NCBI RefSeq assembly: GCF_030684315.1 | Contig: NC_081371.1 | Span: 28,267,440-28,331,439, forward strand | Origin: Stegostoma tigrinum | Lineage: Eukaryota | Direction: 5' to 3' | Length of the DNA stretch: 64,000 bases | Part shown: positions 1 to 64,000 of the stretch, one piece after another | Position numbering within the stretch: the stretch's first letter is position 1 | How the letters are laid out: every line of letters begins with the position of its first letter | Made by a program: the position numbers and the translations under genes | Notes under the pieces: generated by a model | Database searches by the model: none | The model's input: the letters and a program-made list of their open reading frames with translations, nothing else | What the model was told of the DNA's origin: nothing

Positions 1-385
1 ACTTCATTTGTTTTCACTTGAAAGTTGGAGGCTGAGGGGTGATCTGAAAGAAGGAATTATGACAGATATGGAGGGTTGGAGTCTTTTTCCAGGGTAGAAA
101 TGTCAATTACAAGGGGTCATAAGTTTCAAATAAATGGGGGAAATTTTAAAGGAAATTTGAGAGGCAGGTTTTCTTCTACAAAGAGGATGGTAAGTGCCCA
201 GAATGTGTTGCCAGGGGAGGTGGTAGAAACAGATATAATAGCAATGTTTAAGAGCCATCTTGACAGATGCATGAACAGGAATAGTGGGACAGGGACCACA
301 TAAAGGCAAGGGATCCTTAGTTTAGAAAGGCGCCATGTGTCAGTGTAGCCTTTGTGGGTCAAACGGCCTATTTCTGTACTGTTCT
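1..385 (+). mobile_element. CR1 LINE 3' fragment (degenerate)
   Basis: GGAGGCTGAGGGGTGATCTG (RLRGDL motif) and ITRGHKFQI..RGRF C-terminal ORF2 motif, followed by a CR1-type 3' UTR. Confidence 0.8.
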
Positions 386-1642
386 TTGTTTGTGAAGGGA
401 GGGAATTTAAAAAGAGTAGCGTTTAAGTCTTAGAATTACAGTTACCAATTCATGTTTCCTTTTTCCCACATGGTAAAAATAATTTACTTGCAATAAACTG
501 TTATTTTCTTGTTATGAACACACAACTGGTTAGTATTTTCTTTTAATCTGTGTTAGTCAGTAGATAAATTGGAGACTTTGGACAGTTTGACTACATTTTT
601 CCACATTTCTGAATTCTCTGGGAATGGTAGAGCTTGATTTCTCACGCTCCACCTATGAGTTATGAAAGTAGTCTATGATGGAGGATGGACCATGAGTATG
701 TTTCAGCATGAGGTATTGTATTTCATAATAATATGTAATTTATTACATCAGAGTCAATATTTAAGATGACATTAACTCTTGTGCATATGAACTATTGGTG
801 ACAAAAGGGAGAGAAAACATGTGCCTTTGTCAGGAGAGTCATTCACCAGACTCCAAATAATTCTCCACCCAGAGGCTTTGTGACATCATCAGTCTGGGTG
901 GAACTCAGCACGGCTCAAGAATTAATACTTTCTTAACCATTATCTTTCAACTCTACAGGTGCTCACAATAATACTGGCAACAGGTTGAGCATACTGAGAT
1001 TGTTCAAGGTTACAAAGAACAAAAGCTCTGCACATGCAGATAAGTCCTTCTGTCCTACCGATGTATGAGAATGATGTTCAGTAGAGCATTAATGATGTAC
1101 GAACTACTTTTGCATGACAGTAGTTACGTAAAATTCTTAACTCCAGATAATATTCTAGGCATACTGTCAGTAGTGAATGATGGAGTTCCTGTCATATTGT
1201 CTTTTCATCCAGAGTGGCTTGCAGCAATAACGTACAATATTTTGATAGCCCTGAAAGCAAATCTTCAAATGCAAGGTGCAACCTCTGAAAAAGATATTTT
1301 CAATAATTCACAGATCTCGTGTCAGTCTTTTGATGTAATGAATCCATAGTCTGTAATCGTTCTGATAATTCACTCCTCACTTCCTGACTTGAGAACATGG
1401 TGCAAGAATTTCAGGATGTCATTATACTGCGTACAAAGTAGAACAGTAATACTCATCAACTCTTATTTAATAGGGCAAATTCATTATTTTGTGGTGTTTC
1501 ATTGCCAAATTATTGTTCCAACTGGAACTATTGCGAATAAGATCAATGTCCAGTCGAGAGGAAGTGGTACTCTCCCAATGAGCCCCTACTGGTCTTCATT
1601 CTGTTACACCAACTTGGAGGTAACTAGTTCTTTCAGTAATAT

Positions 1643-2075
1643 AAAGGTTTGGGATGATGAGGTTTGGGATGATAAAGGTTTGCTTGCCGAGCCAATGTGT
1701 TTGATTGCAGATGTTTTGTCACCTTGCTAGGTAACATCGTCAGTACAGGGACCTCTGGTGATGCGTTGGTATTCTGTCTCGCTTGTTATTTATATGCCTT
1801 GGTTTGCAAGCGTGGTTGGCATCACTTCCAGTTTTGTTTCTCAGTGGTTTATATATTGGGTCTAATTCAATCCGTTTGTTGATGGAGTTCCAGTTGGAAT
1901 GCCAGGCCTCCAGGAATTCACTGGCATGTCTTTGTTTGGCTTGTGCTATTATGGATGTGTTGTCCTGGTTGAATTTGTGTCCTTCTCTGTCCATGTGTAT
2001 TGAGACCAGTGAGAACTGGTCGGGTCTCTTGGTGGCTAATTGGCGTTCGTGTATCCTTATTGTCCGGGATGATGT
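1643..2075 (-). mobile_element. Penelope-like element 3' fragment (GIY-YIG C-terminus plus terminal region)
   Basis: ORF 1740..1994 HKFNQDNTSIIAQAKQRHASEFLEAWHS..SINK resembles the C-terminal half of a PLE GIY-YIG endonuclease; followed by a hammerhead-like motif and a short tandem tail. Confidence 0.8.
1706..1747 (-). ncRNA. Degenerate minimal hammerhead ribozyme motif in the PLE terminus
   Basis: Minus strand TGTA-CTGACGA-T-GTTACC-tagcaa-GGTGAC-AAAAC-ATC-TGCA: stem I TGTA/TGCA, 6-bp stem II; GAAA and GUC altered in a pattern consistent with CpG decay. Confidence 0.6.
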
Positions 2076-3055
2076 GACAAATCCTATTCTCAGTTACTGA
2101 AAGCACTGTTGAAAGTCAGTCTATAGGTCATTACCCTCCTGTGTTAATTTTGAATGACCAAATCAGGGAAAATTGGGAAGTCCCCACTATATCCGAAACT
2201 ATGATTAACAGATTTTGGTGAAGAAAGAAGGGATGAAAATACACATAGTTAAATGGGAATACTGTTAAATATTTCAGTCAATAATACGAGTTAAATACTT
2301 CAATAATGTTGGAAACTGAGAAAGTTTTTGGGACGAGATGTAGAGATCGAGTTTAATGAATATGCAGATAAGTCTTCCACGATGTTGCCGTGAGCTCAAC
2401 AGTCATCCATTACTGACTCTGCTACAAGGTTGGAACCAGGACAGCTTAAAACGGGGAATTCTCTGCCATATTATCATGTATATATTGTTAGTAAAAACTT
2501 TTTCAGAGAAACCTTTAGGTTTGGTCTGAGCTTGCATGAAGGACCAAAAAACTCATACTAAAACATGGGAGTACCATTAAACATATGGCACAATCCTATT
2601 GGTTGGTTATCCTACTAAGTCCAGTCATTAAGTTGTGTTATTGATGACTGCCATGGTCCTATATTCCAGCGTGACTCAACACCTGTGAGAGATAAGTTTG
2701 TTCCATATTTCAGCCTTCTAAATCTTGTACAAGTGCTATAGACACCTGACAAATGCTCTAGTTAGAGTACTATTAAAGATTGACAAGAGTGCCCCTCCCC
2801 ACCTTAAAGGTTTGCTATATCAAAGTGTCCCTTATTGGAACACTTGGACACCCTGGAGGCTAGGGATGATGGTGGTGGAATTTTAATGTCACTAGACTAG
2901 TAATCTAAAGGCAAGGCTAGGAACTACGGCAGCTGGTGGAATTTAAAAGCAATTTTAAAATCTGTCATAGTGTTGTAAACCCATCTGGTTCATTAAAGAA
3001 CATGTTTGCTGTCCACCCCTGTCTGGTCTACCGGTCTCCCAGGTTAGACAGTAAT

Positions 3056-5130
3056 GGGTATCTTTTAATTCACTTGTAGAATGTCAGAGTCACTAGCTGG
3101 TCTAGCATTTATTGCCTATTTCTAGTTATCCTAAAGAAGGTAGTGGTGAATTGCTGAGTTCCATGTGTTATAGGTTGACCTAAAATGTCATTAGGATGCT
3201 CCAAGATTTTGATCCAGTGATTGCGAAGGAATGGTGATATATTTCCAAGTCAGATGGTGAGTGGCTTGGGGGTGATCTTGGAGGTGGTGATGTTCCCACG
3301 TATTTGCTGCCCTTGTCCTTCTAGCTTGAAGTGGCTGCGGGTTTGGAAGGTGCTTTCTCAGGACTTGGGTGAATTTCTGCAATCCGTTTTGTACTCGATA
3401 AACACTACTGCTACTGAGGGCAGTAAGGACTGCAGATGCTAGAAACTAGAATCAATAATAGACAATGGGTGCAGGAGTAGGCCATTCGGCCCTTCGAGCC
3501 AGCACCACCATTCATTTTGATCATGGCTGATCATCCACAATCAGTATCCTGTTCCTGCCTTATCCCCATAACCCTTCATTCCACTATCTTTAAGAGCTCT
3601 ATCTATCTCTTTCTTGAAACTATCCAGAGGCTTGGCCTCCACTGACTTCTGGGGTAGAGCATTCCATATATCCACCACTCTCTGGGTGAAGAAGTTTCTC
3701 CTCAAATCTGTTCTAAATGGACTACCCCTTATTTTTAAACTGTGTCCTCTGGTTATGGACTCCCCCATCAATGGGAACATACTTCCTGCCTCCAGAGTGT
3801 CCAATCCCTTAATAATCTTATACGCCTCAATCATATCCCCTCTCATCCTCCTAAACTCAAGTGTATACAAGCCCAGTCGTTCCAATCTTTCAACATATGA
3901 TAGTCCCGCCATTCCGGGAATTGACCTCGTGAACCTACGCAGCACTCCCTCAATAGCCAGAACGTCCTTCCTCAAATTTGGAGACCAAAACTGCACACAA
4001 TACTCCAGGTGCGGTCTCACCAGGGCCCTGTACAGCTGCAGAAGGACCTCTTTGCTCCTATACTCAATTCCTCTTGTTATGAAGGCCAGCATGCCATTAG
4101 CTTTCTTCACTGCCTGCTGTACCTGCATGCTTGCTTTCATTGACTGATGTACAAGAACACCCAGATCTCGTTGAACTTCCCCTTTACCTAACAATGACTC
4201 CATTGAGATAGTAATCTGCCTTCCTGTTCTTGCCACCAAAGTGGATAACCACACATTTATCCACATTAAACTGCATCTGCCATGCATCCGTCCACTCACC
4301 TAGCCTGTCCAAGTCACCCTGTATTCTCATAACATCTTCCTCACATTTCACCCTGCCACCCAGCTTTGTATCATCAGCAAATTTGCTGATATTACTTTTA
4401 ATGCCTTCATCTATATCATTACTGTATATTGTAAATAGCTGCGGTCCAGCACAAAACCTTGTGGAACGCCACTGGTCACTGCCTGCCATTCCGAAAGCGA
4501 CCCGTTTATCACTACTCTTTGCTTCCTGTCAGCCAGCCAATTTTCAATCAAAGCCAGTATTTTGCCCCCAATACCATGTGCCCTAATAAACATGGGGCTA
4601 GAAGAGCACAGCAGGTCACACAACATCTGAGGAGCAGGGAAGTCAATATTTAGGGTCAAAACCCTTCAGGCCTGCTACACAGCATTGTTTGTGGATGTGG
4701 TGCTATCCACTCACCCCACACCAATCAAGCAGGCTGCTTTGTCTTGGCTCGTATGAAGCTTATTGAGCATTGAAGGATTTGCACTCATCCACACAGTGGC
4801 AAGTACTTCATCACAAACCTGTCTGGTGCCTTGTAGATGGTGGACAGGCTTTGGTGAGTTAGCCACTGCTGTGGTCGTCGGCTGTAACCTGATCTTATAG
4901 CCTTTGTATTTTTATTGAGAGTTTCTGGTCAATGGTAAACCCCAGGATGTTGGCAGTATGGTTTCAGTGATAGTAATGCCTTGAAGTGTCAAAGGGAGGT
5001 AGTTAGAACTTCTCCATTAAGAGACAGTCAGTGTCTGGCATTTGTGTGGTACAAATGTAATTTATGCTTCACTGAGGCTAAAACCCAATGGACCAATCTT
5101 TCAAGGAGTGACAGTCGCATTGCTAACCTG
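3056..5130 (-). mobile_element. Old LINE 3' region split by nested insertions (pieces about 3056-3420 and 4671-5130)
   Basis: Ends in an AATAAATGCT..CCAGC tail also seen at about 21315; ORF 3191..3382 is LINE-like; similar sequence resumes after 4670. Confidence 0.6.
3461..4585 (-). mobile_element. Relatively young 5'-truncated CR1 LINE (RT C-terminal half plus 3' UTR)
   Basis: ORFs with VTSGVPQG, SKFADDTKLGG, LVRPHLEYCVQFWSP, RRMRGDMIEAYKI, RRNFFTQRVV; a few frameshifts. Confidence 0.95.
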
Positions 5131-5419
5131 CTTTTTTTTTTAAATTTGCCCTGCCCAGAGTTCCTTCCCTTTGATTCTGAACTTCCAGTACAGGCCTCTG
5201 CGGAAACTTGGAGTGTACCTTTAGGGAAGCCTTCTACCATAGCAAAAGGATAAGCAACAGAAGCAAAACTGTGCACCATTTTTACAGCAGTAACAGCAAT
5301 ACTACAAAATTTCAATATCCATTGATCGAATATTCTTCTTATGAACAGGTTTTCTAGCTATTTAACTTATTGCCAAGGTTAAAATTTGTCTAAGACAAAA
5401 ACTAACACGTGGAATGCGC

Positions 5420-6020
5420 AAATTACCTTGAGGAAAGGCTAGTCAGGCTGGGCCTGTACGGTCTGGAGTTTTGGCAAGTCAGAGGTACATCATGGAAACA
5501 TGAAAGATCCTGAAGGAATTTGACCAGGTTGATGTTGAAAGAATATTTCCTCTTATGGGAGAATCTAGAAGGGGAGTGATACTTTTAACAATAAGGGGTT
5601 GCCCATTTAAAACAGAAATGAGGAAACATCTTTCTCTTTCTTTCTCTTACAATTGAGTGTCTCTGGAAATCCCCTCCTCAAAAGGCAGTGGATGCAGAAT
5701 CACTAAATATTTTTAAGGCAGATGTAGATAGATAGGGTCTGAGGAAGGGTCACCAGACCCATAACGTTAACTCTGATTTTTTTTCTTCACAGATGCTGCC
5801 AGAACTGTTGAGCTTTTCCAGCAACTTCCTTTCTGTTCCCGATTTACAGCATCCGTAGTTATTTTTAGTTTTATTTAGACAGATTATTGATTAACTTGGG
5901 GCTGAAAAATTATTAGCAATATGCAGGGATGTAAAGGAGGTTAAAATCAGATCAGCCATGATCTAATTGAATGGCAGAGCAGGACTGAGGGATCAAGTGA
6001 CTGCCCTGTGTTCTTTGTTG
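5420..6020 (+). mobile_element. CR1 3' fragment interrupted by a short Penelope-type tail (about 5735-5880)
   Basis: CR1 C-terminal motifs on both sides; insert starts TCTGAGGAAGGGTCACCAGACCC and contains CAGATGCTGCCAGA..TTTTCCAGC. Confidence 0.75.
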
Positions 6021-6397
6021 GTATATTCAAAGTCTCTGGCAAGAGGTAAAGGTGAGTAAGGTAAGTGGGCGAAGGAGCAGTGGCAGATAGATGAGTACAA
6101 ATGGCGGCTAAGTGGGGAGGATGTTTCAGATGTCATGGTTGAAACTGTTGACTGATGGTGTCAGTTAAATAATTAGCCAGGAGTTAGTACAGGTTTTAAA
6201 CGTCAAATTTTGTTTTCACTGGATAACTACAAAGGTCAGTAAGTTGAAACCGTCTGAAGTCTCCGACTCTGGCTCAGCTGAGAAATTTTTCAGCAGATCG
6301 TAGACCCCAGGTGGTTGCTGCACAGGTTTATGAGGGAGATCTGTAATGCTGTTAGAGTCAGGGGGCCACTGAGGGACATGTCGGCCGTTGCACAGGG

Positions 6398-6830
6398 TGG
6401 GGGAAGAGCCTTGCAGACGGGGTTAGTTGGGATTCGGGAATGGGGGGGTGGAGACAGCCTTCTGGACGGGGTTGTTTGGTGAGGGAGGAATGGGGGGGAG
6501 ATCCTTGTGGTTGAGGTTGTTTGGTATGGGGGGATGAGGAGAGGGCCTTGTAGATGGGATTGTTTGGTGTGGGGGAATGGGGGGAGAGCCTTGTAGTTGG
6601 GGTTGCTTGGTGTGAGGCATGGGGAGAGTGCCTTGCAGATGGGGTTGTTTGGTGTGAAGGTATGGGAAGAGGGCCTTGCAGATGGGGTTGTTTGATGTGG
6701 GAGTATGGGGAGAGGGCCTTGCAGATGGGGTTGTTTGGTGTGGGGATATGGGAGAGGGCCTTCTATGTGGTGGGTATGGGGGGAGAGCCTTGAAGAGGGG
6801 TTTTTGTTTGATGTTGGGGGTAAGGGGGGG
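6398..6830 (+). repeat. G-rich minisatellite, about 10 units of about 43 bp
   Basis: Unit approximately GGGGAGAGGGCCTTGCAGATGGGGTTGTTTGGTGTGGGGATAT; the CCTT core recurs at about 6409, 6458, 6503, 6546, 6589, 6631, 6674, 6717, 6759 and 6788. Confidence 0.95.
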
Positions 6831-6834
6831 ATGC

Positions 6835-7083
6835 TGGGAGCGAAAACCTCGGGAGTCGCTCCGATTCGGAATAATGACGATGACGATCTCACACATGCGC
6901 ATTAAGGTGTGGTGTTTGTGTTCTTGCAGTGGCTGCGAGTGATTAGGACAGAGCAAGGCCCAGAGCCGGGGCCTCTCCTACCGACCGGGGGCCCAGAGCT
7001 GGGGCCTCTCCTGCTGACCGGGGGCCCGGGGCCTCTCCTGCTGACCGGGGCTGGGTCTGCTGTCCCAGGTTGATCGGTCCAGA
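6835..7083 (+). promoter_or_regulatory. CpG/GC-rich promoter or 5' UTR region of CREBL2
   Basis: CpG-dense; TGACG half-CRE sites at 6875 and 6881; NRF1-like CATGCGCA at 6894-6901; directly upstream of the start codon. Confidence 0.55.
6955..7055 (+). repeat. Three tandem GC-rich units (GGGGCCTCTCCTRCYGACCGGGG)
   Basis: Direct tandem copies visible just upstream of the CREBL2 ATG. Confidence 0.9.
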
Positions 7084-7098
7084 ATGGATGACAGCAAA
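7084..7098 (+). CDS. CREBL2: CREBL2 coding exon 1 (MDDSK)
   Basis: ATG GAT GAC AGC AAA followed by donor GTGAGT at 7099; matches the CREBL2 N-terminus and splices in phase 0 to VVGGKVKK. Confidence 0.93.
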
Positions 7099-9485
7099 GT
7101 GAGTGTGCGGCCTATAACCCTGGTATCGACATGTCCCTGTTCTGGGTCACTTGGGGAGCCAAGTTTGTAAACATGTTGCAGCTCTCTTCTTTTTAAATAT
7201 ATTCTTAAATCACCAATAATGTAATACAGAAGATACAGATTATGTTTGGAGCATTACTACAACCCATTGAAAAAAGCTTTAGAGAATCTGGATCTTTAAG
7301 TTTGTGCGATGCATGCAACTATGTTTCGATAATGAATTTGAAATCTTGCGTGAATGGAATTTTCACAAAATATGTGGTGACATTACAATACTAGCAAAAA
7401 ATGATTGAGACTTTCCGGATTATACGTAATAGAGAAAGCACGCAAAAGAAGGGAGACCGAGGCATACATTCAGTAAAAACTGATATAGTATCGAAGATGT
7501 AACTAGAAGTTTTTTTTTAAAACGAGGTTAATAGCTGAATCAGTTACTTAAGATTTCACAGTTTACACATCTATCATTACAAACTACTTAAATTCTGCTC
7601 TCTTCAGCTATATATATATATATATGAGTATTCCTGTCTGTTACTTACTCACGTCTCTCACTTCCTGGAATTGGAGTACTTGTAGCAAATAGGCCATAGT
7701 TTCTGAGGGTTACGTTTTCTTCCAGCTTCCGTAAGGTCTGCATTTTCTGGTCTTGTCAAGTAGTAACTTTGAGTGTTTGCTTGGAAAGATTCCTAAAATC
7801 ACTTCAAGCTGTAATGCCAGAATATGATTCTTCCCTTCTGGCCACATCATAACCCTTGCATGTCTCTGAGATGCATCTCTTCAAGTACAGACAATTTCCG
7901 TCTTGTACCTAGCTGTGCTAGTTTACAAAGCCCAAGCAGCTGCCTCCCGTGGTTTTTTTACTGGTAATGTAAAAATGCTGTTGTGATATTCATTGATTTA
8001 TATAGAGATCTGTACCCTGATCTCAAAAATGGTTCCGTGCACACTTTTTCCCATTTGTATCCCCCCATCCAAGTAGAAAAGCTGATCAGTTATTCTTGAT
8101 TCTCACGCTCAGTACACACCACGATTATTTATTTTTAACTAATTTGTTAGACTTTGGTAGATTCAAGGTTTACCCATTGTGAACTCAGACTGCTGTTATT
8201 GTCTTCAACCTTAGACTATCACCCCCGTAAATATAGTCTGGACATCTTTCTGATCTTTAACCCCCGCCCCCCCCCCCCCCAACTCCGGGCCTGTTGTCAA
8301 GCAAACTTCAGAACAGATTATGGAGTCCCTCTATTTTACCTTGAATTATGGACACAGTGCCAAAATTCCCCAAGGTCCGTGCATGGTAGCAATTTCTGAA
8401 ACCGGAAGTCGATGCCACAATCAGCTTCAGTGTGTCAGTTGCTGTTTGTGGATTTTCTGAGTTTAGAGAGAATGTTGCTGATGACCGTTAAACAGTGAAA
8501 TGCTACTTGTCTACAGACCTACTGATACACTGGGTGATGTAAAGTGTAAAAGTGAAGAACAGAGAAGCATGTAGGACAAAAATGAGAATTTGATGTGAAA
8601 TTAAATTTTCACATATAAAAAAGCACAGCATCTCAACAAGTGTATTTGGCGGTTTTCTGGAGCAATATATTTTAAAACTTGCATGGCAAAAGTCAAAATA
8701 TGTTTTGTGATGAGAATCAAAACAAAATCAGTTAACAATTTTGTGGTGAGACATATCTTTGGAGTAGTGACAGTAACATGATTGGATTTATTGCTAGGTT
8801 TGAGAGTCAGAAACTGGAGTTCTAAATTTAATGGAAGGTGAGTTTTGAAGGGATGAGGAAAGAATTAGCCTGAGTTGAACAGCTGACAGATAAATTGACA
8901 CTTGGAGGTACAATGTACCATTGCTGGAAGGTAAAAGCTTCACTTCTGTATTTAAGTACTGTTTCTGTCGTAAAGGTCAACAGCAAAAGGTTAGAGACAG
9001 TATCAGTCTAAATAAGGACTTGCTTTTATATAGTGCCGTTCACAAGCATCAAGTACTTCATAATAACTAAAAATGTAAAGTATAGTAATTGCTGTAATGT
9101 AGGAAATTGGTAGCCAATTTGTCTGCAACAAGTTCCCACAAATAACCATATATTAGCTGCTAAGTAACCCCTGTTTTTCGAAAAGGCTTGCACAAATACA
9201 GGGGGAAAGTGGAAGATCTCTCATTTTAATACAGTAAGTGTGATTCCCTTTGTATTTATGTGTATTTCGCTTCTATTATATATCTTGGGCAGTATCCAAA
9301 TTATATTGGTGTGCAAACAATTTCACTACATATTCTATAAAATCCCATTTAAAATTGGTTAACTACGAGAGCTATTTAAAAAGAAACAACAAATGGCTAC
9401 CAAAAAGTATGAGGCGGAATTTGTTGACCTGCAGTATCTGTATATCATATTTTCTTTATCCTTGTATAAATGTTTCCTCTCCTAG

Positions 9486-9683
9486 GTGGTGGGAGGTAAA
9501 GTGAAGAAACCTGGAAAGCGAGGGCGTAAACCTGCTAAAATAGATTTAAAGGCGAAGCTTGAGAGAAGTCGCCAGAGTGCCAGAGAGTGCAGAGCAAGAA
9601 AAAAGTTGCGTTATCAGTACTTGGAAGAGCTTGTGTCTAGAAGAGAGAGAGCCATCTGTGCTCTGAGGGAAGAGCTAGAGATG
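9486..9683 (+). CDS. CREBL2: CREBL2 coding exon 2 (bZIP basic region and zipper)
   Basis: Acceptor tttcctctcctag, donor gtaagt at 9684; VVGGKVKKPGKRGRKPAKIDLKAKLERSRQSARECRARKKLRYQYLEELV..ALREELEM. Confidence 0.97.
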
Positions 9684-10109
9684 GTAAGTTATAATTTTGA
9701 TGACCAGGATTGTTATGATGCAACAGCACCACAAAGCATAAGAAAGGTGATTTGGCATTTGATGGTAACATTTTCTTGTTTTATTAACCCTGTCCACATT
9801 TTTAAAGCTGGTTAGTCTTTAAAACATTCTTTAAAATTTATGTTTGTCAGATTTCATCACTTTTTGGTAAAACTTGAAGCGTAGTTTTGGCAACAATTTT
9901 AGACTGTTCTGCTGAGCTGCTTCCTTACATGCAGTATTTTGCTGCTGTGGACTGATAAGTTCCCGTATCTGTGCTTACAAATTGTATTCAGAATAATTTA
10001 GATGGATACTACCAAATGAATTTTTTAAGAGCTCTTAAGTAGACTCAGGAATTTAGGCTGCACCTTTCATTGTGTTTAAAGTCTACAGTGGTGTCTTTTT
10101 ATTTTGTAG

Positions 10110-10254
10110 TACAAGCAATGGTGCACAGCAATGGACCAGGGAAAAATACCGTCAGAAATAAAAGCGCTACTCACAGGGGATGAACAAAGTAAAGCACAGC
10201 AGACTGTGAGTAAACAAGGAAAAGCAAGAACTGAAGGAAGTGCCAATTTGGCCT
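10110..10254 (+). CDS. CREBL2: CREBL2 coding exon 3
   Basis: Acceptor tttttattttgtag, donor gtaagt at 10255; YKQWCTAMDQGKIPSEIKALLTGDEQSK..; 145 nt, ends in phase 1. Confidence 0.95.
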
Positions 10255-10334
10255 GTAAGTATCTTTGCAATAATCATTTGCATCAAGTCCTGTTAAACAT
10301 GTGGCATTACTGGCATAACAAGTTTACTAGATAA

Positions 10335-10760
10335 GGTATCAGTCATGTCTCGGTGACTCCTTGAGTCACATAGTTGAGAGCTTAAGTCTGTCTTCACTAA
10401 TCTATGCTAACACTAATGCAATACCCAATAATGCACTGTTGGAAATTCTGTACATTGAGATGCTAACCTTTCATCCACTATTAAACTGCAGCCTGTTCGG
10501 CATCTCATGTGGATGGAAGAATCTCATTGTGCTCTTTATGAAGAGCAGAATGCTGCTTGGTATTTTGATTGATAGTTAACCCTCAATTAACAACAGATTA
10601 GCAACAGTAAATCAAATTATTATCATCACGTTACTAGTTGTGAAGTCTTTCTGTGCACAAATCAGTTGCCATATTTCATATGTTGCACTAGTGACCACTT
10701 TAAAAGTGCTTTATAACCAATTATTTTAAAGTCCTGAGCTCATGAAAGGCACTGTATAAA
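10335..10760 (+). mobile_element. Degenerate Deu-domain SINE (SacSINE/AmnSINE-like)
   Basis: TTAAACTGCAGCCTGTTC..GTGGATGGAAGAATCTCATTGTGCTCTTTATGAAGAGCAG resembles the Deu core; similar to the copy at about 20.9 kb. Confidence 0.55.
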
Positions 10761-11179
10761 TATTTAAGAATAAAAATATTGCATACAGTGGTGCTTAAAC
10801 CATAAAACAAAAAAAACTGTCAAATATATCCGAAATGAAAGAAAACACTATGTAACTGTGTATTTAGTGAACTATAATCAGCATCAAGATGGATTTGTTC
10901 TCCTACAGCATTAAATCTGAGGGAGCAGAATAGACACTTTCTTTCCCCCCTCATACATGGTATGCTAGGTCTGGGAAGTTGGCAGGACAAGACTAGTAAC
11001 CCAGAAACCGAGGCTGCTAATCTGGTGATATGAGTTTGGATCCCACTATGCAGATGATGAAATTTGAATTCCACAAAAAAAACCGGAGTCAGAAGCTATC
11101 CAAGTAGCGACCATGAAGAAGTGCATCCTACAGTCAGCATTTTGGTGATGCAGTCTGGGCAGTGTCCTGCTTCCTGATC

Positions 11180-12570
11180 AGGGAGATATTAAAAAAAAAA
11201 CTCGTGTGGAAAAATTTCATAGAGGTGTCAAAATAATATGGTAATAATAGATGATTTCAACTTCCTAATGTATAACTTAAATTTTGACGAATTGTGAAAG
11301 GCTTGGAGAGGGTGGAATTCTTAAAATGTGTCCAGGAGAGCTTTTTCAGCCAGAATGTAGAAAGTCCTACTTGAAGGGGATTGCATTGGCCTGAGCTTTA
11401 GGAAATGAAGTAGTAGCTGTGATAGTGGGGAAGTATTTTGGTGCAAGTGACCTTTAATTCAGAAAGATTTAAGACAATTATGGATATGGACAAAAATGGA
11501 CTAGAAATGATGGTTCTGAATTGGAAGAAGGTCGATATTAATCTAGAGGCGATATAGCCAAAACGGGGAGCAGCTACTTGCAGGAAAATCCACATCAGAA
11601 ATGTGAGAGACATTCAGAAGGGTAATAGTGAGAGTGAAGGGCCAACATGTTCGTAAAAGGTTGGGATGGACTAACGAGTTCTGAGAACCCTGGGTTTCCA
11701 GGGCATTGAGATTGGATAAGGCAAAAAGCTGCTTTTGGTAGATACTGAAGGCTCAAAATAGTGCATTTTAGGGAGGAGTATTGAAACTGCAGAGAGTTGG
11801 TTTGAAAAGAAATTTAGGAGAGTGTAGAGAGAACATGAGAAGCTCTGGTGGATTACATAAAGGAAATCCAAAGGTATTTTATAAGTATATTAGGGCAAGA
11901 GAATAACTGAAGAAAGAGTTGGATCCTTTTGGGACCAAAGTGACAAGCTACATGTGGACCTGGAGATATACCTTGTGTTTTAAATTCATACTTTGCATCT
12001 GCGTTCATGTAGAGAAATTTACTAGATTAGCTACAGAATACAGGGAGGGTGACTGTGTGATGTTTTTGAATGAATTAATATGAGAGAGAAGTTAATCATG
12101 GTTTTAACAGTCTTGAATTTGAATAACTCCATAGGCATAGAGGACATGTATCCTAGGCTGCTGTGGGAGTCAAGGGAGGCAATATCAGGGCTCTTCACGT
12201 TAATTTTAAAATCCCCTTTGACCCTGGATGGGTGCCAGAGGACTGGAGGACATATAATGTGGTATCATTTATTCAAGAGGGATAGTGGGGATAAACAAAG
12301 AAGCTACATACCATTGAGTCTAACTTCTGTATTTGGGCAATTATTGGAAAAAATTCTAAAGGACAGAATAAATCTCTACTTTGAGATGGAAGGATTGCTC
12401 AAAGATACTCAGCGTGGCTTTGAAAGGGGGAGATCATGTTTAAATTTGAATTTTTCAAGGAGGCGTCTGGTTATGTAAATAAGGGTGGTGCAGTTGATGT
12501 AGTCTTCATGGACTCCAGTTAGGCTTTGACAAGGCCTTCCATGGCAAACTGGTTAAGAAGCTAAGAGCCC
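11180..12570 (+). mobile_element. Degenerate CR1 ORF2 fragment (endonuclease end to RT N-terminus)
   Basis: ORF 12080..12478 YPRLLWESRE..YIPLSLTSVFGQLLEKILKDRI..QRGFERGRSCL; upstream remnants include FYKYIR. Confidence 0.85.
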
Positions 12571-13893
12571 AAATTGGCAAATCTGTATCATGCCAGATTA
12601 ACTGATAAATTTAAAAGACTGCATGCTGAAGTTCTGGACCACAGCTGTCTATGAGCTAAAATAATTGTTGGTCAAGTCTCTTTCTTAGACATTTCATGTT
12701 TTCACCCATGATCAGTTGAGAGTTGGGATTGAGGACATGTATAGGAGTCTAGTGTTGGGAGAGAAACAATTTTTTAAAGTTGTAGTACTCCAAAATTGTT
12801 GATTAAAGCCCAGTGGAACAGTCGAGATCCAAAGACTTAGGGATTCTAGTGCGCTGGTCATTATATTTTTGTATCAAATACTTAGTTTTATTCAAATCAG
12901 CAAGTGAAATTTTAAACTCATTTTCCAGCTGTCTTGATGCAAAGGAAGAGAGTTCTGCTACAGCTGTACATTGATCTAGTTAGATCACATCAGTACTACT
13001 GTGAATGATTTTTGTTGCAATTTCCTCGGAGTATTTTAGCCTTGGAAGGAGACGAATACAGAATCATAAAGTGTGTTACCATTGCTCCAGTGGTCAGATT
13101 TCGAATCAGTACAATATTTTGTATATTCTGCAATGTAGATATGGGGATGTTTCAATAGGTTTTTAAAAGAAATTTAAAAGGATAGATAGAGACAAGCTTT
13201 CGTTGTTTGAAGGGGAGTTTTGGTCCTGGGAGCACCATCCAACAAATGGAGAGCCAGGTAATTCGGTAGAGAAGCTGGAAAGCACTTCACAAAAAGAGTG
13301 GTAGAATTGTGGAACTCTCCAACAAAAGCTGCAGATGCTTGGTTAATCACATACTATTTTAAATCTTGCTTCTGTAATGACATGCACCCTAGTTGCATAT
13401 TTCCTTAAAATACTAGCAAATTCAATTTGTTCCATGTGGCATTAACAAATGGCTAAGTGTAGTAGACACATCCAAAACAATGGAACTTGACAGTAGGCTT
13501 TTTGTGGTGCTGAAGATTTGTATGCCAGATCTAACTGAAATATGCTAATACAGCAGTTATGCTGTTTTCTTCCTAACAATGTACAAGGCTTTCATGTATG
13601 TACTATCCCCAAAGGAATACTTATTCAGTTATAGCTCAATCAGCTTCTGAATCATGTTGTAAGGAAGAGGATTGCCCAACGTGCTAGTAAACAGCTTGCT
13701 GATTTGCAGTTCAGATTTTTCCATAACCATTCAGCTACTGGCCTCATCAACAAATTTAATTCAGAAAATGCAACTTTGCTAAATGCAGGAGGAGATGAGA
13801 GAGTAACTGTTCTCAACATCAAGATAATATTTCACAATGTGATACCAAGTAGCTCAAGCAAAATTCAGTGAGAATTAAGGCTAATCTTTCAAG

Positions 13894-13931
13894 TGGTAGG
13901 AAGTGTATCTAATGCCAAAGAAGACAACTGA
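13894..13931 (+). CDS. CREBL2: Candidate CREBL2 terminal coding exon
   Basis: After ctaatctttcaag, a phase-1 join gives L-V-G-S-V-S-N-A-K-E-D-N-stop, recalling the LVG ending of rodent CREBL2; the acceptor is weak and alternatives exist. Confidence 0.3.
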
Positions 13932-14895
13932 GGTTGTGCAAAGCCAATAAACCAATGATCATACCCATAGGTATTACTGTACCGGTTCCTTGGAGAAACA
14001 CCCTCTGCCCAACCATCTTTGGCTGCATCATCAGTAATTGACCTTTAGCCATAAAGTAAGGAATGTGGCTGTTTGTTAATTCTACAGCTTCCGTTGGCAG
14101 CAGACAGTGGAACCAGGAATGAAATTCATCTGATTCCACAAATTGATTAATGTAACTTTTTTTTCAGAGGTAGGAACATGTATTTCAAAGTGATTTAGTG
14201 AAACTTCAGTGTTGGAGATCTTCATATCAATGGAGAATCTGGCTATGAGAAAATGCCCAGCATTTATTACTGACTGATCCTTCATTACTCATTTCAAAGT
14301 TCTTCTTTATAATATGAACAACCACAGGTGTGTCTTGCAGTAGCAAATAATTACTAATAGAGTGAATGATGAACACTTCACTTGCTTCAGATATGGTCCT
14401 TAGTAATTTATGCTGCGAGCTTGAGAGTCCTTCTATATCACTATTTCCTAAAGGACTAGATTAATTTAGAATATTTGGTCAGCGTGGACATGTTGGACCG
14501 AAGGGTCTGTTTTCATGCTATACAGGTATGTCTGTATGAATAAATGTAATATTGTTGAACTTTTTTGCTTGCACTGTCTTCGGATTAATATTGATCATTC
14601 TTCATTACAGAATAATGCTGACCTTCTGTTACTTGGAATTGATGAAGAAATGATCAAGCCAAAGTCTGTATTTGTTAGTGCAAGCGATATTGTGAAATAC
14701 TGGTGACAAACCAGAGAAAAAAGCTAAAATCATTCTCAACTGCATCCTTTGGCAAAGTTCAAAATTTATTCTGAGCAAATGTGGAATAATATTTTATGAA
14801 CTCAATTTTTGAGTGTCTAATCATGCTGTATATCTGTAAGTAATGTAAATTGAATGTGGGTTACTTTTTATAATTTTTAATGTAAAAAAAAACAA

Positions 14896-14901
14896 AATAA
14901 A
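14896..14901 (+). promoter_or_regulatory. Candidate CREBL2 polyadenylation signal
   Basis: AATAAA after an AU-rich UTR-like stretch, with GT/T-rich sequence downstream. Confidence 0.35.
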
Positions 14902-17900
14902 AGTTGTGGCTTGAAAGCATTTCTGACACTGCATGATGTATTTGTTGCCCTTCCTGCTCACAGGTTTTCAACTTTACATGAGAGATGAGGGAAAGAGATT
15001 ATCCCCTATACATTGCTGGGATAGATTAATTATATATTGTTTGAATAAGAGTTCAGCTGTTCCACATCTAAGCATGTCATCTTTCACAAAACCACCAGTT
15101 TTATTTTAAATACTTATTTTTTTGAGGGAAATAACCACTTTCTACTAAACACTGATGTTCATTTGATGCTAGTTGAACTGCCAGCTGACATTAGAATGGT
15201 GTCATACTTGTTACATTGACTTCACTACACACTTTTAACAGGAGACTTACAATGTTTTATTCCATCATGTGAAGTATTGAAGTGTTTCTAAATTTCAAGA
15301 ATTTACTCTTACAAAATACAGCACTCAAAGTCTTTCTTTGTTGTTTATGTTGCTTGATTCAAAATGAATAATTCAAACTAATTAGTGCAAGAAGGACTGT
15401 ACTTGAAATTGCAATTGGGTTAAGGTCAGTTGAGAAATGTGTCCAGTACAGCCATGTCCATTGAAAGGATAAGCTATAGACTTAACACTTGTAAGTTGCA
15501 ATTTGCATTCACGCTATTCAGATAAAACTGGTGTAATCTTTCACAACAGCTGTTTGTGAATTTTTAAATTTTCTCTTGTATTCTCACAGCCCTTCTCCAT
15601 GGTTATTATGTCCATCTTTTGATCCTTCTGCTCTATTCCCATTAAGTTTCTGGCAATGCAACTTTCCTTTAACTTGCACACTAACCAATATTGTTTGTGG
15701 TTCTGTCTACCCTTGAATATGGTCCCCCTCTCTCCTTTAAATCTGCTGCCATCTTTCATCTCATCAAACTAAATATTGACTTTTGAATCCTTGCTAACCA
15801 CCACTCCAACCTTCCTTTCCATACAGAGATGGTCACATTATTCCAATCTACTGCCCCTCCAATTGTCTAGCTGTGTGAGACTATACTCACCTGGTTCCAT
15901 TATGCAATCATAGTCAAAAGAATCACTGCAATTGCTTTTCTGTTCACTCTTGCAGTACTATCTCTGGTTCCCACTCCAAAAGAACTGTCTTTGGCCCATC
16001 CTGTCATTGGTGATGCTGCCTGGAAACCATGCCAACTTCCCTACTTGTTTGTTGACTACATACAGCTCTACCTCACTCTCTTGACCCCTCCATTTGGCCT
16101 AAATTATCAAGCCTGCTTGATCAACACTCAACGTTGAATGAGTAGAGGTTTTCTCCAACTAAGTACTGGTAACATTGAAGTAATTGTCTTCGAGCCCTGC
16201 CACAAACCTTGTTCCTTAACATCTTTATTGTAAGTTATTGGAGGCTAAATCGGGCCGGTTGCAAACTTGTGACTGCAAGCTGTTCATAGGATAACTTGTG
16301 CCATTGCTACAATGTCTAGGTTCACCTTTGCAACATCACCAAATGCTACCCCTTGAGCTCATTTCAGTTGCTGAAACTCTCATGCCTTTGTTATCTCAAA
16401 TCTACTCCAATGCAGGCCTCACGTGTTCCACCCGGTCTAAATTCAAAGTCGTACGGCACTTTTTGCTAACGGTATTTCTACTCACGTTTAGTCTAGTTCA
16501 CCTATAACCTTTTTTTTTCTAAGCTCACAGTTAAGTATTGCTTGTTAGAATTCTATCCTTGTTTTCAAATCTTTCACCACCTTGCTTTTTCCTTGTTCTG
16601 TCATCATTCCCAGCCTTTTAACTCAAAACGTCTGTGCTTCACCAATTTATAGAGTCCTTCAACCCAATCCTAGTCTCAAACATTCCCAATTTTAATCACC
16701 CCCACCTGGGCACTCCTTCAGTTTTAAGGTCTTGAACATTCTCTCAGTCAATTTCTCTATCTCCTTCCTAATTCAAACCTACCTCTTTCAACAAACCTGA
16801 TTGATCAAGTCCTATGAAATGAATGTTAGTATCCATTTTTTGGGAGGGGGTTATTGCCCTTGCCTAATTCCTCTTGAGTTGACTGGCTGGCTGGTCCATT
16901 TCAGAGGGCAGTTGAGAGTCAACCATATTGTTGTAAATTTGGAATCATGTTGGCCAGATTGATATTGAATGTGGTCTGCAAGTTCGCCTCACCATTACGA
17001 TCTTATTCATTGAGTTGCTTTGGTCACAGCTACTTCCACTTATTCCACTTTGATTGTAGAAGCATGTGTAGAGTTACTGCTCAGGCTGGCTGCTATTAAA
17101 TAATGCATATTTTGTTGGAGCACACCACCTTGCAGTGTCAGTTATGATGGGTAAACTAGAGTTTGTGTAGTCAATTCCATACCTGTTAGAGAAATGGAAT
17201 TGAGAACAAGACAAAGGAAAAGTAAGCAAAAGAATAAATTTGTCATTTTAAATCGATAACAACTTACAACCAAAAAGAATTAGACCTCACTTTTTCAATT
17301 ATTTTCTTGACGAGAGATTGACAACAGTTAACAATTACTATCCAGCCTACTTGACTACTATCCTAGATATTTCTAATCAATGTGTTCTGAAATGTTATTA
17401 CAGACCTCTAGAGCAAGTGAAACTTGAAACAGGGGCTCCAGGCTCTGGCTTCAGCAATTTGGGGTGATTCACCATTCATAACATGTCTCTTCCTCACCAC
17501 AAGTTGCTTTTTACTTTACACATTCAGAATGGTATGTGTTGTTGAGATGCTATTATTTCAGCAAAATATGAACCAGTGTGCAAATTAACCTGGTGGAATT
17601 ATACTGATGGCTGCCTTTTACCACAAATTGATGGACTCAACAATCTTAGAGCAATTTATGTCTGTACTGCATATTATTGCACATAATCAACATGCAGCCA
17701 AATTTTAGAATGCAGTGGATGGAAGTACTACTGTCTCATTGTGTTATGAACATTAAGTTTATACAGTTCGTTGGAAGTGTATTTGAATGATTAGGCATTC
17801 TCAAAATGGTTCTTCTGGAGTTATACCACCCATGGCAAAAATTTCAAGCACTTAGAAACTATCTGTTGAAGTTGGGCACAAGTCCCTTGGGTTTAGTACG

Positions 17901-19124
17901 CTCTCAAATTTGTGTTGGCCTGAATGCATCCTGTATAATACTGTAATTTTTATCAGTCATTCCGAAACATAATGTCAATTCATACGAGTTTGTCTTTGTC
18001 CTGTCAGTTAATTTAACTATTCTGTGCAATTTCTTACCTTTACTCTTGTAATCTATAAAATTTGAACTTTCTTGACAACTTGGCTTTAGTAGAAACATTG
18101 TGATCTCTGCAGTCAACAAACCACAATCTTGCATCTCCCAGCAGCAGTGTGATTGATCCTCCTGGGCCTATGCTTTGGGGAGCTAGCCACTGCCAATCTG
18201 ATATTGTGCCCAAGGTGGCAGAAAAAGGATTGTACTGTATACAATATCTCAATACAGATCATGAATTATTATAAAATGAATAATAAAAGAAAATTAAGTT
18301 CAGCTAAAAATCACCTTTTTCTGAAAGTAAAAAAGTAACTCTTAAAAATCTTATGTCATTTGCCTTCTGACTAATACAATGAAAGTTTATTTTGACCAAA
18401 ACATGCTATGATAGTATATGTTCAAATTTTCAGTTCCATTAAGTGCAGTCCAGAAGTTGCAGGTATGAACATTTTAGCAGCTAGATAATCCTTCCCCGAA
18501 GTGTTTAAAAAAAAGCCCCACTGCAATCAAATGAAATACTAAACTGCGATCTTCAGAAAAAGTGCTTACTGATATTATGTATACATAATTCTAATGGTTA
18601 CCATTACTATGCGGGTTCATTTGTTATTAGTTATTGTATTCTGATAGCATGTTCTGTCACAAAATAAGTAACATTTACATTGCAATGTACATCAGATAAC
18701 AGGTGAACAAAATGGACATGTTGCAAAGGTTTATGGATTATATTTTACAAACACTCTGTTATGAGTATCATTCAAAATCATATGATGTTCAATGACATGT
18801 CCAAGATATTAAAGCACTGCTAAGGATTTTCTTGGATGAATCATACACTTTGAACTTAGTGCTGTAAGTTAAAGAAATATTATAATTTATTTTAAATATT
18901 TGATACAATCACAGTGGAGTTTCAGCATTGTGTGCAATAAATGGCCTCTTACAAACTTGTAATTATTTTTAAAACAGTTTTTTAGAATTACTTTTGGACA
19001 CTCTGATGGAAAATTTGAATTGGGATGATTTTCAGTAAGGATCAGTTACCTCCTTGTCATTTATGAATTTAAGGATAAACACATTTCCAGTGGTGCAGTG
19101 GAAACATGAAAAGAATTATATTGA

Positions 19125-20369
19125 TTACACAAATGTATTTGGAGGGTTTGAATTTATAGGCCATGCAAGCTTTTTCTCTCTTGCTTCTCTGTCAAATGTT
19201 TCATATATTGTATCTTTGGTTGCATTTTTGGTGGGTGCAGGAATCTCTGTGATCCCAATATAGTTCTTTTTTGCCATTCTGGAACTAGTTGTGATGGTGT
19301 ATGCATTACTACGGTAACACTTCATTGATGACATGCAGAAAGTCTCCTTCATTCCACGTCTGAAGTTAGCATTGAAGATTGAATAGAGGCTGGGCTTAGA
19401 TGCTGAAGAGCTGAAAGACACCAGTGCAATAGATAGAAACAGTGCTGAACACCTTGTGTAATCCATCTGATCTGGTTGCCAGATCTGAACCACATAAAAT
19501 GGAAACCAAGACAACAAAAACATGCAATTTAACAGCAAAAACATCTTGATTGTTTTAACCTTCGTTCTGGGTACAATGTTCATTGTCCTCCTTACAGTCC
19601 TCCCATCTGTGCCAATTCTCCAAATGTATTTGATTACTTTTTGGTAAAACAGTATGATGAGGACAGAAGGAATCAGAAATCCCACCAACAGATGAACAGT
19701 GCCATAGGCAACACCACTCCAGGTCTGGGGTAGAAACAAATTACAGGTGCCACCTTCTGTGCCATAGAAAAACAAAGTAGGGGACACAAATGCAGCATCA
19801 AAAATCCAGGAAGCAGCAATCATCTTTTTGGCTTTCTCCCGGGACACTTTGAAACTGAGAGGATACACAATAGTGTAAAATCTGTCCACGCAGATGGAGA
19901 GAAGGACATAGATCTGGACACCTGGAGTAAGGTACTGAATGTACCTAACTAGTTTACACATAACATCCCCTAACAACCACTTCCCGGTGGTAAAGTGCAG
20001 AAGAACAAAAGGAGTGCTGACCACACTGATGAGCAAATCTGCACATGCCATGGACACTACAAAGTAGTTGGTAGTTGATTGTGTCCTCCTACTTCTGTGG
20101 ATTACAAGGCAAACGAGAGAGTTCCCAAACAAAGCAATAAGCCAGATCACTCCAAAAATAAAGGTGACCGCGATGATTTCCCCTGTTGTAATTTCCTGGT
20201 ACGTGGAGTTATTTATTTTTGTCTGGTCCTGACCATTGACTCCAAAATGCCTTCCAGTGCCTATTGATAGTGTGGCTAATATTTCACTGGAATTGGCTGA
20301 AGTTTTGGTTGCTGGAATTACAACGGAGTGTGTCTTATTTAGAATTTTTTCGGCTAACACCATATTCAT
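19125..20369 (-). CDS. GPR19: G protein-coupled receptor 19 (class A GPCR), single coding exon, 414 aa
   Basis: Seven hydrophobic segments; GNSLVCLVIHRSRRTQSTTNYFVVSMACADL, DRF motif, SKPSLY in place of NPxxY, C-terminus KKLAWPINSNPPNTFV; acceptor ttcttcttcttgtccccag with exon start at 20388. Confidence 0.98.
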   Translation of the reverse strand: MNMVLAEKILNKTHSVVIPATKTSANSSEILATLSIGTGRHFGVNGQDQTKINNSTYQEITTGEIIAVTFIFGVIWLIALFGNSLVCLVIHRSRRTQSTTNYFVVSMACADLLISVVSTPFVLLHFTTGKWLLGDVMCKLVRYIQYLTPGVQIYVLLSICVDRFYTIVYPLSFKVSREKAKKMIAASWIFDAAFVSPTLFFYGTEGGTCNLFLPQTWSGVAYGTVHLLVGFLIPSVLIILFYQKVIKYIWRIGTDGRTVRRTMNIVPRTKVKTIKMFLLLNCMFLLSWFPFYVVQIWQPDQMDYTRCSALFLSIALVSFSSSASKPSLYSIFNANFRRGMKETFCMSSMKCYRSNAYTITTSSRMAKKNYIGITEIPAPTKNATKDTIYETFDREAREKKLAWPINSNPPNTFV

Positions 20370-20784
20370 GGTTTGTACAAGACAATTCCTGGGGACAAGA
20401 AGAAGAAATTATTGTTTTGTTATTCTTGAGTAAGTAAAAGTATCTTTTGACATCAAAATGTATTTTATAATATATTTCTAAGAACAATAGTTTGAATTTA
20501 ATTAATAACTTCAGCTGTAAGTTAAGATAATGAAAACAGATTTATTAATTTTCCACCAGATCACTAATGCCGTATAGAAGCTTCAAACAATAAACTGATT
20601 TAGTGTTAGACAGAATTTGTAAACAAATATGATTATTGAAATTTAAAATGTAAACCTCGCATTAACGCTAAGTATTCTCAAGACAACAAAGCCTCCTGTA
20701 TTCTAAATCAACAATATCAATAGATTGTAACACTGATAACATCTTATCCTTAAGTACCGATATCTGTAGAAAGTTGGCATTCTT

Positions 20785-21170
20785 GCCTCTACGTCTTGGA
20801 GTTCTGTGTCCAAGACACAAAAATCAAGGTTGAAATTGCAGCAGAATACTGAGGGAAGAATAAACTGTCAGTTTTGTATACTTTCAGATGAGATGTTAAG
20901 ATCCCAACTACCTGTTAGCAAAAAATGGAAAAGATCCCGCGGCACGAGTTCGAAACACAGCAGGGGAGTTGTTCAGCCATCCTGACCACTATTTATCCCT
21001 CAGAATTAACACAACAAAGTATGAATAATCTATTCATTATTACATTGTGATTTTTAAGAGTTTCCTCTGCATAAATTGGCTACTGTGTTTCCTACAACAT
21101 AATAGCGAAAAAAATTGTAAAATACTTTTAGACATTCTATATTCACGTCAACGCTATATAAATGATTAAG
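20785..21170 (+). mobile_element. Deu-domain SINE
   Basis: TTTCAGATGAGATGTTAA..AAAAGATCCCGCGGCACGAGTTCGAAACACAGCAGGGGAGTT..CCTGACCACTATTTATCCCTCA core. Confidence 0.7.
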
Positions 21171-22427
21171 ATATTTGTGATGTGTTGGTTTACCTTGATT
21201 CGATCTTTCCTTTGTTTGATTTTAAATGCAAGTTTACGAGGAATACAGTAATAGGAAAAAATATTTGCAGCTTTTTTTTCCTCATCACCTTCTCAAGGCA
21301 ACTAACGGTGGGCAATAAATGTTGGCCCAGCCAGCGATGCCCACGTCCCATTGAAAAAGAAAGTTAAATTTTCAATTAGCTGAATGTTGTGGACTAATAG
21401 TTATTAGAAACTGGTAACTTTCAGAAGATTGTTTCATTGCATTACTCTTGGCAGTATTGGCATTACGGCTTTGACAACTTATTAGGCCAACAAGTTAATC
21501 CAGCTCAAAATATTTTGTGAAATTCCAGGCACAAATCTGTCATCAATACCTTGCACATGGATGAGACGTTGATGGACATGTATTACAGATACCTCCTGCA
21601 CTGCTTCTCTTCACGAAAGACATCTCTCTGTATATCCCGATGCCCCCTTACTGGCATTCAGGGAGTTGTTGCATTTTAGTCTCATTATTCGACCTAATAA
21701 CTAATATCAAAAATATGAAGAGTGAGATTTGCAGCGTTTTTAAATGTTCTGTTGGCATTGAAATCTTTTTAAAACGTGGCTTTAAGTTGGCTTGTAATTA
21801 AGAGCGACATCTTTATTATTAGGCGGCTTCGTGGAGATAGTTTTATATTCCGTGCCTTCGTTCCCTGTTAGTGACTGTACATGCAAATCACATTACAGAT
21901 TTTGCATTTATGCCAAACCTAAGCAGCATCGTCATAAAATACGTAGTCCAACTGACGTATCAGACGTCATAGCAATATATATTCAGGAGTTTAAAGAAGA
22001 GGTAACTATCACTGCTCATTATGCACTCGGTATAACTACATAATTCAATTAATACATGTTGACCTGCGGGAGGAAATCAGAACGAAATTACAATAAGTGA
22101 CTCAGTCTCCACATCAACCAAGATCCATATCGACACGTTCACACGCGATTGCTGAAATGTTTTCCCAACGTGTTTTAATACTTAGAGGATAGCGTTAAAA
22201 TGTTGGAACAATTCAACAGGCAAAATGCCACTCCATCAGAGTGGAATTTAACACGGAAATCAGGCAGTCTGCTGCAGCAGGAATTGGAGTCTGATCCGAA
22301 ATCAGGCTACATCAGTAAAGAAGTGATAATATAACAGGAGCCTTTTTACAAATGTTGCAATTCTTCTGTATCTAACGAATGTTTTGTTTCACATTGTGGA
22401 ACTGACAACACAACGTTAGAACGCAGA

Positions 22428-22549
22428 GATGATGGGAACTGCAGATGCTGGAGAATTCCAAGATAATAAAATGTGAGGCTGGATGAACACAGCAGGCCAA
22501 GCAGCATCTCAGGAGCACAAAAGCTGACGTTTCCGGCCTAGACCCTTCA
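22428..22549 (-). mobile_element. Short Penelope-type terminal element with 12-bp TSD
   Basis: TTAGAACGCAGA at 22416-22427 and 22550-22561; minus strand starts ATGAAGGGTCTAGGCCGGAAACGTCAGC; same family as 42101-42385. Confidence 0.85.
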
Positions 22550-23199
22550 TTAGAACGCAGACACCAGTTTTGGAACTCATAAATCTCAAACATTTCTCTA
22601 GCACTAATTCCTGTACTGCGTCCTCACTTGGTCTCATTCTCCAAATTTTTAGGATTTCATATTTATTTCCTGCGTTGGCATGCATACTGACACTGACCAC
22701 ACTATTTGAGATCAAACCTACGCCGTCATACTTTACTCCTTATCAATCACTCTAATTGGGATTTTGATCGGACACAATTAATCCCTAATCCTATGTTATG
22801 GAAGCGTTGCAACGTAATAATTTGGTGGTAATCATTACCCACATGGATGCGATCTTTTCTCCAGTCATTATTTTAACGTAGTTTTATACATATTTTTAAC
22901 CAACTTGTTCAGTCGAGGTTGAACACAACTCTGAAACAGATGGGACTGAAACCAAGGTCTTTTGGCCCAGAGCCCAAGACCGTTGGTCAAAGGCTAGGAG
23001 CAGAGTCAAACTTCACTTAGTCTAATATTTGTTTACGTGGTGAAATATTACAAGTAAGATCATCTTTATAACAACCTGTCCATATAATGAGGCATCCACG
23101 GAATAGTTGGGAGTAGAACCCGGGACTCCTACCGCAAACTAGGGACACTACGATTGTATCTCGAGCCCCCTACCGTGAGGATTTGGCTGGCGAACGCAA

Positions 23200-24330
23200 G
23201 AGATTACACCAGCAATGTTTGACATAAACGGATGAATCTGAATTACATGAAATAATTGAATTGATTATGAGCAAGAAATTTGAACATAACCTGAGTATCA
23301 ACAGTCAATGTGATTGGAGAAGGTCTAGATGCCGCAAGATCAACCTCACTGACTCTGATTACTGAGGAACGACAAAATATTTTTGATAAACTTCCGCACC
23401 GAAAAAATACTAGTTAGTTTCAAGATATTTTCTGCTCAACTTGTTTGGGAGGAATAGATAATAAGTTGGTGGGCAGAGTGAAACAGAGGGATCGTGCTCG
23501 GCAAGCAATGAGTGGTCGCTCCAGCATTCATTGTTGGAGCAATTCTCGTTTCCAACGTGGGCCAGTATCTCACATAAAAAAGAACAAAATGCAAAATGGT
23601 CATCTTGCACGAAACCAAAGGACATGGGGCAGGATAATCGGAGGAGGCGTATTCAAAACAGATGAAACAGAATACCTGAGTGGCACTAACACTGCAATTT
23701 CGCCTGCACCAATACGGCACGTAGGAAGAAAAACCGGGCGACACAATTATTTCTCGAGTGATGTTAAAATACCAACAGGTAAATGCGCAAAAAAGCTTGG
23801 ACTTCTATTGAATTCCAGGATCACCTTTATCAACAAATACAAAGCAACATCAACAAAGAATGGTGATGTACATAGCAAACCAGTAGGAGAGAATTCATGT
23901 TGAAACCGCTCAGGCGGCAGCTTGAGAACTGTGTCCAGTTCTGGTTGCCAAGATACTGGGTGGGCAATTAATCACAGGAACTAATGCAAAGAAGAGCCAA
24001 CGGCTGTTCCCTAGTGACCGTGGTTTCAGTGATAAGGACAGATTTGAGAAATTTGAGCTTTTCAGACCGCAAATATGTTTGAAAGGTGATTTCATAGAAC
24101 TATCTAAGGTTTTGAGCTATAACATAATAGTGCAGAAAATATTGTTCCAGAATTTTACTTCATGTTAAACCTTGGGGTAGGATAAATGTCATAGGTTAAA
24201 ACTAGTAACTCTAGGACTCACAGCACTCAACTCAGTGATGAGCAATTGGAGTTGGATATCGCACCGAGCAGTGGAGGGGAAAACCCTGACATATAACATC
24301 AATATGCAATATGGAATTCACTAATCTGGG
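23200..24330 (+). mobile_element. Ancient CR1 RT fragment in a GPR19 intron
   Basis: Relic motifs CTTGAGAACTGTGTCCAGTTCTGG (LExCVQFW), TTGAAAGGTGATTTCATAGAA (LRGDLIE-like), CATAGGTTAAAACTA (HRLKL). Confidence 0.7.
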
Positions 24331-24729
24331 TGAACGTAATATATATTTCCGTGAGGCTTCCATGTCCTTAATCCAAGCAAACCACAGTGATGTGTTAATA
24401 CTAGTAGGACGGTAGTTACGTAGGTACGCCAGTGATCTCGTAATCAGGCAATTTGTGGTTGCTGTATTGTCAGTTCATTTAATTTTATTTTGCATTATTA
24501 GAAACAATATGCAGCAGGAGAGAAGTACGTCGCGCATGGAGCAGAATGCTAGTTTGGCACCGTTGTTATTGTTCAGAGTAAATCATTAGCAATCAGACCA
24601 GTCAATCCAACGTAACGCGATCATATATGCACATTCACTAACTATATGGCTTTCCAGCAGCATACTGCTTGAGAAAGGTAGCCCGCAGCTCAGGGGTGCG
24701 ATTCCACTTCATCTTAAGATTTGCCTCAC

Positions 24730-24900
24730 CTGGTGACTTGACAAGCCCCGAATGTGCCAATTTAACTTTGGACAATATGGACAGTCAGTTGCTTTGATTC
24801 TGGCCACTGCTTTGTGCGTCTGATGAAACAGATTCATTGCAAATTCATCGACAAAGCTCTCTGCCTTTTCTCTACTGTTTCGGCCACTGATGGAGGAAGG
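24730..24900 (-). other. Candidate GPR19 5' exon (171 nt)
   Basis: Strong acceptor cttcttttctttttctag and donor CAG|GTGAGG, same strand as and upstream of the GPR19 coding exon. Confidence 0.55.
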
Positions 24901-26285
24901 CTAGAAAAAGAAAAGAAGTACTGAATATCAGAGTACAGGAATCCTCTTTAGCTTGGCCAGTCTTGCCACTGGAAACCACTTTCATCACCTAGAATCCTTT
25001 CTGTCGTGCAAACAAACCCAGGAGAGACATAACATCGGATGCAGGACTAGGTAGGAAAACGATAGCTTACTACATTTTCTTATGCCAGTTGGAATTATAA
25101 CTCTGAGGTCACGTTCTTCCTGTGAGAAAGTACAACACTGATCGAGAAACTGCGCACAGGATTTGGGAAATCAAACCCAACCCGGTAACCTCCGATCCGC
25201 AGTGACTGTTAACCGTTTCCAGCCTTTCTAGTAATATGTCACCCGAACTGACTGCTACTCTTCAGACATCTCATGGGCATAAAGACCCCATCGTGCCTGA
25301 AGAATTGCCTTTTGTGAATTCTGTGCACGGTGAAATAATCCCATCAAACAGAAATCCATTCACATTTCATCCACAATTTTAAAAGAATGCAAAACCACTC
25401 ATTGATTTTGTCAAATTATTTTTTTCTGCAAAACCGACCGGCCTCTTTGCTGCATAAGGATTTCTAGCACTCTCGTAAAATAAGTTCAATTATAGAAATA
25501 TGCCGGGATTCAGTTGTTTGTACGAACCCTCTGTTCCATCAGCCAGCGAGCGTGGCTGACTAATTCCTCCGACGTGCATTGGGCATTCAGCTCAGAGACA
25601 ACTGCTTCAGGGGTTATCGGATACAGCTGGGTCTATTCACCCGGGACAGAAACAAAATGTCGGGGTATTCTGGTCAAAGCATCGAGTTTTTTTCCCCTCT
25701 GGCGAAGAAACGATCACGTGGAGAGATTGTCATGTGATCTGCGAAATTCTTGAAACCCATTTTCTAAATGTTACAGAAATACGGCTTACTCATTCAAAAA
25801 AAACAACCCGACACGGCCAGGATTCCTCGCGACAAAACCTTTCCATCTTCTACATGCAATATTTCAACTGTACATCGAAATTATGCTAGCATTTCTCCTG
25901 ATTATTGGAAATGGTAAGATTCTCAAATACGTAGGACGTTCAGGACCACGGAGAGCTCATTTCATTTGGCACTGTCGTCCCCCCAGACGCTCACTTTTTT
26001 CGTTTTTTTATTCATGAAACATCTCAAAGCAATAAAGTTAGCCAAATGAACCCAGGTAAAAAAAAAAGATTAGTTCTGCTCATGTAGAGCCTGGGGAAAT
26101 TTCAAACTGCAGTACAGAACAAAGGACCAAATCGCTTCATAGCAATGTGAGAGTTTGGCTTAGTCCGAGCATCTTCACCTCCGAACCAGGGATTAAAGGA
26201 CTCAAGCCTCACCCTAGAAAGTGGATCACCCCTAGTCAACCTCGCGCACTTCTCTCCATCTCTGTAATACTGTCCGCCCGCTTAC

Positions 26286-26430
26286 GTGATGGTCAAAATG
26301 ACCCATGACTCTACTCAGAACAAGAGTATGGGGCTTTCTTCCATGTTCTGGGTAATGGCGGTCTTCGGCCAATATTCCGAACGGTTTGTATGAACACATG
26401 GCGCTGAACTGTCCTAGCGTTTTCGCGACA
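26286..26430 (-). promoter_or_regulatory. Candidate GPR19 first exon and core promoter
   Basis: Donor CAC|GTAAGC at 26286/26285; YY1-like ATGGCG sites (26353-26361, 26396-26403), CCAAT 26369-26373, E2F-like TTTTCGCG 26420-26427; CpG-rich. Confidence 0.45.
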
Positions 26431-26443
26431 GCAATGATGACAC

Positions 26444-27665
26444 TTTCCCTAAATTCAGTTACCTTTTAAATCAACGTTTGTTTCACATTATTGTGGGCAA
26501 TATTTTTGTAACCTTCTGAATGTATTTAAGTACTTTAAATAAAACTAAGGTGCAGCCCACAGCTCCTGGATTATAGAACATGCAGAAATGTTGAGATAAA
26601 GCAGAACTAATTTGTTTTTTTCTACTGTTTCATTGTCAAAGTTTTAAAACTGACGGTATAAACATGTTACGTTTTTTGACAGATGCAGTACAGTAAAACC
26701 TCACTTTGGGGCATCCCAAGCTGCCGAAAAGCGTGGTGTACGCCCATGCTTTTTATTTCAAGCTACGCGAACTCTAGAACTCCAATCAATCTACTTACAG
26801 ATTATTACTTTGAGTTCTCTGAAATAGATAAGAACATTAATTGCTGTTGTCTGGTCAAAATTACCAGTGGAATGTAACGTTTTTATTTGAGCTGTAAGAT
26901 GTGGTAATTCATCAAATAGGAGATCCATAGTTTGCAGCCTCCTAAAAGATTTCCAATTAAACATAACATCAGCGATACCCAAGTAAAGGACAGGACCAAA
27001 TTATATTTGCGAACATGGCATACAACCATGGCATAGTGTACACACTTGATATTTGTTCGTGCATCATTCGATGAACAGTGTCCACAAAATGCCCAATGGG
27101 CTTTTAAGAATATATTGTTTTCCCACAGTACTTTCATTTACTTTCAGTTTTCTTAACATGAGAGGACTTTAAGTCAATTTCGCATGAAGAATACTTGTAA
27201 AGGTGCATTAATTTGAGCGTTCGTTCCCATTACCGGATGACTAGCGCCCTAGTTACAATGACGTTTTTGTTGCTATGGCACCGTCTCCAAGCTGATGGTC
27301 ACCATAGGACTCCAGTCTGTACTGGGGATGAGAGCAGTGCAGTACAGGCACAGGAACGGGCCTCGCACTTGTTTCTGCTTATAAAATTAAATTATTTCAC
27401 TTCAGCCTTTTCCCAAATTCAGTTACCTCTTAAATCATTGTTTGTTTTGCATCTTTGCAGGCGATATTTTTGTGATTTCCTCAACGTAGTTAAGTATTTT
27501 TTTACACGTTTAAGGCTTAGCCCTCAGCTCCTGAATTACAGAACATGCAGAAATGTTGAGATAAAACAGCAATAATTTATTTTTCCATGGTTTCATTGTC
27601 AAATTTTAACACTAGTGGTTTAAATATGTTATGTTTGATAGGTGCAATACAGCAAAAACTCACTA
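26444..27665 (+). repeat. Diverged direct repeat, about 260-bp units at 26444-26705 and 27408-27665
   Basis: Colinear similarity across the units; identical 26-mer AGAACATGCAGAAATGTTGAGATAAA at 26575-26600 and 27540-27565. Confidence 0.9.
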
Positions 27666-28552
27666 TTAGTTTGTTTTTTTTGTGTAAAATATGCAGTTTA
27701 TTTTATTTGATTTTCTGTTTTTTTGTGGAATTTCACTCGGATTTGAATTCCATACACATGGTTTGAATATGAAAATTAATTTCAGCCTCAGAGCAATTAA
27801 ACTTTTTAGCTTCTAGAAACCAATTTTACACAAACCTTAAAAGCCTTATTCAGGTCCAAATAAACTGCCATTATAATGCTACTAATGGCCATAATTGGAT
27901 AATTCCCCTCAACATCCTTTCTCTGGCTTCCAGTTCTGGCAAACATCATGCCCCTAAACATTCACCTGCCAACTGATGAAAAATCAAAAGCTGGTTAAAA
28001 CCGTCCCTGCTGTACTTACCATCATTACATGCTCCATCTTGGTTGACATGGAAGAACACTCTTGAGCAAAATTGACCAACAGACTTCCCTTGGATCAAGG
28101 AGCAGGTAACACTGGAAGCCACTAACAAGTTCATTATGACAAACCCCATCTGTTGAATAGCATGTTTTATATTACTTTAGCAAGAATAGTTCTTGCTTAA
28201 TAGGTTCAGGAAAGGTTTAATCTCCTGTGGAGCCGGGCCCTGCCATTACAACTTTAGTGTGTAGTCCCTGTGCACTTGAGAAGGGAGACAAACAATACTG
28301 CACATTACTGAGGGGTGATTCTTCTACAGACTAAGTAATGAACGAATCACCTTTAATTCATTAAATAAGGAAGCTATTCATTGATTAATAAACACACTAC
28401 CCATTAACAACTTTCCTCAGGTAGCCCTTAATGAATAGGAAAGTAAAAACAGCAGCAATTCTTTTCTTATAACATTATGCAGAATTCCATGAGAAATCTT
28501 TGAGGTGTCCATATAGTTTACTGGTCAACCTAACAATTTTTAGAGTATTGTT

Positions 28553-28771
28553 TCAGAGACAGTAGGAACTGTAGATGCTGGAGAATCTGAGATAACAAGG
28601 CAATGAGCTGGATGAACTCAACAGGCCAAGATGCATCAGAGGAGCAGGAAGGCTGATGTTTCAGGCCTAGACCCTTCTTCAGAAATCTGTAGGCCCAAAA
28701 CGTCAGCCTTCCTGCTCCTCTGATGCTGCTTGGTCTGCTGTGTGCATCCAACTCTTTACCTTGCTATCTCA
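28553..28771. mobile_element. Fold-back (inverted) short Penelope-type insertion
   Basis: Arms 28588-28669 and 28690-28771 are imperfect reverse complements; flanked by ATTTTTAGAGTATTGTT / ATTTTTAGAATATGGTT. Confidence 0.85.
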
Positions 28772-29188
28772 TTTTTAGAATATGGTTGACTACAGCTTGG
28801 ACTTAACCACAGCTGTAAATTTGAAGAGACATCAGATTACTTTCTGAACGTGGTGTCACATCAGATGTTGTTAATGATATGAATATCAAGGTGAGACAGT
28901 GTACCTGCAGTCTGAAAGAACTTGATCATTGCAAGACTGATATTTAATTTTCAGTCAAATTAATTTGGGCTCTGTCTGTTATTATCATAAAATGTAGTGT
29001 TCGTTATGATATTCTCTTTACCTAATTTTAGTACTCAGTAAGTTTAAATATTTTCTGAGTTTACTTCTATTGATACTAAACATTTGTTTTAAAGAGAAGG
29101 GTACACCATCTATTTATAATTTGACAAAAAAGCTTCATTAATAGTCATAGATGTGGATATATGTTTAGGATATGGGACAACATTCTGA

Positions 29189-29313
29189 ATTTCTGAAGAA
29201 GGTACCTGACCCAAAACATCAATTTTCCTGCTCCTCTGATGCTGCCTGACCTGTTGTATTCCTCCAGCTCCACACTTGTGTTGTCTCTGACTCCAGCATA
29301 TCCAGTTCTATCT
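29189..29313 (+). mobile_element. Short Penelope-type terminal element
   Basis: TTCTGAAGAAGG..ACCCAAAACATC..CCTGCTCCTCTGATGCTGCCTGACCTG..TCCAGC, same as the 3' end of the element at 32136-33137. Confidence 0.8.
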
Positions 29314-30454
29314 ACAGAAATTTGACTTCACTCAACTTCGTACTTTCTTATCCAGTAAAACAAAATGTAACAATTGAGATTTACCATACCCTGCAAAAAT
29401 ATTACATTTTCTAGACATTTCACTACTAGACTATATGCATTTTCCATCCATTTTCAAAGAACTCCTCCACCTGTACTATCCCTGCTATGGATTTTTTGCT
29501 GAATTCTGATGAATTTTCATTGATTTGTACTAGGTTTGGCATCTTTTCCAAGAATTCTGTAATATATGTCAAAAATGATGTCATTCCCATAAAGTACATT
29601 GGCTTCCTGTTTCAGTTTCAGATTTTATCAGGTGATTCAGCATCCATTCTTGTAGTGTCCTCCAGGTTTTTACTTACAATAAATGTCAGGTTGATTTGAC
29701 TGCAGTTGCCTGAGTTATTTTCAAAACTAAATTTGCAGTAGATAGTCTTTTCTCCAACTCTGACACATGTGGGTTCAATTTCTATGAATCCCTATGTATG
29801 CCATTCCTGGGTCCGGTTCTATTTCTGCAATCTCTTCGTTTGTTGTCTACTAATTTTGATACATGAAAACTCAAATGTAAGTTTGCTTTGTTTGAAATTT
29901 GCTGCTCAGAGTTGTCACTTTCACACTAAGCCAGTGGACAAGGACAGATACAGAGAAATGTGGTCTATTAAAAGTTGCATAGACTGGGGAGGCTGACAGC
30001 CCATTATACAGTCCAGGGGCTCTGGCTGCAGCATGAATATCAGAGGGATAAAGGAGTACAGAGTGCAATACAAGACACACATATAATATCAGGGGATAAC
30101 ATACAGTACTACCAGTTCTATGAAGATTATAAGTGAGTTACTTTATTGTTGTTGGTTATAATGGGGAATCTGAATTGTAGCACTGGTAATATAAGTTGTC
30201 AGCACAATGTCAGTTACCATTAGTTACTGGTTCTCCATACTTCTGATTTTGTCTATGCAATTCCTTACCCCATCTAAGGTTTCTCCTCTTTATTATTCCT
30301 TTTCCCTTCTTCACTTGTTGATTGGTGGACTCTGCTTTCTCAGAACTTATCATTCAAAAACCAAATGTAGGAAATCCAACTGTTTTAATCTGTGTGCAAT
30401 ATTATTTGCATAATTATGTGCTATATGGTCATATGCTATCTGGTTGAATTTTCT

Positions 30455-30785
30455 TTTTGTTCAGAGGTTAAGGGGGGCATTGGCCAGGCCAGTATTTAAT
30501 GCTCATACCTAAATGACCAGACAGCAGTTAAGAGTCAACCACATTGCTGTAGATCTGGAATCACATGCAGGCCAGCGCAGGTATGAGTGGCAGTATCCTT
30601 CCCTTAAGGACATCAGTGAACCAGATGGGTTTTCCCAACAATTGGCAAAGGATTCAAGGTCATCATCAGACTCTTAATTCAAGATTATTATTGAATTCAA
30701 ATTCCATCCATTGTCCCCAGGATGTTACCTGGATCACTGGATTAACAGCCCAGTGATAATACCACTAGGCCATTAACTCCCCCGT
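30455..30785 (-). mobile_element. SINE or LINE-tail repeat
   Basis: GGCAGTTAAGAGTCAACCACATTGCTGT-type sequence also at about 16905-16960; shares the AATAAATGCTGGCC-type tail. Confidence 0.55.
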
Positions 30786-31599
30786 TTATGAAGGCAATGT
30801 GATCAAGCTTCCAAGACTAGCTCCAATCAGAGTTGACAAGTCTTGGAGTGTGAGCAACTGTAAAACATGGCAATAAGGGATAGAATTGAAGGACTCTATA
30901 ATTTGTCAATTCTGACATATTGTATATGTCTGAGTCTGGAGCCCTGTAAGTTATGGCAGTGGAGTAGAAATGGCAAGGTTCTGAGTAAAGGACCTGTTAA
31001 ATATTTTGGAAGGTGCGAGATGAGTGAAAGCTTATCGAATATTGGCCAGAGTGGGGGATGGAATAGAGAGAAGCATTTTCAATGATCTTTGACTTGGCTG
31101 GACAATTTTCCTCAGTTGATAGTTAACTAGTTGGTAGGAAGATTCAGTGTAAAAGGCAAATGCTTAAAAGTGAAAGGGGAAATTAGAGAATTAAAAATAA
31201 TTAAAAGGCTCAGGGAAGCTTGACTTTGAGCTTCTGATGTACTTCATGCATGGTGTGAGGAGGCTCTGAAGTGCACTTCAGATTCACTTGATACAAATTA
31301 GTCAAAATTTGGAATGTTTTGGGGGTAGAAAAATGACAGAGTGATTACGCTGAATAATTACCAGCTGATAAAATGGCCACTGCGCATGCACCACATTCCA
31401 TGTGGAGTGACACGAGCCCATGTGCTAATTGCCTCATTTTCATTTCATGGGTAATTAGTTTTGAAACGTGACAACCAAAGTTCAGCCAGATAATGAACAA
31501 ATCAGTTTGATCATTTCAGATCCACTTTATTGTTGTTCATTACTGGAAAAGCATGTGTAAAGGTTGCAGCGAAATTATACTTTAATTTTTGTCAGACTA

Positions 31600-31860
31600 A
31601 CACTGTTAAGTTTGCATTTTCTCCCCATGACATGTGGGTTTCCTCTGGAAGCTCCAGTTTCCTCCTGCAGTCTATGGTTATAGCCGTGCTATATTGCCCA
31701 TAGTGTCCAGAGATGTGCAAGCTAGATGGATTAGCTATGGGAAATGCAGAGTTACGGGAAAGGGTAGGGTTTGGGTCCAGAAGGGATTCTCTTTGAAGGG
31801 TTGGCGTGGATTCACTGGTCCAATGGCCTGCTTCCACACTGTAGAGATTCTGAGTCTATG
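31600..31860 (+). mobile_element. Partial HE1-type (V-SINE) tRNA-derived SINE
   Basis: Homologous to 60686-61003 (GTGGGTTTCCTC..GTTTCCTCC..AGATGTGCA..GGCCTGCTTCCACACTGTAG). Confidence 0.8.
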
Positions 31861-32054
31861 AAAAACACATGTCGCTTTGTCATTGGGTAGTGATGTTGTA
31901 CTATAATGCTGTGCTCTCACGTATGCACATGTGTGTTCCACCTGGTTTAACTTTCACAGTAAACACAAAGGACAGCTTTGGGTGGTCTGGAGGTGGACTG
32001 TTTTTTCCATTAAATGGATGAGCTAAAAAGCAATTCCTGAAATGAGATTGACTT

Positions 32055-33545
32055 TCAACAGGTTCAGAAAAGATTTATAAGGATGTTGCCAGGGTTGGAG
32101 GAGTTGAGATATAAGGAGAGACTGAAGAGGCTGGACTACACCACCGCCCACCCACCCTGCTGCAAGCATGCAATCCCCTACTCCCAATTCCTCTGCCTTC
32201 GCTGTGTCAGCTTCCTTTCCCCCTTCCGGTGATCAAAAGCGCCCTCAACCACATTGCTTGCATTTCTGCTGTCAAATTCCCTCCCCCAACAAAAATAAAG
32301 ACAGAATTTCCCTTGTCCTCACATATCACCCCACCAACCTCTGTGTCCAACGTTTCATTCTCCACCACTAACACCTCCTGTAATCCGACCCCACAACCAA
32401 AGAGATATTTCCGTCCCCCCTCCCCATCTGCCTTTCATAGGGACCACACTCTCCATGACTCCCTTGACTGCTCTACACTCCCCACTAACCCCACCACACC
32501 CGACACCTTTCCCTGCAACTGCAGGAAGTGCTACACCTGCCCCTGTACCTCCCCCCTCACCTCCATTCAAGGCACAAAACAAACTTTCCATATCAGACAG
32601 GTGCTCACCTGCACATCCATCAACTTCTGGTTGCCAACCATTTTAACTCCCCCTCCCACTCCCTGGGTGACATGTCCATCCTGGGCATTCTCCAGTGTCA
32701 CAATGACGCCAGCCACAAACTGGAGGAACAACACCTCATATTCAGCCTCAGGAGCCTACAGACCAATGGCAGAAACACGGAATTCACTAGTTTTAAAATC
32801 TCCCCACCCCTGGCCTCTTCCCATGACCAACCCTCCCTCTCATCCCTGCCTCCTTGACCTGACACAAGCTTCTCTCCCACCTATCCACCCCACCCATCCC
32901 ACTGACTAATCTGTACCACTCCTAGCCAGGACTCACCTATCACCATCCCACGTAACCTCCCGACCCCTCATCGCTCTCTTTCTTTCTGAGCTCCCTTCGC
33001 CCTCCCATTTCTGAAGAAAAATCCCAACCTGAAGTGTCAACTTTCCTACTCCTCATATGCTGCCTGGCCTGCTGTGTTCCTCCAGCTCCACACTGTGTTG
33101 TTTCTGACTCAAGCATCTACAGTTCTTGCTATCTCTGTCTGAATAGGCTGAAGCTATTTTCCCTGGAACATCAGAGGCTGAGGGGTGATGTTATACAGGT
33201 TATAAAATCTTGACAGGCATGGTTAAATAGACTAGGTCTTTTCCCCAGGGTGGGAGAGTTCCAAACTAGAGGGCATAGATTTATGGTGAGAGGGGAACGA
33301 TTTGTAAAGGACCTGAGGGGCAACCTTTTCATGCAAAAGGTGATGCGTGTACAGAATGAGCTGCCAGAGGAAGTGGTACAATAACAACATTGAAAAGGCA
33401 TCTAGATGGGTATTTGAACAGGAAGGGTTTAGATGTATGTGGGCCAATTGCTGGCAAATTCGACTAGATTTACATAGGATATCTGGTTGGCATGGATGAG
33501 TTGGACCGAGGGTCTGTTTCCCTGCTGTACATCTCTATGACTCTA
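32055..33545 (+). mobile_element. CR1 3' fragment (32055-32135 plus 33138-33545) interrupted by a Penelope-like element
   Basis: VQKRFIRMLPGLEELRYKERL before the insert and RLRGDVIQVIK..TRGHRFMVRG after it; degenerate TSD CTGAAGAGGCTGGA / CTGAATAGGCTGAA. Confidence 0.85.
32136..33137 (+). mobile_element. Penelope-like element 3' portion (Cys-rich linker, GIY-YIG remnant, terminal region)
   Basis: LVLTYHPTN, TFPCNCRKCYTCPC, VANHFNSPSHSLGDMSILG..KLEEQHLIFSLRSLQTNGRN; then a pyrimidine tract and a CTGAAGA-headed tail. Confidence 0.9.
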
Positions 33546-33930
33546 TTACTTGTGCTTTTATTGAAATTTTCTGTACTTCAAGCCATCTTTATGTGCTTTT
33601 CAAAAATCAAAGACCTTTGAAAAGTAGTTACTATTGAAATGTTGGAATTGCTGAGGTCAGTTTGGGCATGGCAAACCCCCACAGGCAGTAATGCCGTAAT
33701 GCAACAGAATGTTCTCCTAGTGATGTTGATTGGAATATAAACTTTGGCCAGGACAATTGAGATGATTTCCCCTGTGATTCTTGTAAATACAGCCAGGTAT
33801 CCCTTACCCAATTGAGACGGCTGATAGTGCCTTTGCTTAATGTCTCACCTGAGAGAGGGACCTATTGAGCACCATTCCCTTAATACTGTATTAGAGTGCT
33901 AGCCTCAAAGTTTGGGCTTAAATCCTGGAA
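33545..33930 (-). mobile_element. Degenerate Deu-domain SINE
   Basis: Reverse complement resembles the 20785-21170 core (GGGGAAATCATCTC..TGTCCTGGCCAAAGTTTATATTCCAATCAACATCAC). Confidence 0.55.
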
Positions 33931-36360
33931 TGGGCCTTCAGCACATAACCAAATAGGAAGAATAGAATATTACTGGGTGGACTAAGGCAAAAAATGGAGG
34001 GAGAAACAAGATGATAATTGAGGCAATTGAACAATAATGCAGTGAATAGAATGGTAAAGGCGGCAAGAGGAATGTAGAGTCTGGACTGATGGTGATGGTA
34101 GGAGGGATAGGTCAATAATTGGGAAGTATGGTGAAAATGGAAAGAAAATGATGACAATGGGAATGTAGGATCATAATTTGGGTGTGGCATGGTAATAAGA
34201 GTATGGAATGGTAATATGGGTACTGGATAATGACAGAGAGATAAGCTTTATAACTGTCAGGCTGGATATTACAGGTGGTGACAGAATCAAACCAAAGGGA
34301 GAAACCTACCTGACCTTGATCTATCTGTTATAAATGAATCTGCTCATTGCAATAATGCTAGCGTTAAACAGTACACAGTTGTATTAGAACTGGAGTCCAG
34401 GTACCAAACTGTTGATATCTTCCATGCTGTTGTGTGCTAAATGGATGAACAAAGATCCAGCAGCCCAAAACTCGACATCCACGACTGATGTCCAATGATG
34501 ACCATCTGCAATGGTAGAACTACATTCAGGTGCAATTGGTGGCCTCATGGCCTAGTATATCCCTTTCTTTATCACTACAATCAAGCCAAGGACCAAGCCT
34601 GATTCAAAAGGAATGTAGAAGTAAACATGCCTGTTACACTATAAGGCATTCCTAAATACAAGGTGGTGACCTATCTGAAGCTCCAACATTGGACAACTGC
34701 AAGCTAAAAAGTGCAAATAGGGTCTTTAGATAAAGCTATGCAATTGCACAGTTGACAAGCAGACACATGATCTTCAGCCCTTTCACATCAAATGGTAGTG
34801 AACAATTAAGTAACACACAGGAAGATGAATAGCCACAAACACCCTGACATCAATTATGATAAGGTCCAGAATTTGAGTGCAAAAGACTGAAAAGTTTGGA
34901 ACAAAATTCAGCCAGAAAAGCTCAGTAGATGATGTATCTCAACCACACAGAAACAGAGGTAACGTATAGCACAGAAGGAGGTCATTTGACCTATTATGCA
35001 ATAGACAAAGAAATGCTTTTGAACATAATCTTACTTTTCATTGGTGGCAATTGGTCCATAGTCATATAAAATTATGGTACTTCATTGCCAAGCACTTTTA
35101 AAGTGTGATGAGGATTTCTGCCTCTATCACCTTTCCAAGCAGTGAGTTTGAGATCCCCAATACTCGGGGTAAAAATAAGTTGTTCTCAACTCTCCTCTAA
35201 TTCAAGTCTAATTGCTTCAAATCTATTACTGCTTTGTTAACGAAAACAGGACCCTCCTGTCCACTTTATCTGAATCCAATGTCTGAGCAGTCCTGACTAG
35301 CATAGCAGCTTTGCCCCCACGTAAGGTTAAGAAAAAGCTGAAAGCATTGAATACAGTAAAGGATATGAGCTCTGACAATAATCTGGCTGCAATGTCTATG
35401 AGAGTGGCTAAAATTGATATTGAGGCACATATGAATATACAAATTAGGAGCAGAAGTAGATCATTTGATCCCTCCAGCTTGCAGCAACTTTCAATTAGGT
35501 CATGACTGAACTGTTTGTGTTTCAAATTTCACATTTCCATCTACACTTTTGATTGCCCAGTTTAACAAAAATCTATCCATCTTTGTCTTAAAGTTATTCA
35601 ATAATCTTGCATGTGCCACCTTCTGAGACAGACATTCCCAAAGGTACATAACTCTGACAGAAAGTCAAAGAAGGTTCACTAGAACGATCCCTAGTACGAA
35701 GGACTGTCTTATGAGCAAAGACAAAACAGGTTGTGTCTCCATTCACTGAAGTTTAGAAGAATGAGAGTGATCTTATTGAAATATATAGGATTCTTAAAGG
35801 TAAATGTTGAGAGAATTTTTACCTCATGCAAAAGTCTAGGACCAAAGATCATAGTCTCAAAATAAAGGTTCACCAATTTAAGACTGAGATAAGGTGGAAA
35901 AATTTCTTCTCTGAAAGTTTGCAGTCTTCGAGTTGTGGGGACAGAGTCCTTATGTATATTTAAAGATGAGATAGATTCTTGATCAGCAGGGGAAATCAGG
36001 GTGTGAGGGTGTTGGATTAGGCATGATCCTATTAAATGGCAGAGCAAGCTCGAGGGGGTAAGTGGCCTACACCTGTTCCTGTTTGTTATGGTTTGATGGT
36101 GGCAGGCTTAATTGAGAAAAAGCTTGTGTGCTACTTATAAATAGAGGCATAGAATGTAGAAGCAAAGAGATAATTCCAGAACTTTATAAATCATTGATTA
36201 GGCCTCCCTGCAATATTGTAACACATACTTCAGATACAAAGGTAAAATAGGTACAGAGGAGATTGACCAGAATGTTATCAGTAATGAGGGTCTCGGTTAT
36301 AAGAAGAGGTTGGAAAAGTTAGTCTTGGCCTCCTTAGAACAAAGAAAATGAACTTTTTTT

Positions 36361-36665
36361 TTAGATTCCCTGCAGTGTGGAAACAGGCCCTTTGGCCCAA
36401 CAAGTCCACACCACCCTTGCAGCATCCTGCCCAGACCCATCCCCCTAATACCCACACACCCCTAAACACTACGGGCAATTTAACATGGCCCCACCTAGCC
36501 TGCACATCTTTGGACTGTGGGAGGAAACTGGACCACCCGGAGTGGACCCACACAGACACGGGGAGAATGTGCAAACTCCGCACAGACAGTTACCTGAGGC
36601 TGGGATCGAACCCAGGTCCCTGGCGCTGTGAGGCTGCAGTGCTAACCACTGAGCCACCGTGCCGC
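36361..36665 (-). mobile_element. HE1-type tRNA-derived SINE, near full length
   Basis: Minus strand GCGGCACGGTGGCTCAGTGGTTAGCACTGC (A box) and GGGTTCGATCCC (B box), V-SINE core, AATCT tail. Confidence 0.9.
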
Positions 36666-36767
36666 TATTATTGGTTTTCAAGATAATGAGCTGTTTTGCT
36701 TGAGTATATAGGGAAACAAACACATTCTCTTTTGACCAGGGCATTAACCAAAGGCCGTATATTCTAA

Positions 36768-36866
36768 CAAAAACAAAGTTGCTGGAAAAGCTCAGCAGGT
36801 CTGGCAACATCTGTGAAGAAGAAAACAAAGTTAATGTTTCGGGTCGGGTGATCCTTCCTCAGACCC
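36768..36866 (-). mobile_element. Short Penelope-type terminal element
   Basis: Minus strand TCTGAGGAAGGATCACCCGACCCGAAACATTAAC..CAGATGTTGCCAGACCTGCTGAGCTTTTCCAGC; same subfamily as 5735-5880. Confidence 0.75.
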
Positions 36867-38024
36867 TTCCTCTTTTGGTTTTTTTGCCATATATTCTAAG
36901 TCATTGACAAAAGATATAGAGGTGAGGTGAGGCCTTTTTATTTCACTCAGAGTCAGGTCAGAATATATAACATTAAAACTAAAAAAAAATCATGGTAACT
37001 GATTTTGTAAGTAATATAAAAAGGGAGTTTGTTGTAAGGGTTGATAGAACAAACAAATAGGGGTGTGGAAGTAGGCATGACAGACAACTCTTTCAAACAG
37101 CAAGCAGAATGACATCAAGCCAAATTGCATCAAGCATGAAACAGTTGGGAACAAACAATTTGACCATGAAGGCATTACAATTGAACTACTTGCTCACCTG
37201 ATGTTCACAAGTGCACTTCGTATCTGACAGTGAGTAGCAGTAAGAGATCTACGTAATTTTGTCCTCTCAGGCCTAAAAATGCTGAGGCCAATTGTAACAT
37301 CCCAACTGCTTCTGTTGGTATGATCTATTAGCTCAATAGGGCAGAGTCTGACCACAGATCTTAGAGTTGAATATGATATGTCCATTGGAAATTAGAAATT
37401 ATGGTAAACCTGTTGAAATCACAATGCTGGTTGTAGGGATCCAAAATCTGGTGCAGTCATAGCAGAAACAGATACATTCACTCACATGTGTCTGGTTAAC
37501 AAAATGAAATGGTCATGGTGGTACAGATATAGAGATGATAATACCTTTAACATGGTCTCAAATTAATTTTAGTTATTTAGGTAATTTTCATGAGCTAATT
37601 GACACTTTTTAAAAAGTTGTAAATGACAGTCAATTATCCACTAATTGATGTTAGCTCATAAAGAATTATTTTTCTCAAAACCTAATTAGAGGTGCGAGAA
37701 GATGGAACGTGTTTGTCTGGTACCAGTTGCAAATGCAGACGGCAGCTATAGTGGGAGCTGCATTTGCCAGGGTGAAAAGAATACAGCAGGTAGCAATGTA
37801 GAGGGCTAGCAGCATCTATGGCAATGCATGGGACCAGTGTGGGTAGATAACAGAGCAGTGCTGGAACCAGCACTAGGAGATTGTGATTATCTCAACAAGG
37901 CCCATGGAGAATCACGAATCAAACAGTTTGTGGAGCTGGTTGAGCATGAGTTCCTTTGGTAACAGACAATAGCCTGTCCATCTGGAATTCTTCAACAGAG
38001 CCCTTTATAAAGTAGACCTAGCCC

Positions 38025-38272
38025 TCTTGTGGCATAGTGTCCCTCTCACTGGACTGAGGGTCCTGGGTTCAAGTTCCACCTGCTCCAGAGGTGTGTAGTA
38101 AAATCTCTGAACAGGTTAATTAGAAACATAGGCAAAAATAAAATTAGATGCAGGAAGGTCCGCTTGTGGTGCAGTGGTATTAGCCCTGCCCCAGAACTGA
38201 GAGATCTGAGTTCAAGCCCCACCTGCTCAGAGATGTGTAGTAACATCTCTGAACAGGTTGATTAGAAAAAAT
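38025..38272 (+). mobile_element. Two tandem short tRNA-derived SINE copies
   Basis: Units at about 38025-38128 and 38162-38272, each GTGG..AGTG..GTTCAAG..CCACCTGCTC..GTGTAGTAA..TCTCTGAACAGGTT.ATTAGAAA. Confidence 0.75.
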
Positions 38273-39099
38273 AGGTCAATAATAATGTAGACCTAGGATG
38301 GGTTTGCAGAATTGTCCACCTCGACTGGCATTAGCATGTACACACCATGAGTATTTTGATCTTCAACAATAAACAATGTTCTGTTCCAGCTAAATTTCCT
38401 GAATTATTATAAGAGATCATTGCTCAGACCATTGAGTATAGGAATTGGGGTGTCATGTTGAAGTTGTACAAGACGTTGGTGAGGCCATTTTTGGAGTATT
38501 GGTATGCACGTCTGGCCATGCTGCTATTGGAAGGATATTATTAAATTGGAGAGGGTACAGAAAAGATTTACGAGGACATCCCCAGGGTTGCGATTTCCAA
38601 ATTCTCTGTGAACTAAGACCGCTGCCTCGTAGCACCTGTGAAAATCCAGCCTGATATGTTGCTATTGTGAAAGTCTTGTGGTGCAGTTGGTAGCATCTCT
38701 GCCTCCAAGCCAGTAGCTCATGTGACAAAGAGAATTGGAGCCTTTGCTATTGTGCTGTCATGTTTACTAATGAAAACCTATCAATCTTACACTGTGACGG
38801 ATAAACGAAATGTAAGTTCTGTTTACTTGAAGATACATTACAGATTCACTGCAAACATCGACAACTATTATTACAAGAAAACACAACTACAACTTCCCTC
38901 ACACAACCTGCTTGAATATCCAGTGGCTGCTTGTTATGTTCTACGTCGTGGTTACATGTTAATTGGCATGGTCTCTTTATTATGACTGAGCTAGGAAGAG
39001 TGCAATGTCTTTTTCTGGTTCCACTACTCCACTGGTCACAATATACATTTAAATCAAATAGAAGAAAATGTTTTGTCCATTTATCAATATGGCCAATTT

Positions 39100-42050
39100 T
39101 ATGTTTGCATTTGGAATTTTGTGAGAAGTTTTGGGCTGTGTGCTCAAGGAAGCTGGCATTGGAGGGGATTCAGAAGAGATTTACAAGAATGATGCTGGGG
39201 ATGAAGGGTTTGTGACATGAGGAACAATTGACATCTGGACTCAGTGGAGATTGGAAGAATGAGGGGGTATCAGATTTAATATTTATAGAATACTGAGGGG
39301 CCTCGATAGATTGGATGTGTAGGAGATTTTTCCACCAGTAGGAGACATTAGGACCCAAAGGAACAGTCTCAGGGTGAAGGGATGACCCATTAGAACTGAG
39401 ATGAGGAGGAATTTCTTCAGCCAGACCATGGTTAATCTGTGGAACTCATTGCTGCAGAGGGCTGTGAAAGTCAAGTCACTGAGTGTATTTAAGAAAGAGA
39501 TCAATAGGTTCTTGACTAGTGAAGGGATCAAGGATTACAGGGAGAAGGTAAGAGTTGAGAAACATGTTAGTCATAATCAAATGTGGAGTAGACTTTATAG
39601 ACCAAACGGCTTAATTTTGCTGCAATATCTTATGATCTTATATATCCATTTCAGAGTACAAAATCTACTAACATGGTTTCTTTAATTAACGATGAAACAA
39701 TTGTTTCATTACAAAAGAAAATCTATTCAATAAAGTTGCAAAGCTTATTACATACAGTTTATAAAATGATAGCATAAATATATACCCTTCTAAATGCTGC
39801 AAGCTACAAACACCAAAGTTCCCTCCAAGCTCAAAGTCCCATTTCTGAAGCTGGGTCCTGACCTGAAACGTCAACTTCCCTCTCCTCTGATGCTGCCTGG
39901 CCTGCTGTGCTCCTCCAGCTCCACACTGTGTTATCTCTGATCCTTGGGTCGATTGGCTTCCAAGACAGCACAAACCAATGGTAGGCCACAGGATTGGGAA
40001 TGTTTTATGAACCGGCAGTAAATGACTATGCAAGTAATAGAGAGGAAATATTGAGCACGCAAGTACAGTGACAAGTAATATAAAAACAGACAGCAAGACT
40101 TCTACCTTTGTTTAGAAAAGATGGATTAGTTAAAGCAAAGGTAGAACTCTTGGTGGATGCAACTTGGAAATAAATGACATCTGTCATTGGGAATTTGCTA
40201 GACTCCAGTAGGGAAGAAATCGCACGTAATTTGGAAAAGTTTGATACAGTCAAACTGAGTCAACATGGTTTGAAGAGAAATAATTTTTGACAAATTTTCT
40301 CGAGTTTTTTGAGGATATAATAAGCAGAGTTGTTAAAGGGGAACCGGTAGATGTATAGCAGTGTGTTTAGATTTCAGAAGGCAATTGATAAGGGGCAACA
40401 TTGAACAAGATAGAAACTCATAGTGTAGGAGTAATGTATTAGCGTGGATTGAGATTAGTTAATACACAGAAGACAGAAAGTTAAGATTAATTGCTCTTTT
40501 GCGTTTGCAATGACATGACTAGGAGAGAACCGCAATTATTTATTATCTCTATTAATGATTTCAAGGAGGGGGAAAAGTGAAATAGATCCAAATTACTGAC
40601 ATTACCAAAACAGGTGAAGGAGCATATTGTGATCAGGACATCAGAATTTGAAAGTGGATATAAATAGGTTGAGTGAGTAGGGAAAAGCTTGGCAGATGGA
40701 GTTTAATGTAGGAAAGTGTTTGGTCATGCAATTAGGTAGGAAAATCAAAAGGCAGATGATTATGTTAATGGCGCGAGACTCCAAAAAGTGCATGAAATAG
40801 AAAAAGTTATCATGCAGGTACAGCAAGTAATTAAGAAGGCAAATAGAATTTTGAGAGTTGAAATTTAAAAATAGGAAAGTTTTGTTATTATTGCACAGGA
40901 TGTTGGTGAAATCACATCTGGAGTATTCTGTACAATTTCGATTCTCGCATTTAAGAAAGGATGTCTCAGCATTGAAGACAGCTCAAAAAGAATTCGTTAG
41001 GCTAAATCTTGGAAGAGCGGTTGGCTTATCAAGAATGGCTACACAGATTAAGCATATATTAATTACTTTAAGAAGAATGAGGGGTGATCTTATTGAAACA
41101 TATATAAGATGCTGAGAGCACTTGACAAAGTAGCATGTTGAGAAGATGTTGACTGGTAGTGGAATCCTGGATTAGGGCTCATAGTTATGTAATCAAGGGA
41201 CATTCATTTAAAACTGAGATGCAAAGTAATTTCTTCTTTCAGTGAGTGGTGAATGCCTGGAATTCCTTAGCTCAAAATGTCCTGGAGGTTAAATCACTGG
41301 AAGCATTTAATGAGGATATAGATAGATTTTTTGAATTTTGGAGAATTGAGGGCAATGAAAAGTTGGCATAAAATAAGAGTTGAGGTCTGGGTAGATCAGC
41401 AATGAAATTGTTGCATGGTGGAATAGTCTTGATGGACCAAATATCCTACTTCGGTTCCTTTTTCTTATGTTCTTATATTCATAAGACCAGGGAGGTTATG
41501 CCAAATTTTTGCAAGAAATTGGTTAGACCTCAGCTGGAGAATACTGCATAGTTCTGAGCACCATGATTTAGGAAAGGCATGAAGGCATTGAAGATGTGCA
41601 GAAATGTTTCATGAAACTAACTCCAGGCGTGAAAATCTCCAGTTTTGAGGATAAATTGGTGAAGTTGGGACTGCTCTTCCTGGGGAGTAGAAGGCTGAAG
41701 GAAGACCCCATGAGGTGTCTGGAGAAGTATGTAGGAAGAAACTGTTCTGAGTTGCTAAAGGATCAAGAACAGGAGGGCACAGATTTAAATTGGTTTGCAA
41801 AAGTAGCAATTGAGACATGAGAAAAAGAAAACTTTTTTAAGCAGCAGGTGGTCTGGATTTGGAATGTATTTCCTGGAAGTGTGGTGGAAGCAGATTTGGT
41901 TGAAATATTCAAGAGGGACTTGGACCCGATTATTTAAATAGAATTAATGTACAGGATTATGGCTTAGCACATGGTCAATACGCTCAGAGAGCCAGTGTAG
42001 ATGTGCTGGGCCAAATGGTTTTCTATGCAGTAATAATTCTGTAATTCTGT
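39100..42050 (+). mobile_element. Series of degenerate CR1 fragments (about 39100-39640, 39960-41480, 41480-42050)
   Basis: MRRNFFSQTMVNLWNSL, LVKSHLEYSVQF, RRMRGDLIETY motifs and CR1 3' UTRs. Confidence 0.85.
39838..39940 (+). mobile_element. Short Penelope-type terminal element
   Basis: CCCATTTCTGAAG..GGGTCCTGACCTGAAACGTCAAC..CTGATGCTGCCTGGCCTGCTGTGCTCCTCCAGC. Confidence 0.8.
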
Positions 42051-42100
42051 GAACTTCATGTAGGCAAGTGAACCAAAAGAAAACACATTGAATTCTGCAG

Positions 42101-42385
42101 TGATAATGGGAACTGCAGATGCTGGAGAATCCAAGATAATGAAATGTGAGGCTGGATGAACACAGCAGGCCCAGCAGCATCTCAGGAGCACAAAAGCTGA
42201 CGTTTCGGGCCTAGACCCTTCATCAGAGAGGGGGATGGGGTGAGGGTTCTGGAATAAATAGGGAGAGAGGGGGAGGCGGACCGAAGATGGAGAGAAAAGA
42301 AGATAGGTGGAGAGGAGAGTATAGGTGGGGAGGTTGGGAGGGGATAGGTCAGCCCAGGGAAGGTGGGATGAGGTTAGTCAGTTAG
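42101..42385 (-). mobile_element. Young Penelope-type 3' fragment with an intact hammerhead-like core at 42199-42226
   Basis: Minus strand CTGATGA-A-GGGT-ctag-GCCC-GAAAC-GTC, preceded by a pyrimidine tract. Confidence 0.85.
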
Positions 42386-43374
42386 TTATAGGCTATGTGC
42401 TATTGCTTGAAGGTCAAATAAAAAACAGGAGACAACTGGCCTATTGTTTTAGTACTGCTCAGTTGTGATTGCTTGTATTCCATATCAGTGAAAATTTGAA
42501 ATGAGACACTGTAAGCATAATTACAGATATGATGCTTTACATTTGAAGTTGTTAGCAACACTGCGGTGTCGAAGTTACAGAGTTATGCCCACATTCTGAA
42601 ATGTGGTTAATTAATTCAATAATATCATGACTGAAGAAAATTAGGAGGCACATACTTGATTGACATAATTTCTTTCTGTAAGGCTGGAATATGAGGTAAT
42701 TAGCCATAATCCACAAGAGGTCTTTGATATCTGTTAGAAAGAAAGCAGTATTATATAGCTTTAGGGGAAATTACTCTATAACAAGCAGAGGACAAGGCTT
42801 CCAGACACTGACACAGTCAGTATGATGATTGGACCCATTCAATTAGCATCATTCTGCACCCTATATTAGCCATCTAAGCTAACTGACCCTACAAGGATTT
42901 TACATGATACATGAAACAGGCAGTCTCAATCCTGCTTTTTCATGGTGAGAGATGAATTAGGATATATTGTAATTATACTGATTACCTAAACCAAAGAAAT
43001 TGTACTGATGGTTGGCCTTGGCATTGGCAAAACATTGGCACACTAAGATTAATTTATTGTATATGTTTAGGGAGAGGGTAAAGAGCTTCATTTATGTATC
43101 AGGTTGTGTTATTGTTGATGTATGAATATTTGGTACTGATGCTGGCTGTCCAAACAATGGAATAACCCATTTCACAGTGGCGATGCTCTTCAACTTGATG
43201 GCTACATAATAAAATCACCATAAATGTGTTTCAGAGTAATTTGAAATACTTCCCCAAGATTTCAATACATACACTATCAGAGGATAGTGAATTTATATGT
43301 CAATATCATAAATGTGTTTTTCTTATAAACAGAAAAGAATGTTTCAATTTAAATGAAGTTTATCAGCATTAAAA

Positions 43375-43860
43375 TAACATGAGAAATAGGGACAGGAACA
43401 GACCACTGACTTCTCTAAGCCTGCTGTGCAATTCAATGATATCTTGGCTGACCTTCTACCTCAATTGCACTTCCCTGCACTCTCACCCACCCTTCGTATT
43501 CAAAAACAATGTGTCCATCTTTGTTTTAAATATACTGTTTGACTGAACATTAACAGCGCCGTGGACAATTCCAAAGAATCACACATCTTTAAGAAAGAAA
43601 TTTCTCCCCATCTCAATTCTAGTTGGTCAATTTATGTAACTCTCAGCTCCAAAATACCCAACATGATAAACCCCTTCACAACATCTACCCTATTACAAAA
43701 GTGAGAATTTTATGTAGTTCAACAGGATTACATTTTTGTCTTTTGAATGCTAGAAAACATATACCCATTCTTCTCAATGCCTCTCCACAGAAAAGTCTCT
43801 GTTCCAGGGATCAGTCGACTGATCCTTTGCTCCTTTCTATCTTTCCTAACTCTTTTTCGA
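43375..43860 (-). mobile_element. Degenerate CR1 3' fragment
   Basis: Reverse complement has ISRLIPG and MGRNFFLK-like motifs and a CR1 tail. Confidence 0.7.
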
Positions 43861-44019
43861 TGTGTCACCTTCCTAAAGTAAACATAATTTTTCATGCTGT
43901 GTACAGCAACAACTTGCATTATAAGCACTCACAGTAGCATTATTAAACAATATACCTAAAAAGAGCTCATCAATTTCTCTGCAAGCGTTACATTTTTTAA
44001 ACCAATCTTGCCGGAATAC

Positions 44020-44872
44020 ATAAGATAACACAGCGTGGAGCTAGAAGAACACAGCAGGCTAGGCAGCATCAGAGGAGCAGGAAAGTTGCTGTTTCAGGTT
44101 GAGACCCTTCTTCAGAAATGGGGAAGGGTAAGAGAGCTGGGAAAATAAATAGAGAGAGGAGGGGTGGGGCTGGGGAAGGTAGTTGGGATGGTGATAGGTG
44201 AGTGCAGGTAGGGAGTGGTGGAGATTGGTCAGTGAGGGGGTGGGGCAGATAAATGGGAGAGGAGATGGACAGGTTGTCTCAGGTCAAGAGGCAGGGATGA
44301 GATGGTGGGTTAGGCATGGGATGAGGCCGGGGGTGGGGGGGGATGGTTGGCGAAAACATAGAACTGGTGAATTCCATATTTTGGCCGTTTGGCTCTAGGC
44401 TCCTGAGGCGGAATATGAGATGTTGCTCCTGCAGTTTGCGGGTTGTGTATCATTGTGACATTGGAGGAGGCCTAGGATGGACATGGCATCCAGGGAATGG
44501 GAAGGAGGGTTAAAATGGTTGGCGACTGGAAGGTGTTGTCATTTGTCGCGTACAGAGTGCCGATGCTCTATGAAGATGGTCTCCGAGTCAATGTTTGGTC
44601 TCACTGATGTAGAAGAGGCTACATTGAGTGCAGTGGATACAGTAGACCAAGTTAATCAATGTGCAGGTGAACCCCTGTGTGATATGAAAGGTTCGTTTTG
44701 GGCCTTGAATGGAGGTGAGGGTGGAGGTGTAGGGGCAGGTGTAGCACTTCCTGGGAAAGGTGCTGGGGGTGGTGGAGTTAGTGGGGAGTGTGGAGCTGAC
44801 GATGGAGTTGTGGAGAGAGCTGTCCCTACGAAAGGCAGATAGAGGAGGGAAATATTTCTTTGGTTGTGGGGT
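44020..44872 (-). mobile_element. Penelope-like element 3' portion
   Basis: Reverse-complement homologue of 32136-33137, with more of the GIY-YIG region and the same terminal tail. Confidence 0.9.
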
Positions 44873-45669
44873 GGCTGGAATACATGTTTATTTAATTAGT
44901 ATGGCAGAATGAAAACTGGTTGGATTGTGTATTTGTAGCATTCTGTACAAATATTTCATTCAGAAGGTGGATAAATATAAAAGTTGCTGAAATAGTGGTG
45001 TTTACAAAAACTTTACCATTCCCCACACATAACTCTTAGGAGAAGCTCTTTAGAGCTAACTCAGTTTAAAGAACTAGAATGTAACTTTAAAATCTGGTAT
45101 GATATCTGTGAAGTTGGGACAAAGCGATAGGTTTGGAGTGATAGGATTGGAGGTAACCTGTGAAATGAACATCAGGAATCTATAAGAAAAGCAGAAATGT
45201 TGGAAATTCACATCAAATCAGATGGACCACAGTGTAGCCTCATTGAAGCTCACTATAACTGCAGTGTGACCTCTTTATTCTTCTACTCTAATACCTTTTT
45301 AATAAAGACTAACAACCACTTACTTTCCTATTTGCCTGATTACTATGACAAATTTAATAAAAACATATGTGTATGAATTTTGTTTTTAATCAGAATTTTA
45401 ATGAAGATTGGGTGGGTAATATCACAATAATGAAATACAAAATATTTGCTTTCTCATTATATCTTTCAAAACAGACCTACTGTGTTCTTCCCAGTTGGAG
45501 CAATTATCTCAACAAAGTGAATGTAAGGTGGCTAGCATGGTGTGAGTTTAAATGATTTTACAGGAGGATATCTGGGGGCTAGCATTTCAAAGAAACTTGG
45601 AAAAGTAATGTCCAGTTGCAATTTTTGATTATATTTAATTGAAAGGTTAGTTTTCAGACATTTCGTCAC

Positions 45670-47698
45670 TTTTTTTTATTTGAAAAAATATTCTTTATTC
45701 ATAAGATGTACAAAAAATAAAACATATTTATACACCTACCCAGTCATGCAAGCCGCTCCGGGTTACCCAAGGGGTATGTACACAAACTAAAGGAAAAAAA
45801 CAAACAAAGAAGAAAGAAAAAAAAAACAAAGCAAAGAAAAATACCCCGGCAGTCGTCACCCCGCACAATCCCCATTGGCCCCCTGACCAGTTGGGGAAGG
45901 CGCCAGCTGGGCCCAGGTACCAGATAGGGCCCTTTTTTCTATTCGGGACGAGGGGTTTCACGCCGTGGTCTTGCCTCACCTCGCCTTGGCGGTGGCTGCC
46001 CCAAGCTTTAGCGCGTCCCTCAGCACATAGTCCTGGACCTTGGAGTGCGCCAGTCTGCAACATTCGGTCGGGGTCAGTTCTTACAGCTGGCAGACCAGCA
46101 AGTTGCGGGCAGACCAAAGAGCGTTTTTCACCGCATTGATGGTCCTCCAGGCGCAGTTGATGTTGGTCTCAGTGTGCGTCCCAGGAAACAGCCCGTGGAC
46201 CACAGTGTCCCGCGTCACGGAGCTGCTCGGGACGAACCTCGACAAATACCACTGCATCCCCCTCCAGACCTCCTGCGCATAGGCACACTCCAGAAGGAGG
46301 TAATCGACAGTCTCGTCCCACCCCGCAGCCGCCTCGAGGGCAGCGTGCAGTGGTGCAGAGATTCCGGGCATGCATAAAGGATCTCACTGGCAGAGCCCCT
46401 CTCACCGCCAGCCAAGCAATGTCCTTGTGCTTGTTTGAAAGTTCTGGCGATGAGGCATTCTGCCAAACGACTTTGGCAGTCTGCGTGGGGAACCACATGA
46501 CGGGATCCACCCTCTCCTTTTCCCGAAGGGTCCTGAGGATACTACGTGCTGACCACTGCCTGACGGCCTTGTGGTCAAAGGTGTTTCCTTTCAAAAATTT
46601 CTCCACGAAGGACAGGTGGTACGGAACGGTCCAACTACTCAGAGCGTTCCGCGGCAACGAGGCCAGGCCCATCCTTTGCAACACAGGGGACAGGTAGAAC
46701 CTCAGTATGTAGTGACACTTGGTGTTTGCGTACCGAGGATCTATGCACAGCTTGATGCAGCCGCACATAAAGGTAGCCGTCAGGGCGAGGGTGGCTTTCC
46801 CCCATTTTCCAGGCCTTTGTACATGGTGTCCTTGCGGACCCGGTCCACACTCGACCCCCAAATGAAGTGGAAGATGGCCCGGGTGACCGCAGCAGCGCAG
46901 GTCCAGGTAATAGGCCAGGCCTGCGCCACATACAACAGTACCAAAAGCCCCTCGCACCTGACAACCAGGTTCTTACCCGCGATGGAGAGGGACCGGAGCG
47001 TCCACCTGCCCAGCTTCTGCTTCAGTTTGGTGATAAGCTCCATACAGCACGCGAACAAGGCAGGAGAGAGCGGGCAGCCCTGCCTGACTCCAGATCTGAT
47101 GGGAAAACTGTCCGATTCCCACCAGTTGGTCGAGACTTCGCTAATGATTTTGGTGTAGTGCAGCCGGGTCCAATTGCGGATGCCCTCCCCGAACCCCAAT
47201 TTGGAGAGGACGTCCCTCATGTAAGCATGAGAGACCCTGTCGAAGGCCTTCTCCTGGTCCAGGCTGATGAGGCAGGTGTCCACCCGCCTGTCCTGCACGT
47301 AGGTGATCGTATCCCTGATTAGCACGAGGGTCTCAGCAATCTTCCTGCCCGGCACAGCACAGGTTTGGTCAGGGTGAATGATCGACTCCAAGACAGACCT
47401 GACCCGGTTGGCTATGACCTTGGCCAGGATTTTGCAGTCCACGTTCAATAGTGAAATGGGATGCCAATTCTTAATTTCTTCCCTCTCCCCCTTCCTCTTG
47501 TAAATGAAGGTGATGATGCCCTTCCTCATGGACTTGCACATTTCTCCTGCCCGAAGCGCACTATCGTACACCTCCAGCAGGTCCTGGCCGACAAGGTCCC
47601 ACAGAGCGGAATACAGCTCGACCGGTAAGCCGTCGCTCCCGGGAGTCTTATTCCTCTCCAAGGACTTGACGGCTCTGGTCAGCTCGTCCAGGGATATC
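45670..47698 (-). mobile_element. Tx1-clade non-LTR retrotransposon, 5'-truncated and internally deleted (left arm)
   Basis: ORF 46780..47661 KTPGSDGLPVE..WHPISLLNVDCKILAK..DQEKAFDRV..GVRQGCPLSPALF; C-terminal zinc-finger region CPRGGCG..ETVDYLLLEC; 3' UTR and poly(A) at 45670-45677. Confidence 0.93.
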
Positions 47699-50307
47699 GC
47701 ACCTCAGCAGGTACAGGAAATGGTCCGGCGCCTGGACCTGTGGGCCTTCAATCTGGAGGTGGTGGTGGGGGCATCTCCTAGTGGCTGATGTCACCTACAG
47801 GAACGCTCCCCTGAGGCTGATCAACGTGTATGCCCCAGCGGTACGGAGTGAGCGGTTGGCCGTCCTGCAGCGGCTTCCACCCCTGCTGGCTACGTCCAGG
47901 TCGGTCATCCTAGGCGGAGACTTCAACTGCATCATTGATGCAGATGGAAGATCCGGCGTGGGGACAGCGGGTGGGGGGAGTCAACTGGACTTCATATCCA
48001 GATTCCTGATGGGCACGGTGAAGGACGCCAAGCTGCTTGATGTCTTCAGCACCCCTGCAGATGGAGCGCAGTGGAGATACACCAGGTTGCGGCCAGACGG
48101 GTCTATCCGCGCAAGGATAGACTTCCTGTTTATGGCACGGGCGTTCTCGGTCAGGTCCACCGGCGTCGAGCCGGTGTTCTTCTCCGACCACTGCCTCCTG
48201 CTGGCCGACTGTCACTTACAGGACGACCAGCCGGCCGGCAAGGGGACGTGGAAGCTCAACACGACTCTGTTGCCCCCAGAGAACGTCGAGGAGCTTAAGA
48301 GGGAGTACGCCAGTTGGAGAACCGTGAAACCCCTCTTTGAGTCTCCAGGCGACTGGTGGGAGACGGTGAAGGAGAACATCAAGAGGTTCTTTGTCCTCAA
48401 GGGTGTTCGGAAGGCGAGACAGAGGCGGGGAAAGCTGTCGCGACTCCAGAAAAGGGTGCAGAACCTGCTCCTTCTGCAATTGATGGCGGTCGATGCCATG
48501 GAGGACTCGTGAGGTGAGGGGCCAGCAAGCCTCGCTCTTCGGCGTGGAGGCCTCCAGGATAATCTTCCGGTCCAGGGAGCAGGACGAGACGTGCTCGCGT
48601 TTGTTCTTTCAGAAGGTGCATCCATCAGGAAGGACATGAGCCTGAAGGACGTGACTATCCCAGGCAGCGGAGGCCTTCAGGTCAAGGCCTCACTGTACAT
48701 GGACGATGTCACCATCTTCTTCACCGATCGTCGGTCGGTGAGTAGGCTGTTGGACATCTGCGGCCAGTTTGAACTGGCCTCGGGTGCCAAAGTCAATAGG
48801 GGTAAGAGCGAGGCCATGTTATTCAGGAACTGGGACGTCCGCTCCTTCATCCCCTTCACTGTCAGGACAGACTACCTGAAGGTGCTGGGTGTTTGGTTCA
48901 GTGGAGCTGGGGCGTGCACTAAGACTTGGGAGGAGCGTATCACCAAACCGAAGCAGAAGCTGGGCAGGTGGATGCTCCAGTCCCTCTCCATCGCGGGTAA
49001 GAACCTGGGTGTCAGGTGCGAGGGGCTTTTGGTACTGTTGTATGTGGCACAGGCCTGGCCTATTCCATGGACCTGCGCCGCTGCGATCACCCGGGCCATC
49101 TTCCACTTCATTTGGGGGTCGAGGATGGACCGGGTCCGCAAGGACACCATGTACAAAGGCCTGGAAAATGGGGGAAAGCCACCCTCGCCCTGACGGCTAC
49201 CTTTATGTGCGGCTGCATCAAGCTGTGCATAGATCCTCAGTACGCAAAAACCAAGTGTCACTACTTACTGAGGTTCTACCTGTCCCCAGTGTTGCAAAGG
49301 ATGGGCCTGGCCTCGTTGCCGCAGAAAGCTCTGAGTAGTTGGACCGTTCCGTACCACCTGTCCTTCATGGAGAAATTTTTGAAGGGAAACACCTTTGACC
49401 ACAAGGCCATCAGGCAGTGGTCAGCACGTCGTATCCTCGAGACCCTTCGGGAAAAGGAGAGGGTGGATCCCGTCGTGTGGTTCCCCACGCAGACTGCCAA
49501 AGTCGTTTGGCAGAATGCCTCATTGCCAGAACTTTCAAACAAGCACAAGGACATTGCTTTGCTGGCGGTGAGAGGGGCTCTGCCAGTGAGATCTGTTATG
49601 CATGCCCGGAATCTCTGCGCCACCGCATGCTACCCTCGAGGCGGCTGCGGGGGGCACAAGACTGTTGATCACCTCCTCTGGAGTGCGCCTATGCGCAGGA
49701 GGTCTGGAGGGGGGATGCAGTGGTATTTGTCGAGGTTCGTCCCGAGCAGCTCCGTGACACGGGACTCCGTGCTCTACGGGCTGTTTCCTGGGACGCACAC
49801 CGAGACCAACATCAACTGCACCTGGAGGACCATCAATGCGGTGAAAGACGCTCTTTGGTCTGCCCGCAACTTGCTGGTCTGCCAGCTGTAAGAACTGACC
49901 CCGACCGAGTGTTGCAGACTGGTGCACTCCAAGGCCCAGGACTATGTGCTGAGGGACGCGCTAAAGCTTGGGGCAGCCGCCACCAAGGCGCGGTGGGGAA
50001 AGACCATGGTATGAAACCCCTCGTCCAGAATGGTAAAAAGGGCTCTATCTGGTAACTGGGCCCAGCTGGCGCCTTCCCCAACTGGTCAGAGGGCCAACGG
50101 GGACTGTGCGGGGAGACGACTGCCGGGGTATTTTCTTTGCTTTGTTTTTTTTGCTTTCTTTTTCTTTTCTTTTCTTCTTTGTTTTCTTTTTGCCTTTAGT
50201 TGGTGTACATACCCCCTGGGTAACCCAGAGCTGACATGACTGGGTAGGTGTATAAATGCTTTTTTTGTACATTCTATGAATAAAGCATATTTTTTCAAAT
50301 AAAAAAA
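47699..50307 (+). mobile_element. Tx1-clade non-LTR retrotransposon, 5'-truncated and internally deleted (right arm)
   Basis: APE endonuclease LINVYAP..ILGGDFN..RIDF..FSDH..WKLN; RT C-terminal half SLYMDDV..SGAKVNRGKS; zinc-finger region; AATAAA and A7 tail at 50301-50307. Confidence 0.93.
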
Positions 50308-50400
50308 GGTGATGAAACATCTGAAAACTAACCTTCCAGCTCAGCGAGCAAACTCACATCCAGAAGCTCAACCTGAGCTACAAATCTTCTCAAAACTCAC
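50308..50400 (+). mobile_element. Penelope-type 3' terminus starting in the 3' half of a hammerhead motif (inverted partial copy at 45645-45669)
   Basis: GGTGATGAAACATCTGAAAACTAACCTTCCAGCTCAGCGAGCAAAC aligns with the terminus at 1680-1724 (minus: GGTGACAAAACATCTGCAATC..GCTCGGCAAGCAAAC); TSD TATTTAATTGAAA at 45632-45644 and 50401-50413. Confidence 0.8.
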
Positions 50401-51569
50401 TATTTAATTGAAAATTATGTGGTGTCATAATATAATATGTTGGTACATAAAATATCCTGACAGGTAATAAAGAAAATTTATTCAATAAATACCACAAAGG
50501 GAATACTTCAAAGTCTGTTTAGTATTTAAAATTTTGAAGGAGTTTGTGCTATGATGTTTTGAATTGATCATTTTCAATGTGTCTGCAGAGTCGGTGGAAG
50601 AAAGATTGTGGTAGATGCTATGACAACAAGCAGGATAATTTTCTGAATCACCTGTCTCGCTTGATGAACAACATGTACCATTTGAAATGAACTTAATTCA
50701 GTGATGCTGCATAAAACACCAGATCAGTACTAAGAGGTTTCAGAAACTTATAAGTCAAAGCTCTCAATTTGCAGGTTGAAAATGAGGAACAGTTTATTAT
50801 CATTCAGAGAGCATTGTCAATATGCCATGTTCATTTGTGTCCACTAACGTATGTGGAAGTCTACTGAGAATGATACATTTCCACTTTCCAAATGTATATT
50901 GTAGAAATAAAAAAGTTATGTTAACATGTTAAAATTAAAATGAAATGAAAAATTTACAAACATTCACAGGTTAGTCTTAAGGGCATGTTATTGGAGGCAG
51001 TTGGAGCTACAAAACTCCAACTCAGGCTTCAGTTCTCCAGTTTTCTTTGTAGAACAGGCAGGCATCAGTGATACAGCAACGACATAATCACTCATTACCT
51101 TCTCTGGATTGTACACTTGCTTCCGGGTTACTTTTTGATCAAAGCCTCGAAGTGGAAATTACTTTTTTTTATTGTCTGTTTTCCTTTGCAAGACATCACA
51201 TTATCTTTGATGCCAAACTATTGCAAGATGCAGGAGCAAAACAGTGCCCTTTCTAATATCACAATGACTGAGGCAAATAGAATTGTTATCTTTCAATTTT
51301 TAACTTGAGAATTGAAATTCATCATTTTCAGTCTATAATTAAAATTTATCATCTGCATTATACCCATTTCCTTTTGCGTTACTGTCCCAAAATAAACATA
51401 ACTTTATATATTTTTAACAAAATCTTCCTCCAATATACTTGTTAATTTCAAGCCAAACAGTATCTCTGAAGAAAGAAAACAAAATAATGTCTCAGGCCAA
51501 CGATCATAACTGGAAGAAGTTACTGATGTAATAGGTTATAAGCAATTACTGTATCAGGAAGTGGGATGG

Positions 51570-52030
51570 TGGTTCACTAGTATAATCCCTACTATGAAGA
51601 GATTGTCTTATGACCAAAGGCTAAACAGTTTGTGACTCTACTCACTGGAGTTCAGAAGAATGGGAGGTGATCTCATTGAAGCATATAGACTTCTTAAGGG
51701 GCTTGACAGGGTAAACGCTGACAGAATATTTCCCTTCATACGGGAGTCTAGGACCACATGGCATAATCTCAGAATAAAGGGGTGCCAATTTACGAATGAT
51801 TTGAGGAGGAATTTCTTCTTTCAGGAGTTTGTGAGTCTTTGGAAATCCTTGTCGTATGTATATTTAAGGCTGAGATAGATAGACTATTGATCAGAAAGTT
51901 AATCAAGGATTACAGGGAAGGGACAGGAAAACGGGCATGAGGAATTTCAGATCAGCCATGATCCTATCGGATAGTGATGCAGGCTCTGAGGGGCTGAACA
52001 GCCTACTCCTGTTCCTATTTCTTATGGTCT
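51570..52030 (+). mobile_element. CR1 3' fragment
   Basis: MGGDLIEAYRLLKGLDRV..HNLRIKG..RRNFFFQ plus 3' UTR. Confidence 0.88.
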
Positions 52031-52507
52031 TGTGGTGGGAGGATAGAACAATAGGATGATTGTTCAAGGAGAAAGGATTTGCTACAAGAAAAAATAAAAA
52101 AACAGAATATAAGTTTTGGGGATGTGAAAATACAATAGTGGATTGTATCTGAAATAAAATGTGAACAGGTGTTCTGATCTGAAATGGGTGAAATAAATGT
52201 TGAATCTGGAAGGCTAAGTTCACCCATCAAAGGGTGAAGTACTGCTCCTTCAGCTTCCATTTGACCTTTATTTTAAGAGGCCAAAGACAGAAAGGTCAAA
52301 CTGAGTGGCGAATTAAAATACCAATTAATTGGAAACTTGAGGGTCTGCTTTCAAACAGTATCTCATTAAAGTTAAGCTAGAACCCATATGTATTCTCATA
52401 GCAATACCTTTTATTTCACGAAATTAATCAAGTCACAAGAGAAGTCATTCGACGTAAGAACAAATTCACCTAGGTGGTGAAGGGGTATTGGGGAAATGAT
52501 TGGACCA

Positions 52508-53297
52508 TTGCTTGCTATTCACCTTATCTTGGCCCTTCATGATTTTATAACTCTCTATAAGGTTACCTCTCAATCTCCTACATACCAGGGCAAAAAGTTC
52601 TAGCCTATCCAACCTCTCCTTATAACTCAAACTCTCCAGTCCCAGTAAGATTCTTGTAAATCTTTTCTGAGCCCTTTCCAAACTAATATTATCCTTCCTA
52701 ATGCAGGGCAACTAGAACTGTACACAGTACTCCAAAAGTGACCTCACCAATGTCATGCACAGGTGCAACATGGCATCCCAACACCTATACTCAATGCTGT
52801 GACCAATGAAGGCAAGAGTGCCAAATGCCTTCTTCACCATACTGTGTCCCTGTGACACCACTTTCAAGGAACTATATACCTGAACCTCTCGGTCTCTCTG
52901 CTCAACAACATTCCCCAGTGCGCTACCATTACCTGTGTAAGTCCTGCTCTGGTTTATCTTACCAAACTGCAATGCCTTGCATTTACCTAAAATTGAACTC
53001 CATCTGCCACTTCTCAGTCCATTGGCATGCTGATCAAGACAGAAGGCATAGGTTTAAGGTGAGAGGGTAAACTTTTTCACAATGAGGGCCATGCATATAA
53101 AGAATGAACTGCCAGAGAAAGTGGTAGATGCAGGTACAGTTACAACATTTAAATGAGATTTAGACAGGTACATCAATAATAAAGGTTTGAGGGATATGTG
53201 CCAAATGCAGACACATAGCAGTAGTATAATTTGGGAAACTTGGTTGGCATGGATGAGTTAGACCAAAGGAACTGTTTCTGTGTTGTATGACTCTATG
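52508..53297. mobile_element. CR1 insertion with inverted 5' part (minus about 52508-53035, plus about 53036-53297)
   Basis: Minus piece ends SYKIMKGQDKVNSK; plus piece begins at the next motif (HRFKVRG) and ends in a TATGACTCTATG tail. Confidence 0.8.
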
Positions 53298-54344
53298 GCA
53301 CTGTTTAACAAAGAAGTTGAAAGTTCTCAGGCTGTCCTGGTCGAGGCAACAGCTCAGAGGGATTGGATGTTTAGCGTGAAAAAGAGATGGTTAGGACATG
53401 AAAACTGCCCAAATGTAGATAGAAAAATATGTTTCAAGGCAGGAAGAAATCAATTAAAAACTGCAAGAACAGACTGAAACAAAATTGTGTACATAGCTAA
53501 GATGAGCTGATGGTACCTTATGACATATATTTACCTTTCCATTTTGTTAATCTGGTGAAAGCATTAGAAGCAGACTATATGGGTTGGTTTTACAGTTTTA
53601 GAGTCCATTGAAGGAGGATTTCCAAAAGAGGTGAACTCAATGAACATTTGCAATTTGATGCTTTGATGTTGGGTGAAACAAGTTTAAGATGGCGCCAAAG
53701 AGTTGTGATTCAGTTCCAGAAATTAGAGATCCATTTGTCAAACAGTAATACTGCTACCTTGGTCAGTAGTTTAATTGCCAATTTTAGGATTGAATCTGAG
53801 AAGATAGAGATCTAGAAGATCTGAGGTACAAATCTACTCAAGAGCCTTAAAGATCTGAGGTAAGTAGTTTCTTAATTGCCAGTAATATAATGCAGTTCAG
53901 GTGATTTGACTCAATGCCAAAGCAGCAATAGTAGGAAATGTCTGTTGGCATAATAGACAATGGAGCCAGACTAAATCTCTCCCAATAGTCCAATCTCTCT
54001 CAATAAAACAAAACTTGACAAGAGCCAAAAAATTTTGTTGAAGCTTTAATCTTGCACTAATCAAAACAAAATGCAAGAAGACCAGTGTAAAAGAAAAGCA
54101 GCACTTAGGCTGGTTGGGTATGGTCAGAATACAGCTTATGCTTGCAAAATTCAAAACACCGTGTTAAACATTAGTTGCAATACCAAATGAGGCATTTTCT
54201 AAATAATCCTAACAGTGCAAAGAAGTATGCTGCCAATCAGTTTAGAATTACCAGTCAACCTCACAATGTGGCATGCTTGTGTGCCCTGGAAGCTGGTTAT
54301 TATTAGTACACAAGGTTCTGTTTTTTGTAGACAGAAAGAACAAG

Positions 54345-54436
54345 TGCTCCTAAAATGCTGCTTGGCCTGCTGTGTTCATCCAGCTCCACACTTCATCATC
54401 TCGGATTCTCCAGCATCTGCACTTCTCATTATCTCT
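54345..54436 (+). mobile_element. Short Penelope-type tail lacking the ribozyme core
   Basis: ATGCTGCTTGGCCTGCTGTGTTCATCCAGC..GGATTCTCCAGCATCTGCA, homologous to 22428-22549. Confidence 0.8.
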
Positions 54437-55734
54437 AATATGCTAATACTCTGCCTGTTTCAATTCAACATAGTGGTTAACACCCATTCTCTGGTCCATT
54501 TCTCAAGACAAAGCCTTGACCAGAGTCAATTGCCTGATGTAAAACATAAACCAGGTTTGGCAGCTGGCTGTCTGTCATAACGTAACTGGTGCATTCTCCA
54601 TGGCAACACCTTGCCAACCAATCAGCGCTCTTTTCTCACATGGTAAAAATATCACTTTCCATTTACGTTGGTATTTCTTCCAAAGTGAATGCAAGATGAA
54701 AAACTGTGACAAAATCATCCTTTTTTCCTTCAATATCAATTGCCTGTGGATCGTATGCTATATAGGAAGAATAAGGGATCATCTTTCTCAAAATTAATTC
54801 AACAATAATATACTCAATATATTGTGGTTAAGATATCAATTGACAACATTTGTATTAAAAATATACATTTGATTTGCAAGTTTTATTCAAGTACATTTTG
54901 GTGAGAAAGGATTTCATTCTTGGTGTTCAATGCTACAATAGATTACAGAACAAAATTATGTAAAGCCATACTTTGAAATAAAAAAAGTCACAAAAATTAA
55001 AAGTATTTACTTTAGACTGAATACTGTGCAGAAGACATTTAAAATAAGATATGTTATTGTATACACTAAATAAATTTCCATCTGAAATGAGAGCAATTAA
55101 TTTTGTGCTAATTTATAGATAATGAGAGATATAGGAAGCACTCTTTGATTAATTGGAATAATATCAAAAGAATTCACGATTCCTATGGAGTAGTCATTCA
55201 AGTTTTGTTAAATATGTGAAACAGTTTGAGCCTCGATTAATTATCATGGGTGAGCAAAGAACAGAGAGAGATTCTTGGAGTAGTTTGTTAAAGGCAACAT
55301 AGCTATACTTAGCCACCCAATGTGAAAGCAAGGAATAGATCTATCTTGCTTGTATTATCTTATATATAAGACAAAAAAATCAAGTAATAATTCTTATGAC
55401 TTTGAGGAGAAATAAAAATTACTACATCAAGACAATATGAAACAGAAGCAATCCAGTTTCTTTTTTAAAAATTGCTAATGTATTGATGCTGTCCAAGAGT
55501 CTTTTTTTAAATCCATAATGTGATGCAGGTTTTGCTGGCTAATCTAGTAGGTATTGGCCATCCATTATTGCCTTCGCGAAAGTAGTGTCTTCTTGAACTG
55601 CTACAGATCTAGGGGGCATACCTACAGTGCTAATAGGAAGGGAGTTCCAGCTTTTGACTCAGCAACAGTGAGGGATGGTGAAAACAAACCAGACTGGGTA
55701 AGCACTTAGCAGAACACCTCTGCCTTAGCTGTTG

Positions 55735-56400
55735 GAATGATGTCGACTTTCCAGTTGCTTTCCAGTTCAATGAACCACGTTCTCATGCTAGCTTTTCCTT
55801 TTTGGCCTCCTATAACATTCAAATGAGGTTCAACACAAGTTGGAGGAACAACACCTCATTTTCCACTTAGACACTTCACAGCATCTAGGACTCAATACTG
55901 AGGTTCAAAACTTCAGAGTCTAAGCTCTATACTTTTCTTACATACACCTTCCTGCCAAACTGTGTCTTGTTGTTCTGAAGAAGGTTACTGGACTTGAAAC
56001 ATTAATTCTGTTTTCAATTCGCAGAGGCTGTCACCTGCTGAGTTTCTCCAGCAATTTCTGTTTTCTTTGATTCAGATGTTCAGTATCTGCAGTTCTTTTA
56101 TCTAACTGGTTTGTTTCTTGTTGGCTTTATTCTCAGCAGAGTGGACCCAGTTTCTCCTTTTCATGCTAGCATTTACATGGATTTTAGACATCTATATCTT
56201 CTTTACCACCATCATCACTGCTGTCTTATGCTCTGGATACTGTTACTTTCTGTTCCATCAGCTCCTTCTCTCCCTCTGTCTACAGCATGAAAAAATAGCT
56301 CCTTCTGTCCTGAAGAAGTCAGATTCGACTCAAAACATTATGTCTTTTCACAGATGCTGCCAGACCTGCTGAATTTCTCTGGCTCTTTCTTTTATTTTAG
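55735..56400 (+). mobile_element. Old Penelope-like 3' fragment with two tandem terminal units
   Basis: KLEEQHLIFHL..LGLN remnant at about 55835-55900; CTGAAGA-headed tails at 55975 and 56310. Confidence 0.7.
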
Positions 56401-57704
56401 AGTGAATACGTTTTGTAAATGAATGGACTTTTGTTTATTTGAGATTCTTTGCAATCCAGCATGGTAAATAATGGCCCCTCAAGAGTTTGTTACAGAGCCC
56501 TGGAAGTTATTTTTCCCTGAATTAAAGGGAAACACACATAACTGAGAGGCTTTTAGTTTCAGTTTTAACTCCTGGTAGTGTTAATCCTGTGAAGCCTGTA
56601 GAATGAGATTGCTGTACAGAGAAGTGCTCCTGATAAAGGAATGATAGATTTAGTGAATTACATTACTTTGGAATGAAATGTTAGTTCAGAGATTGTTGGG
56701 ATAAAACCCTGAAAAAATTATTTAAATCTGAGTTCATTGAAGAATAATTATCTATTTGCAGTTCCAGCTGAGGTCACTATTGGCTTAAATCTACCTAGGT
56801 ATTAGGTACAGGTGGTCAGTATTATGCTACAATGGAGTCTAAAATTCCAAATCCTAATTTAACAATCTGAAATTCCTCTGTGGACATGGTTGATTGGTTC
56901 GCCAGTAGTTCACGATTCATAGATTGTATCTTCTCTTTAAGACTCCTTCAAAGATCTTCAGAGTAAACTTGCTGCAATTTAATTTCTGCTTTGCTGTTTT
57001 GTTCAAAGGAATTTCATTACGTGCAGTGAGCACAAATGCAGATTTTGTATGCTTTTTTAGGTCAGCGGTGTCACCTTCATGGCTGAGTTAGTGTCCTTGG
57101 GTGTACATCAGCAAGTAATGTAAAAAGCTGTAGTGATGTCTTAACTAACTTCTGTTTCATCCATGTATGGTTAAGAAGGTTCAGCACTGTGGAAATAACA
57201 CGGCCAAGTCCTGGAACTAATACATCACATTATGTTGATATGATGAGTGACAGCAGGTGAAGATAAAAGACCACTTAAAGGTATGTTTACAACATTTTAC
57301 AACAGCTGAAATCTTAATTAGAGATGTAAAAATAAACTGGAGTTTCTAATTTAAGACCACCATCTCTGCAGCCAAAACAGCTTACAATACTCATGAAATC
57401 AGCAATCAAGTTTCTGTCTGTGAGTGATCACCAGAGTGTTTGTAAGAATTGTTTCATATTTGAGTCTGAATTGAGCTATGAACCCAACTGTGTATTTGTG
57501 CCATTAAAAAGACAGCCTATTTCTATCTCTTCCGTTGCATCTCTGAAAGGAGATACCCAACCCTGTCACATCCCACTCTGGACCAGATGATCATGTTGGA
57601 TGGCTCAGAATCAAAAAGCTTATCTTTGAACTTCTCCCCCAGCATTGACACTTGGAACTGAAATTAGACCAGACTTTCCAATGACATTTTGGAGTCAGAA
57701 TATT

Positions 57705-57770
57705 TCTCTGCCTCTGTCTCTCTTTCTCACGCTCTCTCTCTCAAACACACAGACACACATACACACACAA
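57705..57770 (+). repeat. Imperfect (TC)n(CA)n microsatellite
   Basis: Directly visible. Confidence 0.8.
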
Positions 57771-58231
57771 ATATCTTCTGATGATGAAGAACTCCTAGAA
57801 GCTTGCTTTGACTATCTCCCACTGGTGAATCAGATGATCTCCAACCTTTGGAATTCCTGTTCTTCAATGTTTTCATGAATCAACATTTAAGTTTGATTTC
57901 CATATTTCCCACCAACTTATTGGTCCTTTTGAGGCAATTGGCCAGTAGAAGGTAGTGATTAGAAAAGAATTGGTAGGCCTGATCACAAGCATTTGGGGTT
58001 CAAACTGAAACTCTTCCCTAGCATAGACAGAAAGCTTAACATCTCTGATTGCTTCTATCATGAGTTTGCATCTGGGGCCTAATTCATTATCAGCTCTGCT
58101 GAATTATCTTTCTACATCATTCATACAAATGTCCTTCAGTATATGGTGTTCTACAATGACATCCCGCATTACAACAATGATGATGCTCTCAAAAATATTT
58201 TGTTTTGGGATTTCCTCAGGCTGTGAAAGTT

Positions 58232-58592
58232 AGACCATAAGACCATAAGACATAGGAGTGTAAGTAAGGCCATTCGGCCCACCATGTCCACTCTGCCATT
58301 TAAATCATGGCTGACGGGCATTTCAACTCCACTTCCCTGCACTCCTCCCGTAGCCCTTGATTCCTTCTGAGATCAGGAATTTGTCGATCTCTGCCTTGAA
58401 GGCATGCAACGTCCCGGCCTCCACTGCACTCTGCGGCAATGAATTCCACAAGCCCACCATTCTCTGGCTGAAGAAATGTCATCTCATTTCAGTTTTAAAT
58501 TTACCCCCTCTAATTTTAAGGCTGTGCCCACGGGTTCTAGTCTCCCCGCCTAATGGAAACAACTTCCTAGCGTCCACCCCTTCTAAACCATA
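58232..58592 (-). mobile_element. Young CR1 3' end
   Basis: ACCATAAGACCATAAGACATAGG tail; reverse complement encodes TRGHSLKIRGG..MRxHFFSQRMVGLWNSLPQ. Confidence 0.9.
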
Positions 58593-59199
58593 TATATATA
58601 CTATAAATATATGTATATAAAAGTGTGTCTTTCATATCTTTTGAGCATTTGGAGGCAGTCCCTCTTTAGAACTGAGAGCATACTTTGATCAGTCACCGTG
58701 GGTGGGGGGGGGGGGCGGGGGGATCATCAGGACATCTGTTCCTCAAGAAAGTAAGTCTGACCACTTCCTTTACTCTGTGGATGAAATTACCACCCTGCAG
58801 CATGACACCAGACTAAAGAATCAATAATAATGATGGGAATTGATCAAGGCAACTAATCCCAGCCCGGAGCAAGAAGAATTGAAATACGCTCCCTCCTCCC
58901 AGTGTAATAAAGCTGAACAAGCTTGGTCTAGAACATCATAACTCAGACCTTCTGGTCTTTGGATACATGAAGAGCAGATTGGCTCTGAAAGATGTGTGTT
59001 GGCTTCTCTAAGCAGTCATTCACTGATTATGTCGTAATTGTCTGGGAGGTTTAAACTCCTGATGTACATTTATCAGCATATTTACCCTCTGCAAATTTGA
59101 GTTAAAGTCAGAGACATCCAGCTACCATTACCTAACAGCTCGCCAGAAAAAAATAATGCTACAGAACGCCCAATTACTTATATTAACTAATCCCCAAAA

Positions 59200-59550
59200 C
59201 CTGCACCACCATCAATGGTTCAATACTCAACTCCTCCTTCTGACATCTGAACACACTCCACCCTAGCCCCAAAAACTTGATGCCACCTAACACTCAGCAT
59301 CCCCCTGATCCAGCCCCCACCCAATCCCTGACTCATCCTACGATCCATCCACTTATCTGTTACCTGTACCCACTGAGCCACATTATCCTAACTCCTCACT
59401 GCACTGATCTGCCAACCTACCTCTTACCCATTTACCTACCCCTTTATTTTCTCATCCAACTCCTATCCAACCCTTCCTTAGCTATCACCCAAACCTAATC
59501 ACCTGATCTGCCAATCTCACCTAGCTGTCTCCCTATCCCCTCACCCAGAA
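59200..59550 (+). repeat. C/pyrimidine-rich low-complexity tract
   Basis: Strong C skew with recurring CCTACC/CATCC words. Confidence 0.6.
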
Positions 59551-60685
59551 AGAAAGGTTTTGTCATTTTCTTAGGCTGTTGAGTAGGGCATAAAGAGTCA
59601 ATATTCCAGTCCTGCTTCAATATTATTCATTCTGTTCTGGAACAGTGAACACATAAGATGTAACCCCGGTTTTAATTTTCTTACAAATTATTTTGAATGT
59701 TTCATCTTTTCAGTATCAAGGATTATTGGTAAAATAAGTAGGCAAACAATTTTAACAATATTTGATGGCATATCAAAATCAAGCAATAACTGTGTGGCCA
59801 ATGTCCCCATTCTGACTTCTAAAGCACAATGTGTTGATCAAATATGCTGCCAGTTCCATACATAACTTTTGGTGGTTTTGTGCTGGATGAGATGATGGAT
59901 TCAGATGGGCGTAATAGATCCAAGGCATGTGTTTTCTTTAAGAGTATGTTTTAGTTGCACACATTGCAAGAAGTTGCAGATTATGAAGGACTAAATAGAA
60001 CCTGTCTACTCAGGTGACTGAAAACACCTCAAATAATTGGTAATTGTGTAAATAATAAAAAAAGAGGTGAAGTGTCATTACCATTGGCTACAGTCCGTCT
60101 TCCTGCCTTTTCATTACTTACCAGCCAGAATCAAGGTCCATGCATGAATCAGGGTGCCAATTTTCAGAGTCAAGTATTCCTGCAAGTTTGGTTATAAATG
60201 CTCACGCCTAAAAGTAGAATCAAAATCTTCTGTGGAATATTACAGCTGCTAAGGAACAAATGTTAGAGGAACACATTAAAGTAAAAGTCTTTGTAAAGTT
60301 TCAGTAATGTCTGCTGAACCCACTATAGAGCTGGGAAAATTTTCACCTATGTAATCTCAAAGAGGAGTTTGGCTTGATCCCAGCCGATGTTGTTACTGGA
60401 CAAGTCAGATATGAGACAGGAACCTGGCTTGATAAGCCATATTATGAACTGTTTTGCTTTTCCCAAAGTGGTCTCTCACTGAAACAGAAACACACAATGC
60501 TGCAGATTTTGTTTGAACAAAAACAGAAATTTATTGTCGAAAGAAATGAAGATAAAATAAACAGAAATCTACTTATAGGACAACGCAAAGGATTTTTAAA
60601 CAAATAGTAAAACTATAATCCTATTTATCCTAAAACAGTCCTTTATAAATCAAAAAGAAACAGAACAGCTTTGAATCAACAGCTT

Positions 60686-61003
60686 GGGGTGGCACGGTGG
60701 CTCAGTGGTTAGCACTGCAGCCTCACAGCACCAGGGACTCAGGTTCAATTCCAGCCTCGGGCAACTGTCTCTGAGGAATTTGCACATTCTCCCAGTGTCT
60801 GCGTGGGTTTCCTCTGGGTGCTCTGGTTTCCTCCCACAGTCCAAAGATGTGCAGGCTAGGTGGATTGGCCATGCTAAATTGCCCATAGTGTTCAGGGGTC
60901 TGTGGGTTATAGGGGGATGGGTCTGGGTGGGATGCTTCAAGAGGCAGTGTGGACTTGTTGGGCTAAAGGGCCTGTTTCCACACTGTAGGGAATTTAATCT
61001 AAT
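60686..61003 (+). mobile_element. HE1-type tRNA-derived SINE, near full length
   Basis: GGTGGCACGGTGGCTCAGTGGTTAGCACTGC (A box), GGTTCAATTCC (B box), V-SINE core, AATCTAATC tail. Confidence 0.9.
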
Positions 61004-64000
61004 CATAACCAAAACGTAGCCCCTGGTGAGTACTCATAACACCACTCATAAAATAGTACACCAGAATCCCTCAGTAGTTTTAAGTCATTTGTCACTTCAA
61101 CATTTAGACTGGAGTATCAGACACCTGCTTAAACATATTCAATTTTAAGTAACCTCTTCAGGGTTTTCTCCCAACACTTCTGATCTGGGACTAACACTCT
61201 TCAATCTAATGTAACCAAATTCACTATATATTGTTCCCTTCTCGGAAGCACGTGTCTTTATAACCACCATATCATAAATACTTCACAGGACTGCCCCAAT
61301 CAATTTAAAAGCTGAAACCCACAAGTCTCCTTCTCTAAGCTATGGGTGCCTCCTACCCACACCCCCGCAAGCTTTACAGAAGTTCCAGATGTCTCCAATT
61401 AATTTTTCTATGTATGTAATGGCTTTGAAGAGGGAGTTAGAATTTCAACTGGTAGAGTTAAATGTTGATAGTGACTAGAATTATTTATTTGCAATAAACA
61501 ATAGTTATGTTGATTACGGGAACCTTGTCAGTATTTTCTGTAAACATGGTTCCATCAGACTGATAAATTGAAGACTCAGCACTTTGAATAAACCATTAAT
61601 TATTTTCTAGGTCGATCGTAATAATGGTCAGTGGTAATAGAGTTTAGTGCTCTGTTAACCCTCTGACATGGCAAGCTGCAAAGAAAATAATCATTTTTTA
61701 AAATCTCTTACAGTGGGGTCATTCCAGCTAATCCAGGTGATAGCTTTCATCACCCTCTCAAGGCAATTTGGAATGAATAATGAATGTCCAATTTTAGGCA
61801 GCAATGAGAATTTGGGAAGGAAACTTTTCAAAAGCTATGGTTTGTCTACAGTTGAATAATAAATAAATATCAGTAGTACAAGCCATAGATCAAACAACAA
61901 TTTCCTTTGTTCTGTGGTTATGTTGTACATTAAGAAGTGCATTTTGCATTTAAATCATTGGCATTAGTCCACTGTTTCACCAACTCCAGTAGCACTGATT
62001 GTATAAATGACCATTATGAACTGAGTCTAGTCCTGCTGACTTATACCTCACTTAGGGGAAAACACCTATATAATATAAATACTCAGTTACCTGACCAGAT
62101 GGTAGATTGAAAATTTCTTCATTAGCATAGTCTGGGAAAAGATACATAGAAGACCTAATCTTTTAGACATTAGAATAACCAAATGAACATCATATAAAGT
62201 TTGCATTCACTGATTAAAACAAAAATGATAAAAGGCATGTTTAACAAATCAGGTCATTAGTCATTCTTTACAGGATGACAAGCAGAGAGGGCTGTCTCAG
62301 CAACAGAAAAGGCTGTTATTATTCCTCTCATTATAAATGTCTATATAATTTACATACCCAAACATTGGACTAGAGCAAATATTAGCCCAACCAAATTGAC
62401 ACAAATTATACATCCACAAGCTGCACACCTTCTCTGACAAATCGATCTCCACGCATGACACAAAATGGGAGTTGGGATTCCACAGGCTATGGCTGTAAGG
62501 CTGATCTAAATAAGTAATTGCAAATTCTGATATTGCATATTTTCTATGAGACTCCTTTTTATTGCTTGAATTTGTCATCTAAACTCCTGCAAAACAATTT
62601 TCCATGGAAGCTGTGGGATACTTGTTTGCTTTAGATGAGCAAGGCAAAATCACTTCAATAACAAAAAAGGAAATGGATAATGCCTCTGCTGATAGCAAAA
62701 AAGGGACAAATCAGATCTCACGATTTTCTGCCCGGTTTATAGCTAACACAGTAAAATCTTCTTGGCATCTGTCTCAACAAAACTTCTGCACAGCTAAGTA
62801 ACACAGATGAACTGGATAAGAGAAATCTAAATATGGGATAAATCAATAATCCTCAAGCAAAATTCAAACAAGTTAGATTTACAAAAGACAACAGAGATGA
62901 CAAAAAAAAAGATCGGACTCCCAAAAATTCTGGGCAAGCTATTCACCCAGTTACATTTCATGGTGTAGTGAGATGTGATACTTTTTCCAATTTCTTGATT
63001 CCTGCTCCACTGCGATCTAGTGGACAGTCTACAAATTTGCATTTCTGAACCAAACAGGTTTCATGATTATCCGAGGGGAATCTACCTAATTTCATTTTCA
63101 GTATAAAAGCAGATGTTGGGAGTTATTGATCCTTAGCTAATATTATGATATTTGTGATTTGAACACAGTGTTGACAATGTCAACAGTACAATCCCTTAGC
63201 GCATTGTAGCTGGGCAATACACTGTGTTTATTTGAAGGTAGAAACTCACTCAAAGACTGCAAAAGAAGACTATTTCAAAATAAGAACAAAAAATACAGAA
63301 TATATATCAATATTCACTGAAGAAACAGCTACTAAAAAATTCATTCTGCACACAAAATCAGCACACAGTAGAAAATATGGGAATCATTTTGTGATACAAA
63401 CAGCAACAGTCAGGGTGTGAGAGCTCAGTTAATCGTTTCCTTCTGCAAGTTTTAGACTTTGTTTTTAGCATGCAACAGAAGTTCAGAAAAATTAAATCCA
63501 GAAATCCAATGTCAAAATAGAATGAGCTGTTCAATGATTAGAGTCTCCGTCTACTGCTCAACAATTGTTTTGTTTAGTGTAATTCGTACCTGAATTGTGA
63601 TTCATTTTAACATCCAATTTGTATATCAGCTATAGCTGAACAAAAAGGTTTGCATATAAAATATTTTCATAATACATTTTCTTCATGAACCCAAGGCAGT
63701 TTTATTCCAAGTGATGTTTAGTCCCTTGAAATCATCTCTAGGTCTTCCGTTCTGTAATGCTACTTTTTTCTGCTGTGGTGGATTGGGCATGTATATCTCT
63801 TCTTTGTCGAATAGTAATCTATGGGAAAAAAAGACAGATTGAGCAGAAAAAAAACTGCAATTACTTACAACATACACAAATTGTTCACAAGGTCTTTTAC
63901 TGTGGTGAAGCAATTATTATGCCAACTTTAAACATCTTATTGAACAAAGTAAAATGCACCATCCTGTGTGGATGGCAAGTCCCAAAGCAGCTGTGCAGCC

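Follow-up and report, generated by a model that had tools for sequence, protein, structure and literature searches.

The window analysed here, a 64,000-nucleotide stretch of Stegostoma tigrinum DNA, contains a composite unit in which two LINE copies point outward, each with its poly(A) tail abutting an end of a Penelope-like element (PLE), and in which the whole is enclosed by one target-site duplication (TSD). The pieces of the unit are listed below, together with a PLE remnant that lies elsewhere in the window and serves for comparison only.

45632..45644, plus strand: left TSD copy, 13 bp, from the original inverted Penelope insertion; sequence TATTTAATTGAAA
45645..45669, minus strand: 25-bp PLE end, with the stem II 3' strand of the hammerhead, GAAA and the cleavage triplet
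45670..46600, minus strand: outer part of the left LINE (3' UTR, A8 tail, C-terminal ORF2), subfamily c2; inner boundary approximate
46660..47041, minus strand: inner part of the left LINE, probably replaced with right-arm sequence; boundary approximate
47037..47699, minus strand: inverted N-terminal half of the RT, placed by Pfam and arm comparison
47691..48620, plus strand: AP endonuclease and linker pieces, with a 75-bp internal deletion near 47752-47756
48618..50307, plus strand: right LINE (C-terminal RT, zf-RVT region, 3' UTR, A7 tail), subfamily c3
50308..50400, plus strand: 93-bp PLE end, with the 3' half of the hammerhead motif, the initial PLE ORF codons and a ~33-nt 'tail'
50401..50413, plus strand: right TSD copy, 13 bp, by direct reading of the window
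1658..2057, minus strand: what is left of a PLE of an older family, its hammerhead motif (1706-1747) degenerate; no LINE inserted

A sequence-only reading of this DNA had described two Tx1-type copies followed by the same junction sequence after their poly(A) tails, PLE termini of 93 bp (right) and 25 bp (left), and a perfect 13-bp TSD around the unit. All of this is borne out by the letters of the window and by Pfam (Exo_endo_phos, RVT_1 and zf-RVT), according to which both arms are pieces of Tx1-type LINEs. TATTTAATTGAAA has two sites in the whole window, 45632-45644 and 50401-50413, and no third. On the right arm A7 (50301-50307) is followed by 93 bp of PLE (50308-50400), and on the left arm, read on the minus strand, A8 is followed by 25 bp of PLE (45669-45645), where the terminal 'TT' previously quoted as part of the junction belongs to the TSD. 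The 25-bp end is shorter than both usual PLE ends, and one of 107 other ends is equally short. The LINE had been placed in loop II; it does lie in that region of the hammerhead, but at the boundary between loop II and stem II. Likewise, a deletion had been proposed for the middle of the unit, but no simple deletion is seen: four rearranged pieces occupy the centre, where the inverted RT piece (47037..47699) stops no more than ~10 nt from the point at which the right arm resumes. The older PLE remnant at 1658-2057 is 69% identical to the target PLE family.

The target PLE encodes an RVT_1 domain upstream and, as judged by eye, a GIY-YIG-like C-terminal motif for which Pfam gave no match to GIY-YIG. 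Its insertions consist of inverted, 5'-truncated arms with a tail on one end and a terminal repeat that carries the hammerhead and the ORF start; two 3' ends lie ~33 nt apart, and plain inverted insertions have 11-16-bp TSDs in 18 of 19 inverted rows. Empty PLE sites contain the CUGAUGA core, stem II, GAAA, the palindromic 15.2-16.2 and the GUC triplet, and the predicted fold has a 7-bp stem II with the ORF start inside it. Neither in the window nor in three empty PLE loci does Rfam report a hammerhead; our assignment of the motif to a putative minimal type I hammerhead rests on the motif, the predicted fold and the published description of minimal hammerheads. The sections on Penelope/Poseidon in PMC11167929, PMC4209133 and PMC8557442 describe a minimal type I hammerhead, inverted arms and an ORF start within stem II. 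The target PLE shares the RT, the hammerhead type and the inverted arms with these elements, and is distinct in that about one tenth of its sites are filled by a LINE.

The coding capacity of the LINE is preserved in an intact natural copy (L105), in which both ORFs are open. Pfam finds two RBD_ZCCHC3 domains and zf-CCHC in ORF1, and Exo_endo_phos, RVT_1 and zf-RVT in ORF2, which is the Tx1-type layout of an RNA-binding ORF1 with CCHC knuckles and an ORF2 with AP endonuclease, RT and zf-RVT. Poly(A) 3' ends and TSDs of the LINE's own are present, as for target-primed reverse transcription (11 bp for copies in U2; 17 bp for L045, a 5'-truncated off-target copy at a site resembling the PLE site). 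The best homologues of the RT are amphibian and fish RTs (45-48%), one match is named 'transposon TX1 149 kDa protein' (37%), and no match in the protein homologue search is named Keno.

Across the assembly, the LINE 3' end has 2,232 exact matches, of which 1,626 then run with zero mismatches into the 3' half of the PLE hammerhead. The sequence after the poly(A), which the sequence-only reading had proposed to tabulate, is PLE sequence in the majority of cases. Reversed-pattern controls gave 0 matches against both counts, so the junction association is not due to chance. In genome order, 40 of 40 copies have their 3' end at the PLE site or at the LINE's own copy of it; the PLE site was likewise found at the 3' end of 30 of 30 copies in another sample and of 37 of 39 top-scoring copies (two mutated junctions being read by eye). 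The 3' junctions fall on three adjacent positions at the loop II/stem II boundary (37, 30 and 3 of 79), corresponding to three adjacent bases right after TAGAAT, within the first codons of the PLE ORF. Filled sites number 1,390 against 13,782 empty ones. Most likely, the copies lie at this PLE site because it is nicked by the LINE's own AP endonuclease.

Sister copies of the LINE, ~1% apart from the PLE-type copies, are located at the Keno site of U2 snRNA genes, the flank being identified as U2 by Rfam (72 bits). Their 3' flank begins between U2 nt 39 and 41, at TAGTA(T) or immediately past it. Utopia inserts at nt 39, and PMC4640811 states that Keno uses the identical site. The U2 junctions amount to 49 matches compared with 1,626 for the PLE, and a few events, duplicated since, account for many of the former; insertions at nt 39 are a minority of copies, and U2 is not the main target. 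Eight fixed positions distinguish U2-type from PLE-type copies, none of them in the endonuclease protein, as judged from two U2-clade copies, and the two types show three differences in ORF1; the tree of U2 copies comprised 11 U2 rows and 25 of the 79 PLE-type copies, with L045 and copies lacking the segment left out. Because near-identical sister copies sit in U2 genes, it is likely that a LINE that targeted U2 has adopted another target, one that is far more abundant. Keno likewise combines an AP endonuclease-RT protein with a C-terminal zinc-binding region and insertion into U2, a likeness of site and domains; nearly all copies here reside in the Penelope hammerhead instead of U2. A Tx1-clade LINE family resident at one PLE hammerhead site, with sister copies at the Keno site of U2, is the reading that we favour, with a probability of roughly 0.8; in our view an element of an already known type (Tx1 clade, Keno type) would here have a novel target.

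Full-length copies open with a leader: 62 nt of the target downstream of the nick, in a diverged version that is part of the element itself and stops exactly at a natural PLE end. The 5' end is reached by 31 of 40 copies, and the leader is present in 24 of 28 copies of an independent sample picked by an internal probe. A change in the hammerhead core, located 17 nt upstream of the nick in ~40% of copies, marks the leader as element-borne, since it occurs in 20 of 53 LINE 5' flanks compared with 0 of 56 empty PLEs (p=6e-8). An intact core is seen in just 4 of 53 LINE 5' flanks (versus 14/25, p=7e-6), and for this reason the use of the host hammerhead by the LINE to cut its own 5' end was rejected. 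The 5' junction had been predicted to consist of the missing hammerhead half and a TSD in the loop; the missing half is present, but it is followed by the diverged 62-nt target copy instead of a plain TSD. At the L105 locus, run X5 (same species label, from a different study) contributes a single contig that bridges PLE, leader and LINE 5' UTR, and run X9 (another species label) yields a leader-type loose end; runs X10 and X11, with short pieces only, were excluded. In none of the 79 loci does the upstream half of the PLE run into an on-target copy that is 5'-truncated; copies of this kind reportedly furnished the classic proof of independent insertion for crocodilian SINEU-3. We suggest that the RNA would be primed at the nick and then copied through to its 5' end, where the leader copy would pair with the target such that mostly full-length copies are joined; a second nick would fall ~15-17 nt downstream, and the hammerhead would be destroyed by the insertion rather than used. 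In R2, as reported in PMC6895275, full-length insertion requires that the RNA carry upstream target sequence at its 5' end, through pairing between cDNA and target DNA. R2 differs in that it cuts with a restriction-like endonuclease and possesses an active HDV-like ribozyme; the enzyme here is of the AP type, and the leader generally contains a broken hammerhead copy.

Comparison of the arms leads us to interpret the window unit as an ordinary inverted PLE with a normal 13-bp TSD, both arms of which were hit by different LINE subfamilies. The overall identity of the arms (94.3%, that is, 5.7% differences) is indecisive on one versus two templates, unrelated copies reaching 95.1%, and informative columns were used instead. 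The arms differ at 9 of 19 such columns, all in the left outer part, which fits c2 with a log-likelihood of -10.4 versus -28.7 for c3; the left outer LINE would thus be an insertion independent of the right arm. All inner pieces belong to c3, and a private 13-bp deletion (junctions 46784-46805 on the left, 49168-49189 on the right) together with four rare substitutions is found in the two window arms alone, consistent with right-arm sequence having probably been copied over the left inner part. Insertion of two LINE subfamilies into both arms of the inverted pair would have created a long palindrome, which likely would have lost and rearranged its centre while a stretch of the left arm was replaced by right-arm sequence. 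Neither arm-to-arm copying in the centre nor the connection to U2 and Keno had figured in the sequence-only reading. The exclusive deletion and substitutions, and the c3 origin of every inner piece, would also be expected had a single LINE insertion undergone an inverted duplication at the DNA level by template switching at the inverted PLE ends, and six further loci resemble such an event (L129, L107, L057, L128, L031 and L133, whose arm pairs show 3-7 differences in 30-50 informative columns). We nevertheless consider this unlikely for the window, where the outer ~900 nt of the arms differ at the 9 informative columns and fit different subfamilies, the poly(A) junctions are unlike (A7-GGTG versus A8-GTG), and sharing is nearly confined to the inner tract.

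Independent hits would not produce as many double-arm loci as are seen: these account for 15 of 40 ends, compared with 9 with an empty partner arm (counted by eye), at a background occupancy of 9-14%. High occupancy of an older PLE subfamily was rejected as the cause of the excess (328 filled versus 2,099 empty). On informative columns, ~6 of 19 arm pairs derive from one template, and several pairs share private variants along their length. Such loci could reflect a chimeric LINE-PLE RNA copied as cargo by the Penelope RT and endonuclease, either there or for the whole family, and mobilization of other sequences in trans by PLEs is reported in the relevant part of PMC8557442. The units also end at both natural PLE ends, and outer TSDs of the PLE type (11-16 bp) surround 28 of 37 inverted LINE-bearing loci, a table in which several 'free' rows are one locus counted from both arms and from which the script missed the window's own TSD, the 25-bp arm falling below the BLAST cut-off; however, such ends and TSDs are expected under both models. 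Among 52 full-length copies, LINE bodies are unlinked from the downstream PLE (Mantel r=-0.16, p=0.94, with power limited by the few informative sites in this flank), compared with r=0.28 (p=0.002) for body and leader and r=0.48 (p=0.002) for the 5' and 3' body. Flank alleles match the plain arm at the same locus, both upstream (18/19, 16/20 and 15/20) and downstream (23/29). These observations and the TSD of L045 argue that the LINE is not PLE cargo. Moreover, most copies are full-length 5.3-kb LINEs with an upstream PLE as short as in plain arms, the outer arms in the window are of different subfamilies, off-target and U2 copies lack any PLE, and private markers common to two arms are absent elsewhere in the assembly at 4 of 4 loci tested, with no source or sibling locus found, although a source could be lost or mutated. 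Upstream PLE alleles do correlate in part with the subfamily of the LINE (column 1039, 0/18 versus 15/24; far-upstream PLE versus LINE, Mantel r=0.21, p=0.036), which we read as both families having aged together, although co-mobilization predicts the same linkage. Overall, cargo transport appears quite unlikely, and repeated site-specific insertion very probably underlies the LINE-PLE association. Of the two models in the sequence-only reading, a site-specific Tx1 that hit both arms of an inverted PLE is supported by target fidelity, unlinked flanks and subfamilies, whereas the data lend no support to Penelope-driven transport of a chimeric RNA as the principal route.

The strong full-length bias, the absence of truncated on-target copies and the unchanged endonuclease between U2 and PLE copies would also fit loose nicking by an enzyme without sequence specificity, with completion only where the 5' leader pairs with the PLE. 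This is very unlikely given that the 3' junctions are precise to three bases, that the truncated, leaderless L045 still lies at a look-alike site, and that a PLE-type body without leader is found at U2 nt 39 (L250/L255). Finally, an assembly artefact as the source of the inverted arm is hardly credible, as the 5.7% difference between the arms comes with alleles of different subfamilies, the TSD is exact and unique, and the same architecture is repeated at many loci.

How a site-specific LINE came to occupy the hammerhead is a more tentative matter. The switch might possibly have been steered by the RNA, the same endonuclease being combined with a U2-type or a Penelope-type leader and each lineage filling the target that matches its leader. 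If so, capture of a Penelope end would have turned a U2-specific LINE towards >10,000 hammerhead sites; each insertion there would disrupt both the ribozyme and the start codons of a rival element, and copying would then spread the LINE between inverted arms.

In the pages of PMC4494074 devoted to Tx1 targets, Tx1-Mar, Tx1-8_Crp, Tx1-4_AMi and Tx1-9_AMi of crocodilians and Tx1L of Xenopus are Tx1-clade families that insert into other transposons, the targets including Mariner-N4, LTR elements, Harbinger and the piggyBac-type Tx1D, with tandem insertions; some of these families cluster with Keno and some have U1/U2-derived 5' heads, and neither a Penelope-like element nor a ribozyme is named in those target descriptions. 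The family here is distinct from these in its near-complete fidelity at base resolution and in bearing, at the 5' end of the element itself, sequence copied from the transposon that it targets. A literature search, with Repbase outside its scope, found no description of a LINE that targets the Penelope hammerhead. The Penelope hammerhead and ORF start would constitute a new target class among site-specific Tx1 LINEs. For annotation, the thousands of LINE-PLE junctions and palindromes here would be mis-called as one chimeric repeat. The coexistence of U2-type and PLE-type copies, an intact copy included, provides a natural pair of a rare kind for the long-standing question of how retrotransposons with one specific target switch to another, and makes the source of specificity, whether a shared 7-nt DNA motif, the RNA leader or ORF1, directly testable, which bears on tools for site-specific gene insertion.

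The two outward-pointing Tx1-clade LINE pieces at 45632..50413 lie within Penelope-like element (PLE) ends and match the Pfam domains Exo_endo_phos, RVT_1 and zf-RVT. The sequence-only reading had enclosed the unit in a 13-bp target-site duplication (TSD) and placed PLE sequence right after each poly(A), and both points hold: the direct repeat at 45632-45644 and 50401-50413 is the single such pair in the window, and the same sequence follows both tails, extending 93 bp in the right arm and 25 bp in the left. An older PLE family, 69% identical, is the source of the motif at 1706-1747 used for comparison. Relative to L105, an intact natural LINE copy with both ORF1 and ORF2 open, the interior consists of five pieces that meet at microhomologies of 2-9 nt.

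Pieces of the window unit, from comparison with L105
45670-47041, inverted, LINE 3' part
47037-47699, inverted, RT N-half
47691-48620, direct, endonuclease/linker pieces
48618-50307, direct, LINE 3' part

Elsewhere in the window, a G-rich tandem repeat (6395-6826) comprises 9 copies with a period of ~43 nt, and a SINE-like family is dispersed at 22424-22555, 28554-28777, 29189-29293, 33004-33111, 39840-39944, 42098-42237, 44019-44122 and 54344-54454, with some copies arranged as head-to-head inverted pairs.

Pattern matching across the 3.2-Gb animal genome, whose repeats seem to resemble those of a cartilaginous fish, located 2,232 perfect copies of a 20-nt motif from the LINE 3' end (reversed-pattern control, 0), and the hammerhead 3' half follows 1,626 of these within 10 nt with zero mismatches (reversed control, 0). 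The 3' flanks of the first 30 copies in genome order are all (30/30) the PLE target or the element's 5' look-alike. Longer stretches place 40/40 genome-order copies at the site (34 target, 6 look-alike), as well as 37 of the 39 top-scoring copies; of the remaining two, one has a scrambled junction and the other is off-target. Two mutated junctions in this combined sample were assigned by eye. Among the 79 copies, the 3' junctions occupy three neighbouring positions where loop II meets stem II (37, 30 and 3), with 6 others having a substituted or missing base and 3 lacking the target motif. The PLE ORF starts inside this stem in 4/20 long PLE copies reaching the 5' end (two loci, each duplicated), two of these ORFs staying open for 159 codons, and the LINE insertion therefore lies among the opening codons of that ORF. 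The target PLE resembles in this respect anole Poseidon, for which passages of PMC11167929 describe an ORF starting at stem II and two RT start sites that define the tail. The full-length PLE 5' ends of L203, L207, L213 and L214 lack part of the hammerhead core near the ORF start and are preceded by a common ~140-nt stretch, the end of which resembles a splice acceptor; this stretch, from two distinct loci only, may be flank. For comparison, Penelope of D. virilis has its intron end in helix I (section of PMC4209133).

Such junctions could arise if a LINE-PLE chimeric RNA were moved as cargo by Penelope machinery, or if the LINE inserts site-specifically. In Mantel tests on 52 full-length copies, the two halves of the LINE body covary (r=0.48, p=0.002), whereas the LINE body and the downstream PLE do not (r=-0.16, p=0.94), the few informative sites in this flank limiting what the comparison lends to site-specific insertion. 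PLE alleles beside the LINE agree with the plain (LINE-free) arm of the same locus in 18/19, 15/20 and 16/20 cases upstream and in 23/29 downstream. Plain inverted PLEs have TSDs of 11-16 bp, one short end and one tailed end, and the 13-bp TSD in the window thus belongs to the PLE; the same pattern recurs in 28/37 inverted LINE-bearing loci. A 5'-truncated LINE outside any PLE, L045, has a 17-bp TSD and sits at a look-alike of the PLE site. Counting against site-specific insertion, some upstream PLE alleles track the LINE subfamily, and 0/79 loci have a truncated LINE attached to the upstream half of the PLE.

The LINE 5' end is reached by 31/40 genome-order copies, and the same 5' structure is seen in 24/28 copies picked with an internal probe. 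Here the earlier prediction stood in part: the missing PLE half is present upstream, but instead of a plain TSD there is a diverged 62-nt copy of the downstream target, the leader. The leader carries fixed differences, such as those at two diagnostic columns, present in 50/53 and 52/53 copies versus 0/30 and 5/30 empty PLEs; it covaries with the LINE subfamily (r=0.28, p=0.002 in a Mantel test) and is thus element-borne. The point at which host letters switch to element letters differs between copies, within ~17 nt of the nick. A hammerhead-core change 17 nt upstream of the nick is present in 20/53 flanks versus 0/56 empty PLEs (p=6e-8), and the core is intact in 4/53 flanks versus 14/25 plain partner arms (p=7e-6). 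We infer that the LINE RNA starts upstream of the nick, carrying a dead hammerhead, and that leader homology would serve to complete full-length insertions, analogous to the use of target homology at the RNA 5' end reported for R2 (in part of PMC6895275). Because its end point coincides exactly with one of the PLE's two natural ends, the leader may have arisen by capture of a PLE terminus.

With matched patterns, empty PLE sites number 13,782 genome-wide versus 1,390 filled 5' junctions, part of which may be solo footprints. At L136 (~8940-9030) and in the inverted arm of L131, leader-type sequence runs straight into the PLE tail; this is probably a footprint, left when the leader of a LINE recombined with the downstream target and the element was lost. 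At L034, L042, L055, L060, L102, L110, L111, L115 and L135, LINE copies are arrayed head to tail in tandem, with a leader where they meet; in genome order such arrays make up 5/40, near background occupancy.

The outer 900 nt of the window arms differ at 9/19 informative columns and the arms fit different LINE subfamilies (left c2, right c3), indicating two insertions. The inner tract common to both arms carries four rare substitutions and a 13-bp deletion, the junction of which occurs nowhere else in the assembly; every inner piece matches c3, if weakly in the case of the shortest. A break in the right arm is suggested by the inverted RT half, whose end lies within ~10 nt of the point at which that arm picks up again. 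The palindrome centre would have been lost and rearranged, and right-arm sequence copied into the left. Among 19 double-arm pairs (one further pair was omitted for too little overlap), about 6 look single-template throughout and several clearly combine two subfamilies. Private markers shared between arms are, in three pairs besides the window's, confined to those two arms. Double-arm loci exceed the independent-hit expectation (15/40 ends versus 9 with an empty partner, by eye; background occupancy 9% and 13.5%), and arm-to-arm copying accounts for part of this excess, not all. In L051, the arms agree in private changes near the centre (PLE, leader and the initial ~500 nt) but differ further out, a pattern of conversion close to the palindrome centre. 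The centre junction piece of L049 is 98% identical to L173 (G000:C13:55265894-55266064), 350 kb away on the same contig.

A U2 gene, scoring 72.2 bits with the Rfam U2 model (gathering 46), contains two of the internal-probe copies. LINE-U2 junctions number 49 genome-wide, and this LINE's 3' end is present in 24/30 variant-U2 loci among the matches listed; many U2 copies are duplicates, 11 examined collapsing to about six lineages. Their flanks begin at U2 nt 39, 40 or 41, of which nt 39 is the Utopia site, stated in a passage of PMC4640811 to be Keno's as well. In a midpoint-rooted tree, which does not itself give the direction of change, nine U2 copies group together as sister to the PLE-type copies (support 100/99, branch ~0.011), and the other two fall within the PLE-type copies; U2 is taken as the ancestral target because of the wide range of Keno in the papers covered. 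U2-group copies have no PLE leader: they start 19 nt farther inside the element, preceded by U2 nt 1-49, and have a TSD of 11 bp. The groups are set apart by eight fixed differences: three each in ORF1 and the UTRs, one in RT and a silent one in the endonuclease. Over 250 columns, the two U2 copies with the endonuclease domain show no residue of their own relative to 64 PLE-type copies. The three nick registers, the same in both targets, are preceded by TAGTATC in canonical U2 and by TAGAATG in the PLE. One enzyme acting on two look-alike targets is the simplest reading. Keno works alike, but as U2 is a minor target here and the comparison included no named Keno sequence, we do not file the family as Keno.

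Variant U2 genes are dispersed and segmentally duplicated, at ~70-87 Mb of G000:C13 and on many small contigs, and most in the dispersed set are broken up by this LINE; canonical U2 (12 matches) lies in ~7.6-kb arrays on C2 and C13. At three variant loci (L265, L267 and L268, on G000:C13) the 3' end of another element adjoins the same U2 site region. The U2-inserted L249, L253, L254 and L257 have a common internal deletion of ~770 bp, from the ORF1 end to the endonuclease start, and are possibly a non-autonomous U2-resident subfamily.

Parts of PMC4494074 describe Tx1-clade LINEs in other transposons (Tx1L in Tx1D, Tx1-Mar in Mariner-N4) and others that target LTR and Harbinger elements, and minimal hammerheads in Poseidon-type PLEs and PLE inverted arms with tails are described in sections of PMC4209133 and PMC8557442, respectively. 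In the mostly open-access literature covered, we found no Tx1 or Keno family targeting a PLE, nor do passages of PMC8869645 and bioRxiv 10.64898/2026.07.22.740005 mention such a LINE; a prior repeat-database entry for this family is possible. Like Tx1-Mar, the family is site-specific within a transposon, here with a Penelope hammerhead as target. The target preference and the element-borne leader are evident at the level of sequence; the specificity of the enzyme, the role of the leader and the succession of events in the window unit are our proposals. We conclude that this is a real, large, site-specific LINE family whose main target is the Penelope hammerhead.
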